Shown here: one piece after another, positions 1 through 64,000 of the stretch | How positions within the stretch are numbered: position 1 is the first letter of the stretch | Layout of the letters: each line of letters opens with the position of its first letter | Translations under genes and position numbers: made by a program | Source of the DNA: Promethearchaeota archaeon | GTDB taxonomy: Archaea > Asgardarchaeota > Lokiarchaeia > Sigyniarchaeales > SOKP01 | Reading direction: 5' to 3' | Length of the DNA: 64,000 nucleotides | Assembly: GCA_048940925.1 (NCBI GenBank) | Contig: JBHLOC010000025.1 | Span: 10,907 to 74,906 of the forward strand | Notes under the pieces: generated by a model | What the model was told of the DNA's origin: nothing | Database searches by the model: none | What the model saw: only the letters and a program-made list of their open reading frames with translations

Positions 1-645
1 ACAGATGTTATGGTTAAAAATAAAAAAATGTTTTATCTTAATAGCATCGCTATTATTACAATGATTATTTTATTTGTTGCCCTACCTGTACCCCTATATC
101 TAACAGCAGTCGTTTCAACTTTAATTTTAGTCCTAGTTAATAGGAAATTTACTAAAAAACCTATGAGTGAACTATTAAAAGATATTGAATGGGAAATCAT
201 ATTCTTCTTTATCTCCTTGTATGTTATCATTGAATGTCTTATTCAGGCAGGATTTACTGAAATTTTTACTAATTTACCTTTTCGAGAATTAAATCCAATT
301 TTTTTATCATTCTTGATTTTAATTATTGTGAGTTTTGTGAGTGGATTTGTTGCAAATACTCCTACTGCATTAATTTTTAATACCATAATCATGACTTTAA
401 TTGCAGCTCCAAATTATTTTGAACCAGTTCCATTATTATTTGCTTTTATAATAGGGATAAATCTCGGTGGAAATATTATACCTCAAGGTGCTGCCTGTGA
501 TATGATGACTTTAAAAATCGCACAAGATTCAGGGGTAGATAATCTAAATTATAAACGCTTACTAAAAACTGGAGCTACTTTTGCTTTCATACATATTGGA
601 CTCGCAGCTTTCTACTTAATTATTTTATCAGCAATTTTTGTCTAA
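1..645 (+). CDS. ArsB/NhaD/SLC13-family ion transporter permease, C-terminal part (5'-truncated by window edge)
   Basis: Frame is open from base 1. Multi-TM protein with IEWEIIFFF, SGFVANTP and NLGGNIIPQGAA motifs typical of the IT superfamily. Confidence 0.75.
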   Translation, partial: TDVMVKNKKMFYLNSIAIITMIILFVALPVPLYLTAVVSTLILVLVNRKFTKKPMSELLKDIEWEIIFFFISLYVIIECLIQAGFTEIFTNLPFRELNPIFLSFLILIIVSFVSGFVANTPTALIFNTIIMTLIAAPNYFEPVPLLFAFIIGINLGGNIIPQGAACDMMTLKIAQDSGVDNLNYKRLLKTGATFAFIHIGLAAFYLIILSAIFV

Positions 646-706
646 TAAGAAAGAGAGAAAGCATATTAAAAAGTTAGGTTTCCTCGCAAAATTTATTTAC
701 TTTAAT

Positions 707-1234
707 CTATTTTATTCCTTGGTCATCTATAATAAGATGTGTGAGATCAAAGAAAGCCTTTTCAACATTTTCCCCTGTTTTAGCTGAAGTCTCAATATAT
801 AAACATTCTTTATTTTTAACATATTTTTCTACTTCATCCCTATCAATAATTTGTCCTATTTCAGGAATTAAATCAGTTTTATTACCTATTATTACTTTTG
901 GAATGTCATTTTTCATAATACTCCGCATTTCTGAGAGCCAACTCTTCATACCTGTAAATGTATGTTGCCTTGAAAGATCAAATACTAGCATTGCACCCTG
1001 TGCACCATCATAAAAACTTCGATGTAGAAATTTAAATCGCTCTTGGCCTCCTATATCCCAAATATGGAGTTTAATTAATTTTGATGGTTGAAATTCCACG
1101 GTCTTAGTTAAAAAGTCAACTCCAATAGTTAATTTATATTTCAAAGTAAATTCATTATGAACAAATCTGTTTAACAAACTTGTTTTACCAACCGCACTTG
1201 GCCCAACAATTATAACCTTAAAAGTGAATTCCAT
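707..1234 (-). CDS. Rab-like small GTPase (Ras superfamily, eukaryotic signature protein)
   Basis: G1 GPSAVGKTS, G2 YKLTIGVDF, G3 WDIGGQERF, G4 NKTD, G5 ETSAK. No C-terminal prenylation cysteines. Confidence 0.93.
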   Translation of the reverse strand: MEFTFKVIIVGPSAVGKTSLLNRFVHNEFTLKYKLTIGVDFLTKTVEFQPSKLIKLHIWDIGGQERFKFLHRSFYDGAQGAMLVFDLSRQHTFTGMKSWLSEMRSIMKNDIPKVIIGNKTDLIPEIGQIIDRDEVEKYVKNKECLYIETSAKTGENVEKAFFDLTHLIIDDQGIK

Positions 1235-1381
1235 GATAGTTTTTAGTCTAAGTAGTTTATTAGATTTATAATTATATTTTTTGTTTTTAAATTTACTCTA
1301 AAGCGTAATTAGATATATATTAAATTTAACCATTATTTTTAGTTCAATGAAAAAGTAGGATTTAAAAAAGAGTTAAAAATA

Positions 1382-2632
1382 TTATAACCAACCTCTAAGC
1401 CGCATAGCGTTAATAACACGCTCAACAGCAATAATATATGCTCCCATTCTATTATGAGTGCTAAATTTATTTGCTTGTTCTACAGTAGAACGATAAGCGC
1501 GCGTCATTACTCTATCTAATGCCTCAAAAACTTCAGTTTCTGTCCAAAAGTAACGATAATAACCTTGAACCATTTCAAAATAAGATACAGTAACCCCTCC
1601 TGCGTTACACAAAAAGTCAGGAATAACAATTATCCCCTTTTCAAAGAGAGTTGTATCAGCATCTGGTGTAGTTGGTCCATTTGCTAATTCTGCAATAATT
1701 TTAGTATTTATATTATCAACATTATTTCTTGTTATGACATTTTCAAGTGCTGCAGGTACTAATACATCACATTCTAATTCCAACAATTCTTCATTTGTGA
1801 TATCCTTTGTCCCTTTTGCTCCCACAACTGATCTTGTCTTTTCTTTATGTTCAGCAGCCATATAAGGATCTATCCCCCCTTCATTATAGATACCTCCTTT
1901 AGAATCAGATACTGCTATGACTTTGCAGCCAAACTCATCATTTAATAGTTTTGCAGCCCATGAACCAGCATTACCATAACCTTGAACTACTACTTTAGCC
2001 CCGTTTAAGTTAAGTCCAATATCTTTTGCAGCTTCTCGTATAGCAAATACTCCTCCTTTTGCTGTTGCTATTGATCTTCCAGCGCTACCTCCCAATGGTA
2101 AAGGTTTACCAGTAATTACAGAAGGAGCATGCCTACGGACAATTTTTTCATATTCATCTTGCATCCATGCCATTATTTGAGGATTTGTATAAACATCTGG
2201 TGCAGGAACATCTATATTGGGTCCTATAAAATCAGCAAGTTGTCTAATATAATTTCGGGCAAGACTTTCAAGCTCTCTATTACTCATAGCTTTTGGATTG
2301 CATATTATTCCTCCTTTAGCTCCACCAAGAGGAATATCCACACATGCAGTCTTCCACGTCATCCAAGCTGATAGTGCTTTTACTAATGAAGCACTTTCAT
2401 CTGGATGCCATCTTATTCCGCCTTTCATTGGGCCTCTAGCAGAATTATATTGACTCCTGAAACCCTTAAATGTCTTTATCGAACCATCATCCATTTTCAT
2501 AGTTATTTTTATTTCTACAAACCTTTCAGGTTCACTTAAAGCATTATAAATTTCACTATCATATCCACTAATTTGACATGCATCATAGAGTTGTTTTTGG
2601 CTAATCTTAAAAGGATCCAACTCTTCACTCAT
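1382..2632 (-). CDS. gdhA: Glutamate dehydrogenase (Glu/Leu/Phe/Val dehydrogenase family)
   Basis: [32 protein letters not shown] and [11 protein letters not shown] motifs. The ATG at 2632 (MSEE) follows a GAGTGA SD-like motif; the ORF track starts at 2653. Confidence 0.93.
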
Positions 2633-2873
2633 CTTAAATTTCACTCTCGTCAATTATACCAATAATAAATTTGAATAATTTTCAATTTCAGGTATATAAA
2701 AGATAATTATTCTGAATAAATTTGTATTTTTTATTATTTAATTTGATTAATAATTTATGATATAAAATAATAGCAATAAATCTTTTCTATGGGAAAGATT
2801 TGGGAAATTAGAATTTCGGATGTTAAAAGATTGTAATGATTACAATAACCAAGGTCTTAAATTTAAATTATAT

Positions 2874-5618
2874 TTAGCAACTATGTTGATTTTCGTCTAA
2901 TCTGAATTTATGACTCAAATATTCGTCTATAGCTATTGCTGCTTTTTTTCCTCCTCCCATAGCTGAAATAACAGTGGCAGAGCCTGTAACTATATCTCCC
3001 CCTGCATAGATACCTTCTAAATTAGTATTACTATTTTCATCAGTCTCAATATATCCCCATTTATCAAGCTTTAATTCTGGAAGTGATTTAATTAATATCG
3101 GATTAGGAGTAGTGCCTATAGCTATTATGACAGTATCTGTTTCTATGGTATATTCAGAATTTTCAATTGGTATCGGTCTACGACGGTCAGATTCATCAGG
3201 TTCACCTAAACGCATTTTAATAACCTCCATTTCTTTTACAGATTCATTTTTATCTCCTATGATCTTTTTAGGATTAGTTAAAAATAGAAATTCAATTCCC
3301 TCTTCAATAGCATGATGATATTCCTCTCTTCTTGCTGGCATCTCATATTCAGACCTCCTATAAACAACTATTACTTTTTTTGCTCCTAATCGTTTAGCAA
3401 CCCTAGATGCATCTAACGCAGTATTTCCTCCACCAATAATAGTTACAATTTCACCTACCTTAATTGGGGTGTCATATTCAGGAAATCTATAGGCCTTCAT
3501 TAAATTGGCTCGTGTGAGGAATTCATTTGCTGTTAGAACCCCATTAAGAGTCAATCCTGGAATTTTGGGAAACATAGGAAGTCCAGCACCTACCCCAATA
3601 AAAAATGCTTCAAATCCCAGTTGCTTTAATTCTTCTAAAGTTAGAGTTTTCCCTATAATAGAATTATAATGCATTTTCACATCTAACATTTTTAATGTTT
3701 CAATCTCTTCCTTTACAATTTCTTTTGGTAATCTAAATTCTGGGATACCATATGCCAATACTCCTCCTCCCGTATGAAAAGCCTCAAATATTGAAACATC
3801 ATAACCTCTCATAGCAAGTTCTCCAGCGCAAGTTAAACCAGCGGGTCCAGCTCCTATAATAGCGACTTTTATATTTTTTGGGGATTGACAATCAGGACAT
3901 TCTTTTAATTGGTTTTTCCTTTCCCAATCAGCAATGAACCTTTCTAAATATCCAATAGCAATAGGCTCATCAAGATTATTTAATAAACATCTTTCTTCAC
4001 ATTGAATTTCTTGTGGGCACACTCTTCCACAAATAGCCGGCAATAAATTATATTTCTTTATTGCACGAATTGCTTCAATAAATTTCTCTTCTTTTAGCAA
4101 TTTTATAAATTTGGGGATATTTATATTAACAGGGCATCCATCAACACATTGAGGATATCCACATTGTAAACATCTATGAGCTTCTAATTTTACCATTTCT
4201 GGCGTTAAACCCTTAGGTACTTCATGAAAATTTTTTACTCGTATACTAGGGTCTTGTTCAATCATTTTTGGCCTATATATTTCCTTAAAGATTTTTTGCT
4301 TTGATTTTGCTATTCTTTTAAGAGATTGAAAATTATTACTATCCTCCATTATTTGTTTGTATTCAATTAGTTGAAGATCAATAGCCTTTTGGAAGATATC
4401 AGCACCTTTTTTGGTTCTTATAATAACTGTTGACCAACCGGGTTCAGACCCGATCGAACCGACCGAAATATCTGCGTGTTCTGAAGTAAGATCATCACAA
4501 AAGTAACATGCTAACCTACTATATTTTTTAATTTCATTTACAGGTATAGTATAAATAGAATTATCTTTATGAAAAACAAAAAAGCGTCCTTTATCGATAT
4601 CCATTTTTTTAATATCATTAGGAGAGAGTTGAAATTCTGCTTTCAGAAGAGACTTAATTTGATCATAATTAAATGATTCCATGCAGAACAATCCTATTTT
4701 TAGAATAATATTTTGATAAAAAGAGTTATTCAAAGGATAAAGCATTGTCTTCTTAAGGGCTTTCATCATGCAAGGTGTTCCGACTACGGCGATCTTTTCA
4801 TAATTCTTAGAAGAATTCAGAATTCTTAGGTTAGGAGTATTAGTATATTTGGTGCCAGAAGTTATTAACAAGTCTTTTTCATTGTCAACCATAACGGGTA
4901 GAGGTTTATGTGGTTCGTTAGAAACACTAACTGCTAATGCAGCATCAATCAAATTTTCTCGAAAAGCGGTTTTAAGTAATGTTGTAACAATTCCTCCATT
5001 TTGTGCATTTTTTTTAATTTGATTATCATTAGTCTGTGCTGTATAGATTTCAGAAAAATAATTTAATTGTTCAGAAAATTTAACATCTATATCTTTATCC
5101 TCTCTTAATCTTTTTAGATTTTTTGGAAAGAAGGATCTTGGGCAACAAATAAAGCATAAGCCACAATTAATACATACTTCTTCTTTTATATCAAAAGAAG
5201 TCCCCATATGATGAATTGCATTGACAGGACAAATAGAATCACATAATCCGCATCCACAACATAAATTTTTATCTCTAATTATTGATACATTAGGAAATAA
5301 CCCTTTATTCTCATTTTGCTCTATAAATTTTTGAAAAAATCTTGATTGTTTACCCAGAAATTTTAAACAGCCTAATTCTTTTAAATATTCTATATTACAA
5401 ATTAAAGATTTTTCTGTTATCCCTAATTTTTCCTTTAATTTGGGAATATCTATTGAACCAATTTTTTTTATATTTTCTAAAATTTTTTGTCGCTCTCTTT
5501 CTGCTTGAGAGAGGAGTTTTATGAATTCATTAAATTCCTTTTCATTATATCTTTCTGTTTTTATAATCTCATCTTTATTATCAAGGAAAACTCTAATTAG
5601 AGGTGATTGTATTTCCAT
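2874..5618 (-). CDS. Fusion protein: wHTH-like + 2x[4Fe-4S] + FrhB/FdhB (F420-binding) domain + NfnB/SudA/GltD-like flavoprotein
   Basis: Ferredoxin motifs CCGCGLC..CP and CINCGLC..CP. FrhB motifs QNGGIVT, GTKY, VGTPC, IGLFCME, DISVGSIG..GWSTVIIRT. NfnB motifs RCLQC..CP, CGRVCPQE.QCE, GAGPAG, YGIPEFRLPK, GGGNTALD. Probable start is ATG 5618 (ORF track 5633). Confidence 0.88.
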   Translation of the reverse strand: MEIQSPLIRVFLDNKDEIIKTERYNEKEFNEFIKLLSQAERERQKILENIKKIGSIDIPKLKEKLGITEKSLICNIEYLKELGCLKFLGKQSRFFQKFIEQNENKGLFPNVSIIRDKNLCCGCGLCDSICPVNAIHHMGTSFDIKEEVCINCGLCFICCPRSFFPKNLKRLREDKDIDVKFSEQLNYFSEIYTAQTNDNQIKKNAQNGGIVTTLLKTAFRENLIDAALAVSVSNEPHKPLPVMVDNEKDLLITSGTKYTNTPNLRILNSSKNYEKIAVVGTPCMMKALKKTMLYPLNNSFYQNIILKIGLFCMESFNYDQIKSLLKAEFQLSPNDIKKMDIDKGRFFVFHKDNSIYTIPVNEIKKYSRLACYFCDDLTSEHADISVGSIGSEPGWSTVIIRTKKGADIFQKAIDLQLIEYKQIMEDSNNFQSLKRIAKSKQKIFKEIYRPKMIEQDPSIRVKNFHEVPKGLTPEMVKLEAHRCLQCGYPQCVDGCPVNINIPKFIKLLKEEKFIEAIRAIKKYNLLPAICGRVCPQEIQCEERCLLNNLDEPIAIGYLERFIADWERKNQLKECPDCQSPKNIKVAIIGAGPAGLTCAGELAMRGYDVSIFEAFHTGGGVLAYGIPEFRLPKEIVKEEIETLKMLDVKMHYNSIIGKTLTLEELKQLGFEAFFIGVGAGLPMFPKIPGLTLNGVLTANEFLTRANLMKAYRFPEYDTPIKVGEIVTIIGGGNTALDASRVAKRLGAKKVIVVYRRSEYEMPARREEYHHAIEEGIEFLFLTNPKKIIGDKNESVKEMEVIKMRLGEPDESDRRRPIPIENSEYTIETDTVIIAIGTTPNPILIKSLPELKLDKWGYIETDENSNTNLEGIYAGGDIVTGSATVISAMGGGKKAAIAIDEYLSHKFRLDENQHSC

Positions 5619-5619
5619 T

Positions 5620-6504
5620 TTAAGGAGTTTCACCTTCCATCTTTTCCATTGCTTTACATTTTTGTTTATATCGTTCTAATGAAATTTTTTCTTGCTCAAC
5701 AAACCTATTAGCACGACTTAAAAGATTATCAAAATCTACTACATGACCATCAACATCTGGTCCATCAACACAAGCAAAAAGTATTTCTCCAGTTTTAGTT
5801 GAGAATCGACATCCTCCACACATCCCTGTTCCATCAATCATTATTGTGTTTAAAGATACATAAGTTTTTACCTTAGGTAATCCTTCAATTCCACTAGTGA
5901 GAATAGAAACATTTTTCATCATAATTAATGGACCAATTGCGATAACAACACTAATTTTTTCTTTTTCTAACAAGTCTTTTAGAGGTTTAGTTACAAAGCC
6001 CTTTATTCCCTCAGTCCCATCATTTGTACAAGTAATCACTCTATCACTAACGACATTCATTTTGTCTTTCCAAAATAATAATTCACGTGTTTTTGCACCT
6101 ACAATTGATATAACCTTATTACCTGCATTTTTCAATTCTTTTGCCTGTGGAAAACATTCAGCAATACCCACTCCCCCTCCAACTATAACAATGGGATTTT
6201 CATATTTTTCAATATGAATTTTATTTCCAAGTGGTCCAATCACATCTAAAATTTCATCATCGACATTCTTATGTGAAAGCAATAGTGTAGATTTTCCAAC
6301 TACTTGAAAAACTATAGTGATAATTCCTTTTTCGCTACTATAATCGGCAATAGTAAGAGGAATTCTCTCACCGGTCTCATTTATTCGAATTAATACAAAA
6401 TTACCAGCAAATGCCTTTTTCGCAATTAAAGGGGCCCTTACATCAATTTCAAATAAAGTTCCACTATTTCCAAGCTGAATTTTTTTTAGTATCTTGTAGG
6501 GCAT
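5620..6504 (-). CDS. nfnA: NfnA/SudB-type FAD/NAD-binding [2Fe-2S] subunit
   Basis: GERIPLTI, GPLG, GGGVG and MIDGTGMCGGCR..ACVDGP (Asp/Cys-ligated 2Fe-2S). Abuts the NfnB-containing fusion gene. Confidence 0.88.
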   Translation of the reverse strand: MPYKILKKIQLGNSGTLFEIDVRAPLIAKKAFAGNFVLIRINETGERIPLTIADYSSEKGIITIVFQVVGKSTLLLSHKNVDDEILDVIGPLGNKIHIEKYENPIVIVGGGVGIAECFPQAKELKNAGNKVISIVGAKTRELLFWKDKMNVVSDRVITCTNDGTEGIKGFVTKPLKDLLEKEKISVVIAIGPLIMMKNVSILTSGIEGLPKVKTYVSLNTIMIDGTGMCGGCRFSTKTGEILFACVDGPDVDGHVVDFDNLLSRANRFVEQEKISLERYKQKCKAMEKMEGETP

Positions 6505-6604
6505 AAGCAATTTTCAAAAATTTTAAATTTATTTTGGATAAATCCATTTTCTAATTGATGGAATATTTCAATGTAAAAAAAGAGTATTATTAAATATATT
6601 GGTT

Positions 6605-6622
6605 ATGGGAATTACTTCCCCT
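6605..6622. promoter_or_regulatory. Palindromic operator candidate, copy 1 (ATGGGAATTACTTCCCCT), between divergent nfnA and guaA
   Basis: GGGA-N6-TCCC core. Near-identical sites occur at 12148 and 18308. Confidence 0.55.
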
Positions 6623-6851
6623 ATGTCATTGACTATAGCCACGATAAAAGGTTTCAGATGATCTCTTCAACTTATTTTTAATTTCTAAAAATCAAATTTA
6701 TAAAAGATTTTAACCAAGAAAAAACGAATGATTATTTCGAAAAATTAATTTTCTCTAGGAGCTTATTAAATATTAAATTTAAAATATTTTCATTGAACTA
6801 AATACAAATTCACCTAAAATTTAAAATTTATAAAAAAAGCTTGATTTTATT

Positions 6852-8411
6852 ATGGATAATGTTATTGTTCTAGATTTTGGAGGGCAATACTGTCACTTAA
6901 TAACTAGACGTATTAGAAACTTAGGTGTTTATGCTGAAATTTTACCTTTTAATACGGATTTAGACAGAATTAAGGAATTGATGCCTAACGCAATAATTCT
7001 CTCGGGTGGTCCTGGTAGTGTTTATGAAGAAAATAGTCCAAATCTAGCTAAAGCATTTTTTCATTTTACCGTTGAACATAAAATCCCAGTCTTAGGGATT
7101 TGCTATGGCCATCATTTGATTATGCAAATGGAAGGAGGAAAGGTAGAGCCAAAAGAAAAAAAAGAATATGGTAAAGCAAATTTAGAAATAATAGAAAAGA
7201 GCGTATTATTCAATTCATTAGAAACAAATGAAATTGTATGGATGTCACATGGAGATCAGATTACAAAAGTAGCAGATGGATACAAAATTTATGCTAAAAC
7301 GGAGACTTGTCCTATTGCTGCTTATGGAAATGAAGAAAGGATGCTATTTGGGGTTCAATTTCACCCTGAAGTAGTAAATACTCCAAAAGGAAACATAATA
7401 CTATCTAATTTTATCTTTAAAATCGCTCAATGTAAAAAAGAATGGAAATTAGAAAACTGGATTGAGCGAACTATTGAAAGCATTAAAAATGAAATAGGTC
7501 CAAATAATAGAGTAATCTTAGGACTAAGTGGAGGTGTGGATTCATCAGTTACAGCAGTTCTAATACATAAAGCAATTGGAGATAGACTTCATAGTATTTT
7601 TGTTAATAATGGTGTTTTGAGAAAAAATGAACACATTCAAGTTCAAGAGACTTTTAGAAATCGATTAAACTTTAAGAACTTTCATTATATTGATGCTGAG
7701 GACTTATTTTTAGAAAGACTTAAGAATATTGAAGATCCTGAGGAAAAACGTCGTATTATTGGCCACACATTTATAGAAGTGTTTGAGAATAAGACTGTAG
7801 AATTAGAAAAAGAATTCCCAGATATTAAGTATTTAGCTCAAGGTACTATATATCCTGATCGCGTGGAAACTAGTGCTACAAGTAATGCTTCTGCGAAAAT
7901 TAAATCACACCATAACTTAACTCTCCCAGATAATATGAAGCTCGAAATTATCGAGCCTTTAAAGGATTTATATAAAGATGAAGTTAGAGAGATTGGATTG
8001 AAGGTAGGTATTCCAAAAGATATTATTATAAGACATCCATTCCCAGGACCAGGTTTGGCAGTTAGGATTATAGGTCCAATAGATAAGAATAAACTTGATA
8101 TAATACGAGAAGCTGATGAGATTTTAATCGAAGAAATAAATAATGCAGGTATATATGAAAACCTATGGCAAGCATTTTGTGTTTTTCTTCCACTAAAAAC
8201 CGTAGGAATTATGGGAGATTACAGAACTTATGAGTATATGTGTGCTATTAGAGCAGTTGAATCAGTGGATGTAATGACTGCTAATTTCGCTAAACTCAAT
8301 ATGGACTTATTAGAAAGAATTAGTACTCGAATTATCAATGAAGTCAAAGGAATTAATCGTGTCGTTTATGATATATCTAACAAACCCCCAAGTACTATAG
8401 AATATGAATAA
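6852..8411 (+). CDS. guaA: GMP synthase (glutamine-hydrolysing), fused GATase + ATP-PPase
   Basis: LDFGGQY, GICYG, QFHPEV, SGGVDS, IKSHHN, HPFPGPGL and KPPSTIEYE motifs. Confidence 0.97.
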   Translation: MDNVIVLDFGGQYCHLITRRIRNLGVYAEILPFNTDLDRIKELMPNAIILSGGPGSVYEENSPNLAKAFFHFTVEHKIPVLGICYGHHLIMQMEGGKVEPKEKKEYGKANLEIIEKSVLFNSLETNEIVWMSHGDQITKVADGYKIYAKTETCPIAAYGNEERMLFGVQFHPEVVNTPKGNIILSNFIFKIAQCKKEWKLENWIERTIESIKNEIGPNNRVILGLSGGVDSSVTAVLIHKAIGDRLHSIFVNNGVLRKNEHIQVQETFRNRLNFKNFHYIDAEDLFLERLKNIEDPEEKRRIIGHTFIEVFENKTVELEKEFPDIKYLAQGTIYPDRVETSATSNASAKIKSHHNLTLPDNMKLEIIEPLKDLYKDEVREIGLKVGIPKDIIIRHPFPGPGLAVRIIGPIDKNKLDIIREADEILIEEINNAGIYENLWQAFCVFLPLKTVGIMGDYRTYEYMCAIRAVESVDVMTANFAKLNMDLLERISTRIINEVKGINRVVYDISNKPPSTIEYE

Positions 8412-8431
8412 TTAAAAAAGATTATCTTCTT

Positions 8432-8638
8432 TTATTCTTTATTAATTCTTTCTTTTTTATATTCCCATGCTCTATATCCATGGATGAATAAACATACAAC
8501 AAAGCTATACAGTACATTCTTTTGCCCTGGTACTTGGACTACCGAGTTATCAGGCCGCGCAAAAAATAGTATTACTTATCCAACTAGAATTGCAGCAAAG
8601 ATCAAGAAGTTAAAAGCATATCGGGGTTGGATACTCTT
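8432..8638 (-). pseudogene. Possible degraded small membrane-protein fragment
   Basis: One minus frame reads KSIQPRYAFNFLIFAAILVG*VILFFARPDNSVVQVPGQKNVLYSFVVCLFIHGYRAWEYKKERINKE*. It has one internal stop and no start codon. Confidence 0.3.
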
Positions 8639-8833
8639 TTTTTAGTAAAATAATGATTGTATATAAGATTGATGGCCTTACTATTAATTATAATTAACTT
8701 TAATGCAAATTAATATCAACTAAAAAATAATCATTATTTAAAACCTTTATAAGAGAAGAATTCACTTTTAAATTCCTCCAGAAACATCTTAAAGATAAAG
8801 AAAAGGTTTTTAATTTTTCTAATTTTAAACCTC

Positions 8834-10633
8834 ATGATTAAAATGAGTGAAAACGAAATCACATGGGATTTAACGGAAATATTTGCGAGTTATGATGACC
8901 CAAGGATCACCGACACAATTAATAGACTTTCAAAAAGTGCTGATGATTTAATAAGAGATTATAAAGGAAAAATCAATAATACTGACTTTAATTCTCAAAA
9001 ACTATTAGAACTTTTCGAAAAACATGAGAATTTTCAAGCAGATCTCAATGAAATTAAACTCTTTACAAATAGATTATATAGTGCTAATATGACAATTCCA
9101 GAAAGTGAAACATTGAAGAATCGAGTTGAGGATTTTGAAACAAAAATATCGAAGGATTTAGCATTTTTAGAATTAGAGGTTGCAAAATTTGTAGATAAAA
9201 ATCCAAATGTAATTAATGATCAAATTCTTACTAACTACAAGCATAAGTTGGAAAAAATAAAAAGAGCTTATCCTCATTATTTATCTGAAGTAGAAGAACA
9301 ACTAATCCTTGAGAAGGATCAATATGGTATTAAAGCATGGAGTAATTTGCAGTCTAAATGGTTGAACACGAGGAAAATAATGGTGAATGTTGAAGGTGAA
9401 GATAAAGAACTGTCATATGGAGAAGCTAATGCATTACTTACTCACCCAGATAGGAAGACTAGAATTTCAGCAAATAAATCTATTTATGGATTGTTAGGAA
9501 AAGAGGAGTATGTTTTTTCTTCAGCCCTTAGAAGTATTTGTGGAGATTGGATTAAAAATTCTAAAAGACGAAAATATGACAGTCCTATGCATAATAGTCT
9601 CTTAGTAAATGATACAACTCAAGAAATAATCGATAATTTGATGAAATCAATAGAAGAAGGAGTAAATATTTATCGTAAATATTTATATCTTAAAGCAAAA
9701 ATTTTAAAACTACCAATTCTAAGCTGTGCTGATGTACGTGCGCCATTACCAATTGCACCACATAAAAAATATTCATGGGAACAAGCAAAAGAACTTGCAA
9801 TTCAAGCTTATGAAAAATTTGATACTGAATTCGCTACTATTGTGAAAGAAATGTTTGATAAAAAACATATTGATGCAAGTCCTAGAAAAGGTAAACGAAA
9901 TGGAGCAAATTGTGCTTCGTGGTATAAAGGTAAATCTGCTTTTATTCTTCTGACTTATACTGGTAAATTAAATGAGATTTTTACACTTATACATGAGCTT
10001 GGACATGCTATCCATGATTATCTCGCAATAGAAGAACAAACATATTATAATATTCATCCAGGATATACTGTAGCAGAAACAGCATCAACCTTCGGAGAGC
10101 TATTAGTAACAGATCTCCTTATTGAGAGAGCAGATTCAAAAGAAGAAAAGATGGCGATTTTAGCCCATGTATTAGATGAAGCAGGACAAGGTGCGTTCCA
10201 AGTGAGTGCAAGAGTTTGGTTCGAACAAGATCTTTATAGAGCAATTGAAAGAGGCGAAAATTTAGACGGAAAGACAATTTCCAAATATTGGTGTGCAGGG
10301 AGAAATCAAATATATGGAGACTCTGTTGAGTGGTTTGACGAGATGGATTGGGAATGGACGATGAAACCACATTACTTCATACCCAATTTTCGGTTTTATA
10401 ATTATCCATATGTCTATGCACAACTATTCGTGTATGCATTGTATCAAACATTTAAAAAAGAAGGTAAAGAATTCGTTCCTAAATTTAAAAAACTTCTGAG
10501 AGCTGGAGGTAGTTTGGCACCAGAAGAGTTAGGAGATATTGTAGGACTGAATATCACGAAGCAAGACTTCTGGGAATTAGGACTAAAACAATATGAAGAT
10601 TTTGTCAATCAATTGGAAGGGTTAATGAGATAA
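8834..10633 (+). CDS. pepF: Oligoendopeptidase F (M3B family)
   Basis: N-terminal WDLTEIF, zinc motif HELGH, AETASTFGE and FYNYPY. Confidence 0.92.
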   Translation: MIKMSENEITWDLTEIFASYDDPRITDTINRLSKSADDLIRDYKGKINNTDFNSQKLLELFEKHENFQADLNEIKLFTNRLYSANMTIPESETLKNRVEDFETKISKDLAFLELEVAKFVDKNPNVINDQILTNYKHKLEKIKRAYPHYLSEVEEQLILEKDQYGIKAWSNLQSKWLNTRKIMVNVEGEDKELSYGEANALLTHPDRKTRISANKSIYGLLGKEEYVFSSALRSICGDWIKNSKRRKYDSPMHNSLLVNDTTQEIIDNLMKSIEEGVNIYRKYLYLKAKILKLPILSCADVRAPLPIAPHKKYSWEQAKELAIQAYEKFDTEFATIVKEMFDKKHIDASPRKGKRNGANCASWYKGKSAFILLTYTGKLNEIFTLIHELGHAIHDYLAIEEQTYYNIHPGYTVAETASTFGELLVTDLLIERADSKEEKMAILAHVLDEAGQGAFQVSARVWFEQDLYRAIERGENLDGKTISKYWCAGRNQIYGDSVEWFDEMDWEWTMKPHYFIPNFRFYNYPYVYAQLFVYALYQTFKKEGKEFVPKFKKLLRAGGSLAPEELGDIVGLNITKQDFWELGLKQYEDFVNQLEGLMR

Positions 10634-10748
10634 ACTCTGTCTAAAAAACATATCATAAAAATTTTCTTTAAATTTTTTATTCAAATATTCTTTTTTTATC
10701 ATAGTTTTTATAAAAATTTACTAGGTCTAAATCTTTCGTGTGTTTTTT

Positions 10749-11375
10749 ATGGAAAAAAAAGAAATTGTCCGTAAGGGCTATAATAAAGTAGCTAAAAAAA
10801 TTCAAGAAATCGATGGCTTAGAAAAGGATGGATTGGATGAATGGAAACCGTTTTCTGAATTTATGGATCGAGTACCGTTAGGTGGTTTAGTATTAGATGC
10901 TGGTTGTGGTAATGGATCATATTCATGTTATTTAAATAAAAAATGTGATGTAATTGGTGTTGATATATCTGAGAAACAAATCGAGTTAGCAAAACAAAAC
11001 GCGCTTAAAGGTAAATTTATTTGCATGGATATGACCAGACTTGAATTTCCTAATGAATTTTTTGATGGAATTTTATCTTACTATTCTATAATTCATATTC
11101 CTCGGGATGAACATTATGATTTGTTAAAAAATTTTTATCGTATGTTAAAAATACACGGAGTTTGTTTACTCACTTTTCACATTAATAATGATCCAGAATC
11201 CTATGCTGAAGATTTTTTTGGTTCTGGGAGTTTAATGTATTGGAGTGGATTTGATAAAGATTTTAATATTAAAATGCTTAGAAATATTGGATTCAAAATT
11301 ATTTGGTCAAAATTAATAAAAGAATCCTCTACGTTTGGAGAAGATTTTCACTTATTTGTATTTGTAGAAAAATGA
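10749..11375 (+). CDS. Class I SAM-dependent methyltransferase
   Basis: VLDAGCGNG, GVDIS and FDGILSYYSIIH motifs. Confidence 0.88.
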   Translation: MEKKEIVRKGYNKVAKKIQEIDGLEKDGLDEWKPFSEFMDRVPLGGLVLDAGCGNGSYSCYLNKKCDVIGVDISEKQIELAKQNALKGKFICMDMTRLEFPNEFFDGILSYYSIIHIPRDEHYDLLKNFYRMLKIHGVCLLTFHINNDPESYAEDFFGSGSLMYWSGFDKDFNIKMLRNIGFKIIWSKLIKESSTFGEDFHLFVFVEK

Positions 11376-11499
11376 TTTTTGTTGGAACCTAAAATATTAG
11401 CCCAAAAGGTAAAGAAAGACCTCTTTATAAATTCCAGAATAAATCTCTTTTGTTACAAACTTATAATCTAATGATTCCTGAGATTTAATACCTAATTTC

Positions 11500-12110
11500 C
11501 ATTTATGACAAATAATTTTAATAAGCTGAGAGATTTAATCAATATCTTGTCGATCTACTAAATTTGCTTTAAATTTTCTTACTCCTGCGAATATTTGTTT
11601 AATATCAATACTAAATTTACTTGAGAAATTACATTAGATCGAAGATGGTATTTCTGATTTCTTAATTTTCTCACCGAAAAATTTTGCTTTCATCGCAGCT
11701 GTGAATGGAGCTCTTGCCATGGGTGCCCCATATGTAAAATGCATAGCCATGGCAAGAGCTTTAAAAATTTGGGTCATATTTACTTTTCCGTCTTCTATAG
11801 CAATTGATGGAATGGTGGTATTGAGATTTTTCTTTTTAATCATATCAATATGTCAAACTTCAAGTGCTTCTAAGTATGCTGTTGGAATTGAGCTATCGTT
11901 AATCATACTTATGGGACTCATCCCTGTACCTCCATCAGCACCATCAAAAGTCATTCCGTTAACCTTTCCATCATCATTTAATCTTAATGTTTATGTTGTT
12001 GCTACTGTTCTACATGCACCTGCTTTATAAAAATTTATTTTAGTTCCACTTGAGCGTAATTGATCAATTTCATCATAATTTGATTGATAAGACTCCATTG
12101 AAAATATAGT
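11500..12110 (-). pseudogene. Decayed FMN-binding glutamate-synthase-family gene
   Basis: One minus frame gives KAGACR..TFDGADGGTGMSP..IPTAYLE..QIFKALAM..MARAP..QIFAGVRKF..DRQD, with in-frame stops at 11991-3, 11853-5, 11634-6 and 11535-7. The 5' part is missing. Confidence 0.8.
11709..11760. repeat. 14-bp perfect inverted repeat flanking an inverted 24-bp segment
   Basis: AGCTCTTGCCATGG (11709-11722) and CCATGGCAAGAGCT (11747-11760). Confidence 0.9.
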
Positions 12111-12147
12111 TATATCTGTTTAACTGTTCTTATGTTGTTGTATTTAA

Positions 12148-12165
12148 ATGGGAATTGTTACCCAT
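12148..12165. promoter_or_regulatory. Palindromic operator candidate, copy 2 (ATGGGAATTGTTACCCAT)
   Basis: Lies upstream of the glutamate-synthase-like remnant and just downstream of a minus-strand TTTATAT box. Confidence 0.55.
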
Positions 12166-12396
12166 TATTTGTGATATAAATTAGATTTCAATCTTAAAAA
12201 ACTTTAGTATTATAAATTACACAATTTGTTAATAATTTCAAAAAAATTTATGATAATGATACGAAATTAAGATTGAATCATTTAATAAATTTTAAAAAAT
12301 TGTTTCAAAATTAAACATTGTTTTATGATAAAATATCAAATATAAAAATTTAATATTTAAATCTGAACAATTTTAAGAAAAAGGAATGATAAACGT

Positions 12397-13230
12397 TTAA
12401 ATTAGTTGACTACAGTAATTCATAGCAAAAGGTCTTTTAGAAATTGGTTTAATAGCTTTAAAAGGTTTTTTTCTAATAATTTCGAGGGAAATATTGAATG
12501 TTTTACAGAAATCTTTTATATAAAAGTCGATTTCTTTCTGTTCTTCTTCTAAAAGTTCAGAAACTTGTGCCCCAACACCTAACCAACCTTCGACATTTTT
12601 ATCCGTTCTAAGATAAATAACGCCTCTATGAATCCCTGTTCCTAATTCTGTTCCACAAATAGGCTGTTGATTCTCAATAATTGTGCCATTTGGTAAGAAT
12701 TTTAGACCAAGCACAATAATTTTACCACCTGCCATATACTCGCCCAAGAAATCTTTAGCTGTGCCACCGATTATTAAAATAGGAAATTGATTTTTATATT
12801 CTTTCATATGGATACCAACTCTATAACCCACGTCTCCCTTGACATAGATTTTTCCACCTCTTGAAGATAATCCGATAACATCCCCTCCATCTCCATAAAT
12901 TATTAATGTTCCTTCATTCATTGTATTTCCTGTTTGATCCTCACAATTCCCAATAACACTAATTTTAGGACCATCCATAAAAATTCCTAAATCATTACCT
13001 GGAACTCCATTAATAATTATTTCTACATTTCCTTGTAAAGCTGCACCTATAAATCTCTGCCCACAAACATTGTTTAATACAATATTTTTACAATTATTTT
13101 TAACGGCATCATTGATCATAGAATTTAATTCTCTATAGTCAATTGGTTCTCCATTTGGGGCAGCATTTATCTCTAGAGGTTCTATTCTATCCATTTCAAA
13201 ATTTTTAACTTCAATATCATTCATTATCAT
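12397..13230 (-). CDS. gltB3: Glutamate synthase GXGXG (domain 3) subunit
   Basis: GQRFIG, GVPGNDLG, GNTMNEG, GYRVGIHMK and FLGEYMAGG beta-helix repeats. ATG 13230 follows a GGTGA SD. Confidence 0.9.
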   Translation of the reverse strand: MIMNDIEVKNFEMDRIEPLEINAAPNGEPIDYRELNSMINDAVKNNCKNIVLNNVCGQRFIGAALQGNVEIIINGVPGNDLGIFMDGPKISVIGNCEDQTGNTMNEGTLIIYGDGGDVIGLSSRGGKIYVKGDVGYRVGIHMKEYKNQFPILIIGGTAKDFLGEYMAGGKIIVLGLKFLPNGTIIENQQPICGTELGTGIHRGVIYLRTDKNVEGWLGVGAQVSELLEEEQKEIDFYIKDFCKTFNISLEIIRKKPFKAIKPISKRPFAMNYCSQLI

Positions 13231-13234
13231 AGTT

Positions 13235-14755
13235 TTATTCACCAGCATGTTTTACTCCTAAAATATCCGCAATATGCGGATTTGGACCAATATACCTTAA
13301 TCGGTCTCTATTTGAGCGAAGAGATTCCACAGAATCTATTCCCATCGCTCCTAAAACTTCCTTTAATTCTTCATTCCAAGAATGAAATAAATTTATGATT
13401 CTTTTTTTTGAAACATCAATATCTAATCTCTTCACTAAAATTTCTTGCTGTGTTGCGATACCCCATGAACAAAGACCTCTAAAGCATTGCTGGCAGACTC
13501 GACATCCCATTGCTATTAATACCGGTGTACAACACATAGCTATATCTGCCCCTAATGCAATAGCTTTGATCAAATCGGCAGAATATCTAATAGAGCCCCC
13601 AGCAATTAATGTTATCTCTTCTCTCAATCCTTCTTGCCTTAACTTTTCATCAACAACTGCAATGGCTATCTCAATAGGGATCCCTGCATGATCTCTAATA
13701 ATTCTTGGCGCAGCACCAGTACCCCCTCTAAAACCATCAATTGTTAGGAAATCGGCACCACCTTTAACTATTCCTATCGCAATTGGGGCTGAATTATGTA
13801 CTGCCGCAATCTTTACTCCCACAGGAACCTTATATCTTGTTGCTTCTTTTAATGCTGCTATTAATTGAGCTAAATCCTCTATTGAATAAATATCATGATG
13901 AGGATATGGAGATAATGCATCACTTCCCTGTGGAATCATACGCGTTTGCGAAATTAAATTGCTTACTTTTTCACCTGGGAGATGGCCACCGTGCCCAGGT
14001 TTTGCTCCTTGCCCTATTTTGATTTCTAGACCTGCTGCATTATGTAAATAATTAATATCCACACCAAATCTTCCTGATGCGACTTCAGTAATAATATTTG
14101 GAGCATATTCATAAAAATCTGGATGTAGACCCCCTTCTCCTGAACCTGCTACAATATTTAATTCTTTTACTGCTTGATATATTGCTTGACATGCATTGTA
14201 GCTAATTGACCCTAAAGACATATGACCAACCATAATTGGCATATCTATTTCAAAATTAGGAAAGAGATTTGTCTTTAATGAAATATCGTTAATATCATCA
14301 TAATCACCTGAAAAATTAAGCTGCTTTAACTTTCGTCCAAATATTATTTTAGTTTCTATTGTCTCTCTCAATGGATCAATACTAGGATTTGTGACTTGGC
14401 AAGCGTCAAGAAGTAGGTCATCAAAGATGGATCTAATCGGTCTATCATTGCCCGTTGCTGAAAGTAAAACGCCTCCATTTCCTGATTGAGCCCAAATTAT
14501 ATTTCTAATTTTTCTAGTATAGTTACCATGTTGGGGTAAATAAGCATCATTTTGAACAATGCGTATCGCCTTTCCTGGGCACATAACTACACATCTTTGG
14601 CACGCTACGCATTTATTGTCATCAGCAATTATTCGTTCTCCATTGAAATATAGTACTCCAAATGAACAATTATTTACACATCTTTTACATTTCTTACAAT
14701 TCTCTTGATTAATATTTACTCTATAATAAGGGAGAATCTCATGTACTATAGCCAA
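13235..14755 (-). CDS. gltB2: Archaeal glutamate synthase FMN-binding subunit with N-terminal 2x[4Fe-4S]
   Basis: CKKCKRC..C, CVACQRC..CP, MSLGS, GEGG, EVASGRFG, EIKIGQGAKPGHGGHLPGEKV, SPYPHHDIYSIEDL, DGFRGGTGA and C..CQQC..GLC. Confidence 0.93.
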   Translation of the reverse strand: MAIVHEILPYYRVNINQENCKKCKRCVNNCSFGVLYFNGERIIADDNKCVACQRCVVMCPGKAIRIVQNDAYLPQHGNYTRKIRNIIWAQSGNGGVLLSATGNDRPIRSIFDDLLLDACQVTNPSIDPLRETIETKIIFGRKLKQLNFSGDYDDINDISLKTNLFPNFEIDMPIMVGHMSLGSISYNACQAIYQAVKELNIVAGSGEGGLHPDFYEYAPNIITEVASGRFGVDINYLHNAAGLEIKIGQGAKPGHGGHLPGEKVSNLISQTRMIPQGSDALSPYPHHDIYSIEDLAQLIAALKEATRYKVPVGVKIAAVHNSAPIAIGIVKGGADFLTIDGFRGGTGAAPRIIRDHAGIPIEIAIAVVDEKLRQEGLREEITLIAGGSIRYSADLIKAIALGADIAMCCTPVLIAMGCRVCQQCFRGLCSWGIATQQEILVKRLDIDVSKKRIINLFHSWNEELKEVLGAMGIDSVESLRSNRDRLRYIGPNPHIADILGVKHAGE

Positions 14756-14757
14756 TT

Positions 14758-15951
14758 TTATACCTCCATTTTAGATAAATTATGTTTTATCAATGGTATT
14801 TCAAGACCATTTTTAATTAATCCTTTCCCCTGTTTAGCTATAACAACAGATCCACTCTTCGGATGCCAAATATCAAGCAAATCGAATTTATCGTCATCAA
14901 GCATCAACCTTCTAAAGGAGGATTCTTCACTGCTCATATACACAGTATTCTTATCTTCACTAATTCCAACTACTAAAGGCCGTAGTTTTTTTCTATCAGA
15001 TAATCCTATCATAGTAGGAATAGGATCTGAATAACCAACAACAATAGAAAACGGTCCATTCAACATAGCACTTCTATAAGTTGCTCTTATATTTTTGTAT
15101 ATTACTTGAGTTTTATTATCTAATTTTTCAATTTCTTCATATAATGGTGGTGCTAAAGCAATAGCAACGAGAGGTATTGGGATTTTATGTTTACGGCATA
15201 ATAAGTCAAACAGATACGCGATAACTTCTGTGTCAGTAAAAAGAGTACATTTATATCCAAACGAATCTAAGTACCTTTTATTTGTTCCATAGGATGTTAT
15301 CTCACCATTATGAACCACCGAACAATTTAATAGATTAAATGGATGTGCCCCGCCCCACCATCCAGGAGTATTTGTTGGAAATCTTGAATGTGCCAACCAC
15401 ATATACGCTTTATATTCTGAAATTTTATAAAAATCTGCAATTTCATATGACCAGCCATTACCTTTAAAAACACCCACATCTTTGCCAGATGACATCACAA
15501 ATGCATTTTCAATATTAGCATTGATAGCCATTACTATTTGGACTATTTTTTCATCGTTATCTTCGTTATTATAGTTTTCTGGATCAAAGAACACTCTCCA
15601 GATTATCGGAGGATTGATCACCTCAGAATGCATCTTTGTTGGTATAGGCTCCGATTTGATTATTTTACCATTTTTTTCCAAATATTTTAGGGTATTTGAT
15701 TTTGCATTTTCATTGTCAAAAAGAAAATGAAATGCATAATAATTTTTATATTCAGGATAAATTCCGTATCCCGCAAAACCCGCACCAAGACCATTTTCTC
15801 TCTCCTTCAAAATACATAACATTTCAATTACTTTATCCCCTGAAACTCTATTCCCATCAGTGTTTATAAAACCAGATATTCCACATCCATCAAATACTCG
15901 CTGATTTCTATATTGTGCGGGTAAAGATGTATAATTTTCCCATCTCATCAC
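14758..15951 (-). CDS. gltB1: Glutamate synthase class II (Ntn) glutamine amidotransferase subunit
   Basis: Short leader then DG-CGISG, ERENGLGAG, HSRFPTNT, GGAHPF, HNGEI and DTEV. Confidence 0.92.
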   Translation of the reverse strand: MMRWENYTSLPAQYRNQRVFDGCGISGFINTDGNRVSGDKVIEMLCILKERENGLGAGFAGYGIYPEYKNYYAFHFLFDNENAKSNTLKYLEKNGKIIKSEPIPTKMHSEVINPPIIWRVFFDPENYNNEDNDEKIVQIVMAINANIENAFVMSSGKDVGVFKGNGWSYEIADFYKISEYKAYMWLAHSRFPTNTPGWWGGAHPFNLLNCSVVHNGEITSYGTNKRYLDSFGYKCTLFTDTEVIAYLFDLLCRKHKIPIPLVAIALAPPLYEEIEKLDNKTQVIYKNIRATYRSAMLNGPFSIVVGYSDPIPTMIGLSDRKKLRPLVVGISEDKNTVYMSSEESSFRRLMLDDDKFDLLDIWHPKSGSVVIAKQGKGLIKNGLEIPLIKHNLSKMEV

Positions 15952-15954
15952 TTT

Positions 15955-17313
15955 TCACTCTCTCATGTTTGAAGAATCCGGTTTTATGTTTTCATTCTCT
16001 ATAATATTAAATAGTTTTTTCAAATCTCCAACTTTAGGTTTATTAGTTTCTAACCCTACTCTATTACGGGCTGATTTTGATAATAAACCAATAATTCCTT
16101 TCTGATAAAAGGAATAGAATTCACGTGCATATCCTTTTGTAGCATATCCTCGCTCTGTCGCGAGATTACGTAAAATTGAAAAAATTTCAATCATACCAAC
16201 TCTCATAGGACAAAGCTCATAACATAAATAACAATCAAGACACAGCCAAATTGACTGATCAGATATGACCTCTTCAACTCTTCCTTCAAGGAGCTTATAG
16301 ACAATTTCGCTTGGTCTGAATTCGGTCAATTTTGATATGATACAGTCATCGTCACATGCTCTACATGAATAACATTTGAATAAGAAATTAGGATCGAAAT
16401 ATTTTCTTATTTCCCTATTTTTTGCTTTAATATCTTCAATTTTTTTAAAAAGTGATTTGACTTGCGTTCTGTGGTACTTTTTCATCAATTCTCGAATATT
16501 AATCTCTAGGGCAATACATAATAATTCTGAATAATATAACACGGGAATATCGTAATTACGATCTTCTTTTTTTAAATCTTGTTGCAAATGATCAAATTGA
16601 ATAAAACACTGAGGACAACACACAACAATACAATCAATCTTATTCTCCTTCATACTTAATAATTTCGCATTAATTATTTCTAATGATAAATTTGGACTCC
16701 CAGCTCTCCCAAGACTTCCTCCACAACATTCCATTTTAAATTCATAATCAATACTTTGAGCACCTAAATCTCTAATCAAATCATCAAATAAAGTTGGCTC
16801 AAGTGGATCATCAGTCTGTACTTTATTGCTTGGTCTAAGGAAGTGACAACCATAAAAAACCGCAATCCTTAACCCCGTTAATGGAAACTTTAAATTATCT
16901 TTTATCGTCTCCCTTCTGAATTTGAAAACGAATTCGACCAAATGATAAATGTTACAATCTCCACGGACTTTAAGATCAATTTTATCCAAATATTCATTGA
17001 TCTTCTCTTTTAAATGATGATCTTCTTCAATTTCACCTTTCACTTTTTTGAAGGTTGTAAAACACCCATTACAAGGAGTTAAAATAGCTTTATTCTCCAT
17101 CTCAGCAAGACTAAGATTTCGAGCTGCCGTTAAATAGAACAACAATTTATTAGAATTTTTAATCCCATTCGGCTCAGGACAACAAGAAAACTTTGAATTT
17201 TCAGTAAAAGCAATCCCTAAATAATCTAATACATTTCTTATTGAAACTTCTATAAAAGGAAGCCGATATGTTATAGTGCATCCTGGGAATAAGACTATCT
17301 CATGATTAATTAT
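15955..17313 (-). CDS. HdrB-HdrC fusion (two CCG domains + [4Fe-4S] domain)
   Basis: FPGC..CCPEP..TPCNGC, FYGCH..CCG..CCPQC, then CYSCRAC..C and CLDCYLC..CP. The first CCG half lies upstream of the ORF-track TTG (17145). The frame is open back to ATA 17313, behind a GAGGT SD. Confidence 0.85.
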   Translation of the reverse strand: MINHEIVLFPGCTITYRLPFIEVSIRNVLDYLGIAFTENSKFSCCPEPNGIKNSNKLLFYLTAARNLSLAEMENKAILTPCNGCFTTFKKVKGEIEEDHHLKEKINEYLDKIDLKVRGDCNIYHLVEFVFKFRRETIKDNLKFPLTGLRIAVFYGCHFLRPSNKVQTDDPLEPTLFDDLIRDLGAQSIDYEFKMECCGGSLGRAGSPNLSLEIINAKLLSMKENKIDCIVVCCPQCFIQFDHLQQDLKKEDRNYDIPVLYYSELLCIALEINIRELMKKYHRTQVKSLFKKIEDIKAKNREIRKYFDPNFLFKCYSCRACDDDCIISKLTEFRPSEIVYKLLEGRVEEVISDQSIWLCLDCYLCYELCPMRVGMIEIFSILRNLATERGYATKGYAREFYSFYQKGIIGLLSKSARNRVGLETNKPKVGDLKKLFNIIENENIKPDSSNMRE

Positions 17314-17503
17314 TTTAAACCTCTTTAATTATATTAAGTTATTTTAAAAGATTTTGAAAGATTTATGTAAATAGGCTAAATAAATAACATAATTTTACTT
17401 AGCTAAATGATCTACCTTATTTACTCCTATTCTAGTTATATTTATTTGAGTCTTTATCATAATTTTTTTCACTTTTTTTCTTAACTTCAAATAAAAACTA
17501 AAC

Positions 17504-18013
17504 TTATTCGTAGATAAGAAGCTTTTTCGTCCTATCCATTTTTTGATTATTATTTACAGCTGAAAATACATATGATTCATATTCATTTTTCTTGAGTTTT
17601 TCTAAATGGGATCCTTCTAAAATTAATTCATGACTATCTAATTCTGATACGAATAAGTCCATACACGCAATTCCAGTATCACAATTCCAATTAGGTTCTT
17701 TATGTTTCGGCCCAAAAATCCTTCCAAACGGTATTGAACTATGTTCGCATATATGGATAATATTCCTGCCATAAGAATATTCCTCTCCACATTCTGGACA
17801 TTCGATCATTTTTGAAATTAATTTGCTTCTTTGGTCTAGATTACTTCCAAATGCAAAATAATTAACTTCTAGAAAGTTATCGCACCTCCATTTATAGTCA
17901 TATCTTTCATCTTTGGAGCTCAATCCGCTTTTATTGGCAATTTCTTCACAATCTTGGCATATTTTTCTGTCGTAGTAAATCTTTTTTCCACAAAATTGAC
18001 ATTTCAATGACAT
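17504..18013 (-). CDS. Uncharacterised tandem Zn-ribbon protein ending in LIYE (paralog of 22034..22435)
   Basis: CQFCG..CQDCE and a second unit CPECG..HICE. KWRC/NWNC motifs. GGAGA SD-like motif upstream. Confidence 0.75.
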   Translation of the reverse strand: MSLKCQFCGKKIYYDRKICQDCEEIANKSGLSSKDERYDYKWRCDNFLEVNYFAFGSNLDQRSKLISKMIECPECGEEYSYGRNIIHICEHSSIPFGRIFGPKHKEPNWNCDTGIACMDLFVSELDSHELILEGSHLEKLKKNEYESYVFSAVNNNQKMDRTKKLLIYE

Positions 18014-18033
18014 TTTTATTCAATTCTCCAAAT

Positions 18034-18258
18034 TTAGATTGCTTTGTATAGACGTGGGCGTTTATTATAATATATCTCGAGTTTTTCAGGCATTTTTCTC
18101 TTAATTCTGTTTATAACATGCACAACTCCATTTCTGTTATGCCCATATCCCATAGCAGCTGCCCACTCCGCTGCTGTTGAAACTCCAATCTCCTTTAGTT
18201 TATCCAAGCATATCTCTTCCCACGTTTTTAGTACTATTTGATTCTCTATTTTTATCAC
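18034..18258 (-). CDS. Small putative winged-helix DNA-binding protein
   Basis: Basic helical protein, TWEEICLDKLKEIGVSTAAEWAAAMGY..VINRIKRK..KRPRLYK. Start uncertain (TTG 18300, GTG 18258 or ATA 18249). Confidence 0.55.
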   Translation of the reverse strand: MIKIENQIVLKTWEEICLDKLKEIGVSTAAEWAAAMGYGHNRNGVVHVINRIKRKMPEKLEIYYNKRPRLYKAI

Positions 18259-18307
18259 TCCATACTTTTTATTAACAATTTTAAGTGCATTTCTAATCAA
18301 AATAATG

Positions 18308-18325
18308 ATGGGAATCAGATCCCAT
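18308..18325. promoter_or_regulatory. Palindromic operator candidate, copy 3 (ATGGGAATCAGATCCCAT)
   Basis: Immediately downstream of a minus-strand TTATATATAA TATA-like box, at the head of the wHTH / Zn-ribbon / hdrBC / gltB run. Confidence 0.6.
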
Positions 18326-18742
18326 TATATTATATAATAAGATAAACAAGCTCCTTAATAAAGTTTAGGATTAAAAACTAAACATTATTGCATTATTTAG
18401 CAAATTTTCTTAAATAGATCGACAAAATTATATTCATCTCTAAATAAAAAATTATAAAAAAAAATGATTAATCTGAATAATGTTCATTCTAAAAATATCT
18501 TTAATTTAAATTTTATGGAAATACTCTAAAAAAATTTCAATAAACGGAGGTTTTTATTTAATTCCTTTTAGTGGAGTAATAAACCTAAAAATTTTTAGTT
18601 TTTTGAAAAATAATTCTAAAGTTATCATGACCTAATGATTTCATGAATTAAAATTTCCAAGTTTATGCTTTTGAGAGCAATATTGCATTTTTAATAAAAA
18701 CAAATTGAAAATAACAACCATTCAACAAATCAAATCGTCAAT

Positions 18743-18777
18743 TGATATTATAAAACAATCTGATATTATAAAACAAT
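18743..18777. repeat. Tandem direct repeat, 17 bp x2 (TGATATTATAAAACAAT)
   Basis: Exact copies at 18743-18759 and 18761-18777. Confidence 0.85.
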
Positions 18778-18905
18778 ACAAACGAAAAATAAAGAATTAA
18801 ATATCAAAGTATCAAATTTGGGTTAAATACGTCTATTTCTACTGAATTTTAATATCGATATTACAGAAATAGAAAAAAAATAACTTAATAAAGGATCAAA
18901 AGATT

Positions 18906-19937
18906 ATGAGTCTTCTCAAATACATTATTAGAAGAGTGGTTGTTATGATTCCAGTATTATTCGGAGTATTGACTTTAACATTTATTCTTAATAGATTAAT
19001 GCCAGGGGATCCGATTGCTGCTCGATTATCTGCTGCGGGAATACATAATCCCGCACAGGGTCTTTATCAACAGATGAAGTGTCAGCTTGGTCTCTGTGAT
19101 CCAATAATAGTTCAATATTTTCGATATGTAGAGGAATTATTCACAGGTCAATGGGGAGTTTCTGTATCTATTGTTCGAAATGAACCTGTCTGGGATCTCA
19201 TAATGGAAAGAATGCCATTGACAATAGATTTAACAGTATTTTCTGTGGCAATATCGTCCTTTTTAGGAATTAAGGCAGGAGTTATTTCAGCTGTTAATAG
19301 GAATAAAACTATTGATACAGTAGTGAGAGGACTTGCTTTATTAGGTGTAGCTATTCCTGTATTTTTTCTAGGAATGTTATTACAATACACATTCGGTTAT
19401 GTTGTAAAAATCTTCGAGCCTACAGGATATTTGAGTATTAACATTGAAAATCCCCCATTTGTGACCGGATTTATTATAATCGATGCTATATTAGCAGGTC
19501 AGTTTTATGTTGTTATCGATTATCTATGGCATTTATGTTTACCTGTGTTTTGTCTGTCATTTATTAGTCTCGCCACTATTACACGTCAGACTCGTTCGAG
19601 CATGTTAGAAGTGTTAGAGATGGATTATGTCAGAACTGCAAGAGCAAAAGGATGTGAAGAAAAAGTAGTAATCCATTCTCATACCTTGAGAAACGCTTTA
19701 ATTCCGACTGTGACTATTATAGGATTAAGTATAGCTGGTTTATTAGGAGGAGCTGTTCTTACAGAAACTACTTTTGGATTAAATGGAATGGGGAATCTTT
19801 TTGTTAATGCGATTCTCTTATATGACTATTGGGTGTTAAATGCCCTTGTATTTATGATAACAATCATTTTCATATTTGCAACTTTGCTAACTGATGTAAT
19901 ATACGCAATTTTAGACCCCAGAATACGATACAGATAA
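18906..19937 (+). CDS. dppB: Peptide/nickel ABC transporter permease (DppB/OppB)
   Basis: MPGDP, QYFRY and an intact EAA loop TRSSMLEVLEMDYVRTARAKG. Also GAVLTETTF and LDPRIR. Confidence 0.92.
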   Translation: MSLLKYIIRRVVVMIPVLFGVLTLTFILNRLMPGDPIAARLSAAGIHNPAQGLYQQMKCQLGLCDPIIVQYFRYVEELFTGQWGVSVSIVRNEPVWDLIMERMPLTIDLTVFSVAISSFLGIKAGVISAVNRNKTIDTVVRGLALLGVAIPVFFLGMLLQYTFGYVVKIFEPTGYLSINIENPPFVTGFIIIDAILAGQFYVVIDYLWHLCLPVFCLSFISLATITRQTRSSMLEVLEMDYVRTARAKGCEEKVVIHSHTLRNALIPTVTIIGLSIAGLLGGAVLTETTFGLNGMGNLFVNAILLYDYWVLNALVFMITIIFIFATLLTDVIYAILDPRIRYR

Positions 19938-20029
19938 TGGTTTTTATTCACAAAAAGAGATATTTTTTACCTTCTCATCTTATTTACATTCTGCTATATC
20001 AAATTAATTATTTGTAGAAAATTATTAAT

Positions 20030-20250
20030 TAAATCATTTCAATTAACTGCAATAATTGTTAGATCAAATCCATCAGGCAAGTCGAATGTATCTTAATAGC
20101 ATTTAATCTCTAGTATTTCCAAGCTTCCTCTTGACACAAAATATTAGTTTCCACTAAAGCCTCAATTGACTAAACCGAAAAGTTGTCATTTCCTTTTGGC
20201 AGAAGCACCAATAAAAGCAATAGATTTAGGGTAAAAAATTTCTCAAAATA
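20030..20250 (-). pseudogene. Remnant of ADP-forming acyl-CoA synthetase alpha subunit (N-terminal CoA-binding domain)
   Basis: Minus frame reads FYPKSIAFIGASAKRK*QLFGLVN*GFSGN*YFVSRGSLEILEIKCY*DTFDLPDGFDLTIIAVN*, with five stops. Confidence 0.7.
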
Positions 20251-20355
20251 ATTAATCTGCTTCACAGATGGAATAGATAATTTTGTAACTTAAATTTAAC
20301 CCATCTTTATGATTGATTAAATAAAAATATAAATTTTGCATCAAATGTATTAATT

Positions 20356-21213
20356 ATGCGTTCTGAGGACTATTATCAAGTTATTCAAGAAAAAGATTAT
20401 TTAGTTATAATTAGGGAGCAACTTGACAAGATTGATTCTCGCTATCTCACTAAGTATACTAATCTCTTCTTGGTTATAGGAAATAAGGAGTGTTTATTAA
20501 TAGATACCGGGTGTGGATTCTTTCCTCTCAAACCTATTATAAACAAATTTCTGAACGGTAAAAAATTATATGTGGTTAATACTCATTCCCATTTTGATCA
20601 TGTGGGAGGAAATGGTGAATTTGATACGATTTATATCCACGAAAATGAGGAAGCCTTCGTAAAAAATGAACTTGATTTAACTTTTCTTAAAGAAGCTCCA
20701 AATACTATAGTGAATCGCTTCAATAATACAAATTTGATTTTACCACCATCAAAAAAGATTATTCCTTTGAAAGGAGGTGAGATCTTCGAACTAGGAGGGA
20801 TCGATGTTAGATGGATTCATAACGCAGGACATTCTACAGGTTCTATTTCTTTATACACAGATAAAGGAGAACTTTTTCCTGGTGATCTAGTGCATTATGG
20901 TGCTATCCCACTTCCACCTAAGGATGATCTATCCTTTATAACAGAAAGTGTTGAAAAACTAATTAAATTATACGATGAAAAAAACATTAATGAAATATAT
21001 CCTTCCCATGAAGATTATGGTGTCTCTAAAGACATATTAACAGAATTATTGAGTCTTCTTAAAAACATCGATGATTTCTGGGAAAATCGGATACCGAATA
21101 AATTTAATAATGCTTGGGAAATCGATATGGGCGGATTTCATCTAATGTTAAAGGTTGGAATAAAAGAACGTAAAGATTTCCGAACTAAAGTGAGACTCTT
21201 AAAAGAGGAATAA
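20356..21213 (+). CDS. MBL-fold metallo-hydrolase
   Basis: LIDTG, THSHFDHVGG, GHSTGS, GD and PSH metal-binding motifs. Confidence 0.88.
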   Translation: MRSEDYYQVIQEKDYLVIIREQLDKIDSRYLTKYTNLFLVIGNKECLLIDTGCGFFPLKPIINKFLNGKKLYVVNTHSHFDHVGGNGEFDTIYIHENEEAFVKNELDLTFLKEAPNTIVNRFNNTNLILPPSKKIIPLKGGEIFELGGIDVRWIHNAGHSTGSISLYTDKGELFPGDLVHYGAIPLPPKDDLSFITESVEKLIKLYDEKNINEIYPSHEDYGVSKDILTELLSLLKNIDDFWENRIPNKFNNAWEIDMGGFHLMLKVGIKERKDFRTKVRLLKEE

Positions 21214-21250
21214 AGTTTATAAAAAATTGAAGTTTTTCCAATAAGTATTT

Positions 21251-21754
21251 TTATGTATTATTTACTACTTTTTCTTTTTTTTTTAAAGCGGTAAAAGAAC
21301 TAACTTCTTTAATGGTATTTAATACGAAATGAGTGTTGGTGTGCTCAACATATGGAGATTTATGAATATCCTTAATCATTTTACTTAATTCTTCTCGGGT
21401 TTTAAATCTCGCTAAAATAAGGGCATCATAAGTTCCTGTAATATCATACACACCAAAAACATTAGGGTTATCAGCAATCTTTTCTTCAACCTCAAACATT
21501 TTCCCCTTTGATATTGTTACCTCTATAATACCCATAATTTCATATCCTAACTTCTCAAAATTAATTTTAGCACCGTAATTTATGATAATACCTTTCTTTT
21601 CTAAATTCTCAACATGATTTTTAATTGTAACTGGTGATCCTACATCTAACTCTTTAGCAAGTTGGCGAAATGAAATTCTACTGTCTTCACTTAGTTTTTT
21701 TAGGATGTCAATATCTAAATCAGAAAAATCTTCATGGGTAGATTGCTGAGTCAT
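21251..21754 (-). CDS. Lrp/AsnC family transcriptional regulator
   Basis: LDIDILKKLSEDSRISFRQLAKEL HTH, plus the RAM domain VYDITGTYD. Confidence 0.92.
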   Translation of the reverse strand: MTQQSTHEDFSDLDIDILKKLSEDSRISFRQLAKELDVGSPVTIKNHVENLEKKGIIINYGAKINFEKLGYEIMGIIEVTISKGKMFEVEEKIADNPNVFGVYDITGTYDALILARFKTREELSKMIKDIHKSPYVEHTNTHFVLNTIKEVSSFTALKKKEKVVNNT

Positions 21755-21823
21755 AATAATAAAGAGTTATATATACATTATAAAAGTATGCAATTGTCCA
21801 TAGAAAAACTTAAGAATCGACCG

Positions 21824-21969
21824 AATGATCATTTTTTTCGACGACAAAAATTATCAAATTGTACGATCGATCACTTTATTTAAGTAATAATGATCATTTA
21901 TAACTGTTATTCTCCATTAATGTAAACATTTGAGCTAGAAAAAATTAAAATTTATATATGTACGATCAT
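21824..21969. promoter_or_regulatory. Cluster of (A/T)ACGATCAT / AATGATCATT motifs in the Lrp / Zn-ribbon-glnA divergent promoter
   Basis: AATGATCATT at 21824 and 21889, TGTACGATCGATCAC at 21860, TGTACGATCAT at 21959. Related motifs at 27000 and 36179. Confidence 0.5.
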
Positions 21970-22033
21970 ATCATTAATTATATAATTAAAAATTAGTGAA
22001 AATTCCTCTAAGTATAAAAAAGAAGATTTAGAT

Positions 22034-22435
22034 ATGAAAAAAATGCCATTAAAATGCCCTATATGTGGAAAAAAATATTATTATGATAGTAAAATTTGCC
22101 ATGAATGCGAAGATTATTCAAAATATAGTGGTTTGACAAATCAAGATGAGTATTATGTTCAAAAATGGAATTCTGGTGTTTTTTTAGGATTTGATTCCAT
22201 AACATTTGGAAGACAAAAAGCAGATAATTTATATATTAAAATTGCTTCTGAACCAAAATTCACGAAATTCAAATCCAGGAAAGACTATAAATGGAACTGT
22301 GAGTCAAATGTTAGATTTAGGAATTATATTACTCAAAAAGATCATCTTTATCAATTAAATGCGCTTAAGCATTTAACTACTGAAAATTCAAGGTTTTTTG
22401 GAAGAGATACTAATAATTCATTGATTTATGAATAA
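22034..22435 (+). CDS. Uncharacterised Zn-ribbon protein ending in LIYE (paralog of 17504..18013)
   Basis: LKCPICGKKYYYDSKICHECE..SGL..DEYY..KW..FL..FG aligns with the 17504 protein. Confidence 0.75.
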   Translation: MKKMPLKCPICGKKYYYDSKICHECEDYSKYSGLTNQDEYYVQKWNSGVFLGFDSITFGRQKADNLYIKIASEPKFTKFKSRKDYKWNCESNVRFRNYITQKDHLYQLNALKHLTTENSRFFGRDTNNSLIYE

Positions 22436-22535
22436 ATTAATAAATAACATGATAAAAATGAATTATATTTTAATATTCAAATCTTCAAAATTAAGTGTAA
22501 TAATATAATTTTAAAAAAAATAAAAAAGAATTATT

Positions 22536-24038
22536 ATGACAAGTACTAAAGAAAGTTTTGTAAAAGGGATTATAGAACCAAGTGTAAACGCTGTAGAAGC
22601 AGCTAAAAAGATCCTCGAAGCGGAACAAGTAAAGTTCGTGTTATGTGCTTTTACAGATGTTCGAGGTATTTTTCAGAGTTTTAGCTCTCCTGTTCATCAT
22701 TTTTTAAAAGGAGATCAATATTTTGAAACGGGAATTGGTTTTGATGGGTCGAGTATACGAGGATTTAGAGAACTTCACACTAGTGATATGATTTTCTATC
22801 CTGATCCTCAAGCTTTATATATCCTTCCTTGGACGACCGGTTTTCAAAAAACTGCAGTTTTAATAGGAAATATACGTGAACCGTTCGGAAGTATAGAAGC
22901 TGCTGACTGTGATCCTAGAGGATATGTAGCGCAGCGTGCCATAGATAAAGCTTCAGAATTGGGCTATACATCTTACTTTGGACCTGAAATTGAATTTTTT
23001 GTTTTTAAGTCTATAGATCCAAGTAAGTTAGATTATGATATTTTTACCAGCCCAAAGGGAGGTGCAGGAGATAGTTGGGGCCCACCAAGAGTGAATCCCG
23101 TATCTCCCGAAACCGAGATTGGGGGGTATATATTAAGACCTAAAGAAGCATACTTTAGGAATCCTCCTGAGGATACTACTAATGGTTATCGTAACGATCT
23201 TACAAATACACTCGAAACAATGGGATATACCGTTGAGATGCATCACCATGAGGTCTCTACTAAAGGACAAGTTGAAATAAACTATCGTTATAGTGACCTA
23301 TTGGACACTGCGGATAAAGTTCAGATTTACAAGCTTGCTGCACGAAATATTGCTGCTAAATATGGATGGATTGCAACATTTATGCCAAAACCAATTTATT
23401 TAGATAATGCTAGTGGTATGCATGTTCATAATTCAATGTTCAAGGATGGTGAAAATGCTTTCTGGGATCCAGATGATGATTATGCTGAGATTAGTCAGGA
23501 ATGTAGGTATTATATTGGTGGCCTTCTCGAACATGCTGAAGCATTAACGGCGATATGTTGCCCAACAGTCAATTCATATAAACGATTAGTTCCTGGATTC
23601 GAGGCTCCTATTAATATTATGTATAGTCGAAGAAATAGATCAGCATTAATCCGAATTCCAGTGTATTTAAAAGGTGAAAAATACAAAAATAGAAGACGTA
23701 TAGAATATAGGGGAGTTGATCCCTCAACAAACTCTTACTTTGCTTTTGCGGCAATATTAACGGCAGGATTAGATGGAATTAAAAAGAAGATTGATCCTGG
23801 TGACCCTGTAGATAAGGATGTTTATGAAATGTCTGAATCAGAGAAAAAGTCTGCTGGTGTGAAACAATTACCAACAACTCTAAAAGATGCATTGGACATT
23901 ATGGAAACTGATTCAATATCAAAAGAAATTCTTGGATCTCATCTCTATGATGCCTTCGTAGAATACAAAACAAATGAATGGAATCAGTTTTGTCTTTATG
24001 TAACACCTTGGGAAATTATGAAATATTTAGACTACTAA
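22536..24038 (+). CDS. glnA: Glutamine synthetase type I
   Basis: FDGSSIRGF, GPEIEFF, HHHEV, TFMPKP, ASGMHVH, NSYKRLVPGFEAP, NRSALIRIP and RIEYR. Confidence 0.96.
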   Translation: MTSTKESFVKGIIEPSVNAVEAAKKILEAEQVKFVLCAFTDVRGIFQSFSSPVHHFLKGDQYFETGIGFDGSSIRGFRELHTSDMIFYPDPQALYILPWTTGFQKTAVLIGNIREPFGSIEAADCDPRGYVAQRAIDKASELGYTSYFGPEIEFFVFKSIDPSKLDYDIFTSPKGGAGDSWGPPRVNPVSPETEIGGYILRPKEAYFRNPPEDTTNGYRNDLTNTLETMGYTVEMHHHEVSTKGQVEINYRYSDLLDTADKVQIYKLAARNIAAKYGWIATFMPKPIYLDNASGMHVHNSMFKDGENAFWDPDDDYAEISQECRYYIGGLLEHAEALTAICCPTVNSYKRLVPGFEAPINIMYSRRNRSALIRIPVYLKGEKYKNRRRIEYRGVDPSTNSYFAFAAILTAGLDGIKKKIDPGDPVDKDVYEMSESEKKSAGVKQLPTTLKDALDIMETDSISKEILGSHLYDAFVEYKTNEWNQFCLYVTPWEIMKYLDY

Positions 24039-24276
24039 TTAAATTTTACTTATTTTTTGATAATTCAAATCTCCAAACCATAAAAATGAAAAAGAGATAT
24101 AATATTAGTTGCGAAAGGCATTTAGACGAGAAAAATTTTTTAATTGAATACTATTGTTGTGAATACTCTTGAGGCGAGATATTAATAAATAGGTGATTAA
24201 TTTATTTTTCAGATCAGAAACACAATTTAGAGTTAATTAGTCTGAAATAATCTAAACTTCAGGAAGGTTGAAAAGT

Positions 24277-24426
24277 GTGGCAGATAGTAAGAATTGTGAA
24301 AGAAATGTAATTAAACTCGAGAATTCGATGGCAATTACATTCACCCAAGAATGGTTTAATAAAACTCACTTGAAAGATATTTATATCAAGAATATTAGAA
24401 GCAAAATTGCGATAGAAAATGAATGA
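24277..24426 (+). CDS. Short AbrB/SpoVT-like ORF (49 aa), possibly a remnant
   Basis: MADSKNCERNVIKLENSMAITFTQEWFNKTHLKDIYIKNIRSKIAIENE resembles R-x-IKLGNS-x-AITLP-x-EW. GGAAGG SD-like motif; overlaps the start of the next gene. Confidence 0.4.
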   Translation: MADSKNCERNVIKLENSMAITFTQEWFNKTHLKDIYIKNIRSKIAIENE

Positions 24427-25006
24427 ATTAGAAAATAATCACACGATAAATGACAGGATAACTATTGCAATAGATGAGCAAACAAAACAAATATTAAATC
24501 AGTTAAATAATCACTCGGAGAGTTCTCGATCTGAAACAATAAGAAAAGCAATTAAATTTTATCATAAATTTAAGAAAGTTTTTGATCAAAAAGAAAAGGG
24601 GGTATCTGCTCAGGTAAACACTTACTTAGAATTACTTTCTAATGGAGAACATATTATTTTAGATGTAGATCATTATCTAACATTTTTAAAATTTATTGAA
24701 AATTCCCCGAATAAAGATCAGTTTGATGATTTCAATAAATCAATTGGTAGGGCTCATGCAGAAGAATTTTCTCATGATCTTAATATAACTACAGTCCAAA
24801 AAGTAGTAGAACGCCTTGAAGCATGCAATTTTTTCAAAATAATTAAAGATTCATCTAACAAATGTACCCTACTTTTAGGATCTGACATTCAAAAGAACTT
24901 TATTAAGACTTTTTTAGAAGAAGTCTTAAAAGGTATGGGTTTTAAAGTAAGTATTAACGAAGGATTTTCTAAATTAAAGATAATTATAGAGGATTTTTCA
25001 ATTTAG
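24419..25006 (+). CDS. CopG/ribbon-helix-helix family regulator with C-terminal ligand-binding-like domain
   Basis: RITIAIDEQT..SRSETIRKAIKFY RHH, followed by GEHIILDVDH, HAEEF and RLEACNFF. Confidence 0.78.
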   Translation: MNELENNHTINDRITIAIDEQTKQILNQLNNHSESSRSETIRKAIKFYHKFKKVFDQKEKGVSAQVNTYLELLSNGEHIILDVDHYLTFLKFIENSPNKDQFDDFNKSIGRAHAEEFSHDLNITTVQKVVERLEACNFFKIIKDSSNKCTLLLGSDIQKNFIKTFLEEVLKGMGFKVSINEGFSKLKIIIEDFSI

Positions 25007-25284
25007 AATTCTTCATTCTTTTAAATACAATCTTCAGGATTTTCAAATTGATATATATAATTTTCTCTGCTGCTGTTCTTCGATAAATAACGCTATATTT
25101 TAACTTTGGTTCGAATGTAATCTCAAGTTGATTATTCTCTTCATTATCTTTCATCCCCGAATTCGATCTATTGTCCAATCTAAGCTGTTATTATAAATTA
25201 CGTCATTTTGATTTTTTCGCTCACTGATTTGAAAACATCCAAAGTATTGTAAGTACCTAAATAAAGAAAAAAATTACTTTTGAA

Positions 25285-25626
25285 CTATAAAATATCGTCT
25301 CCCTTTTCTCTCGTTCTTATTCTTATTGCGGTTTCGATAGGCATAATAAAGATTTTTCCATCCCCAGGTTTTCCTGTTTGGGCTTTTTCAATAATAGTAT
25401 CTACAATTTCATCAATATTTATTTTCTCACTCACTACAATCTCAAGTTTTAATTTATCAATCCATTCTATGCAATATTTACCAGACCTATCTACCAGTTT
25501 TATTCCACGCTGGTGTCCATGACCTTTTACTTTATGGATACTCATACCTTTTATGTCTTTTTCAAATAATCCAGATTTAATTGCTTCTAATTTCTCCGGT
25601 CGTATAAAACACTCTATTTTTTTCAT
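25285..25626 (-). CDS. glnK: P-II nitrogen regulatory protein
   Basis: MKKIECFIRPEKL, KGHGHQRG, QTGKPGDGKIF and IRIRT. Directly downstream of amt. Confidence 0.93.
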   Translation of the reverse strand: MKKIECFIRPEKLEAIKSGLFEKDIKGMSIHKVKGHGHQRGIKLVDRSGKYCIEWIDKLKLEIVVSEKINIDEIVDTIIEKAQTGKPGDGKIFIMPIETAIRIRTREKGDDIL

Positions 25627-25644
25627 CTTATTTTTATACCTCCA

Positions 25645-26844
25645 TTATGCTTTTTCTCCGTGGATTGAAATATCTATACCTACGTATTCTTCTTCTTCAG
25701 ATGCTCTCAAACCAATTAGTTTATCGATCACTTTCGCAATTACCCAAGTTATTACAAAAGTATATCCAATTGTCGCTATAATTCCTACAGTTTGAATCCA
25801 TACTTGTCCAGGGTTGCCTGATATTAATCCTGTAGCCCCCACACTTGCAAAAATTCCGGTAGCAATCGCGCCCCAAATACCTCCCCATCCATGAATAGCC
25901 CACGCATCTAAAGATTCATCAATTTTCGATTTTGAACGCCAAGAAAGTATACCATAACAAATTATTGCAACCACAGCCCCGATTATCAATGCGACCCACG
26001 GTTGAACAAAACCAGCAGCAGGAGTAATTGCGACCAGCCCCGCTAAACCACCCGTTGCTAATCCAAGAGTACTAAATTTTCCCGTTTTATAATATTCTAT
26101 AATCATCCAAACTAAGGCTGCTACACTCGCCGCTAATTGTGTATTAAACATAGCTAATACAGCGGTACTGTCTGCAGCTAAAGCACTCCCCCCATTAAAC
26201 CCAAACCATCCTAACCAAAGTAGTCCCATTCCTAGTAATACATTAGGAATATTTGAAGGTTCTATCGATTCTTCTTGATATCCTTTCCTTGGCCCAATTA
26301 CCAGGGCAACTGCTAAGGAGGCAAATCCTACATTTACATGCACAACGGTACCTCCAGCGAAATCCAGAGCTCCTAGAAAACCTAACCACCCACCATCTCC
26401 CCAAACCCAATGGGCTATAGGAGAATATACTATTATCAGCCAGATTGAGATAAATATCATGAATGCTTTAAAATTAACTCTCTCTGCGAAAGGACTTGCT
26501 ATAATCGCTACAGTAATTATTGCAAACATCAATTGAAACGCCATATATAAAAGATGTGGTATTGTATCAGAATATACTGGATAGGCTTCTGTTCCTACTC
26601 CGAAAAGTGCAAGGAAATTAAAGCCTCCAATAAATCCACCACCCATATCGGGAGCAAAAGCCAAACTATAGCCAATTATGAACCAACCAACTGTTACTAT
26701 TAATATTGAGACAAAACACATTGCCATCATATTTATAATATTCTTCTTACGTAGCAAACCCCCATAAAAGAATGCTAACCCCGGAGTCATAATAAAAACT
26801 AACCCAGTACATATCAAGATAAAAGATATATCTCCACTTGACAA
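25645..26844 (-). CDS. amtB: Ammonium transporter
   Basis: PGLAFFYGG, AHWVWG, DFAGGTVVH, GWFGFNGGS and DAWAIHG. Confidence 0.96.
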   Translation of the reverse strand: MSSGDISFILICTGLVFIMTPGLAFFYGGLLRKKNIINMMAMCFVSILIVTVGWFIIGYSLAFAPDMGGGFIGGFNFLALFGVGTEAYPVYSDTIPHLLYMAFQLMFAIITVAIIASPFAERVNFKAFMIFISIWLIIVYSPIAHWVWGDGGWLGFLGALDFAGGTVVHVNVGFASLAVALVIGPRKGYQEESIEPSNIPNVLLGMGLLWLGWFGFNGGSALAADSTAVLAMFNTQLAASVAALVWMIIEYYKTGKFSTLGLATGGLAGLVAITPAAGFVQPWVALIIGAVVAIICYGILSWRSKSKIDESLDAWAIHGWGGIWGAIATGIFASVGATGLISGNPGQVWIQTVGIIATIGYTFVITWVIAKVIDKLIGLRASEEEEYVGIDISIHGEKA

Positions 26845-27236
26845 ATTTATCCACTTTAATAATATTTTAATTTTATTAATTATGGTTTCATTTGATTTAG
26901 ATTTTGTATTCTAAAACTCAAATATAATGAAAAACATCGAATATAAAAGGTTAATTGAGAAAAAAAATTATAGATTAAGATCTTTTAGCTAATTTTATTA
27001 ACGATCATGTATTGAATAACAATAAGTTCTTTCATTTTATGAAAAAATATGAAATACTCATAAAAGATTGAATAAATAAATAATAATAAAGAAAAAATAT
27101 CTAAGTTTTTACAATATCATGAGAAAATTAAATATATGTACCAGGTAAATTTCACTATTAGTTCATAATATAGTTTATATGAAAAAATATAATTGAGTAT
27201 AATAGAATATATTGAAAAAAAATAAAATGAAGAGAA

Positions 27237-28589
27237 ATGATTGAAAAAGACGATCCAAAAAGGAAAGAGATTTGTGATAAAGTAATAGAGAAGATTAAAG
27301 AAGAGGATATAAAATTTATTTATCTTCAATTTACTGATATCCATGGAATTATTAAATCTTTTGAAATAAACTCCAAGAGGATTGAGGATATTTTTGAAGT
27401 AGGTGAGAATTTCGACGGGAGTTCTATAACGGGTTACGGAGCGATTGAAGAGAGTGATAAAGTTGCACTTCCTGATCCTAGCACATTTTATCTTTTGCCT
27501 TGGAGAAAAGAAAATAAGGTTGCAAGGGTAATTTGTGATATCTATAAACCTGATGGAAAACGGTATGAAGGAGACCCTCGCAGAATATTACAAAGAGCTG
27601 TCAATAAAGCAAAAGAACTAGGTTATGATTACTATTGTGCTCCAGAAATGGAGTTCTTCATATTAACCCCAGATACCGAAAAAGCATTTAAGCCCTCAGA
27701 TATGAGAGGATATTTCGATTATGATCCATATGATGTTAACGAAATAATAAGGTATAGAATTGCAGAATATTGCGATGCAATGGGTATTTCTGCAGAGTGT
27801 GTACATCATGAAGTTGCATTTGGACAGCATGAGGTAGATTTCAGATATGATGAAGCAGTAAATACAGCAGATAACACAGTTACAATAAAAACGATAGTTA
27901 AAACTGTCTCGGCGCAACATAATTTATTAGGAACATTTATGCCTAAACCTTTTGATGGGATTAATGGATCAGGCATGCATGTACATCAATCTTTATGGAA
28001 TAATGGGAATAATATCTTTTATGATGAAAATGATAAAGATCATATTTCGATTATCATGAAAAGATGGATTGCAGGTCAATTAAAACACGCTATCTCGATG
28101 TGTGCTGTTTTAAGTAGTTGGCCTAATTCTTATAAGAGATTAGTTCCTGGATTTGAGGCTCCAGTTTATCTTGCTTGGGGTTTTAGGAATAGATCTCCTT
28201 TAATCAGGGTACCAGATTTTCATAATAAATCCACCGCAGCTAGATGTGAAATTCGTTGTCCAGATCCTGCTGGTAATCCTTATCTTCAATTTGCTGTTCT
28301 TCTCGCTTCAGGATTAGATGGGATTTTATCAGAGGAAATTGACATTCCTGAACCAACCGATAGAAATGTATATCATTTATCTTCAAAAGAAATGGAAAAA
28401 GAAGGTATTATTTCATTACCAGGGAGTCTTAGTGAAGCTTTAAAGTATTTTAGAGATTCAGAATTTATGAAGGAAGTTTTCGGAGAATTAGCATTTAAAA
28501 ACTACTATTATGCCAAATTGGAGGAATTTGATAAATACAGAGTCGTAGTGAGCGAATGGGAGAGAAATAGATATATAACTCATTTGTAG
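27237..28589 (+). CDS. glnA: Second glutamine synthetase (GSI-alpha-like)
   Basis: FDGSSITGY, APEMEFF, HHEVAFGQHE, TFMPKP, NGSGMHVHQS, NSYKRLVPGFEAP, NRSPLIRVP and CEIRCPDP. Confidence 0.93.
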   Translation: MIEKDDPKRKEICDKVIEKIKEEDIKFIYLQFTDIHGIIKSFEINSKRIEDIFEVGENFDGSSITGYGAIEESDKVALPDPSTFYLLPWRKENKVARVICDIYKPDGKRYEGDPRRILQRAVNKAKELGYDYYCAPEMEFFILTPDTEKAFKPSDMRGYFDYDPYDVNEIIRYRIAEYCDAMGISAECVHHEVAFGQHEVDFRYDEAVNTADNTVTIKTIVKTVSAQHNLLGTFMPKPFDGINGSGMHVHQSLWNNGNNIFYDENDKDHISIIMKRWIAGQLKHAISMCAVLSSWPNSYKRLVPGFEAPVYLAWGFRNRSPLIRVPDFHNKSTAARCEIRCPDPAGNPYLQFAVLLASGLDGILSEEIDIPEPTDRNVYHLSSKEMEKEGIISLPGSLSEALKYFRDSEFMKEVFGELAFKNYYYAKLEEFDKYRVVVSEWERNRYITHL

Positions 28590-28815
28590 GTTTCTTTTTT
28601 TCATTGAAATAGTAATTCAGTCAATTTAAAACATAGAAATATTTTATATTTAATTTAAAATCTATTTTTCTTTTAATTATATTATGTTTTGCTGAATGCA
28701 GAACAAAAATATTAGAATTAAGGGTTGTAGTTAACATAAAGCATTTCAATTTATATAAAATAAAGATTTATCAAATTATGTTCATCCAAAATTTTTCAAA
28801 ATTAAGGTTTTTTAA

Positions 28816-28974
28816 ATGAAAGAGGTTACTAAAATATTAAAAGGAAATATCAATAAATTGGTTGATCTAATCAATGAATTTTTAAGAAAGAATGCAGATA
28901 AGAATGCCGAATTGGTTTCTGTTGCTAATTTTGGAGATCGCAAATATTTAGCATTCCTTCAATATGATGTATGA
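28816..28974 (+). CDS. Small hypothetical protein (52 aa)
   Basis: MKEVTKILKGNINKLVDLINEFLRKNADKNAELVSVANFGDRKYLAFLQYDV, with an AAGGT SD-like motif upstream. Below the ORF-track size cut-off. Confidence 0.55.
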   Translation: MKEVTKILKGNINKLVDLINEFLRKNADKNAELVSVANFGDRKYLAFLQYDV

Positions 28975-29073
28975 TAAATCCAAGATAAACAATAAAATTC
29001 AGATTATATAATTATCAATCCTCTTTTTTTGATTAAATTTTCTAAAGAAATTTCTGATCAGCAATTTCAGATC

Positions 29074-29295
29074 TTTAATGGGATCTCTTCTAAATGCGTA
29101 CGATTAGAAAAAGAAAACCTTATAAAACAGGCTAAAAAAATTAACTAAGAGAAAGAAAAGTTAGAACTGGAGAAAAGAAAAACAAAATTGAAAGACAGAA
29201 GGTTTTTGATAATTTTGGGAATTGCATTGCTTGGGATCACTGGTGTTGGCACCACTATCGTCATGAGTATCCACCATTGTAGTAGATATGGATGA
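29074..29295 (+). pseudogene. Fragment of a coiled-coil + single-TM protein
   Basis: Reads ..RLEKENLIKQAKKIN*EKEKLELEKRKTKLKDRRFLIILGIALLGITGVGTTIVMS..*. Confidence 0.35.
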
Positions 29296-29555
29296 ACAAG
29301 CAATAGTAACCACAAGAGAATAAAAATATTTATAAAATGGATTACAAAGGAGATAGAATTACATGGATTTTTCACACAAATTAGTGGTAGTAAGTGAATG
29401 GGAAAAAAACAGATATATAACTCATTTGTAATCCTTTTTCTTGACTTTTTTTATATAGCTTTTAAGATTAATTTAAAGTCTTTATACAACTTATTTTTAT
29501 ATATATAAAATTTATACAAAAAACAAGATAATAATATATTTTGAGTGTTTAAAAA

Positions 29556-31205
29556 ATGCGAAATTCAAAATTAAAGGTTTTAATTGCTCAAATTAATCCT
29601 ATTGTAGGAGATATTAACCATAACGCAAAAAAAATAATTGATATTATAAGAGACAATCAGGATTGTGATATTATAGTTTTTCCTGAAATGGCACTTGTTG
29701 GCTATCCAATTATGGATCATATTTATGATCCAGTGATCAAAAATAGAAATCTTGATGCTATTAGAAAAATCAAGCAAACCAAAACGCAGGCAACAATAAT
29801 TTTAGGAACTTTTACAGAACCAGAAAATTTAAAGGGAAAAATCCAGCGGTTTTATAATTCTGCTGTTATAATCGAAAATAATGAAATAAAAGCTTACGTC
29901 AATAAACGCTTATTACCAAATTATGATATATTTGATGAGAGAAGATATTTTTCATTTGATGATAAATACGAACCTTTGGAACTCAAGGGATATAAAGTAG
30001 GAATATTAATATGTGAAGATATATGGGATGAGCATTATGATATAAAAGTAGCAAGGAATTTAGTTTCTAATGGTGCTGAAATTTTAATCGTTATAAATGC
30101 TTCTCCGTATCACATAAATAAGTTTAGGTTAAGAAGTGATTTAGTTAAGGAGAAATCTAACAGTCTTTCAGTCCCTGTCATATATGTAAATATGGTGGGT
30201 GGTCTTGATGAAATAGTATATGATGGTCAAAGTTTTATAACAAATAAGTTTGGTCAGATAATTTTTAAAGCAAAAGCATTTGAAGAAGATATCTGCTCAT
30301 TTGAAGTCCCTATGAAAGATAATGAGCTAATTAAAGAAAAAGATTATACAATTGAATGGAGAGATGAAGCGATAAATGCTCTAACATTAAATTTATATGA
30401 TTATTATTATAAAAGTGGAATTTTTGATGGTGTCGTTTTAGGGCTAAGTGGAGGGATTGATTCAGCTTTTACTGCTTATATTTGTGATAAAGCTCTTGGT
30501 TCAGATAAAGTAACAGCTATTATGATGCCCACAAAATTTACTTCAAAAGAAAGTATTAATCTTGCCCGCAACTTATGTGAGAATTTAAACCTTAAGTATA
30601 TAATCCATCCTATTGATGAATTATTTGATGTTTATGAGACTAATTTAGAAAAAAATCTAGGAAATTTACCTTTTGATATAGCAGATGAGAATCTACAAGC
30701 AAGAATTAGAGCAAATGTTTTGATGTATTATTCAAATAAATTCAATTGGTTATTAGTTTCCACTGGTAATAAATCCGAGATTGGAGTAGGTTATTGTACT
30801 TTATATGGTGATACATGCGGAGGGAAAAATGTTCCTGGAGATCTTTTAAAAGTTCAAATATATGAAATCTGTAATTGGATTAATAAAGAGAAAGAAATAA
30901 TTCCTAAAGGGATTATTGAAAGACCTCCAACTGCAGAATTACGAGAAAATCAAAAAGATAGTGATTCATTACCTACTTATGAAATCCTTGATGTAATATT
31001 AGAGGAAATAATTGAGAATGGAATTGGTTCTGAATTTACAAATTTGAAAAGTAAGGGTTATGATATTAATATAATCAATAAGGTAAGAAACCTTTATTTA
31101 AATTCAGAATATAAACGCAGACAATTAGTTCAAACAATTAAAGTGAGTGAAAGTGCTTTTGGAATCGGGAGGAGATATCCTGTATTAAAAAAAATAAAAT
31201 TCTAA
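29556..31205 (+). CDS. nadE: Glutamine-dependent NAD+ synthetase
   Basis: Nitrilase domain (FPE, KRLLPNYDIFDE, ICEDIW) plus synthetase domain (SGGIDS, ENLQARIR, TGNKSE, PPTAEL). Confidence 0.95.
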   Translation: MRNSKLKVLIAQINPIVGDINHNAKKIIDIIRDNQDCDIIVFPEMALVGYPIMDHIYDPVIKNRNLDAIRKIKQTKTQATIILGTFTEPENLKGKIQRFYNSAVIIENNEIKAYVNKRLLPNYDIFDERRYFSFDDKYEPLELKGYKVGILICEDIWDEHYDIKVARNLVSNGAEILIVINASPYHINKFRLRSDLVKEKSNSLSVPVIYVNMVGGLDEIVYDGQSFITNKFGQIIFKAKAFEEDICSFEVPMKDNELIKEKDYTIEWRDEAINALTLNLYDYYYKSGIFDGVVLGLSGGIDSAFTAYICDKALGSDKVTAIMMPTKFTSKESINLARNLCENLNLKYIIHPIDELFDVYETNLEKNLGNLPFDIADENLQARIRANVLMYYSNKFNWLLVSTGNKSEIGVGYCTLYGDTCGGKNVPGDLLKVQIYEICNWINKEKEIIPKGIIERPPTAELRENQKDSDSLPTYEILDVILEEIIENGIGSEFTNLKSKGYDINIINKVRNLYLNSEYKRRQLVQTIKVSESAFGIGRRYPVLKKIKF

Positions 31206-31381
31206 CGAATAAGTAAATAATCATCATAATTACTTTGAAGAAAATGATGTTTTACTTGGTTATATGAGGAAATGGAAGAGAATTGAAGATAATATTCATT
31301 TTCACAATATTTATATAATATTTTTACACTAGTATATTGAATATTTTTATTAGTTTGATATGATAATCTTAAGGGTGATTT

Positions 31382-33187
31382 TTGATTTCAAGTGTAAAAG
31401 AAAGTTATAGAAACATAAAGGAAAAGTATATGAGTATAAATGAATTTCACAGGAATATAATTTTAACAATTTTTATTGCTATTATCTGTTTATTTGTTGG
31501 ATTATATATAATTTTTGTATTTACTCGTCTGTTACCTGTAGATCCTGTGGCTTCTTATTTAGCTGCTAGGGGGATACATAATCCTGCAGAAGGAGCTTAT
31601 CAACAAATGAAATGTCAGTTAGGGTTTTGTGATTCTATAACAGTACAATATTTTAAATATATTAGCGATTTTTTTACAGGTAATTGGAGGATATCAGTTT
31701 CTTTATATTCTGGGACAAAAGTTACTGATATATTTGGAGAAACAATTCCAAAAACATTGGGATTAATTTCATTACCGTTGATAATAGGAGGAGGATTCGG
31801 ATTTTTCCTAGGAAGGATTTCATCAAGAAACAGAGGTACAGGGAAAGATAAAATTATTCAAGTATTTAGCATTTTAGGAATATCACTTCCTATATTTTTC
31901 CTTTGCGGAATATTTCAATATGCTCTATGTTATGAGTTAAAGATATGTGAACCTACAGGAATTTCAGCGTTACCTATAGAAATCTTAACTTTCACCCTAA
32001 CAGCATTTATTACTTGGCAAGTTCGCTCCTATTTGACTAATAAATCATATGAAAAATCGCTACTTTTAAATACAATTAAAACAGGAATAAGTTTTAGTTA
32101 TATCTTTATGTTTTGGTTATTAGTAGAAGTTACTTTTAACATATATGGATTTGGTACAATTTTAATATATGCAATTTCGCAGTATGATTATTTTCTTATA
32201 AGGGGAAGTTTGTTCTTAATAATTATAATGTTTGTTATAGTTACAATAAGTTCTAATTTGATCTTCAGCATCTATATGTCTCGAAGAAGTAAATCCTTTG
32301 AATATAATACAGAACCGAAATTTGATGATACAACAGACAAAGGAGAGAATAGTATTGAAAGCAATCCTGAAGAGAATATAAAAGAGTTTTTACGACGTAG
32401 ATTGAAATCTCCTTTCTTTATCCTTGGTGCAATTTTAATAATATTTTTTATTTTTATTGCAATATTCCCTCAATTGATGACACAATATTCTTTATCAGAG
32501 ACTTTAAATCCTTCTTCTGATTTATGGAACCCTCCATCTTCAGAACACCCTTTGGGGCAAACAGTATCAGGACTAGATGTATATGCATTAATAATTTGGG
32601 GTATACATGATTCAATAATAGTAGGTTTTTTAGCCGTTCTTATAGGTTTGATAGGGGGAAGTATATTCGGATTTATTGCTGGAAAATTTAATCGATGGGG
32701 ATATAGGATAATTATGGGGCTCATGATATTTTTCTATATTTTTCCAGGAATAGTTCTTGTTATACTGTTAATAGATTCTAGTCTACTTTTCTATGGACCT
32801 TTCTATTGGTATGGGTCATTGTTTATTGGGATTTTATTAATTCCTAATTTCACGAGAGTAATTGCTAATGCAATTTCAGGGGAAATTAATATACATAAAA
32901 TAAGTAAAGCTGTAATTAGTCAAATCCCGTTAAATTTCGCTATATTTATCGTAATTTATACCACAGTAGGGTTTTTAGGATTATACACATTATATTCTGT
33001 TTTAGAGCTACAAAATCAGCCAATCCAATTAGGAAGTATTGTTAATATGGGAAGTCAAATACTTCCTGATGCGCCATGGGCTAGTTTCTGGCCAGGACTT
33101 ACAATTTTTGGTATAGTTCTGAGTTTTCTTCTTTTTCATGTTGGATTACAGGATTACCAATCGAAGAATCGAATTAAAATTGAATAA
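31382..33187 (+). CDS. Fused DppB-DppC-like permease, both EAA loops apparently absent
   Basis: The N-half matches the DppB at 18906 (GIHNPA.G.YQQMKCQLG.CD). The C-half has the DppC motifs PPSSEHPLG and APWASFWPG. Confidence 0.78.
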   Translation: MISSVKESYRNIKEKYMSINEFHRNIILTIFIAIICLFVGLYIIFVFTRLLPVDPVASYLAARGIHNPAEGAYQQMKCQLGFCDSITVQYFKYISDFFTGNWRISVSLYSGTKVTDIFGETIPKTLGLISLPLIIGGGFGFFLGRISSRNRGTGKDKIIQVFSILGISLPIFFLCGIFQYALCYELKICEPTGISALPIEILTFTLTAFITWQVRSYLTNKSYEKSLLLNTIKTGISFSYIFMFWLLVEVTFNIYGFGTILIYAISQYDYFLIRGSLFLIIIMFVIVTISSNLIFSIYMSRRSKSFEYNTEPKFDDTTDKGENSIESNPEENIKEFLRRRLKSPFFILGAILIIFFIFIAIFPQLMTQYSLSETLNPSSDLWNPPSSEHPLGQTVSGLDVYALIIWGIHDSIIVGFLAVLIGLIGGSIFGFIAGKFNRWGYRIIMGLMIFFYIFPGIVLVILLIDSSLLFYGPFYWYGSLFIGILLIPNFTRVIANAISGEINIHKISKAVISQIPLNFAIFIVIYTTVGFLGLYTLYSVLELQNQPIQLGSIVNMGSQILPDAPWASFWPGLTIFGIVLSFLLFHVGLQDYQSKNRIKIE

Positions 33188-33196
33188 AAAGATTGG

Positions 33197-33448
33197 CTAG
33201 AATAAGTCTGGGTGCATTTTTTCGATATTTTCCATAGCTTCAGTAAATAAAGTCTGTAATATCATATTATCATAAACATAGATATTTTCTATTATATAAT
33301 CTAAAATGTCATTAGCTATTCTCTTATCTTTGTTAGTATAGTTTTCCATTTTAGATTTAAATAAGATATTAAATTCTTCTTTCAGCCAATCTAATTCCCC
33401 TCTTAGATCTTCTTCTAAGATTTCATAATACTTAACGCTAATTTTCAT
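33197..33448 (-). CDS. Small acidic helical hypothetical protein
   Basis: 83-aa ORF with a GAGGT SD upstream of the ATG. Confidence 0.6.
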   Translation of the reverse strand: MKISVKYYEILEEDLRGELDWLKEEFNILFKSKMENYTNKDKRIANDILDYIIENIYVYDNMILQTLFTEAMENIEKMHPDLF

Positions 33449-33724
33449 AAATATACCTCAACCTTATAATCTTTTTATAAATCTCCTTTTCTGTTATATA
33501 AAATAAATTGAAAATGCTATAAATAATTTATAGAGACCAGTTTTTATATAACAAATCCCCATATCATCTAATAAGAATTAAAATAATTAAACCCCCAAAA
33601 ATATCAATTTTGATAAGGTAATTTTTACAATAGAGTTCAATTTTAATATATAAGTTTTTAAAAAATGACGTTTAATTTGTGTTATCTTAAAGAATTTATA
33701 AAAATAGAAGAGAGTTGAAAATAA

Positions 33725-34252
33725 ATGGGAGGTAAATGGATAGGTATTTTTCCTGTTATATGTGTAGTGTTATTGATTGTCTCTTTGTTTTTACCAATAA
33801 TGGGTTTAAGTATTTTTAGTTCTGGAGTCATAGATCCCGCTATAACTGGAAATATTATGCCTTTTGGAGGAGGATTATTGAATGAGCTTGACCCTTATGT
33901 TGCTACAGTTCCTGAAGCTGGTGAACTTCAAACAGCTTTTTTCTGGGTGGGAATTGTCTTTGCGGTTTTTTTTGGTCTTGATGCTTTATTCCTATTTATT
34001 AATGGGATTAGAGTTATGACTGGAAGCAAAGAACTTAAAAAGGCAAGAAAAAGATGGTTGATGGGGGGTTTATCCAGGATTATCAGTCAAGTTATATTAA
34101 TCGCATTATTATTGTTTCTTATTCCAGATCTTATAGCTGATAATTACCCTGGAGTTGAATTGACTTTTACTATTGGGTTAGGAATGATTATGGTAATGGT
34201 TGTAGGTGGAGTTTTGATTTTCGCATGGATTCTTGCTAAAATTGCTGATTAA
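33725..34252 (+). CDS. Hypothetical 4-TM membrane protein
   Basis: Four hydrophobic segments, with a basic cytoplasmic loop KELKKARKRW. Confidence 0.7.
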   Translation: MGGKWIGIFPVICVVLLIVSLFLPIMGLSIFSSGVIDPAITGNIMPFGGGLLNELDPYVATVPEAGELQTAFFWVGIVFAVFFGLDALFLFINGIRVMTGSKELKKARKRWLMGGLSRIISQVILIALLLFLIPDLIADNYPGVELTFTIGLGMIMVMVVGGVLIFAWILAKIAD

Positions 34253-34327
34253 ATATATAATATTTCTCTAATTTTTTTTGGGTTTTAATTAGTATCAGAT
34301 CTCTGTTTTTCCTTATCCATTGACAAA

Positions 34328-36076
34328 TTATAAATTTTTTAAAACTCCTGACATATGCGCCCAACTGTTACCCCAATTTTCCCAACCTCGTGAATCAGAA
34401 TTCCATACATCAATTTCAAAACCGGAAAATAACCAAGCTACGGGGTAAAGTTCTTCAATAAGACGTTCTTGAATTTTATAATATAATTCTTTTCTTACCG
34501 TTTCATCAGTTTCCACCAAAGCCTTGTCAATCCATTGTTGGACAACTGTGTCATTAGTATGTTGATCATTAACAAACCCATCGCTTTTACTTGAAAATAG
34601 GGGATTTATGTTGGTACTAGGATCATTAAAATCTGGACTCCAATACCTAGACCACCACAATGCATCTGATGTGGAATTCACAATAAAATCATCTCTTGTC
34701 CTAGGAATGCGGTCTATATGTATTCCAATCTGTTTGAGATTTTCTTTGACCACCAGTGTAAGATTTGCTGTGTACCACCCAGCTCCTGGCATACCAAAGA
34801 GATAGGAAATATTGTATGTTTCAAGTGGATTGGTACTACTTGCTATTGCTTCCCACTCATTTCCAGAAGTGATATTATCATTAGCACTGAGACCTGCCGT
34901 TCCAGGCCACTTAGCGTCTATAAGAATTTGTCTTGCTTTTGAAACGTTGTAAAAAGGTACATCAAAAGCAGTCCAGTTAGCATAAAGCAATCCTTTTGAG
35001 ATTGGCGACATTAACCTTGGTACTGATATATTTTTCGGATAAGAATATTTTTCAAAAATGGAAGTATAATTTAAAGCATATGAAATTGCTTTCCTCATAG
35101 TAACATTTATTCGATTATTATCCATTCCAAGGTATTCGATAGATGTGACTTCACGTATATTGAAAATAATATTTGGATCCCTGCTATAATTTTCAAGATA
35201 TAAAATCCTACCTGGAGGAGAGATCATAGCAAAATGAGTTTCTCCATATAAGATTCGTTCACTACAGTTTTCCATGGATTCAGTTGAGCTAAAGTCCGTA
35301 TATAAGAATACAAATCTTTCAATTCTAGGCTCAGGTATGCCCCAATATTTATGATTAGCAATTATCGTAGTATTTTTATATCGTATATTGGATTCAAATT
35401 TATAAGGTCCTGTTCCAATTAATTTTTCATTATCATTAAGGAATCTATTAGCAGGAGTTGATGCGGGTGATAAAATATGGGCTGATAAATGGGTTAATAG
35501 TGCCCTAAATGGAACGTAGGGCCTATTCAACACAAATCTTACAGTGTAATCGTCCAAAACTAGAGTTTTATTAAGAATAGGTATACCATCTGCATGATAC
35601 CATATATAAGAATACCCATGAGGAAAAGTCATATTAGGCAATAATCGAAGTAGTCTATCAAAATTCCACTTGACTGCTGTGGCGTTAAATGGTGTACCAT
35701 CATGAAATTTAATCCCCTTTCTAAGAGGACAGGTAAAATTTAGACTATCCTTGCTCCATTCCCCTTTTAATGCCAAGTATGGAACATTATCATAATAGTT
35801 ACCGGTCCATTTTTCGTTAAATAATGGCTCAACAATTTGACTTGGCACGAGATCTTGATCAATGTAATATGGATTGAGAGAGTCAATACTTTCCAAACCT
35901 CCAAAACACCCAAAAATGAAAGTTTTCTCCTCGCTTTGACCCAATAAAAACACAACACCACCAACTATTCCTGCGATTGCTACAGCTCCAATTAATCCTC
36001 CGACCACGATAATTTTATGTTCAGCAAAAATCTTCTTCAATTTAGGAAATTTCTTCTTATCTTTAGGTTTTCCTAT
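34328..36076 (-). CDS. ABC transporter substrate-binding protein, family 5 (DppA/OppA-like), N-terminally anchored
   Basis: LRKGIKFHDGTPFNATAVKWNFDR, IGTGPYK, RKAISYA and WSPDFNDP. The ORF track starts at TTG 36040; an in-frame ATA at 36076 follows a GAGGGTG SD. Confidence 0.88.
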   Translation of the reverse strand: MGKPKDKKKFPKLKKIFAEHKIIVVGGLIGAVAIAGIVGGVVFLLGQSEEKTFIFGCFGGLESIDSLNPYYIDQDLVPSQIVEPLFNEKWTGNYYDNVPYLALKGEWSKDSLNFTCPLRKGIKFHDGTPFNATAVKWNFDRLLRLLPNMTFPHGYSYIWYHADGIPILNKTLVLDDYTVRFVLNRPYVPFRALLTHLSAHILSPASTPANRFLNDNEKLIGTGPYKFESNIRYKNTTIIANHKYWGIPEPRIERFVFLYTDFSSTESMENCSERILYGETHFAMISPPGRILYLENYSRDPNIIFNIREVTSIEYLGMDNNRINVTMRKAISYALNYTSIFEKYSYPKNISVPRLMSPISKGLLYANWTAFDVPFYNVSKARQILIDAKWPGTAGLSANDNITSGNEWEAIASSTNPLETYNISYLFGMPGAGWYTANLTLVVKENLKQIGIHIDRIPRTRDDFIVNSTSDALWWSRYWSPDFNDPSTNINPLFSSKSDGFVNDQHTNDTVVQQWIDKALVETDETVRKELYYKIQERLIEELYPVAWLFSGFEIDVWNSDSRGWENWGNSWAHMSGVLKNL

Positions 36077-36284
36077 TTCATTTTCACCCTCAAAATTAAT
36101 TTAAAAAATATATGGTATCTATATTGAATTTTAATATAAGTAATAATTCATTAATTGAATTATCGAGTTATTAAATCTTACGATCATATAAAAAATAACG
36201 TAAGGTTGAGATATTACTTCAATTAAAAGTATCTCTTATCTAAATAAGTGAAATATTACAAAATTTAGGGATGTGATTTGTACC

Positions 36285-37280
36285 ATGGTGAACAAAAGAA
36301 TAGTAGCAATTATTCTTGTACTTATTTTTGGTTTTAGTATGACTATCTCTATTCCTATTATTATTCTTTCAGCTGGTTTCTCACCTTTAGTTACAATTGT
36401 GGAAACAATTAGATTTGAAGATACAAAATATAACTCTTCTGCTGTTGAAGAATTAAATCTTATTGCAGACGTAGGGAATATTAAAATCCAATATATTACT
36501 TTGCCAGTTGAATATTGCGCAATGATAGAAGTTAATTTTGACATGGTTGGGTATAACCTCTTTGGTAGAACTTCTTCTTATTATTTCAATTTTCCTGAAA
36601 ATAAGAGCTTTAATAATTTATTCAATTTAGAACTACAATCAGACACAGATTGGTTTGATACTTCAAAATGGATTAAGCAAAATGTAAGTATTGTTGTGTC
36701 TATTAATTCAAACATCCTATTTAATATTAATACGACTATAAGGGAAGAGGGGGATGTTAATATCTATGTCTCAGGCGGAACTATTATCAATAATATTGAT
36801 GTAAACATTAAAACAGGTGACATTGTATATGATTTAATTTTTTGTTCAATGAGAGGAAATATTATTGGAAATGTTGATTCAGGGGATATTACTTTAAAGG
36901 CTAATAATGTTAAATACACTCAAAATAATATATGGAATTTAACTAATAATAAAGGTAAAATTGCTCTTGATATAATTCAAACTAGGCTTATGGGTGCTAA
37001 TTTGACGGGTACAGGAGAATCAAATTCAGGAAAAATAATCTTAAAATATCGGGATTATTCATCTGATATTGGAGCAATATTCAAATTTTACAATTCTTCG
37101 GAGGTTGATTGGCATACTTTAGATAATGTTTGGAGAGATTTTAACGGACCAATTCCTCTTGGGCATAACGGGGCGATATTTAAATCCTATGATTTTCCAA
37201 ACAATTTTAACTATGATTTTTCCTTTTTTATAGCATATTCAAATCCCAAAAAATATAAGATAAACCTTACCAGTGTTTAA
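36285..37280 (+). CDS. Membrane-anchored Asn-rich beta-repeat protein (adhesin/DUF4097-like)
   Basis: N-terminal TM followed by repeated G(D/N)(I/V) beta motifs (GNIKI, GDVNI, GDIVY, GDITL, GKIAL, GKIIL). Confidence 0.55.
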   Translation: MVNKRIVAIILVLIFGFSMTISIPIIILSAGFSPLVTIVETIRFEDTKYNSSAVEELNLIADVGNIKIQYITLPVEYCAMIEVNFDMVGYNLFGRTSSYYFNFPENKSFNNLFNLELQSDTDWFDTSKWIKQNVSIVVSINSNILFNINTTIREEGDVNIYVSGGTIINNIDVNIKTGDIVYDLIFCSMRGNIIGNVDSGDITLKANNVKYTQNNIWNLTNNKGKIALDIIQTRLMGANLTGTGESNSGKIILKYRDYSSDIGAIFKFYNSSEVDWHTLDNVWRDFNGPIPLGHNGAIFKSYDFPNNFNYDFSFFIAYSNPKKYKINLTSV

Positions 37281-37373
37281 AAAAAATATAATCTTATTTT
37301 ATTATATTATTTACTTGTCATAAGAATATTTAATAAGTCTATTTAGGTTCTAAAAAGCTAATTTATTATTATA

Positions 37374-39182
37374 TTAAACAATCTCTTTCATTTTTTCAAT
37401 ATATTCTAAAGATTGATGACGAAAATAAATATTATAGAGGTCAGCATACGTCCCTTCCTTAGCCATTAATTCATCATGATTGCCTTCTTCTGCAATGTGC
37501 CCATGATCCAACACAATTATTCTATCTACATGACGCACAGTCCAGAGCCTATGAGCTATTATAATTGATGTGCGTCCTTCAATCGTTTTTTGTAACGCAT
37601 CTTGGATGCGAGTTTCTGTGAAAGGATCAACTGAAGCAGTAGCTTCATCTAAGATAAGAATAGCAGGATCTTCTAATAGAACTCGAGCAAAAACTACTAA
37701 TTGTCGTTGACCCATTGAAAGGTGACTACCTCTTTCACCAACGTCTGTTTCTAATCCCTTTGGTAGATCTTCAATCCAATCAGAACCACTAGTTACATTT
37801 AATGAATTATAAACATCTTCTTTTTGTGCATCTCTACAACAATATTTTATATTATTGTCGATTGAATCTGCAAAAAGGAATGGTGTTTGAGGTATAATAC
37901 CAATTTGTTTACGGTATTCTTTAAGATCATAGTTTCTGATGCTTATACCATCTATTAAAATATCGCCTCCTTGAAATTCATAAAATCTTGCTAAAAGTTT
38001 TGCTAAACTAGACTTTCCAGCACCAGTATGCCCAACGATTGCTATTGATTCTCCTGATTTAATTGATAGATTAAAGTTATTAAAAACATTTTTATTTTTT
38101 TCATAGTGGAATGTTAAGTTTCTAATTTCTATATTTCCTTTTAATCTAGTAGGCTTAATATTATCATGTTGAATTACTAATGGTTGGGCATCTACTAAAG
38201 CAAAAATACGCTCAGATGCCGCCATTCCAGCTTGAAATGTAGGCCAAAATGCAGCAATCGATAATAAAGGAAAAAATAAATAATTTAAGCCTTGGAGAAA
38301 TAAATTTAGGTCTCCAGCACTTATCGTTCCTCCTAAAACACCACTACCTCCAAAAAATACTAATAAAGTTATAACAATTCCTTGTATGATTCCTAAGGCT
38401 GGGAAGATGGCATTTAATATAAACGCTCTTCTTAAATTGACCTTATAAGAAGTGTCATTTACATTATTGAACTTTTCATATAATTTTTCTTCCTGACGAA
38501 AGGTTTTTGCTATTTGAATACCAGAGAAGCTTTCTTTAACAAAATCATTAACAGAAGCAAGAGCTCTTTGACCCAATAAAGTCTTATTTCTAGCTATTTT
38601 TCGAAATGATAATGCTAGTAAAACAAATATTGGAATTGCAATGATTATTGCTGATGTTAATATAATATTTATAAAGAACATAAAAATAAGTAAAAAGAAG
38701 AGAATCAAGATTGAAGATATTAATTGAATAGACAAATCGACAGTTGTTCCGAAAGTTTCACTATCTGAATTTACTCGACTAACTATTTTACCTGTTGGAT
38801 TTCTGTCAAAAAAAGTAAGGTCATGATTTAAAACTGCATCTGCTGCATCTTTTCTCAGATCTAAAACAACACCGCCTATAACTCGAAAAGCATATCGTTG
38901 TTGAAAATAATTAAAAACCCAACTTAATAAATTAAAAATAAGAATAAGAATAATGATTAAGAATATATAGAAAATATTCCTGTTCGCCTCTAAATTATTA
39001 ATAATTATACTAGTTAGAACTGGGACAACGGCAGAAGTAATAGATGCGATGGTTATAAAAAAAATAACTATCGTCATTGATCGCTTAAATGGACGGAAAT
39101 AAGATAAAATACGCTTTAATAAAACCCTATCAGAAATTTCACGATCATATTCTTCAGCTTCTAAATCCCACCCATATGCCAA
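37374..39182 (-). CDS. ABC exporter half-transporter (TMD+NBD), MdlB-like
   Basis: GHTGAGKS, LSMGQRQ, ILDEAT and IAHRL. Confidence 0.92.
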   Translation of the reverse strand: MAYGWDLEAEEYDREISDRVLLKRILSYFRPFKRSMTIVIFFITIASITSAVVPVLTSIIINNLEANRNIFYIFLIIILILIFNLLSWVFNYFQQRYAFRVIGGVVLDLRKDAADAVLNHDLTFFDRNPTGKIVSRVNSDSETFGTTVDLSIQLISSILILFFLLIFMFFINIILTSAIIIAIPIFVLLALSFRKIARNKTLLGQRALASVNDFVKESFSGIQIAKTFRQEEKLYEKFNNVNDTSYKVNLRRAFILNAIFPALGIIQGIVITLLVFFGGSGVLGGTISAGDLNLFLQGLNYLFFPLLSIAAFWPTFQAGMAASERIFALVDAQPLVIQHDNIKPTRLKGNIEIRNLTFHYEKNKNVFNNFNLSIKSGESIAIVGHTGAGKSSLAKLLARFYEFQGGDILIDGISIRNYDLKEYRKQIGIIPQTPFLFADSIDNNIKYCCRDAQKEDVYNSLNVTSGSDWIEDLPKGLETDVGERGSHLSMGQRQLVVFARVLLEDPAILILDEATASVDPFTETRIQDALQKTIEGRTSIIIAHRLWTVRHVDRIIVLDHGHIAEEGNHDELMAKEGTYADLYNIYFRHQSLEYIEKMKEIV

Positions 39183-39186
39183 TTTT

Positions 39187-41025
39187 CTAAGCCTCCTCGC
39201 ATTGTTTAATTAATGTATCAATTTCAACATCAAATTTTTTGACAAAAATTCGTTGATATTCTATTGAAGTTTTTAATAATTCTTCATGAGTTCCTTTAGC
39301 AACAATTTCTCCATTTTTCAATACAATTATTAAATCAGCCCATCGAATTTGACTTAAACGATGTGTGATAAGAATTGTAGTTCGATTTTTAAGGATATTT
39401 CGAATAGCTCTCTGAATTTTATCCTCAGTATTAGAATCTATTGCTGAAGTAGAATCATCTAAAATTAAAATTTTAGGATCGACAAGAAAGGCACGAGCAA
39501 TAGCAATTCTTTGTCTTTCACCTCCACTTAATTGAACACCTCTCTCTCCAACTTCAGAATGATATTGGTTTGGTAAATTCGAGATAAACTCGTGTGCTTG
39601 CGCTTCTTTTGCCACTTTAATGACTTGTTCAATTGAGCCTGTATGACCAAATGAAATGTTTTCAAAAATGGTTGTAGAAAACAAAAATACTTCCTGATCT
39701 ACATAAGAAATTTGATTTCTTAACGATTTTAAGGCATACTCACGGATGTCAACATTATTAATCAGAATTCTGCCCTCATCAACATCATATAATCGTGAAA
39801 TTAATTTTGTCAAAGTTGTTTTACCTGATCCAGTAGTCCCTACTATTGCTAAAGTTTGACTAGGTTTAACTTCAAAACTTATATTCTTTAATACTGGTTT
39901 TTCACTTCCAGGATAACTAAAAGTCACATTTTCGAATTTAATAGCACCGTTAATTTCCTTTTTATAACCCTCAACATTTTCATCAATTTCTGTTTTTTTA
40001 TTCATTAATTCAAGTAACCTCTGAGCACTTGAAACTGCTAGTCTTATGATTGCAAAAACAAAAATAGATATTGATGTAGGGAAACGTAATAATGCTAATA
40101 GACCTAAATAACCAATTATTTGTCCAATATTCATCAGACCCATAAAATTAAGGATTATAGCATGTAAGAGACCACCAGTGATAGTCAAGGCTAAAATTAG
40201 TAATGGAAGATATTTGGCTTCAATATCTCCTTCTTCAACATATGCATTTCTATAATTATTAGCATCATCAAAATATTTTTGACTTTCTTTAGTTTCTTGG
40301 GCTGTTGCTTTAACAACTTCAATTCCAGTTAATGTTTCATTCAATGTTGCATTCATCATCCCATAAAAACCACGTAATTTCCCAGTAACTGGCCCAATTT
40401 TTCTGATATATGATCTTAGAGAAATAATAAATAAAATAGAAAAAATTAATGGAGCTAAAATTAACTGTGAAGGATAAAAAGCGATAATATAGAAAATAGG
40501 AATTATTAACGAGGTGAAGGACTCAAATATTAGGGAGATTGCGGGACTAATCAAAAAATTCATTGTTCGAACATCATCAGTTGCACGTGCCATCAATTCT
40601 CCAATTTTTTGTTGGTCATGAAATGATTGGCTTTTACCAAGGAGATTAGAATAGAATTCTCTTCTACAATCTCTTTCTAATCTTTGTGCTATAACTTCAC
40701 GTAGCATATAATTAGTTAGGCGCAATATAGGAGTCCCTATACTTAATAATAATATGAAAATTGTGTAGAATAGTAAACTTGATTGTTTTCCAGTTAAAAA
40801 GTCTGTAATTGCATTTCCAATAATAACTAAAATTGCAGATGATAAATTGGCTGTAAGAATAGTGGTAAATAATACAATAATTATAAATGTTTTATTAGAT
40901 CCATGAAAAATATGAGATAATATCCATCTTCTTGAACCTTTCTGTCTTGCTTTTTCAAAAGGATCTTTTCCTGGTCTAAATTCTACATAATTAGCAGTGA
41001 TCTGATTTGCTCTTGTACCCTGCAT
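39187..41025 (-). CDS. ABC exporter half-transporter (TMD+NBD), MdlA-like, degenerate Walker B
   Basis: GTTGSGKT, LSGGERQ and ILDDST. Heterodimer partner of the adjacent gene. Confidence 0.92.
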   Translation of the reverse strand: MQGTRANQITANYVEFRPGKDPFEKARQKGSRRWILSHIFHGSNKTFIIIVLFTTILTANLSSAILVIIGNAITDFLTGKQSSLLFYTIFILLLSIGTPILRLTNYMLREVIAQRLERDCRREFYSNLLGKSQSFHDQQKIGELMARATDDVRTMNFLISPAISLIFESFTSLIIPIFYIIAFYPSQLILAPLIFSILFIISLRSYIRKIGPVTGKLRGFYGMMNATLNETLTGIEVVKATAQETKESQKYFDDANNYRNAYVEEGDIEAKYLPLLILALTITGGLLHAIILNFMGLMNIGQIIGYLGLLALLRFPTSISIFVFAIIRLAVSSAQRLLELMNKKTEIDENVEGYKKEINGAIKFENVTFSYPGSEKPVLKNISFEVKPSQTLAIVGTTGSGKTTLTKLISRLYDVDEGRILINNVDIREYALKSLRNQISYVDQEVFLFSTTIFENISFGHTGSIEQVIKVAKEAQAHEFISNLPNQYHSEVGERGVQLSGGERQRIAIARAFLVDPKILILDDSTSAIDSNTEDKIQRAIRNILKNRTTILITHRLSQIRWADLIIVLKNGEIVAKGTHEELLKTSIEYQRIFVKKFDVEIDTLIKQCEEA

Positions 41026-41207
41026 ATTTTTATAATTATAATGGTAGGAAATTATTTCTCAAGTTATTTTGTTGAAGTACTTTATAGTTAATAGATTTGT
41101 TACCTTCAAAATATAAATTATTAATATAATTATTTCAATAAGGAGAGGATGGTTTTTTTTAAAAGATTATTTATAAATTTAAAATTAATGAGGAAAAGTT
41201 GATATAA

Positions 41208-41705
41208 ATGATAGATATTACTATTAGAAAAGCTCAAGGGGAGGATGCTGAAGAAATATCAAATATTTGGAAAGTTATATGTGCTGAGAGGAAATATTCT
41301 GCTGTAAACTATCCTTTCACACCTGAACAAGAAAAAGATTATATACTTTCTTTATCTGAACGTGAAATCATTTTTAAAGCCGAAACAAAAGATCAAATTA
41401 TTGGTTTCCAATCATTAGACAAATGGGCAAATTATACAGATTCATTTGATCACGTTGGAACAATTGGAACTTTTATTCTTCCTAAATGGCGAGGATATGG
41501 AATTGGAAGAGAATTAGCTATTAAAACGTTTCAGTTTGCCCGCAAACATGAATATGAAAAACTTGTTATATATGTCCGAGCAAAAAATACAGGTGCGATA
41601 GAATTTTATAAAAATCTAGGTTTTATCCAAAAAGGTGTGCTTTCAAAACAAGTCAAAATTGATGGTATTTATGAAGATGAGATTTTTATGGAATTTTTTC
41701 TATAG
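41208..41705 (+). CDS. GNAT family N-acetyltransferase
   Basis: RGYGIG acetyl-CoA motif and NTGAIEFYKNLGF. Confidence 0.88.
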   Translation: MIDITIRKAQGEDAEEISNIWKVICAERKYSAVNYPFTPEQEKDYILSLSEREIIFKAETKDQIIGFQSLDKWANYTDSFDHVGTIGTFILPKWRGYGIGRELAIKTFQFARKHEYEKLVIYVRAKNTGAIEFYKNLGFIQKGVLSKQVKIDGIYEDEIFMEFFL

Positions 41706-41800
41706 ACTTTTCACTCAATACTTATTAACCCATTAATAAGAAAGAATGGTTACATTTTGTTAAGGAACAATTTAAATATAATAACTTTCATTAAATAATT

Positions 41801-41956
41801 GTGTCGGAAAGAGAAATTGCTTATGATTTAAGATTGGAAGATCAATTAGAGGAAGTAAAGTTAAAAATATGGATGAATGAAGAATTACAAATTCAACCAA
41901 AACATTATCATCACTCAATTAAGAAAAATTTCCTAAAATTTTTAAATAGATTTTAG
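41801..41956 (+). CDS. Small hypothetical protein (51 aa), possibly leaderless
   Basis: MSEREIAYDLRLEDQLEEVKLKIWMNEELQIQPKHYHHSIKKNFLKFLNRF. TTTAAATA box at 41771, about 25 bp upstream; T-rich tract downstream. Confidence 0.45.
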   Translation: MSEREIAYDLRLEDQLEEVKLKIWMNEELQIQPKHYHHSIKKNFLKFLNRF

Positions 41957-42039
41957 CTCTGTTTTTATTTTTCCTTCTTTTTACGATTTAAAATAGAGTT
42001 AGTTGTTTATGAATTTTTATTGTTTATCAATTAATATGC

Positions 42040-42324
42040 TTAAAAGGGATAATTCTTTTTGGTACTTATAAGAGTTGTGGTTGCTTCTATCCATTGAGAT
42101 AATTGTTCTTCAGTTCGGCAAAAACTAACTAGTTTATCTAAATCCTCAAGATTCTTAAATTTACATTCAACTATTAAATCCCACGCACCATATAGAGGTG
42201 TTGAATAAGTTACTTGCCAATTTTCACCCGGATTACTGGATTTTAAATTTTTTAATTTCTCAATCACTTTCCATTGAGCACTAATGATTTTCATTCTGAA
42301 TAAGATATATCCCCGATAATAAAT
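42040..42324 (-). CDS. Stand-alone Lrp/AsnC ligand-binding (RAM)-like domain protein
   Basis: TPLYGAWDLIVEC..NLEDL..IEATTTL. The first strand YYRGYILF lies upstream of ATG 42294; an in-frame ATT at 42324 follows an AGGTG SD. Confidence 0.65.
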   Translation of the reverse strand: MYYRGYILFRMKIISAQWKVIEKLKNLKSSNPGENWQVTYSTPLYGAWDLIVECKFKNLEDLDKLVSFCRTEEQLSQWIEATTTLISTKKNYPF

Positions 42325-42369
42325 TTTACAACACCTAATATGTGAATAATCTAGACAAATTATTATTTT

Positions 42370-45300
42370 TTACCAATAAACTTCTTTCAAAGAGTTATGG
42401 TATTCATTTAGAGATTTAATTTCTACTTTTTTGGTACGTATTTTTTCAATTGCATCTATAATTGCTTCAGCTAATTGTAAATTAATAATGACGGGAATAT
42501 TATAATCCACAGCCATTCTTCTAATTTTATATTCATCATCCATAATAATTTTAAATTTTTCTTCTACAGTAGTTGGTAAGGGAATATTTATAACCATATC
42601 AATACTCCCATCTTGTAAACATTGTAAGATATTTGGCTCCATCCCATATTCATGTACTTTATAAAGCTTTACAGCTTTAATACCGTTGTTTTTAAGAGCT
42701 ATAGCAGTATCTTCTGTAGCGAAAATCGAAAATCCTAATTTCTTTAACTTACAGGCCAAAGGTATGACTTTTTTCTTTAATTCTGCTCCACCGACGGAGA
42801 TTAAAATATTTCCTCCATCAATTGGAATGTATTGTTCTGCAGCATCTAATGCTTTGATTAAAGCGTCGGGAAAATTTTCACCAATACATGCTACTTCACC
42901 CGTACTTGCCATTTCTACGCCTAAAACAGGATCTGCTTTATCTAATCTCATAAATGAAAACATTGGTGCTTTAATTGAAACATAATTACCATATGGTAAA
43001 TCCATTAATCTTTTCGGTATTGTTTTACCCATAAATACTTCCGCAGCAAGCCTCATTAAATTTATACCCCTTGTTTTGGAAACATAGGGCATACTTCGGC
43101 TGGATCTGAGATTGCATTCAATTACATAAACTTCACTATCTTTAACAAGGTATTGGACATTAAAAGGACCTTGTATTTTCAATGCTAATGCTATTTTTTT
43201 TGTGTATTCCTCAATTGTCTTTATCACTTTATTTGATACTGTATAATACCCAATTGACATCGTTGCATCCCCTGAATGAATTCCAGCGTTTTCAATATGT
43301 TCCACTACTGCTCCAATAAATACATTCTCACCATCACACACACCATCACATTCCACTTCTCTGGAGTCTGTGAAAAATTTTGTAATGACTACAGGAAACT
43401 CTTTTGAAATTGATACAGCTAAATCAAAAGTGTCTCTTAACGTTTTTTCATCATATGAAACCCGCATTGCCGCGCCACTTAGGACATAAGAGGGCCTTAC
43501 TAAAACAGGATATTCAACATTTTTAGCGAATTTTAAAGCATCTTCTTTGTTAGTTAGTACGCTCCATCGAGGTTGCTTAATATCAAGCTGATCTAGCAAA
43601 GAACTGAATTTTGAGCGGTCTTCTGCCATATCTATTCTGCTACCATGGGTTCCAAATATATTTAAATTAACTTTCCGGAAAAACTCAGAATATTTAGAAA
43701 ATTTTGTTGCAAGATTTTGGGCAATCTGGCCCCCAACAGAAACAACGATACCATCTGCTTTTTCAAATTCGCAAATATCTAAGATTCTTTCACCAGAAAT
43801 TTCTTCGAAGTAGAGCTTATGGGCAGTTTCTGTATCAGTACTTACTGTTTCAGGATTATAATTGACCATAATTGTTTGATCAACTCCTTGTTTTTTGATT
43901 CCCCAAAGACAGTTAACTGAACCCCAATCAAATTCTACCGAAGATCCAATACGATAAGTTCCAGATCCTAAAATTATAATTTTTTTAAGATTAGCTTTTT
44001 TTTCATTTTCAAAATTAATATCATGTTCTGAAGCACTGTAAGTCAAATAAAGATAATTTGTAATAGCTGGCCATTCTGCTGCTAATGTATCAATTCGTTT
44101 AACATAGGGATGAATATTTAATCGTCTTCTCATTTGTCTGATATATATTGTGTCAACTCCCATTATTTTTGCTATTTGTCCGTCAGAAAAACCAAATCTT
44201 TTTGCTCTTTCTAGCCAATATTTTTTTTCAGTATCAGAAGTGTCTAATAAATCAAGGTTTTGTAGTTGATATTCTATTTTAATGATGTTTTTCAATTTGT
44301 ATAAAAACCATTTGTCCACTCTTGATAAATTATAGATCTCATCAATAGTGATACCTCGTTTTATTGCTTCAGCAAGTCTGAACACTCTTAGATCTGTTGG
44401 ATTTCTTAAAGCATACTTCAATTCATTGATATCATCAATTGGTTTTAAATCATTTGCTACTAAGCCTTTCATACCAATATCAAGCATTCTAATAGCTTTT
44501 TGCAGGACTTCTTCAAATGTCCTTCCAATTGCCATGACTTCGCCTACACTTTTCATCTGGGAGCCTATTCTTCGGTCTACCTTTTGAAATTTCGTAAGAT
44601 CCCATCTCGGAATTTTAAGCACTATGTAATCTAATGCAGGTTCAAAACAAGCAGTAGTAATTCCGGTGATCTTATTTTTTAGTTCCGGTAAAGTGAATCC
44701 TATTGCTAATTTAGCTGCTATATATGCTAAGGGATAACCTGTTGCTTTTGATGCTAATGCTGATGATCTTGAAAGTCGAGCATTTACTTCTATTGCACGG
44801 AACTGTTTTGAAAAAGGATCTAAGCCATATTGAATATTACATTCTCCAATAATACCCAAATTTCTTATAACTCTAATAGAAGCTGATCGGAGCATTTGGT
44901 ATTCCTCATTTGTGAGAGTTTGGCTCGGGCTTACGACCAATGATTCACCAGTATGAAGTCCTACTGGATCAAAGTTTTCCATATTGCAGTTAATAAAACA
45001 GTTATCTTTAGAATCTCGTACCACCTCATATTCAATCTCTTTCCATCCCCATATACTTTCCTCAATTAGAATTTGATTAATTCTTGATTGAGCTAAAGCT
45101 TTTTTTGCCTTTCTTTCGAATTCTTTCATATTATTAACTATACCTGATCCTCTTCCACCTAATGTATATGCCACTCGTATCATACAAGGAAAACCAATCT
45201 CTTTTACAGCTTTTAAAGCTTCAATATATGAATTTACCGCTTGACTCTTACAAACTTTCACATTGGATTTTTCCATTGCTTTAACAAAAAGATTTCTATC

Positions 45301-45681
45301 CTCAGTTGCTTCAATTGCTTCAATAGGGGTTCCCAATACTCTTACATTATATTTTTTAAGAATTCCTTTTTCGTTTAGTTCAACACCTACATTTAAAGCC
45401 GTTTGACCTCCAAAAGCTAATAAAATTCCGTCTGGATTTTCTTTTTTAATTACTTTCTCCACATATTCTATGTTAATAGGTAATAAGTATACTTTATCTG
45501 AGAGTTCTGGATCAGTCTGAATGGTAGCTATATTTGGATTAATTAAAATAGTTTCTATTCCTTCTTCTTTAAGAGCTTTTAATACTTGACTTCCAGAGTA
45601 ATCAAATTCTCCAGCTTGACCAATACGGATTCCTCCAGATCCGAGAACCAATGCTTTTCTAATACTTTTATCCAATGGCAT
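42370..45681 (-). CDS. carB: Carbamoyl-phosphate synthase large subunit
   Basis: GSGGIRIGQAGEFDYSG, two ATP-grasp domains and a C-terminal MGS domain. Confidence 0.97.
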   Translation of the reverse strand: MPLDKSIRKALVLGSGGIRIGQAGEFDYSGSQVLKALKEEGIETILINPNIATIQTDPELSDKVYLLPINIEYVEKVIKKENPDGILLAFGGQTALNVGVELNEKGILKKYNVRVLGTPIEAIEATEDRNLFVKAMEKSNVKVCKSQAVNSYIEALKAVKEIGFPCMIRVAYTLGGRGSGIVNNMKEFERKAKKALAQSRINQILIEESIWGWKEIEYEVVRDSKDNCFINCNMENFDPVGLHTGESLVVSPSQTLTNEEYQMLRSASIRVIRNLGIIGECNIQYGLDPFSKQFRAIEVNARLSRSSALASKATGYPLAYIAAKLAIGFTLPELKNKITGITTACFEPALDYIVLKIPRWDLTKFQKVDRRIGSQMKSVGEVMAIGRTFEEVLQKAIRMLDIGMKGLVANDLKPIDDINELKYALRNPTDLRVFRLAEAIKRGITIDEIYNLSRVDKWFLYKLKNIIKIEYQLQNLDLLDTSDTEKKYWLERAKRFGFSDGQIAKIMGVDTIYIRQMRRRLNIHPYVKRIDTLAAEWPAITNYLYLTYSASEHDINFENEKKANLKKIIILGSGTYRIGSSVEFDWGSVNCLWGIKKQGVDQTIMVNYNPETVSTDTETAHKLYFEEISGERILDICEFEKADGIVVSVGGQIAQNLATKFSKYSEFFRKVNLNIFGTHGSRIDMAEDRSKFSSLLDQLDIKQPRWSVLTNKEDALKFAKNVEYPVLVRPSYVLSGAAMRVSYDEKTLRDTFDLAVSISKEFPVVITKFFTDSREVECDGVCDGENVFIGAVVEHIENAGIHSGDATMSIGYYTVSNKVIKTIEEYTKKIALALKIQGPFNVQYLVKDSEVYVIECNLRSSRSMPYVSKTRGINLMRLAAEVFMGKTIPKRLMDLPYGNYVSIKAPMFSFMRLDKADPVLGVEMASTGEVACIGENFPDALIKALDAAEQYIPIDGGNILISVGGAELKKKVIPLACKLKKLGFSIFATEDTAIALKNNGIKAVKLYKVHEYGMEPNILQCLQDGSIDMVINIPLPTTVEEKFKIIMDDEYKIRRMAVDYNIPVIINLQLAEAIIDAIEKIRTKKVEIKSLNEYHNSLKEVYW

Positions 45682-45685
45682 AAAA

Positions 45686-46819
45686 CTATAGCTCCATAAG
45701 TTCTATAAATTTATCGAAGAGGTATAACGAATCTAATGGTCCTGGTGATGCTTCTGGATGAAATTGAACCGCTAGAAGGGGTTTATTTTCATGTATTAAG
45801 CCTTCATTTGTTTGATCATCGACATTTTTTAGATATTCTTTAAAGCCATTCTTTTCAAAGTCTTTAACACAAAAACCATGATTTTGTGATGTTATATAAC
45901 ATTGGTTAGTTTCAGGATTTATAACCGTCTTATTTCCACCTCTGTGTCCATACTTCAATTTGTACTTATACCCTCCAGCAGCTATTCCAAGAATTTGATT
46001 TCCTAAACAAATGCCAAATGTTGGAATATTATTTTTAATTAGTTGTTTACAAACTTTAATTGCACTTATACACATATCAGGATCTCCTGGTCCATTTGAG
46101 ATGAAAACACCATCAGGGTTATAACTCATAATCTTCTCATAACTATAATTATAAGGCGTTAGAATAATTTCTAACCCTCGTTTTATGAAATTTCTCAAGA
46201 TATTGAATTTTACACCACAATCTAACACTACAATTCGCCCTTTTGGATTTGGTGGAAAGAAAATTTTAACTTCTTTAGTCGAAACTTCACTTACTAAGTG
46301 TCTGAGATTAGGATCTTCTGCTTTTTTGACAATTTTTTTTAATTCCTCTACATTTGGTCTTTCTTCTGATTCGTAAATAGCTAATAGACAAACTTGAACA
46401 CCTTCTTCTCTTAAAATTTTAGTAATAGCACGAGTATCGACCCACTCAATCCCAGGAACTCCTTCCTCACAAAGGAAATCATGTAAAGTTTTTTTGCTTT
46501 CATAATGACTTGGTTGTTTACAACATTCATTTACTACGAATCCGGTCACTTTTATAGAATCTGACTCAAAATACTTAGTAATTCCATATTCATCTTTTTC
46601 CCATGGAGGAACTCCATAATTTCCTACTAATGGATGTGTCAGTACTACTATCTGCCCTTGATATGATGGATCGGTTAAAGTCTCATTATAACCAGCTCCC
46701 GTCATTGTGTTAAAAACAAGTTCTCCCGTTACTATTTTTGTCGCTCCAAAACCAATCCCTTGAAAATATCGACCATCTTGAAGCATTAATATAGCAGGTC
46801 TTTCTTTCTTATAGAGCAT
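45686..46819 (-). CDS. carA: Carbamoyl-phosphate synthase small subunit
   Basis: LTDPSYQGQ, SNGPGDP, GICLG, SQNHG and QFHPEASPGP. Confidence 0.97.
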   Translation of the reverse strand: MLYKKERPAILMLQDGRYFQGIGFGATKIVTGELVFNTMTGAGYNETLTDPSYQGQIVVLTHPLVGNYGVPPWEKDEYGITKYFESDSIKVTGFVVNECCKQPSHYESKKTLHDFLCEEGVPGIEWVDTRAITKILREEGVQVCLLAIYESEERPNVEELKKIVKKAEDPNLRHLVSEVSTKEVKIFFPPNPKGRIVVLDCGVKFNILRNFIKRGLEIILTPYNYSYEKIMSYNPDGVFISNGPGDPDMCISAIKVCKQLIKNNIPTFGICLGNQILGIAAGGYKYKLKYGHRGGNKTVINPETNQCYITSQNHGFCVKDFEKNGFKEYLKNVDDQTNEGLIHENKPLLAVQFHPEASPGPLDSLYLFDKFIELMEL

Positions 46820-46965
46820 TTATAAAATTTTCATGAACATCTTTATTTATCTTAAAATAAAGGTAACTAATTTTTTTTTTAAGATTGTTTATTAACGAGT
46901 TAAATATAAAAAGTTAAATTGAGAAATTTTGATGAATCTTGATTAAATTGTCTGTATTAATCCAC

Positions 46966-48027
46966 TTAAATTCTTTTAGTGTCAAGAAATTCCTCTTTAA
47001 AGGCAAGTAAAAATTCTGTAAGGGTTGATTCAATAGCTTTAATTATAGTTTCCAATTCCAAATCATCAAAACTATTCCACCATGAATACCTGTAACTATC
47101 CATAACTTCTAATTCTTTAGGATTTTTCATGGTTATTATTTCATTTTCAAGTAAAAAAGATGGATCTAATAAGTTAGTATCACCATCTTCAAGTCGTCGC
47201 TGATTTTGGAGCATACACTCAAGTAAATCATCATAAAATAATAAGGGTATATACTTTAATTCCTTTGATTTCATTTGAGTTCCCAATTTAATCCGCTCAT
47301 CTTCTTGTCTTGAAAATCCCTTCTCCCTAAGATCGAAAATTTCAATATCTATTAACTCTGGATGATATTGAGTCTCATTAACTTTTTTGAATTTTTTATA
47401 ATAAGTAAAATCTTTTACCTTGTAAAGGTTTACACTCTCTTGTTTACCTTTTATCTCTATAAGCATAGAATTTTCTTCCATTCTCTTTCTACATACATCT
47501 GCTACAATTTGACAATAATTTTTGGCGGCATCTATAAGATCTTCCTCAAGAATTTTAGCTTTTATAATTGTATGTAAATAAGCTCTCGAAAAAGCAGAAA
47601 AGTCTTCTTCTAGACGGAATAAATTTCCATAAAGAAATTTTGTCGAATTCCACCATCTTAAAGCTCTTTCTAATGTGAAATGGACAGAAAATTTCTCACG
47701 AGACCGAATTTCTGTGAAATACAGTAACTTTTCTACTCCATACTGTAGAAAAGGTGCAGGATTGATCACAGCGGTCTTATCGTCGGTGAGAGCAAATGAT
47801 ATTGGTTCTCGAGGTCGAATTAGAATCGATTTTTCACCATTAAAAACACGATCAACACGCATCGGTAATGGCATGATTGGATTACTCTTTATATTCTCTA
47901 TGAGATGGAGTAAATGTGGATTTTTTTCATTAATATATTCTGGTGGAAAGATATCAATGAAAAAGAAAAACGGAGCCGCATCATACTTAAATGTCTTAAA
48001 TTTATTAATTGGTCTTATAGTAATCAC
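46966..48027 (-). CDS. Hypothetical protein, first gene of the run preceding carAB
   Basis: 353-aa ORF with normal composition. No recognisable motif. Confidence 0.7.
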   Translation of the reverse strand: MITIRPINKFKTFKYDAAPFFFFIDIFPPEYINEKNPHLLHLIENIKSNPIMPLPMRVDRVFNGEKSILIRPREPISFALTDDKTAVINPAPFLQYGVEKLLYFTEIRSREKFSVHFTLERALRWWNSTKFLYGNLFRLEEDFSAFSRAYLHTIIKAKILEEDLIDAAKNYCQIVADVCRKRMEENSMLIEIKGKQESVNLYKVKDFTYYKKFKKVNETQYHPELIDIEIFDLREKGFSRQEDERIKLGTQMKSKELKYIPLLFYDDLLECMLQNQRRLEDGDTNLLDPSFLLENEIITMKNPKELEVMDSYRYSWWNSFDDLELETIIKAIESTLTEFLLAFKEEFLDTKRI

Positions 48028-48285
48028 TAAAAAATTTTTAATTTACATCTTTGTAATTTATACTCTAAAATACAATAAGAGAAAACTTTAATGATATCTT
48101 AAGTTAATGATTTTAATTTGTTAATTTCAAGAAAACTTAACAGATTAGAGAACTTATTCGGTAATACAACGATTAGTCTGAAAGAATAAATTGAGAATCT
48201 TCTTCTAACTAAGATGCTGTTTGTGTAGAATTCACATAGACTCATTACCTTATTCTAAAATAATAAAAAAAATAGAAAAAAGAAA

Positions 48286-49452
48286 TTACTTCATATCTAC
48301 AAATTTCCCGTTCTTAAACAATTCACATGGTTTAAGATATTCACTACCAATTTTTTCGGCGAATTCTTCTAATACTTTAACGAGTTCCTCCCAATTTGGA
48401 ATACCAATTTCAAAAGGCCCGGGAGCATTCGTACCAGCCATAGCAGCATCATCAATGATTTTCCAACCAGAAACAATACCTTCTTCTAATATTCGACATC
48501 CTTCATTTAGACGAATAGCAAGACGAATTCTAAGGTCAACCAATCCAGCTTTTTTGATTTTAGAGAAATCTGGTTGCGGTCTTCCCTTGGACCAATCATA
48601 AAACCCTTGTCCTGCCTTTCTACCCCATTTACCATCTTTATACATTTGTGCTATTACCTTTCCGGGTTTAAAATCTTCGTGTAATGTTTTGGCATAGTAA
48701 TTTCGTATATGATATCCTGTATCAAGACCAGTGTAATCAGCTAACACTAAAGGTGACATAGGTCCTCTACTCCCGAAATCCGCATCTAAAGATTCAAAAG
48801 GTATTCCTTTTTCTAAGCAAGTGTCAAGAAGATAATTCATATAGATACCACCTGGAGCATTTAACCTATTCACAATAAATCCTGGACGATCCTTCAAGAC
48901 TTTAGCTACATATCTGTCTCCTCTAAGACAAGGTAAACTCTCACTAACTTTCATACCAATATTCATTGAATCTTCAGAAGCTTTTTCACCAGCAATAACC
49001 TCTATTAATCTCATTAATGGTGCCGGATTAAAAAAATGCATCCCAATGCATTTGTCTTCTCTATTCGTAGCAGTTGCCATTTCAGTTATAGACATAGTTG
49101 ATGTATTTGAAGCAATTACAGTATGAGGAGGAGCATTTTCATCACAAGCTTTGAAGATTTTTTTCTTAACATCCATATCCTCAACAACTGCTTCTATGAT
49201 TAAATCAGCATCTTTTATAGCAGAAGCTAAATCTAAACTTGTTTTCATTCGTGCCATATTTTCGGCTGCATTTAATACTCCTTTAGATTCAAGTTTGTTT
49301 AAGCCACCTTCTATACTAGCGACAGCTTTATCAATTATTTCTTGTGAGATATCTACAAGAGTTGTATTATATCCTGCCATTAATGAGATCTGAGCAATTC
49401 CATTTCCCATTAATCCAACACCGATTACCACGATGTTTTTAACATCTACCAT
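48286..49452 (-). CDS. 3-hydroxyacyl-CoA dehydrogenase (with duplicated C-terminal domain)
   Basis: GVGLMGNGIA, EAVVE, SNTST, GMHFFNP, PGFIVNR and G.KAGQGFY. Confidence 0.92.
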   Translation of the reverse strand: MVDVKNIVVIGVGLMGNGIAQISLMAGYNTTLVDISQEIIDKAVASIEGGLNKLESKGVLNAAENMARMKTSLDLASAIKDADLIIEAVVEDMDVKKKIFKACDENAPPHTVIASNTSTMSITEMATATNREDKCIGMHFFNPAPLMRLIEVIAGEKASEDSMNIGMKVSESLPCLRGDRYVAKVLKDRPGFIVNRLNAPGGIYMNYLLDTCLEKGIPFESLDADFGSRGPMSPLVLADYTGLDTGYHIRNYYAKTLHEDFKPGKVIAQMYKDGKWGRKAGQGFYDWSKGRPQPDFSKIKKAGLVDLRIRLAIRLNEGCRILEEGIVSGWKIIDDAAMAGTNAPGPFEIGIPNWEELVKVLEEFAEKIGSEYLKPCELFKNGKFVDMK

Positions 49453-49512
49453 TTTATTTTAACACCTATACTTTTAAATAAATATAAAACTTTAAAGGTT
49501 TAGTATTTATGC

Positions 49513-50565
49513 TTATCTTAAAAGCCCATAAGCATTTCTCAAACGTTTTTCTGCATCATTAACTATTTCATCAACAATTTTTTTGACGTTTTCCACGCTA
49601 TGAATAATTCCAATACTCTGTCCTAAAAGAACTGCTCCTGAATAAACATCCCCTGTATAAGCAGCTTCGTACGCCTTCATTTCTTCAACTAATTCTTGTT
49701 GTGACATAGCTGATTCTTGAGCTATTTTCGCTTCCTTATCAGCTACTAACCCATGATGCAATGAATATTCATTTTTCCATAAGCGTATTGGTCCTAGTGA
49801 TCCTGTTACCAATATAGTATCTTGAGCTTTCGCTGGAGGAACAACTTTTTTATATTCTTCACTAAATTCACTATCATTTGATGCTATAAATCGTGAACCC
49901 ATTGCAATAGCTCCTGCTCCCATTGCTAAAGCAGCAGCTAGTCCTTCACCCGTAGCAAATCCTCCACATGCTACTATGGGAAAATCTGGATATTTTTGAA
50001 GAACTTGTTGCAATAAGACTAAGGTACTCACTTTTTCATATGATTGATGACCTCCACCTTCACCACCGGTGACAACCATTCCATCTACTCCTGAAGCAAC
50101 ACACTTTTCAGCAAGCCATAATGCAGGGGCAACATGAAAGTGCTTAATTTGTGATCCATTTTCTTTCAATTTTTGATACGCTTTTGATTGTGGTAGCGTT
50201 TTTGAAGAACCTGCACTAGTGATAGCATAAACACATTGGTCTTTTAACCTTTGATTTTCCATAATGAATCTTGGAATTTCTGTAACTAATTGTTGGGCAG
50301 CTAATTCCCTACGCGAAGTTCTTACGTTAAATCCAAAAGGCTTATCTGTGTGCTCAACTACCTCTAACATATTTTCTTTCATAATCTCAATGGGATTTCT
50401 TCCTTTTTGATAGTCACTTAACAAAGCACTATGACTTAAGACCCCAAGTCCACCTGCTTCTGAAACTGCAATTGTCAACTCAGTTGTGTAGAAAGGGCCC
50501 ATTGGAGCAGCGATTATGGGATGTTTAATCCCTAACATTTTTGTTACGTTTGTTTCTAATACCAT
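49513..50565 (-). CDS. Nitronate monooxygenase / FabK-like FMN oxidoreductase
   Basis: HPIIAAPM, AGGLG, GGEGGGH, ACGGF and MGSRF. Probable start is MVLETN at 50565. Confidence 0.85.
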   Translation of the reverse strand: MVLETNVTKMLGIKHPIIAAPMGPFYTTELTIAVSEAGGLGVLSHSALLSDYQKGRNPIEIMKENMLEVVEHTDKPFGFNVRTSRRELAAQQLVTEIPRFIMENQRLKDQCVYAITSAGSSKTLPQSKAYQKLKENGSQIKHFHVAPALWLAEKCVASGVDGMVVTGGEGGGHQSYEKVSTLVLLQQVLQKYPDFPIVACGGFATGEGLAAALAMGAGAIAMGSRFIASNDSEFSEEYKKVVPPAKAQDTILVTGSLGPIRLWKNEYSLHHGLVADKEAKIAQESAMSQQELVEEMKAYEAAYTGDVYSGAVLLGQSIGIIHSVENVKKIVDEIVNDAEKRLRNAYGLLR

Positions 50566-50776
50566 TTTTTTCACAATCTTACAATTCTGAATTAAATTAT
50601 TATATAATTTAGACAAAGAAATTATTTGTAATGTAAATATTTTTCTCCCATATTAGAAACACCTTTTACAAATCGAAAATTTTTATTTGTTGTTATCAAG
50701 AATTATTATTATAGTTTTCAAGCTAGTTTTAAACAAATAGAAGCTTTAATTTAATTTCTAAGTCAAGTTGAGTTTA

Positions 50777-51805
50777 ATGGAAAAAAATATTGAAGATTTA
50801 ACTATTGTAATTTATGGGGTTGGTGGAATTGGCGCTACTCTTGGAGGATGGCTATCGGAAAAGCGTGAAAACGTGTACTTATTAGCAAGAGGAGATAATG
50901 CAAAAGCGCTTAAATCTAATGGATTGATTCTTTATGAAAAAGAAAACAATAATCCAGCACCGATACCAGTCAAGATCATCGAAGACTTAAATGAACTTAC
51001 CAATATTGATGTTATAGTAATCACTGTTAAAAATTATGATTTAGAGGAAGTTGCAAAAGATATTTCCAAGAAATTAGGAGACAAACCAATTGTTGTAGGA
51101 TTACAAAATGGGTTTGAGAATCAGTATGTTTTACCAAAATATTTTACTAAGATTGTTTATGGTGTTGTAGTTCAGTCCGGTTGGCGAGATAAACCCGGAA
51201 TTTTTGGAACAAGGGGGAAAGGACACTTAACCCTAGGAACTCCTAACAATGAGAATCAGGAAATTGTTGAAAAAATTGTTGAACTCTTAAATATTGGAAT
51301 CCCAACAAAGATAACAAAAGAATTTCAGGATGCAGCTTATTCAAAATTGATAATAAACCTTACAAATGCAACTTTTACTCTAATAAGTTCAGAACTTAAA
51401 GATAATGATGCGATTTTTAAGTTATGGAAAATAATGATGAATGTATACTTTGAGGGTATGAAAGTTGTAAAAGCAGCTGGATATAAAGAGTTTGAATTGA
51501 AGGGGTTACTTTCTTGGAAAATAATGGAACTTGGGAAAGATTTTGATAAAAAAACAGCAGTTAACAGTTTTAAAGGAAGTGCTAAATATGCATGGTTAAA
51601 TAGTATGGCTCAAGACATGATAAGGCGACAGAAAAGTCAATCTGAGCTTGAATCTCTAAATGGGTATCTTTTAAAATTAGCAGATTCACTGGATATTGAA
51701 ACCCCTTACAATAGAATGATTTATAGGCTTTGTAAGGAGCAATTTAAAAAGATACCTTATAAGCCATTACCTGTTGATGTTGTTTGGGAAAAAATGGAGA
51801 ATTAA
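50777..51805 (+). CDS. panE: Ketopantoate reductase family protein
   Basis: GVGGIG, TVKNYD, LQNG, KLIIN and SMAQD..SELESLNG. Confidence 0.8.
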   Translation: MEKNIEDLTIVIYGVGGIGATLGGWLSEKRENVYLLARGDNAKALKSNGLILYEKENNNPAPIPVKIIEDLNELTNIDVIVITVKNYDLEEVAKDISKKLGDKPIVVGLQNGFENQYVLPKYFTKIVYGVVVQSGWRDKPGIFGTRGKGHLTLGTPNNENQEIVEKIVELLNIGIPTKITKEFQDAAYSKLIINLTNATFTLISSELKDNDAIFKLWKIMMNVYFEGMKVVKAAGYKEFELKGLLSWKIMELGKDFDKKTAVNSFKGSAKYAWLNSMAQDMIRRQKSQSELESLNGYLLKLADSLDIETPYNRMIYRLCKEQFKKIPYKPLPVDVVWEKMEN

Positions 51806-51974
51806 TTCTATATTATTTTTAAAGAGATCACTTATGAAAGAATTATTTTTTACCTATAAAGGTGGTAAAATACATCCAAAACTTAAATGGAAAAATATTT
51901 TACCCCAAAGTGGTAATTACATATTTGGTTATTATGATAGGAATATTTCTTTTAAATAAAAAAATGAAAATGTA

Positions 51975-53102
51975 ATGAAAAAAATTAGATATAAAGATTA
52001 TTATAATAAAGTTTTTGGAGCATGGTTAGGAAGAGTTGTGGGAGATTTTATTGGAGCTCCCGTAGAATTAAGCTCACATGATAAGATAAAAGAAAAGTAT
52101 GGAGAAATTACAGATTATATTGAACCTATAGATTTAACTCAGGTAAATGATGATGAAATGTATGAAATCATTGCTTTAATAGCTTTAGAAAAATATGGTA
52201 TTGAAGTTAAAGCAGAACAAATTGCCTTAGAATGGGTTAATCTCCTCAATAGAGAAGATATGGTGTTTACTGCTGAAAAAATTGCATTAAATAATCTCAA
52301 AGCTCAAATTAAACCTCCTCAATCAGGTACTTTAAATAATGTCTATTTTGACTTTATAGGTGCCCAAATGAGAGCGGATATTTGGGGTTTGATAACACCT
52401 GGTTGTCCTGATCTTGCAAAACATTATGCTGAACTCGATGGATCAATCTCTCATGCAGGGATAGGAATAGAAGGAGAAATCTTTATTGCTGTTCTAATTT
52501 CTCAAGCTTTCTTTGAAGAAAACATTAGGCAGAATATTAATAAAGCTCTTCAATATATTTCCCCTGAACAGGATAGTTTATATACTCAAATGGTCAAAAA
52601 ATCACTTGAGATCTATGAGACCTATCCTAATGATTTCAGAACAGCAAGGAATATTTTAATAAGAGAATATTGGTTGACAGAAGTATTAGAAGAGGTAATT
52701 AATAGTTCTACTATTCTACCTATCGAAAGAAGGATTTTACTGAACACTCGTATTGGAAGTGTTCATGTATTACCTAATATTGGGATTATTATATTATCAC
52801 TTTTATATGGCGTTCAAGATCAGAATGATCCTTTTGGGAGATCGATATGTGTAGCGGCCATGATGGGTTATGATACTGATTGTAATTGTGGAAATATTGG
52901 TGCAATTATGGGTGTTCAGCTAGGTGCTGATAAGATCCCTGCAAAATGGAAAGATCCATTGCAAGATACTTTCACTACATACGTAGAAGGATATGAAAAA
53001 TGGAAAATCTCTGAATTAGCTCAAAGAATAGTAAATGTAGGAGAAAAAGTTATTCATAATAAAGCAATAGAGAGAATTAGTATTAATAAAAAAGATAATT
53101 AA
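51975..53102 (+). CDS. ADP-ribosylglycohydrolase family protein
   Basis: GDFIGAPVE, NDDE, IGAQMRAD, SH and DTDCN. Confidence 0.88.
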   Translation: MKKIRYKDYYNKVFGAWLGRVVGDFIGAPVELSSHDKIKEKYGEITDYIEPIDLTQVNDDEMYEIIALIALEKYGIEVKAEQIALEWVNLLNREDMVFTAEKIALNNLKAQIKPPQSGTLNNVYFDFIGAQMRADIWGLITPGCPDLAKHYAELDGSISHAGIGIEGEIFIAVLISQAFFEENIRQNINKALQYISPEQDSLYTQMVKKSLEIYETYPNDFRTARNILIREYWLTEVLEEVINSSTILPIERRILLNTRIGSVHVLPNIGIIILSLLYGVQDQNDPFGRSICVAAMMGYDTDCNCGNIGAIMGVQLGADKIPAKWKDPLQDTFTTYVEGYEKWKISELAQRIVNVGEKVIHNKAIERISINKKDN

Positions 53103-53298
53103 CTCCTAGTTTATTTGTATTATCTTTTAATTAAGAAATAAATGTAAAATTTGTAGGTATAGATAGTATTTTAACAATTTTAGCCTTTAAAATGGTTATT
53201 ACAAAGTTTAAAGTTTTTATACAGAAACAGTATAAAGTTTATTATATTACTTAAATTTTGAATTGATAATTTTAATAATAGTACCTGTATGAATAAAA

Positions 53299-54453
53299 AT
53301 GATACATACTAAATTCCAAGAAATTATCGGGACTAAATATCCCATTATACAGGCAGGTATGGGACCTTACGCAACAACTAAATTATGCACCGCAGTAGCC
53401 AAAGAAGGTGGACTAGGTTTAATCTCAACCATAGGTATGGCAGGATATGACGTGAATTTTATTCCAGAAGAAGACCGTAAGTTTGAATTCGGAGTGGGGG
53501 GGAGTCCCAAAAATATTCTCAAGCAAACAATACGGTATGTTTATGAAAACCTTAAAAATCATCCCGAAGCTGTATTTGGCATCAATGTTCCATATGCTAA
53601 GGAGTTTATTGCACCATCAAAGCAATTTCTGACAGCTGTAGTGGAGCTTTTTGAAGAAATACCAAAATTAAAGAGTCAATTGAAAGTCCTTGTAACGTCA
53701 GCTGGTGATCCGCTTCCTTGGGCTATTGATGCGAAGGAAAAGGGATCTAAAAGATCATATTTTGAAATTAAGAAAGAAATTCCTTCAATAATTTGGTGTC
53801 AAGTATGCCCAAATGTTCGAGGAGCAAAGAGAGCTGAAAGAGCTGGTGTAGACATAGTTATTGCTTCAGGTAGGGAAGGAGGTGCTCATTGTGCATGGAG
53901 AGATACATCTTCAATAGTTCTTCTTCCAGAAGTAGTTAGAGCTGTCAATTTACCTGTAGTTGGTGCTGGAGGATTCTCGGATGGAGCTTCATTAGCTGCA
54001 GCACTCACTTTGGGGGCTATAGGTATTCAAATGGGTACCCGATTCATTGCAACTCAAGAATCTGATTTTGAACAAATGTGGAAAGAACAACTAGTAAAAG
54101 CTACGGAATTTGACACAATTATTGCCAGAGGAATGTTTGGTCCCATGCGATTTTTAATTAATCCAGCCTCTCTGGATGTTGTTAATGAAACGATTAGGGG
54201 AGCTTCAGACCTATATCGTGGGAAACCTTGTCCTACAACAGAAGAAATATTTAACTTAGAAATGCAAGGCTTTAAAAAACTCGTTGAAGAGGATGAAAAT
54301 GGAAGTCTTATGAATGCGGGTGTTGTTACTGGTAGAATTCACTCGATTCCAACTGTTCATGAGCTAATTCAAAATATAATGACTGAAGCAGAAGAAATTA
54401 TATTAAACTTACCTAAAAAAGTTATAAAAGAAGAATCTGTAATTTTGGAGTGA
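53299..54453 (+). CDS. Nitronate monooxygenase / FabK-like FMN oxidoreductase
   Basis: YPIIQAGM, GGLG, GREGGAH, GAGGF and MGTRF. Confidence 0.85.
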   Translation: MIHTKFQEIIGTKYPIIQAGMGPYATTKLCTAVAKEGGLGLISTIGMAGYDVNFIPEEDRKFEFGVGGSPKNILKQTIRYVYENLKNHPEAVFGINVPYAKEFIAPSKQFLTAVVELFEEIPKLKSQLKVLVTSAGDPLPWAIDAKEKGSKRSYFEIKKEIPSIIWCQVCPNVRGAKRAERAGVDIVIASGREGGAHCAWRDTSSIVLLPEVVRAVNLPVVGAGGFSDGASLAAALTLGAIGIQMGTRFIATQESDFEQMWKEQLVKATEFDTIIARGMFGPMRFLINPASLDVVNETIRGASDLYRGKPCPTTEEIFNLEMQGFKKLVEEDENGSLMNAGVVTGRIHSIPTVHELIQNIMTEAEEIILNLPKKVIKEESVILE

Positions 54454-54459
54454 TTAAAA

Positions 54460-55773
54460 ATGAAAGAATTAAAAGAATGTGTGGTTATTGATGCTGTTCG
54501 AACTCCAGTAGGAAAATCAAGTAGAGCTCAAATGAGGAAGCTTGGAGGCGCATTTAGAGAATATTCTGCTCAGGATTTATTGGTTGATGTTATAAAGTCT
54601 ATTGTTGATCGAACAAAAGAAAAATGTCCAGATTTTGATCCTAAAGAAATTGAAGATTGCCATGTGGGTTGCTTATCGCAACTGGGGGAACAAGGAGGTA
54701 ATATCGCAAGAATCGCACTTTTATTAGCGGGATTACCTTACGAAATAGCAGGAGCAACTGTGAATCGATACTGTAATGCAGGACTTCAAGCAATTAATAC
54801 AGTAGCTAATGCCATAAAAGTAGGTGATGGTGATATTTGTATAGCAGCGGGTGTGGAGTCGATGACCCATTATGCCATGGGTTCAGATATGCAAATACCT
54901 GGAATGATCCCCAACTATCCCGTATTTATGTCTCCAGGATGGGCTAATGAACCTTTACGAAGTATTGTGCCTCAAGGGGTTTCTTCAGAGATGATTAGCG
55001 ATAAATATGGTTTTACACGAGAAGAGTTGGATAAATTTGGTGTGTGGAGTCATCAAAAAGCTACTAAAGCAATACGTAATGAAGAAGAGTATTTCAAACG
55101 TGTGATACCAGTTACTTATGAGAAAAGGTATACCGATGAAAATATGAAACCATTAATAAACGAATCCACTGGAAAGCAAAAAGTTGAGGAGGTTACAATT
55201 ACAAAAGATCAAACTGTACGAGAGATATATCTTGATGATCCAGAAAAAGGTTGGGAAATGATAAGTAATCTGAAACCAGTATTCAGACCTGCTGAAAAAG
55301 GAGGTAAAACTACTGCTGGAAATTCATCGCAGATCGTTGATGGAGCTGCAGCAACCTTGTTAATGTCTCGAGAGAAAGCAGATGAGCTTGGATTAAAACC
55401 AATGGTGAGAATACTTTCTTCTGCTGTTGCGGGAGGAGAACCCATTATCATGTTGTTAGCACCAATCCCTGCTATGAGAAAAGCATTAGAACGTGCTGAT
55501 CTCACAATTGATGATATGGATGTAATAGAACCTAATGAAGCATTCGCAAGCCCATGTTTAGCATTTGCAAAAGATTTTGGATATGAATTTGATGATCCCA
55601 GAGTCAATCCTACAGGAGGTGCAATCGCGATAGGTCATCCTATCGGGGCAAGTGGAGTAATCTATTTTACTGAAATGGTTAATTACATGAAAAATTACAA
55701 TAAAAAGTACGGTGTGCAATTAATGTGTGGTGGTTTTGGCGTAGGAATCTCCACAGTAGTCGAAGCTCTTTAA
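54460..55773 (+). CDS. Thiolase (acetyl-CoA C-acyltransferase)
   Basis: NRYCNAG, GVESM, NEAFA, GHPIGASG and MCGGFG. Confidence 0.94.
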   Translation: MKELKECVVIDAVRTPVGKSSRAQMRKLGGAFREYSAQDLLVDVIKSIVDRTKEKCPDFDPKEIEDCHVGCLSQLGEQGGNIARIALLLAGLPYEIAGATVNRYCNAGLQAINTVANAIKVGDGDICIAAGVESMTHYAMGSDMQIPGMIPNYPVFMSPGWANEPLRSIVPQGVSSEMISDKYGFTREELDKFGVWSHQKATKAIRNEEEYFKRVIPVTYEKRYTDENMKPLINESTGKQKVEEVTITKDQTVREIYLDDPEKGWEMISNLKPVFRPAEKGGKTTAGNSSQIVDGAAATLLMSREKADELGLKPMVRILSSAVAGGEPIIMLLAPIPAMRKALERADLTIDDMDVIEPNEAFASPCLAFAKDFGYEFDDPRVNPTGGAIAIGHPIGASGVIYFTEMVNYMKNYNKKYGVQLMCGGFGVGISTVVEAL

Positions 55774-55970
55774 ATTACTTATTAATTCTCAACCAATAAT
55801 ATTTCTTTTTTTTTTCAATATAATTTCAGAATTTTTTGCTAAAGCTTGTTTTACTGCTTTGAATCTTACATCATAAAAACTATGAATTTCTAGTTCTTAA
55901 TCAATCACTTAAGATTCTTCTTAAAATTTTATAAAATTAACAATATATAAAAAAAAAAGATTGATTTTGC

Positions 55971-57977
55971 TTATTTCTTTTTTGGCTTAAATATAATTGA
56001 TGGTTTTGCAGTGGAGGAATATAAAAATCCTGAGGATTCTCGTATATCTCCATACTTTGATTTTAATTCCTCCAAAGTTCCAGAATCGAGAGCACGGGCA
56101 TAACATGCCTCCACACAAATGGGTTGTTTGCCAATATCAAACCGATCTACACAATAATTACACTTTTGCATTTTAGTAATTTCTCCATCTGCAAACTGAG
56201 GTGCTGAATAAGGGCATACATCTTTACATAAATGTCCTGCACAATTAAGACATCTCTCAGCTTCATTGATTGCAGCTTCTTCATTAAACCCTAAGCTTAC
56301 TTCATTAAAATTTGAGACTCTTTCAGATGGAGACAGAAGTGGCATAGTTTGACGCTCTTTTTTCTCAATTTCTGGAGGAATATCTACTTTTATTTTAGAT
56401 GCTTCAATTATTGAGCTCTGTCTAACTCGAAGTACATCACATTGAAGAAAGCGATGGATATGAGAAGCAGCTTTTTGACCACTTGCTATAGCATCAATAA
56501 TACTAGCTACTCCACTAAAACAATCTCCAGCCACAAATACACCTTTGTTGTCGACCATTAATGTTTCCGGATCTGCTGTTATAGTTCCCATTTTCCCAAT
56601 CTTTATTTCACTTGAGCTACTAATATCAGGTATCTGACCAATTGCAAAAATAACGGTATCTGCTTCTAGTGTAAGTTCCTTATCACTAACCACATCAAAG
56701 TGTGCTTCTCCATCTTCATCAAATGTGCATCCTGAGATTTCAAGACATCCCACTCCGCAAACTTTCCCATTATTACTAATAATCTTTGTGAAAGTACGCG
56801 AATCATATATCTGAATTCCCTCCTCACGAGCTTGTTCAACCTCTGAGGCTTCCGCGGGCATATCATCACAACATTCAAGACAAGTTACTCCTACTTCAGA
56901 GGCACCAAGACGACGGGCAGTACGAGCGCAATCCATAGCAACATTACCTCCCCCAATTACAAGAACTTTATCACCGAGTTTAATTTCTTTACCTAGATTG
57001 ACATCTCGCATGAATGAAGTCCCTACTAGTGTTCCTTCTAAATCAGCACCAGGAATTTCAAGTTTCTTTCCTTTATGAGCCCCTATCGCTACTAGCACAG
57101 CACCATAACCTTGTTTGAAAAGGTCATCTAATCCTTGGTTTAGATCAATTGGAGTATTTATTTTGATTTCAACTCCAAGTCCTTTAATGTAATCAATATC
57201 CCTGTTGAGAATATCACGTGGTAAGCGATGTTCTGGGATACCTACTGATAACATACCACCAACTTTAGATAATGTTTCAAAGATAGTAACTTCATACCCT
57301 AATCTTATTAAATCGTAAGCAGCCGCTAAACCAGCAGGGCCAGAGCCAATAATAGCTACTTTTTCTGATTGTGTTTGCGGAAGGCGTTTTGGAATTTCCA
57401 CATGTACATTATCAGCAACAAAACCTTTAAGTGCCTCAATAGCAATCGCTTGATCTACATCTTTTCGAGCACATACTTCTTCGCAAGGGTGAAGGCAAAC
57501 TCGACCACATACAGAAGGTAATGGCATCCTTCGTCTGATTAAATCCAAAGATTCCTTAAATTTACCTTTAGCTATCAATGCAATATATGCAGGAATATGA
57601 AGATGAACTGGGCATGCTACTTGACATGGTGCTTGAGATTCTCCATATGAGTAATCAAAGCCTATAGCTTCTTTTGATATTATACCACAAACATGTTCTT
57701 CACGACATTTATCTTTATCAACAATAACAATCCCATCTTCCTCTCGCTTACTAATTGCTTCATTAGGACAAATATAGGAACATACTGGTTCTTCACAATG
57801 ATAACAGTTTGCAATGAGATAACTCGCAAAAACATTCGGAAATGGACCTTCTTCTTGATATTGAATCCTCATCCATGAAGCTAGACCTGCCGGTTGATCA
57901 TGCCAGTCTTTACAAGCTATTCTACAGGCATTACAACCTGTACACCTTGTTTGATCAAAATAAAATCCTACTTGCAT
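55971..57977 (-). CDS. DmsB-type Fe-S protein interrupted by a GltD/NfnB-like NAD(P)/FAD oxidoreductase module
   Basis: N-term FYFDQTRCTGCNAC..ACKD and CYHC..PVC..CP. Middle PCQVACP, CGRVC, GSGPAG, GGGNVAMD, EAERCLNC. C-term CPYSAPQ..KCNYCVDR..PICVEAC..RAL. Confidence 0.85.
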   Translation of the reverse strand: MQVGFYFDQTRCTGCNACRIACKDWHDQPAGLASWMRIQYQEEGPFPNVFASYLIANCYHCEEPVCSYICPNEAISKREEDGIVIVDKDKCREEHVCGIISKEAIGFDYSYGESQAPCQVACPVHLHIPAYIALIAKGKFKESLDLIRRRMPLPSVCGRVCLHPCEEVCARKDVDQAIAIEALKGFVADNVHVEIPKRLPQTQSEKVAIIGSGPAGLAAAYDLIRLGYEVTIFETLSKVGGMLSVGIPEHRLPRDILNRDIDYIKGLGVEIKINTPIDLNQGLDDLFKQGYGAVLVAIGAHKGKKLEIPGADLEGTLVGTSFMRDVNLGKEIKLGDKVLVIGGGNVAMDCARTARRLGASEVGVTCLECCDDMPAEASEVEQAREEGIQIYDSRTFTKIISNNGKVCGVGCLEISGCTFDEDGEAHFDVVSDKELTLEADTVIFAIGQIPDISSSSEIKIGKMGTITADPETLMVDNKGVFVAGDCFSGVASIIDAIASGQKAASHIHRFLQCDVLRVRQSSIIEASKIKVDIPPEIEKKERQTMPLLSPSERVSNFNEVSLGFNEEAAINEAERCLNCAGHLCKDVCPYSAPQFADGEITKMQKCNYCVDRFDIGKQPICVEACYARALDSGTLEELKSKYGDIRESSGFLYSSTAKPSIIFKPKKK

Positions 57978-57979
57978 AT

Positions 57980-60307
57980 CTAGTCACCCTCCTTTTCCAA
58001 TTTAACTTGAACTAAGCAAGTTTTCAACGCTGCAGCACCTCCCTCAGCCATAGCATCCTTAGTTAAGGTATTTGCACAACCTCCCCTATCAATTCCATTC
58101 TCATCAGGATTATACCAAGCACCCTCATAAATGCAAACTACTCCAGGTATAATTCTTTTTGTTACAAAAGCCTCAATCGCTACAGTTCCTCTATCATTAA
58201 AGACTAAACACATATCACCATTTCTAACACTGCGAGGTTCAGCGTCAATAGGATTTATCCACATTCGGTGTGGAATTGCTTCCATAAGCCATTCAATCTT
58301 ATATAGTTCTGAATGGACTCTCTGCCTTGGATGAGGCGAAATTAATTGAAGTGGATATTTTTCTGCTAACGGATCATCACGATTCTCCCATGTTGGTACA
58401 TATTTCGCAATAGGAGGACAAAGAGGATTATTCCAACTAGCAATTTGATCAGAATAGATTTCAATCTTCCCCGAAGGTGTTGGGAAAGGATTGTTTTCAA
58501 AATCATCTATATTCTTCTTGAATGCAATATAAGGTTCTTCAAGTTCAATTCTATGGATCCCTTCTCTTTTATACTTATCATAATCTTTTATGTTTGTTCG
58601 TAGATCTTGTGCCATAATAGTGAATAAACGAAGCCATTTATCATTAATTTCATCATATTTATCTATAAGTCCTTTCGCGGGAGCAAGTTGGGGATTTTTT
58701 AAAAATTGTTCAAGAACTTCCTCTCTCTTAAAGTTCTTAATCCCTAATCTTTCAGCTAATTCCTCTGCTATTTGTATATCATCCTTACATTCACCTATAG
58801 GCTCGATTGCTTTATTCATGTGACCAAAGTAAGGTCCTGAAGGCCAAGGTCTTGTAAGATCGCTCCTTGTCGGAAAACCAGTTACTGGAAGGACGATATC
58901 AGCATATTGAGCAGTGGGTGTTAACCATAGTTCTGGTACTACTGTAAACAAATCCTCTCGGCTCATAGCTTTTGCTGATTTATTTACATTTCCTGTCTGA
59001 TTTAGGAAATCGCATACGCAGAACCAGGCAAATTTTATATCTGCAGGATACCCTCCAGATTTTCCTTTAAGAATTGCATCAAAAATCTTATTTACATGCA
59101 TTCTGGTATCTAAACGATCTCTAGGATTAATATTTCCCCTTAGAGACTTACCTTTAGGATATGCTTTATTTGCACCAGCAGGAATCCTAATTCCTCTAAA
59201 CATATGACCATATGGAATTCCATGTAGTCCACCACAGGCACTGCCCCCATGTTTTCCAATATTTCCCGTCATTGCAGAGAGAGTTATAGCACCTCGAGTG
59301 TATTGTCCGCCCATAGCTGAACGAGCAGGACCTTGGCAATCTTCTAGAGCAGCAGGTTTGGTTGTAGCATATTCTTTAGCTAAATCCTCTATAACAGAAG
59401 CTTTCACTCCGCAAATTTTTTCAGCCCACTCTGGTGTCTTTGGGATTCCATCCTCCTCTCCCATTACATATGCTTTATATTTATCAAACCTATGAGTATA
59501 TTTATCGAGAAATTCTTGATCCTGCAAATTTTCTCTAATGATTACATGTGCCATTGCCGCCATCATAGCTGTATCTGTTCCAGGAATTATTGGGATCCAT
59601 TGATCAGCGGCTACTAAAGCAGTATCCGAATAACGTGGGTCAATAACAATAACTTTTGCACCATTTTCCTTGGCTTTAATTAACCACCACAATGTATTTG
59701 TTCCTGAAATCTGACGGGCAGGATCCCAACCCCAACATATAATTAATTTTGTATTCATCCAATCCTCCCGACTGTTGCCAACAAAGATCTGACCGAAACC
59801 ATATGATGCTTGAGTTCCAAAAATTGCTCCTTGGGAAGAAATATTACCATAAGATGTGGTATATCCTCCTAGAGCATTCAATAATCTTGCATAGGCCGCC
59901 CCAGCACTCTGTAATGCTCCAAGATAACCTCCTCCAGTAATAAATAATATACTTTGATTTCCATATTTCTCTATTGTTTCTTTTAATTTTTCTGCGATAT
60001 TATCATAAGCTTCATCCCAAGAAATCCTTTCAAATTTTCCCGAACCCTTAGGACCAGCTCTTTTTAATGGGTATCTTAATCTCTCTGGATGATAAATATA
60101 TTGTCTAATTGACCTACACCTTAAACAAGTTCTCAATTGTTTGTCAGGATCTGGAAAATCGTCACCCTCTACTCTAATAACTTTTCCATTTTTAACATGG
60201 AACCTTAAGGGACACCGACCTCCACAATCAAAAGCAGAAGTAGTCCTTACGATTTTGACTCCTTCATCATCAATTTTTTCTTCTTGACTAACCATATTAT
60301 CTACCAT
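57980..60307 (-). CDS. DMSO-reductase-family molybdopterin oxidoreductase catalytic subunit (DmsA-like), no Tat signal
   Basis: DCGGRC..C, RLRYPLKR, ISWDEA, PGTD, ADIVLP, TPSGKIE and a C-terminal MGD-binding domain. Confidence 0.9.
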   Translation of the reverse strand: MVDNMVSQEEKIDDEGVKIVRTTSAFDCGGRCPLRFHVKNGKVIRVEGDDFPDPDKQLRTCLRCRSIRQYIYHPERLRYPLKRAGPKGSGKFERISWDEAYDNIAEKLKETIEKYGNQSILFITGGGYLGALQSAGAAYARLLNALGGYTTSYGNISSQGAIFGTQASYGFGQIFVGNSREDWMNTKLIICWGWDPARQISGTNTLWWLIKAKENGAKVIVIDPRYSDTALVAADQWIPIIPGTDTAMMAAMAHVIIRENLQDQEFLDKYTHRFDKYKAYVMGEEDGIPKTPEWAEKICGVKASVIEDLAKEYATTKPAALEDCQGPARSAMGGQYTRGAITLSAMTGNIGKHGGSACGGLHGIPYGHMFRGIRIPAGANKAYPKGKSLRGNINPRDRLDTRMHVNKIFDAILKGKSGGYPADIKFAWFCVCDFLNQTGNVNKSAKAMSREDLFTVVPELWLTPTAQYADIVLPVTGFPTRSDLTRPWPSGPYFGHMNKAIEPIGECKDDIQIAEELAERLGIKNFKREEVLEQFLKNPQLAPAKGLIDKYDEINDKWLRLFTIMAQDLRTNIKDYDKYKREGIHRIELEEPYIAFKKNIDDFENNPFPTPSGKIEIYSDQIASWNNPLCPPIAKYVPTWENRDDPLAEKYPLQLISPHPRQRVHSELYKIEWLMEAIPHRMWINPIDAEPRSVRNGDMCLVFNDRGTVAIEAFVTKRIIPGVVCIYEGAWYNPDENGIDRGGCANTLTKDAMAEGGAAALKTCLVQVKLEKEGD

Positions 60308-60445
60308 TAGATTATTGATTATTTTATATTTTTTCAGAAAATATTTTGTTGTTTGTAAATTTATAGTTTTATTATAGATATTCTAGAATCCTTCAGTTAA
60401 TAATTTTAAAAAAATTAATTTAACTTAGATCCAAAAAAAAAAGAT

Positions 60446-61603
60446 TTAAAAGATACTCCCCAAATCTCGAATGGCTTTAAATAAAGCAACAATATTTTCA
60501 GGAGGATGGTCTAACAAAAAATTTGTTGGTCCAGGTATAAAACCTCCTTTCTTTCCTAGTAATTGAATATCATTTTTAATTGAATTTCGAATAAACTCAG
60601 GTGTTTCGTATTTTAACATTTCTGAATCATCAACAGTACCTACTAAAGTAATTTCAGGATATTTTTCTCTATACATTTTTAAATCATTATTTTTTGGTTT
60701 CAATGATTCTACTCCATCAATACCAATCTCTACAAAATCAGGGAAAACTTCGCCAATGCTCCCACAACTATGTATAATAAATTTAGCACCTTCATCATGC
60801 GCTATTTTAACATATTCTGCTAAAATAGGTTTAATAAATTTACGCCAAGATTTTACATTTATTTGTAATCCGTGGTTATCGCCGTAATCATCTCCGCACA
60901 TTACTACTTCTGGTTTAGTTTTCATTAGTAAGTTTAATGCAGGTTCCTCAAACGTCTCCCATTGAAAGTTAATATGTTGTTGGAGAAAATTAGGTTCTTT
61001 CCTCGCAAAACGAGCAAAATTAGCATGTCCAATTCCAAAAATACAGTTCTCAAAGGGACCAGAAATTCCTTGAGCCACTACAATATCATATTTTTCTAAC
61101 ATATTTTTTCTAATTCTTGAAAAATTTTTGAAAGTACCTGTATTTGGTTTTAAGTCTTGTTCTTTTTCCCAGTACTCCTGAATGTGTTCTTTTGTTAAGA
61201 GTCCTGGACCAGTAAACCACATATGAGGTATGCCATCTTCCTTAACAACTGCATCAAATGTACCACCAGCGTTAGTAAGAAGTTGATCAATAGAATCTAA
61301 TTTTATCAAACTACCGCCGCCCGTACTCCAACACATGTCAATTTTAGCATCAAGCCCTCCAGGTAGAACTTCTGGTGGTGAAAATTTTGCGACAATCGAA
61401 TGAATATAGGGAATCAAATAAGACACTCTATCCCTATCTAATTGTTTCATATCTTCATCTGTCAGCTTAAACGGTGAGTTCATAAATCTGTATACAAAAT
61501 CACAATCACCACCTAATAAAAAACTAGGAACCTTATCTGGTATTTTTCCTTCTAAGACAGTAAGAATTCTTTCAAGGGCTGTCATCTTTTGATTTTTTAT
61601 CAA
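60446..61603 (-). CDS. Uroporphyrinogen decarboxylase / MtaA-CmuA methyltransferase superfamily protein
   Basis: MTALERIL..PDKVP, GDDYG, HSCG, GGFI and PPENI. Confidence 0.82.
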   Translation of the reverse strand: MIKNQKMTALERILTVLEGKIPDKVPSFLLGGDCDFVYRFMNSPFKLTDEDMKQLDRDRVSYLIPYIHSIVAKFSPPEVLPGGLDAKIDMCWSTGGGSLIKLDSIDQLLTNAGGTFDAVVKEDGIPHMWFTGPGLLTKEHIQEYWEKEQDLKPNTGTFKNFSRIRKNMLEKYDIVVAQGISGPFENCIFGIGHANFARFARKEPNFLQQHINFQWETFEEPALNLLMKTKPEVVMCGDDYGDNHGLQINVKSWRKFIKPILAEYVKIAHDEGAKFIIHSCGSIGEVFPDFVEIGIDGVESLKPKNNDLKMYREKYPEITLVGTVDDSEMLKYETPEFIRNSIKNDIQLLGKKGGFIPGPTNFLLDHPPENIVALFKAIRDLGSIF

Positions 61604-61606
61604 TCT

Positions 61607-61975
61607 TCACCCTTGGTAATCTGTTAAATTTCGAAGTAAAATCCTGAAAATTATTGATTCATTTTTCATTTTAACTGTTCCCTCCTCAATTCCTTTCTTA
61701 AGAGCTGGGATGCCTCCAAAAATACAATTTTGAGGACCTGTGAAATAACTATCACATTCAAAATTTTCTAAATCTTTAATTTCTTTAATGTCGTTCAATC
61801 TTTCCATTTCAAAGTTTCCATCGTCAATTTTAACTAATATTGCTGGAGGTTGATCAGTTATGTACACTATAAATGTAGTGATCTCTGGAAAATCTCTTTT
61901 TAATTTCCCAAATATCTGTCTTCTCCATAACCCCGAATAAATTAAAGCATTTATTCCTCTAAATTTAGCACACAC
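61607..61975 (-). CDS. Hypothetical protein, SCP2/sterol-carrier-like fold suspected
   Basis: Pattern AILVKIDDG..ECD..G..GTVKMKN. GAGTGA SD before GTG. Confidence 0.5.
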   Translation of the reverse strand: MCAKFRGINALIYSGLWRRQIFGKLKRDFPEITTFIVYITDQPPAILVKIDDGNFEMERLNDIKEIKDLENFECDSYFTGPQNCIFGGIPALKKGIEEGTVKMKNESIIFRILLRNLTDYQG

Positions 61976-61982
61976 CTTGATA

Positions 61983-62816
61983 TCACTCTAAAGGAAAAAA
62001 CTCAGGTAAATCTCCAGGTACTTTCAAATTCCATTTTGGTCTTCTTTTTTGAAGAAAAGACATTATTCCTTCTCGTGCATCAGATTGTTTACCTGTCCAA
62101 GACGAATAACTATGATTTATGCTCTCCACCTTATCTATATCTAACTCGGTAAGGAATTGATAAAGCATTCTTTTTGTAAGAGATGTACTCACAGGTGCAC
62201 TTAATAATATCTCATCAGCTATTTCTCTAGCAGTATCCAATAATTTATCATCAGGAACTACTCGACTAACAAGGCCATATTCTAAAGATTCATGAGCATT
62301 TAAGATTCTGCCAGTATACATTAATTCAGCCGCACGACTAATTCCAATGATACGCGGTAAAAGCCAAGGACATGAAATTTCAGGTAAATAACCGCGTCGA
62401 TTAAATACAATTCCCATACGTGCACTCTCAGAAGCAATTCGTATATCAAAAGGTAAAATAAATGTAACACCAATTCCAACAGCAGGACCATTAATTGCAA
62501 CTATTACAGGCTTCATCAATAAAAAATATCGTCTAGTCAAACTTCCTTCACGTCTTCTCCTTTCATCTACCTCACGTGGTCTATTTGACCCATTAAGTGA
62601 CGTAGCACCGCTCGATAAATCAGCACCAGCACAAAATCCTCTTCCTGCACCAGTTAATATTGTAACGCGTAAATTGGGATCTTCTTCTACTTTCATAAGT
62701 GCATCCCACAGCTCCATTGACATCTGCCATGTCCAAGCATTCAAACGTTCAGGTCTGTTTAAAGTAATTGTAGCAATCTCATCAGAAGTCTCAAAAATTA
62801 TTTGTTCATATTCCAT
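61983..62816 (-). CDS. Enoyl-CoA hydratase/isomerase
   Basis: TLNRPERLNA, GAGRGFCAGADL, KPVIVAINGPAVG and DIRIA. Confidence 0.92.
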   Translation of the reverse strand: MEYEQIIFETSDEIATITLNRPERLNAWTWQMSMELWDALMKVEEDPNLRVTILTGAGRGFCAGADLSSGATSLNGSNRPREVDERRRREGSLTRRYFLLMKPVIVAINGPAVGIGVTFILPFDIRIASESARMGIVFNRRGYLPEISCPWLLPRIIGISRAAELMYTGRILNAHESLEYGLVSRVVPDDKLLDTAREIADEILLSAPVSTSLTKRMLYQFLTELDIDKVESINHSYSSWTGKQSDAREGIMSFLQKRRPKWNLKVPGDLPEFFPLE

Positions 62817-62928
62817 TTCTTTATAACCTCTCTTTTTATTAATTATATCTTAAATTTTATTGGTATTAAAAAATTTGTTGATTTTTATTTTCTAATAAAT
62901 ATGTATATTCTTTTTATGTTTTTTATTC

Positions 62929-63684
62929 TTAACGTGATCTTCCAGGAATAAATCTAGTGAATCTATTCATCTGCCCATAGTATTCGAATAAGGCGTCAAT
63001 ACCTCGTATCTTAAGATCAGTGTTCATGGCAAGCTTATTATGTAAAGCTCCATCAGCTGGTATCTTGGCAATTTCAGCAGCCAATTTATTCACTTCTTCA
63101 TCCAGTTTATCTCTAGGGACGCTTATACTCACAAGTCCCATTTCTGCTGCCTCTTTTCCTGAAATTCTTCTCCCACTCATTAGTAGATATCGAGCTTTTT
63201 TAACACCTAAATAAAATTGCCAAAGGGGTAAGCTTTGTGAGCCTCCCCATAATTGAGCAGGATGTCCTAATACTGCATCATCTGCAGCAACTGAAATATC
63301 ACAGCAAAGTTGAAGATAACACCCTGCATCAGTACAATACCCGTGAATTTGAGCAATTGTGACCTTTGGAAAATTAAATATGCGCGGATACTTCGCGTAT
63401 ATTTTTTTACGTAATATATCATAAGAATTCTTGTATTTCCAACCACCTTCAGGAGGGGTTAAATAATATGAACCCTTTAAATCAAAACCAGAACAAAAAC
63501 TTTTGCCTGCACCTTTTAACACGATAACATTTACTTGATTATCCTCCTCTGCATGATCAAATACAGCATCTATATCGTCAAGTAGTTGATAACTTAATGC
63601 ATTATGTTTTTCAGGTCTGTTTAAAGTTATATAGCCAACTTTAGTTTTTTTATTGCTTTCATAAAGAACAGTTTCAAATTCCAT
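62929..63684 (-). CDS. Enoyl-CoA hydratase/isomerase
   Basis: TLNRPEKHNA, GAGKSFCSGFDL, KVTIAQIHGYC and CDI. Confidence 0.9.
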   Translation of the reverse strand: MEFETVLYESNKKTKVGYITLNRPEKHNALSYQLLDDIDAVFDHAEEDNQVNVIVLKGAGKSFCSGFDLKGSYYLTPPEGGWKYKNSYDILRKKIYAKYPRIFNFPKVTIAQIHGYCTDAGCYLQLCCDISVAADDAVLGHPAQLWGGSQSLPLWQFYLGVKKARYLLMSGRRISGKEAAEMGLVSISVPRDKLDEEVNKLAAEIAKIPADGALHNKLAMNTDLKIRGIDALFEYYGQMNRFTRFIPGRSR

Positions 63685-64000
63685 CTTTTCACCTTTTATT
63701 TTTTTTTATTAACTGATTTTATCTCCCAAAATATTTAAAACTTTAATTCTTATTTTTTTACTTTTTGTAGAATTATTGAAATTAAAATCAAAACTCCAAA
63801 TAATTGCTATCAGTTATACTGAAATTTGCATATATAATATAAATAGAATTGATATTGAGCTAAATTAAAAAGATTATATTATATCAAAATTAAAGAGGGT
63901 TTAATACAAACTCACATAACTTAATAAAAAAGAAGGGAATTAATCTCATTAAAGAAATTAATAACTTTTTTACCCAAGAAGCTACCAAACATCAGATTCA

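Follow-up and report, generated by a model that had tools for sequence, protein, structure and literature searches.

Can an enzyme of the Nfn type work with coenzyme F420 in the place of ferredoxin? Flavin-based electron bifurcation has its simplest model in Nfn, of which, to our knowledge, all characterised forms use ferredoxin as the low-potential partner. The question is raised by a gene pair in a Promethearchaeota archaeon (Lokiarchaeia, Sigyniarchaeales; GCA_048940925.1, contig JBHLOC010000025.1), from which a stretch of 64,000 nt, here called the window, was analysed. Its nfnA is followed by a gene joining a ferredoxin (Fd) domain and an FrhB-type domain to NfnB (Table 1), and we know of no FrhB-fused Nfn enzyme described so far. 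Sequence comparison suggested that this tethered F420-reacting module probably replaces ferredoxin with F420 as the third redox partner.

Table 1 Features of the nfnA-fusion locus and its surroundings, in window coordinates
Feature	Position	Strand	Remarks
gdhA (glutamate dehydrogenase)	1382..2653	-	ELFV_dehydrog and ELFV_dehydrog_N; GdhA_Arch 567 bits
Fusion gene	2874-5618	-	914 aa; order HTH-like, 2x[4Fe-4S] Fd, FrhB, NfnB
NfnB/SudA-type domain, complete	2874..4268	-	residues 456-919 and stop; two [4Fe-4S], bifurcating FAD, NADPH site (predicted)
FrhB-type F420-oxidoreductase domain, complete	4284..5078	-	residues 186-450; FAD and one [4Fe-4S]
2x[4Fe-4S] ferredoxin domain	5079..5285	-	residues 117-185; Fer4 family matches
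HTH-like helical domain	5286..5618	-	residues 6-116; predicted fold pLDDT 87.5
nfnA	5620..6504	-	NfnA/SudB-type small subunit: FAD, NAD(H) site, [2Fe-2S]
Palindrome ATGGGAATTACTTCCCCT	6605..6622	.	core GGGAA-N4-TTCCC; intergenic, between the divergent nfnA and guaA, some 100 nt upstream of nfnA
Split glutamate synthase (GOGAT) operon	12397-17145		without GltD; FMN subunit has N-terminal 2x[4Fe-4S] domain

The mechanical ORFs of the pair span 5620..6510(-) (296 aa) and 2874..5633(-) (919 aa). That of nfnA opens at TTG 6510, with ATG 6504, the end coordinate given in the first-pass annotation, as the likely start. At the junction (...CCT TAA A ATG GAA...) one base separates the nfnA stop from an ATG, and because of this sequence the fusion gene likely starts at ATG 5618 (M6), which is the start in the family consensus too; residue numbers below follow the 919-aa ORF from GTG 5633. 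The first-pass annotation had described nfnA as abutting a gene of about 915 aa, with gdhA following on the same strand, and this layout was borne out, the gap before gdhA being 220 nt. The domain order that it gave, with complete FrhB and NfnB domains, was recovered by Pfam as well: Fer4 types at residues 118-170, FrhB_FdhB_N at 196-272 (68.7 bits, profile 1-77 of 78), FrhB_FdhB_C at 279-429 (157.8 bits, profile 2-148 of 150), Fer4_20 at 465-575 (138.5 bits) and Pyr_redox_2 at 589-893 (138.2 bits). The segment in front of these had been called HTH-like. It folds confidently in the prediction, and to that extent the description stood, but its likeness to an HTH is weak: the match of residues ~8-110 to the Lrp/AsnC HTH (Z 5.4, rmsd 1.8 A, 51 residues) tied with unrelated helical matches, and the best Pfam E-value was 0.006.

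Ligands for five [4Fe-4S] clusters are conserved across the fusion in an alignment of 67 sequences. Invariant in this set are the two CxxCxxCxxxCP motifs of the Fd domain (C125/C128/C131/C135 and C154/C157/C160/C164), the FrhB-domain ligands C288/C317/C376/C379 and, in the NfnB domain, C488/491/496/500, C539/545/549 and Y758-R759-R760; C535 is conserved in at least 90%. The cluster cysteines and the YRR motif of the NfnB domain align with those of T. maritima NfnB, and the Asp(Cys)3 [2Fe-2S] motif of NfnA (DGTGMCGGCR...FACVDGP) is conserved. The cluster ligands and the hallmark motifs of FrhB, NfnB and NfnA are thus retained throughout, in favour of the first-pass annotation.

The C-terminal half scored 566 bits to T. 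maritima NfnB (4ylf_B) and 528 to P. furiosus NfnI-L (5jca_L; Z 40.4 over 451 residues), compared with 277 to GltD (6s6s_G); by these scores it is a true NfnB, not a GltD. The fusion also exceeds the cut-off of the TIGR01316 'gltA' model (572 vs 471.75), which presumably describes a Pyrococcus SudA/NfnB-like protein. The small subunit matched PRK06222 with 350.6 bits (cut-off 220) and gave 287 bits to P. furiosus NfnI-S (5jca_S), 249 to T. maritima NfnA (4ylf_A) and 150 to NfnII/Xfn-S, so on sequence it is of the NfnI type, not the NfnII type. The copy beside the fusion gene is the sole nfnA of the genome, and nfnA lies directly upstream of the fusion gene in all 20 of 20 loci.

For the N-terminal half, the closest solved relative is 8RIU_B (189 bits, Z 37.3 over 339/370 residues), with fusion residues 121-446 aligning to its residues 18-339. 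Further matches were FrhB itself (6qgr_B and 3zfs_C, ~180 bits), 8RJA_E (168 bits, Z 34.5) and Fsr (7npa_A, 150 bits, Z 30.8). The FrhB domain reached Z 27.7 against FrhB structures (6qgr_B; 6qii_B over 279/291 residues), and the Fd domain aligns with those of 8riu_B, 8rja_E and Fsr. An identity of the module as FrhB proper, the beta subunit of F420-reducing hydrogenase, was rejected: the frhB equivalog cut-offs are missed (TIGR03289, 235.6 vs 331.5; PRK09325, 267.5 vs 269), the neighbours are nfnA and gdhA, and a partner frhA is found nowhere in the genome at its cut-off. The linker to NfnB is shorter than 10 residues, with FrhB homology ending at ~447 and NfnB homology beginning at 456, so the FrhB unit is held beside the cluster-bearing N-terminal domain of NfnB. 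The structure model of the fusion had a pTM of 0.69.

We propose that the 914-aa protein joins NfnA in an iron-sulfur flavoprotein complex of the Nfn type, where the covalently attached Fd-FrhB unit would stand in for soluble ferredoxin at NfnB's low-potential end. On this path, electrons would move reversibly between F420(H2), the FrhB FAD, the FrhB [4Fe-4S] cluster and the two [4Fe-4S] clusters of the Fd domain, and onward through the distal and proximal [4Fe-4S] clusters of NfnB to the bifurcating FAD and NADP(H). The high-potential branch would run from the bifurcating FAD through the [2Fe-2S] cluster and FAD of NfnA to NAD(H). The net reaction would be 2 NADPH + NAD+ + F420 <-> 2 NADP+ + NADH + F420H2, and we put its chance of being right slightly above even; F420 as the substrate, the electronic contact of the two halves, bifurcation and its obligate character, and the physiological direction are what we infer here. 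Somewhat less probable, at a little under even, is the bolder description of an enzyme that handles three two-electron hydride carriers (NADPH, NADH and F420H2) without a diffusible one-electron carrier, in bifurcating or confurcating mode.

The proposed complex resembles T. maritima NfnAB (4YLF/4YRY) and P. furiosus NfnI (5JCA) in its two adjacent subunits (NfnB Z 38.7-40.4), its cluster ligands, the Asp(Cys)3 motif and the YRR NADPH motif. Unlike them, the Lokiarchaeial NfnB carries a 455-residue N-terminal extension, which adds three clusters and a third flavin, and F420 is predicted to replace soluble ferredoxin as its third substrate. A precedent for the extension is provided by Ca. Ethanoperedens thermophilum, whose ACDS zeta (8RIU_B) and FwdI (8RJA_E) likewise combine Fd (two clusters) and FrhB (one cluster, FAD). 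There the Fd+FrhB subunit rewires the ferredoxin-dependent CO dehydrogenase and Fwd to F420; in the CO dehydrogenase, the Fd domain bridges the enzyme to the FAD, and F420 was reduced in assays (PMC11493965). Those units are separate subunits on CODH or Fwd, whereas the Lokiarchaeial one is fused in cis to NfnB and has an additional HTH-like domain. Fsr (7NP8/7NPA) and FpoF/FqoF also have an N-terminal Fd-FrhB unit that works as F420H2 dehydrogenase and is either part of the same chain as its catalytic partner or docks onto it, but their partners are a siroheme reductase and a membrane complex, not a predicted bifurcating NAD(P)H flavoprotein. GltD/NfnB-like modules are joined to other redox modules in the ANME-1 HdrA-NfnB insertion fusions (PMC9012536) and in the NfnABC/StnABC transhydrogenases (9BOV, 8OH5, 9N5U); in contrast to the fusion, their partners are HdrA and NuoF/HydB-like, and neither contains FrhB. 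Fno, the F420H2:NADP+ oxidoreductase, shares the predicted link between the F420 and NADP pools, but it is an unrelated small enzyme with direct hydride transfer and without flavin or clusters.

The fusion was found at full length in 53 genomes and cut or shortened in 6 more, all within one family of uncultured Lokiarchaeia (135 genomes), and in 0 of 265 other Asgard genomes. The FrhB-NfnB architecture occurs in one cluster among 1.84 billion protein representatives; ~90 full-length fusion clusters showed 57-82% identity, on contigs of up to 384 kb. An assembly chimera had been considered from the outset, and since the fusion recurs across relatives, in at least 53 independent genomes, it is not one. 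Five sister genomes carry an unfused nfnB at the same guaA<>nfnA-nfnB-gdhA locus, and all fused NfnB domains group in a single clade whose sister is this unfused syntenic NfnB (SH-aLRT 90). With plain nfnAB-gdhA at the same place in sisters, the addition of Fd-FrhB looks like a swap of redox partner. Together with the 8RIU_B precedent, these plain nfnAB genes argue by analogy for the earlier suggestion that the tethered Fd-FrhB may replace soluble ferredoxin. A free-standing HTH-Fd-FrhB paralogue of 498 aa, encoded on contig C41, marks the origin of the fused module; its alignment begins at residue 13, and it includes the HTH-like domain.

The neighbouring genes support a role in NADPH balance, as the first-pass annotation had supposed. 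In 11 of 20 loci the gene immediately downstream of the fusion is gdhA, which also follows the unfused nfnB in the 5 syntenic loci; icd (L056, L083) and an MtdA-like gene (L060) are neighbours at fusion loci as well. The complex would couple three hydride pools of the cell, the NADPH produced or consumed by the NADP-type dehydrogenases next to it (GdhA, Icd, MtdA-like) being balanced against F420, not ferredoxin. As to F420 itself, whose biosynthesis genes were among the points to be looked up, cofG, cofH, cofD and cofE/fbiB all lie above curated cut-offs in the genome, which also encodes an F420-dependent Mtd (353 bits). Across the family, cofH is present in 116 of 135 genomes and does not separate fused from unfused. 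Of the checks suggested with the first-pass annotation, those carried out all spoke for it.

Other readings of the same complex have to be weighed. F420, NADP and NAD have nearly equal standard potentials, so bifurcation is not energetically required for electron transfer from NADPH to F420, which counts against obligate coupling. The complex could then be a non-bifurcating NAD(P)H:F420 oxidoreductase, a large analogue of Fno, or else could additionally oxidise reduced ferredoxin with F420 through its exposed Fd domain, an activity reported for soluble FpoF. The P. furiosus NfnII/Xfn pair is Nfn-like and can be non-bifurcating (PMC8097209). In addition, Fno exceeds its curated cut-off in 0 of 135 family genomes. 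Against this reading, most genomes of the genus have an Fno-like ORF that is full-length but divergent (71-113 bits), so a small Fno may already exist there; moreover, NfnA is closer to NfnI than to NfnII, the NfnB core keeps its cluster ligands and is close to the bifurcating T. maritima enzyme, and nfnA is kept at every fusion locus. We regard this reading as unlikely. Somewhat more unlikely still, in our estimate, is that the FrhB module does not use F420 at all but serves another acceptor or donor, or acts as an electron store, docking unit or redox sensor, with the HTH-like domain making protein or DNA contacts. The F420 site of FrhB-type domains lacks a residue-level definition (PMC10229431), so F420 specificity is not readable from sequence, and the superfamily includes non-F420 enzymes such as HCAR (5dqr), which is among the matches. 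The narrowly missed frhB cut-offs, the HTH-like domain without an explained role and the lack of a cofH match in 7 fusion-bearing genomes, 3 of them 94-99% complete, fit this reading as well. However, proven F420 enzymes matched the N-terminal half four to five times more strongly than HCAR (180-189 vs 42-45 bits), motifs shared with FrhB are intact (e.g. QxGG, GLFCMESF, ADISVGSIGS and GWSTVIIRT), and the genome has F420 biosynthesis genes and F420 enzymes.

The palindrome upstream of nfnA bears on this DNA-contact role and on a further reading. The window contains 3 matches to it where 0.23 would be expected. In the whole genome, 5 sites match with no more than one mismatch, and the 3 intergenic ones all lie inside the window; the 18-bp element is common to the nfnA and GOGAT promoter regions and otherwise absent from the intergenic DNA of the genome. 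Its core is kept at -110 to -130 in the window and in 8 related fused loci, and it occurs in 3 of 5 unfused syntenic loci. Being present at loci of fusion-less genomes, it is not the target of the fusion's HTH. The shared element, like the conserved neighbourhood, would fit a supply of reductant to GOGAT, which the first-pass annotation had considered beside GDH: the fusion complex would then be the missing electron input of the nearby split GOGAT, passing electrons from NADPH (through a GltD-like domain) or F420H2 (through an Fd-FrhB unit like FGltS alpha) to the ferredoxin domain of its FMN subunit. This operon without GltD has such a domain to receive them, the related loci L050 and L055 also have GOGAT genes at a distance of 4-6 kb, and an F420-dependent GOGAT has been proposed to use Fd-FrhB proteins as alpha subunits (PMC3448663). 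Nevertheless, we consider this input role improbable. The C-terminal half is NfnB, not GltD, and the fusion is always accompanied by NfnA, which is not known from any GOGAT; the three gltB pieces form a separate operon about 6-6.8 kb from the fusion, a second class of fusion loci has no GOGAT, gdhA or guaA nearby, and sister genomes have unfused nfnAB in the same neighbourhood. A GltD or F420-dependent GOGAT (FGltS) identity of the fusion protein was rejected on the GltD score and the separate gltB operon.

If the F420-wired Nfn is real, it would be a new reaction class for the Nfn enzyme family and would explain how F420 is linked to the NADPH and NADH pools in F420-rich Lokiarchaeia, given that Fno stays below its cut-off throughout the family. 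It would also bring to Asgard archaea the principle of a plug-in F420 reductase, which so far has been shown only in ethane-oxidising Euryarchaeota, and could let this Asgard lineage run amino-acid and C1 metabolism on F420, not ferredoxin. If so, having fused and unfused versions at one locus within a single genus would amount to a natural experiment in changing the cell's low-potential currency, and the pair offers a clean experimental comparison. The fusion is also not the only FrhB-containing protein of its genome, in which 16 FrhB_C matches and at least two further FrhB fusions, one of them to a GltD-like and another to a PyrK/NfnA-like domain, point to a broad, uncharted F420 electron-transfer network in these archaea, which among prokaryotes are the nearest relatives of eukaryotes.

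As listed below, nfnA, the fusion gene and gdhA lie consecutively on the minus strand of the window. The nfnA/fusion junction reads ...CCT TAA A ATG GAA..., so ATG 5618, one base past the nfnA stop, is the most likely start of the fusion and gives a 914-aa product; the consensus of 67 homologues starts at the same methionine. ATG 6504 is the most likely nfnA start. Pfam recognized five domain types in the fusion, and the nfnA product matched PRK06222 (sulfide/dihydroorotate-dehydrogenase-like FAD/NAD protein) with 350.6 bits (cut-off 220). The first-pass annotation had described an FrhB-NfnB fusion with nfnA and gdhA, and this description was right on all points.

Coordinates of the features discussed (residues in the numbering of the 919-aa ORF; C, contigs of the window's own genome; L, loci)
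Feature	Position	Strand	Remarks
nfnA ORF	window 5620..6510	minus	296 aa
Fusion ORF	window 2874..5633	minus	919 aa
gdhA ORF	window 1382..2653	minus	423 aa; archaeal-type glutamate dehydrogenase
4Fe-4S dicluster families	fusion residues 118-170		Pfam
FrhB_FdhB_N	fusion residues 196-272		Pfam, full profile length matched
FrhB_FdhB_C	fusion residues 279-429		Pfam, full profile length matched
Fer4_20	fusion residues 465-575		Pfam
Pyr_redox_2	fusion residues 589-893		Pfam
Palindrome	window 6605-6622		upstream of nfnA
Palindrome	window 12148-12165		intergenic
Palindrome	window 18308-18325		upstream of Zn-ribbon/HdrBC-like/GOGAT operon
Split glutamate synthase	window 12397-17145	minus	three genes
Small GTPase	window 707-1234	minus	175 aa
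Unfused nfnB	C85:45143-46510		455 aa
HTH-like-Fd-FrhB cluster	C41:146646-150536 (L080)		three genes
GltD/NfnB-like module inside FrhB	C55:64465-66933 (L078:3466-5934)		822 aa
Fd-FrhB with PyrK/NfnA-like domain	C45:9214-11040 (L079:3215-5041)		608 aa
Ferredoxin-GltD-like-CCG protein	L062:15031-17784 (genome G241)		~918 aa
Ferredoxin-GltD-like-CCG protein	L068:2355-5117 (genome G255)		~918 aa

In canonical Nfn, NADPH reduces the bifurcating FAD of NfnB, from which one electron passes through the [2Fe-2S] cluster and FAD of NfnA to NAD+ and the other reaches ferredoxin via the two [4Fe-4S] clusters, proximal and distal (PMC8097209). In the fusion, FrhB homology stops near residue 447 and NfnB homology starts at 456, so the linker is shorter than 10 residues, and this very short linker tethers the Fd-FrhB unit to the cluster-bearing N-terminal domain of NfnB. 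A heterodimer would be expected to contain 3 FAD, one [2Fe-2S] and five [4Fe-4S] clusters. The two ferredoxin-type clusters would then take the electron from the distal NfnB cluster and pass it on to the FrhB cluster and FAD, and after two rounds a hydride would be transferred to F420. The predicted net reaction, 2 NADPH + NAD+ + F420 <-> 2 NADP+ + NADH + F420H2, is near equilibrium and would therefore be reversible in vivo. We consider it slightly better than an even chance that NfnA and the fusion run this F420-coupled reaction, F420 specificity not being readable from sequence. The potentials of F420 and NAD(P) are almost equal, which leaves obligate coupling without an obvious benefit.

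Three other readings compete with this F420-coupled reaction. An uncoupled NAD(P)H:F420 (or ferredoxin:F420) oxidoreductase is unlikely, and an electron-input unit for the nearby split glutamate synthase is a distinctly improbable role. Against T. maritima NfnB and P. furiosus NfnI-L, the C-terminal half (residues 456-919) reached 566 and 528 bits, compared with just 277 for a genuine small subunit of glutamate synthase. Superposing the AlphaFold model of the fusion (pLDDT 80, pTM 0.69) on NfnI-L gave Z 40.4 across 451 residues. Among 67 full-length homologues, seven of the eight NfnB cluster cysteines are invariant and C535 nearly so, and the YRR NADPH motif is invariant. NfnA scored 287 bits against NfnI-S versus 150 against the small subunit of the non-bifurcating NfnII/Xfn, and it retains the motif DGTGMCGxCR...FACVDGP for the Asp(Cys)3 [2Fe-2S] cluster, whose chemistry in the Nfn small subunit has been described (PMC8097209).

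The remaining alternative, a non-F420 role for the FrhB unit, also seems unlikely to us, and the evidence bearing on it comes from the N-terminal half and from F420 genes in the genome. The N-terminal half (residues 121-446) matched 8RIU_B best (189 bits; structural Z 37.3 over 339 of 370 residues), followed by FrhB of Methanosarcina and Methanothermobacter (~180 bits, Z 27.7) and by Fsr (150 bits, Z 30.8). 8RIU_B is the zeta subunit of Ca. Ethanoperedens CO dehydrogenase. Its ferredoxin domain binds two clusters, and its F420-reductase domain binds FAD and one further cluster; through this subunit an enzyme that normally depends on ferredoxin is linked to F420, and the complex reduced F420 in assays (PMC11493965). 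All eight ferredoxin-domain cysteines of the fusion and the FrhB-cluster cysteines C288, C317, C376 and C379 are invariant in the 67 full-length homologues. The genome encodes cofE/fbiB (264 bits, 473-aa frame) adjoining cofD (303 bits), and cofG (382 bits) adjoining cofH (464 bits), all above curated cut-offs, in agreement with the whole F420 pathway published for Lokiarchaeota (PMC8498797). It also encodes an F420-dependent Mtd (353 bits) and has 16 FrhB_C matches. A correlation between the fusion and F420 biosynthesis was rejected, because cofH is family-wide (116 of 135 genomes, fused or not) and does not discriminate. No Fno match reached the curated cut-off anywhere in these 135 genomes, a divergent full-length Fno-like ORF being present, and of Mer and FrhA there were sub-threshold paralogues only, none bona fide.

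The distribution of the fusion was examined in 5.8 billion clustered proteins, which contained ~90 full-length clusters of 900-935 aa with 57-82% identity. Their members lie on contigs up to 384 kb, and those clusters that are named stem from MAGs of Lokiarchaeota/Promethearchaeota and from the sediment metagenome of Loki's Castle. The fusion is full length in 53 of 400 Asgard genomes and contig-truncated or shortened in 6. Every one of these 59 genomes is from the family to which the window belongs (135 genomes; genera g1, g2, g5, g7, g9, g11 and g12), and five genomes carry two copies. In the 265 genomes of the other 32 Asgard families, the N-terminal half was unmatched and the NfnB part alone matched. 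HMMER, run exhaustively over 1.84 billion representatives clustered at 50% identity, gave exactly one full-length match, the others beginning near fusion residue 440-590. An assembly chimera was rejected on the strength of the full-length clusters, genomes and representative. Proteins of 550-635 aa (FrhB_C + NfnB) were rejected as split or shortened intermediates, being start-calling or contig-end artefacts: the protein P0105 sits in a frame that stays open for 930 codons and takes in the entire fusion, which means that its start was called wrongly, and those of genomes G204 and G263 end at contig ends.

In all 20 loci examined, nfnA lies directly upstream of the fusion, and in 11 of them gdhA is downstream and guaA divergent. 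Two loci (L056, L083) have an isocitrate-dehydrogenase-family gene in the place of gdhA, and one (L060) has an MtdA-like gene (Mpt_N) ahead of nfnA; the dehydrogenase families of all three neighbours commonly use NADP. Five sister genomes, G207, G189, G185 and G182 of the same genus and G238 of genus g12, carry an ordinary nfnB of 462-467 aa without the FrhB part at the same locus (pepF-guaA<>nfnA-nfnB-gdhA-citMHS). In the NfnB-domain tree, all 22 fused sequences fell in one clade (SH-aLRT 90), sister to a clade of unfused syntenic sequences. Three unfused sequences inside the fused clade are apparent secondary losses, and a fourth, L073, looks unfused because a contig end truncates what is a fused gene. 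The window's genome has a single nfnA, beside the fusion, and a second, unfused nfnB on contig C85, 63% identical to the fused NfnB domain and with no adjacent nfnA, which may share the single NfnA or act alone. Three tandem gdhA paralogues were observed downstream of nfnB in L048, L057 and L077 (genomes G225, G183 and G182), one ~78% and two 40-45% identical to the single gdhA of the window. Directly downstream of the latter is a Ras/Rab-family small GTPase gene (Ras, 167 bits), kept in the same position in G225 and G182. tRNA and Rfam scans of the window gave no match.

Residues 8-110 of the fusion form a confident helical fold (pLDDT 87.5), the last three helices of which are similar to the HTH found in Lrp/AsnC regulators (Z 5.4; 51 residues at rmsd 1.8 A). 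These matches tie with unrelated helical ones (Foldseek E-values ~1), and Pfam and language-model matches are equally weak, so "HTH-like" is only a loose label. Contig C41 in the same genome encodes a free-standing 498-aa paralogue that aligns to fusion residues 13-447 with 41% identity, N-terminal domain included. Because this paralogue already carries the HTH-like domain, sequence comparison indicates that the domain predates the fusion event rather than being gained with it, and that a pre-existing HTH-like-Fd-FrhB protein was joined to NfnB. Besides this paralogue, the C41 cluster encodes another FrhB (370 aa) and a 418-aa HdrB/HdrC-like CCG + Fer4 protein, the latter similar to the HdrBC-like gene that heads the window's GOGAT operon.

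The palindrome ATGGGA-N6-TCCCAT, allowing one mismatch, occurs three times in the window against 0.23 expected. Genome-wide (4.8 Mb) there are five such sites, of which only the three in the window are intergenic (ATGGGAA-N4-TTCCCAT form); a genome-wide regulon was rejected, the remaining matches lying inside ORFs. In the window and eight related fused loci, the core GGGAA-N4-TTCCC is kept at 110-130 nt ahead of nfnA; three of five unfused loci keep it upstream of nfnA too, which makes 12 genomes in all with the window's own. A conserved TTTTTTTAGATTnAATTAT..CTTCAATTAG block comes after the palindrome. Since the core also precedes nfnA in unfused loci, it marks the glutamate/nitrogen locus, not the fusion, and the palindrome is a putative operator for a glutamate/nitrogen regulon. 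PutA-like autoregulation, with the HTH-like domain binding the core, was rejected as stated: the palindrome is equally upstream of nfnA in unfused-only genomes, the core is absent from second-class fusion loci, and the free-standing FrhB paralogue already has the domain. The palindrome is thus no evidence for binding by the enzyme's own domain. The split glutamate synthase genes (GATase, Fd + FMN domain, GXGXG) are led by an HdrB/HdrC-like CCG + Fer4 protein, with no GltD in the operon.

No description of an FrhB-NfnB fusion was found in the open full-text literature on the architecture, Asgard/Lokiarchaeial redox enzymes and related families, subscription-only papers lying outside this scope. 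The nearest published cases are the HdrA-NfnB insertions of ANME-1 (PMC9012536), Fsr, the F420-reductase subunits of Ethanoperedens and putative F420-dependent GOGATs (PMC3448663). The two building blocks and the plug-in principle are already known, whereas their combination as FrhB-NfnB is not known to have been described.

A second, independent FrhB and GltD-like combination is encoded on contig C55, where Fer4_20 and Pyr_redox_2 (residues 194-603) are inserted between FrhB_N (75-146) and FrhB_C (667-739); its gene adjoins a NiFe-hydrogenase small-subunit-like gene and a polyferredoxin/HdrA-like gene, and the 821-aa representative P0171 matches it. The C45 Fd-FrhB protein, with a C-terminal DHODB_Fe-S_bind, is encoded downstream of a TPP-enzyme gene whose product may be a 2-oxoacid oxidoreductase subunit. 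The L062 and L068 proteins (918-aa representative P0201) combine N-terminal 2x[4Fe-4S], a GltD-like module and two CCG (HdrB-like) domains, and are encoded beside or near nfnAB operons.

Follow-up and report, generated by a model that had tools for sequence, protein, structure and literature searches.

The window, the whole stretch of 64,000 nucleotides that was analysed, encodes two small proteins with zinc-ribbon (Zn) modules beside genes for ammonium assimilation. One of them, a protein of 169 amino acids (aa) assigned to a long form of class B of the family described below (17504..18013, minus strand), lies upstream of hdrBC-gltB1-gltB2-gltB3 (12397..17328, minus strand) and ends ~176 nt before hdrBC (aligned start 17328). 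The other, a class A protein of 133 aa (22034..22435, plus strand), ends 100 nt before a GSI-beta-like copy of glnA (22536..24038, plus strand). Both genes also adjoin regulators, as an earlier note on this DNA had described together with their positions upstream of the gltB and glnA genes. The 169-aa gene starts 20 nt after a small wHTH-like gene directly upstream of it (18034..18300, minus strand), and the 133-aa gene is divergent from an Lrp/AsnC regulator (21251..21754, minus strand). The wHTH-like gene was recognised by its pattern and a weak match to Pfam HTH_18 only, and its start may be further down. A GGGA-N6-TCCC palindrome (18310..18323) precedes the wHTH/class B unit.

The window contains a second glnA, which encodes a GSI-alpha (27237..28589, plus strand) and is the usual downstream neighbour of class A in relatives. 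The earlier note had missed this swap: class A adjoins the GSI-beta-like glnA only in this genome, whereas its neighbour is the GSI-alpha gene in 31 relatives. The best PDB matches of the GSI-alpha glnA product, which class A adjoins in relatives, were GSI-alpha enzymes. An Lrp-glnA pair lacking the Zn gene is the arrangement found throughout the archaeal family.

Sequence features of the two proteins

The two ORFs are paralogous, as had been proposed, and share a module; over 56 aa, their identity is 50% (E 7e-17). Both proteins match the pattern LKCxxCGKKxYYDxKICxxCE-x5-SGL-x3-DExY-x2-KW-x4-FL-x6-FG exactly, a second WNC motif is located at residues 109-111 of the 169-aa and 87-89 of the 133-aa protein, and both translations terminate in LIYE followed by the stop codon (17504..17518, minus strand, and 22421..22435, plus strand). 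The 133-aa protein comprises a C4 Zn ribbon, KWN and YKWNC repeats and the LIYE tail. The 169-aa protein contains an A-type module (CxxC-x10-CxxC ... KWRC; residues 3-46; 17876..18007, minus strand), which is nested in the class A clade, a B-type module (CxxC-SYGR-HxC-G-x-IF-WNC; residues 70-111; 17681..17806, minus strand), a linker and the tail. C72, C75, H87 and C89 make up this second Zn module, a type that is also fused to Lrp elsewhere in the genome. Judged by its sequence, the 169-aa protein is a chimera of A and B modules; in a tree of only 49 columns, class A and module 1 of the 169-aa protein were placed apart from the rest with support of 100/98. Values of dN/dS were 0.30 for long class B and 0.35 for class A, with a range of 0.2-0.5 across the family, and at dN/dS ~0.3 both ORFs are evidently real genes. 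An active mobile element was ruled out by the fixed loci in two genera and by dN/dS <1.

The family is unrecognised, as stated in the earlier note, with no assignment in Pfam, NCBIfam, PDB or Atlas, and look-ups using Foldseek, VIA-wide, PDB sequence profiles and Atlas yielded generic Zn-ribbon likeness only. HTH matches in Pfam and NCBIfam were found for neither protein. DZR-type zinc ribbons (PF12773, PF18912) share the CxxC-x10-CxxC spacing and match weakly (E ~1e-3), but the scores of 17.6-19.8 bits are below the Pfam cut-off of 27, and SYGR, YxWNC and the tail are absent from the DZR models. AF2 monomer models were of low confidence, with a pLDDT of 45 for the full 169-aa protein and of 63 overall for its second module plus tail, the first 30 residues of which reached 81-87.

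Classes and genomic range of the family

Family members have the Zn-ribbon/YxWNC module in common, together with a linker that varies and L-hydrophobic-[YF]-E at the C terminus, and fall into at least five paralogous classes. They are found almost only in two genera within one Lokiarchaeia family, for neither of which we know of a culture, and the window genome additionally carries a third paralogue, which is degenerate, as well as an Lrp fusion. Class A is located 25-100 nt 5' of the GSI-alpha glnA at 31 loci in the two genera (with the tail in 30), a pairing that persists where Lrp no longer adjoins. Class B directly follows the wHTH gene at 53 loci, with glutamate-synthase genes on its other side, and 13 of these 53 copies lack the tail. 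The palindrome GGGA-N6-TCCC is exact at 51 of the 53 class B loci and also occurs 5' of six of ten unlinked wHTH paralogues in the second genus; it is likely the wHTH operator. Class C sits in a Fen1/RPA/RadA cluster and has kept the tail in all 14 copies, 10 of which have lost the first CxxC, and class F precedes a PfkB-like kinase gene and carries the same tail as the nitrogen-locus classes. An Lrp regulator in the GDH locus carries the Zn module in its N-terminal slot, which holds a receiver-like domain in an Lrp paralogue, and tail-less derivatives of this fusion are present there too. Fused forms longer than 203 aa were not found, a weak negative, the Lrp fusions (~200 aa) being at the limit of that search.

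The nitrogen link that had been proposed therefore stands in part: linkage to glnA and gltB is kept in two genera, but it is not exclusive, given the classes in the Fen1/RPA/RadA cluster and beside the PfkB-like kinase gene. Presence is patchy, with many genomes encoding glnA, wHTH and gltB and no family genes. The family and the wHTH gene are nearly confined to the same two genera, whereas GSI-alpha and PAN occur throughout the archaeal family; as related genomes are not independent, this co-restriction is only suggestive.

Conservation of the C-terminal glutamate tail

The tail is kept at 96 homologous loci. Glu is the terminal residue in 95 of 99 x[YF]X tails from four classes, and 80 of 96 tails are strictly hydrophobic-Tyr-Glu (Hb-Y-E), the remainder having F at P2 or K, R, T, S, A or N at P3; one sub-clade carries K or R at the Hb position (LKFE/LRFE). 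The shared tail exceeds chance: a similar terminal tetrapeptide was present in only 3 of 3222 genome ORFs of at least 150 aa. The tail codons vary synonymously, all three stop codons are used and conservation does not extend past the stop, which excludes a DNA motif as the explanation for the tail or for WNC. An overlapping start codon within YE was likewise ruled out by the lack of a consistent downstream ORF. The free L-hydrophobic-[YF]-E terminus is under protein-level selection, and the linker is variable and poorly folded.

Glutamine synthetase and comparison with known regulators

The GSI-alpha lacks the Arg required for Gln feedback (the Bs Arg62 equivalent), which is Ala69 in 30 of 30 orthologues, and three of the five 2-oxoglutarate ligands; known metabolite controls are thus missing. 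The same residues are absent in the orthologues examined, and this enzyme is also present in genera devoid of the Zn family. The window genome, which is 100% complete, yielded no NrpR, and no publication on how Lokiarchaeia regulate nitrogen turned up in the literature searched.

Cyanobacterial IF7/IF17 are small, lineage-restricted, partly disordered regulators of glutamine synthetase (GS). Methanosarcina sP26, a likewise small, lineage-restricted and partly disordered accessory of ammonium assimilation, resembles the Zn family in these respects (bioRxiv 10.1101/2020.05.06.080432). The family shows no homology to any of these proteins and differs in its Zn module, multiple loci and Lrp fusion. 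The sensor tails of Bacillus TnrA/GlnR bind feedback-inhibited GSI-alpha, and the likeness lies in a small protein with a conserved flexible C-terminal tail and a GSI-alpha-linked gene, here at 31 class A loci (PMC4335299). However, the family has neither a MerR-type DNA-binding domain nor sequence likeness to TnrA/GlnR, and the neighbouring GS lacks the Arg required for the feedback-inhibited state. When class A was modelled in complex with GSI-alpha (its full chain, a neighbouring N-domain and Zn), the prediction scored 0.00 and the fold of the partner was uncertain; the result weighs neither for nor against an interaction.

Proteasome docking as an alternative

The suggestion that the tail acts like the HbYX motif of PAN, Cdc48 and PbaB was not supported: the fixed residue is the terminal Glu, at the position that HbYX leaves free. 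An acidic X (ZYE/ZYD) abolished activation of the mammalian 20S proteasome in assays of activation rather than binding (PMC10349142). Among the 13 PAN tails compared in the archaeal family and six PAN/Cdc48 tails in the window genome, the last residue is S, V, K, R, T, A or I and never D or E, and the LKFE/LRFE sub-clade also speaks against HbYX function. In view of the invariant acidic X, the non-acidic PAN tails and the inactive ZYE, opening of the 20S gate by the tail is unlikely. Phe at P2 was dropped as an argument against HbYX because PAN of the lineage ends in LFV.

The tail could instead occupy the 20S alpha pocket as a ligand of HbYX type and act there as a non-opening competitor, tether or degron, which we consider unlikely. 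The 80 strict Hb-Y-E tails are consistent with such a ligand, penultimate Phe has a precedent in PAN/Cdc48 tails of the lineage (LFV, LFS, LFI), both 20S alpha subunits of the window genome (motifs EKIF and DKIF) retain the pocket lysine (K66 equivalent), and the ZYE result concerns activation, not binding. Furthermore, a universal partner would account for the tail in the non-nitrogen classes, and one relocated class A copy (L034) lies ~5 kb from a PAN gene. Like PAN, Cdc48, PbaB and PI31, the family thus combines an extreme C-terminal hydrophobic-Tyr-X on a flexible tail with a host 20S that has the pocket lysine, but it differs in its near-invariant Glu at X, which none of the PAN/Cdc48 tails compared shares, in the K/R at Hb of the sub-clade, and in the lack of a ring ATPase, a PAC2 fold and proteasome synteny, no proteasome gene being among the immediate neighbours at loci other than L034. 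The motif is also insufficient, as PbaA has HbYX and yet did not bind the mature 20S (PMC3605417). As a caution, proteasome activation cannot be deduced from an HbYX match by itself.

Possible role in the nitrogen regulon

The family members look more like add-on regulators of ammonium-assimilation genes than like proteasome activators. We hypothesize, with a probability of roughly 40%, that they act in trans as accessory modulators of a lineage-specific nitrogen/glutamate regulon, with the Glu tail docking in a basic pocket. Class A is placed for co-transcription with the GSI-alpha glnA, and class B with the wHTH and glutamate-synthase genes behind the palindrome. The module may function as a protein-interaction or input domain for HTH regulators, and the tail would enter a basic pocket in which both carboxylates of its terminal Glu, an end resembling glutamate/2-oxoglutarate, are recognised. 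Docking could then tune a target in glutamate metabolism, with GSI-alpha as the first candidate partner; a peptide-tail ligand of GS was also among the options in the earlier note. The logic would resemble the one by which sP26 or the sensor tails of TnrA/GlnR act, without homology to them. The tail in classes C and F, outside nitrogen loci, is more in line with a general partner than with GS. Adjacency can also reflect a shared promoter only, and tail loss in class B, the patchy gene presence and the same GS in genera that lack the family run counter to the regulon reading.

Docking of the tail on the module of the family itself, whether within one chain or from copy to copy, is quite unlikely; there it would serve as a structural or autoinhibitory strand and may mimic the last wHTH strand. 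In favour of this reading, the motifs SYGR, G-x-F and YxWNC are conserved along with the tail despite widely varying linker length, class C retains the module motifs and the tail after loss of Zn ligands, and the wHTH consensus ends in PRLYEA (last strand PR-L/Q-YEA-hydrophobic). However, the tail was not packed on the module in two AF2 runs (one with 78 sequences; tail pLDDT ~51-55), the module occurs in tail-less form in Lrp fusions and some class B copies, and the wHTH Glu varies, the window copy having YKA.

LysW is a Zn-ribbon carrier with a terminal Glu, and Pup is attached covalently through its terminal Glu. A corresponding role of the tail as a covalent attachment site is very improbable, although the family combines an N-terminal Zn ribbon and an invariant C-terminal Glu beside genes for gamma-glutamyl chemistry. 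LysW was retrieved, but among non-significant fold and sequence matches only (E 2-6), and the family lacks a match to the LysW model (TIGR01206), the EDWGE motif and a LysX/ArgX neighbour. Moreover, the window proteins are not acidic carriers (pI 9.2 and 6.0), and RimK-family genes are on other contigs, with no ATP-grasp gene recognised beside members. Least plausible is a role as leader ORFs that act in cis, with ribosomes stalling at the stop codon on the C-terminal peptide and the following gene being controlled in this way: members are co-oriented directly 5' of larger genes and conservation peaks at the stop, but the tail is retained in about a dozen class B copies that no intact co-oriented gene follows, most tail-less copies lie within 20 nt of a glutamate-synthase-like gene, and the gap to the next gene varies from 0 to several hundred nt.

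Beyond accessory modulation of the nitrogen regulon, a more far-reaching and doubtful scenario is that this Asgard family swapped NrpR and metabolite control of GS for a new circuit, in which a bare wHTH repressor on an NrpR-like operator and Zn proteins with a terminal Glu, as a tethered glutamate/2-oxoglutarate mimic or a non-opening 20S plug, would link GS, GOGAT and GDH to nitrogen status. A narrow range, with members mainly in two genera, and patchy presence restrict the significance of the family. NrpR appears to be missing from the Lokiarchaeia genomes studied here, whose GSI-alpha is devoid of both known allosteric controls. Together with the wHTH protein and the palindrome, the family forms a concrete set of parts that is testable with recombinant proteins, and a tail with an invariant terminal Glu would represent a new type of docking motif.

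Two genes of a lineage-restricted protein family

An earlier note on this DNA had described two paralogous Zn-ribbon proteins at 17504..18013(-) (169 aa) and 22034..22435(+) (133 aa); these coordinates are right, both proteins end in LIYE followed by a stop codon, and the N-terminal pattern common to them (50% over 56 aa) agrees with that description, as do the gene neighbours. Pairwise dN/dS is 0.18-0.25 for the Zn module and 0.30-0.35 for the whole protein (source genome 4.8 Mb, 29.6% GC), and on sequence grounds both ORFs are real genes. Among 80 tails compared, six codons are used for Leu, TAA, TGA and TAG stops occur 45, 22 and 13 times, and no conservation is found 3' of the stop; the coding pattern thus places the constraint on the protein end and excludes the DNA as its target.

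Clustered at 50% identity, the sequences retrieved by a profile form 94 groups, almost all of 46-175 aa. Matches occur in 45/54 genomes of the organism's own genus, 38/42 of a second genus and a few more genomes of their taxonomic family, with none in 26 genomes from other families of the class and, among 151 genomes sampled from the phylum, none outside the taxonomic family. Named homologues are mostly labeled Promethearchaeota (Lokiarchaeia), with one Thorarchaeota and one Hodarchaeota MAG label. The family unit, CxxC-x10-(CxxC or HxC), G-x-hydrophobic-F and YxWNC, is followed by a linker that varies and often carries a further YxWN, and then by L-hydrophobic-[YF]-E; AF2 gave the module a confident fold only for its first 30 residues and left the tail loose. 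As no assignment passes in Pfam, NCBIfam, PDB or Atlas, the family is indeed one not previously recognized: real, undescribed and lineage-restricted, with a sharply conserved Glu-terminal tail.

Loci and classes

Class A, which includes the 133-aa protein, lies 5' of GSI-alpha glnA in 31 loci (tail kept in 30). In 53 loci, class B, which includes the 169-aa protein, directly follows a small wHTH-like gene (tail kept in 40), with hdrBC-gltB1-3 or a 550-aa glutamate-synthase-like gene downstream. At the GDH locus, an Lrp carries the Zn module as an N-terminal fusion, the adjoining paralogue has a receiver-like domain in the same slot, and tail-less free derivatives of the module are also present. 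In the source genome (G000 C85:41225-44796), two Lrp paralogues with these different add-ons flank a kinase/response-regulator-like pair beside GDH and a SudA-like gene. The proposed nitrogen linkage is strong for GS, GOGAT and GDH loci but not exclusive, since class C sits within a Fen1/RPA/RadA cluster (tail 14/14, first CxxC lost in 10) and class F lies 5' of a PfkB-like kinase gene. A degenerate third paralogue (G000 C20:2155-2391), without the first CxxC, with YNWN and ending in IFIFE, has a Fen1-linked gene on one side and an OB-fold gene on the other.

In a rough module tree (49 columns), the 169-aa protein has its first module inside class A and its second among B types. Judged from this placement, the protein is a chimera; the likeness between the two proteins stems from it, and their common tail spans a deeper split.

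In the window, a block of GSI-beta-like glnA, RHH regulator, glnK and amt (22536-26844) splits the class A gene from its usual partner, GSI-alpha, at 27237; the block is also nearby in two relatives (G024 and G044). Aligned to the Methanosarcina-type enzyme and the regulatory residues given in PMC10799026, GSI-alpha (27237-28589) has Ala at the Gln-feedback Arg position and lacks 3/5 2-oxoglutarate ligands; all 30 orthologues aligned lack this Arg and most of these ligands. The HdrB-HdrC fusion (15955-17328(-)), which heads gltB1-3 in many relatives, aligns from 17328, and its first in-frame ATG/GTG/TTG comes only at 17145; an ATA/ATT start is likely. A broken C-terminal remnant of the 550-aa glutamate-synthase-like (PF01645) protein, intact 3' of class B in many relatives, lies at 11427-12098(-). 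A 919-aa protein (2874-5633(-)) fuses an FrhB-like region to a SudA/GltD-like flavoprotein; many relatives have the SudA part alone.

Regulatory setting

An exact GGGA-N6-TCCC lies 5' of the wHTH/class B unit in 51/53 loci; many class A genes, relocated copies included, have this palindrome or a shortened form of it upstream. Genome-wide the palindrome is not enriched (15 found vs 23 expected). In the window it lies at 18310-18323 (5' of wHTH), at 6607-6620 (5' of sudB/guaA) and, with one mismatch, at 12150-12163 (5' of the glutamate-synthase-like remnant). Because several unlinked wHTH paralogues are also preceded by it, the wHTH probably binds this palindrome, and as palindrome and paralogues travel together in other loci, the small wHTH is a good candidate for a replacement of NrpR, which was not found in the source genome. 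The Zn-ribbon/YxWNC family and the wHTH have the same taxonomic range, whereas those of GS and PAN differ. A lone oppB-like permease and a metallo-beta-lactamase-fold gene (18906-21213) part wHTH from Lrp, which adjoin in most relatives. Several GATC-centered repeats (ATGATCAT, ACGATCG) lie at 21800-21975 between the Lrp and class A genes, and many class A promoters carry TGATCAT or CGATCAT after the TATA box; these motifs are possible Lrp sites.

Function of the C-terminal tail

HbYX ligands dock through their terminal carboxylate. The earlier note had suggested, as one possibility, that the proteins are adaptors linking GS/GOGAT to proteasomal turnover, with a tail that docks like those of PAN, Cdc48 and PbaB. 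The motif fits 80/96 tails, Phe at P2 is allowed in the host lineage (PAN ends LFV), and both alpha subunits of the host 20S have the pocket lysine. However, X is Glu in 95/99 tails, the sole invariant tail residue, while no acidic X occurs in 13 PAN tails of the taxonomic family or six PAN/Cdc48 tails of the source genome, and one sub-clade has K/R at the Hb position. Acidic side chains at X gave no activation of mammalian 20S (PMC10349142), ZYE-type tails being inactive, and PbaA shows that a match to HbYX need not mean binding (PMC3605417). Activation of 20S is thus unlikely, a role like that of the PAN, Cdc48 and PbaB tails is not supported, and by the features tested the family does not belong to the HbYX activators.

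Anatomy, selection on the tail, gene placement, the Lrp fusion and the common palindrome are established. We favor, at a tentative probability of about 0.4, a reading in which the Zn module would serve HTH regulators as an input or interaction domain, and the tail would dock in a basic pocket reading the terminal Glu, with GSI-alpha as first candidate. TnrA/GlnR tails dock on GS (PMC4335299) in a comparable manner, and sP26 is comparable in its manner of action, although the sequences of both are unrelated to the family, which by the features tested belongs neither to TnrA/GlnR nor to LysW. A tail acting as a non-activating 20S ligand (binding without opening, or a degron) would account for its presence in non-nitrogen classes, and is unlikely; that it binds its own module or mimics the last strand of wHTH is slightly less likely. 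A LysW/Pup-like covalent carrier is very doubtful, and a cis leader more doubtful still.

In most cases across the taxonomic family, Lrp and glnA are immediate divergent neighbours without a Zn gene between them, and wHTH can likewise abut glutamate-synthase genes. The Zn-ribbon/YxWNC family, for which we prefer the regulator-input and Glu-docking reading, is an accessory addition.
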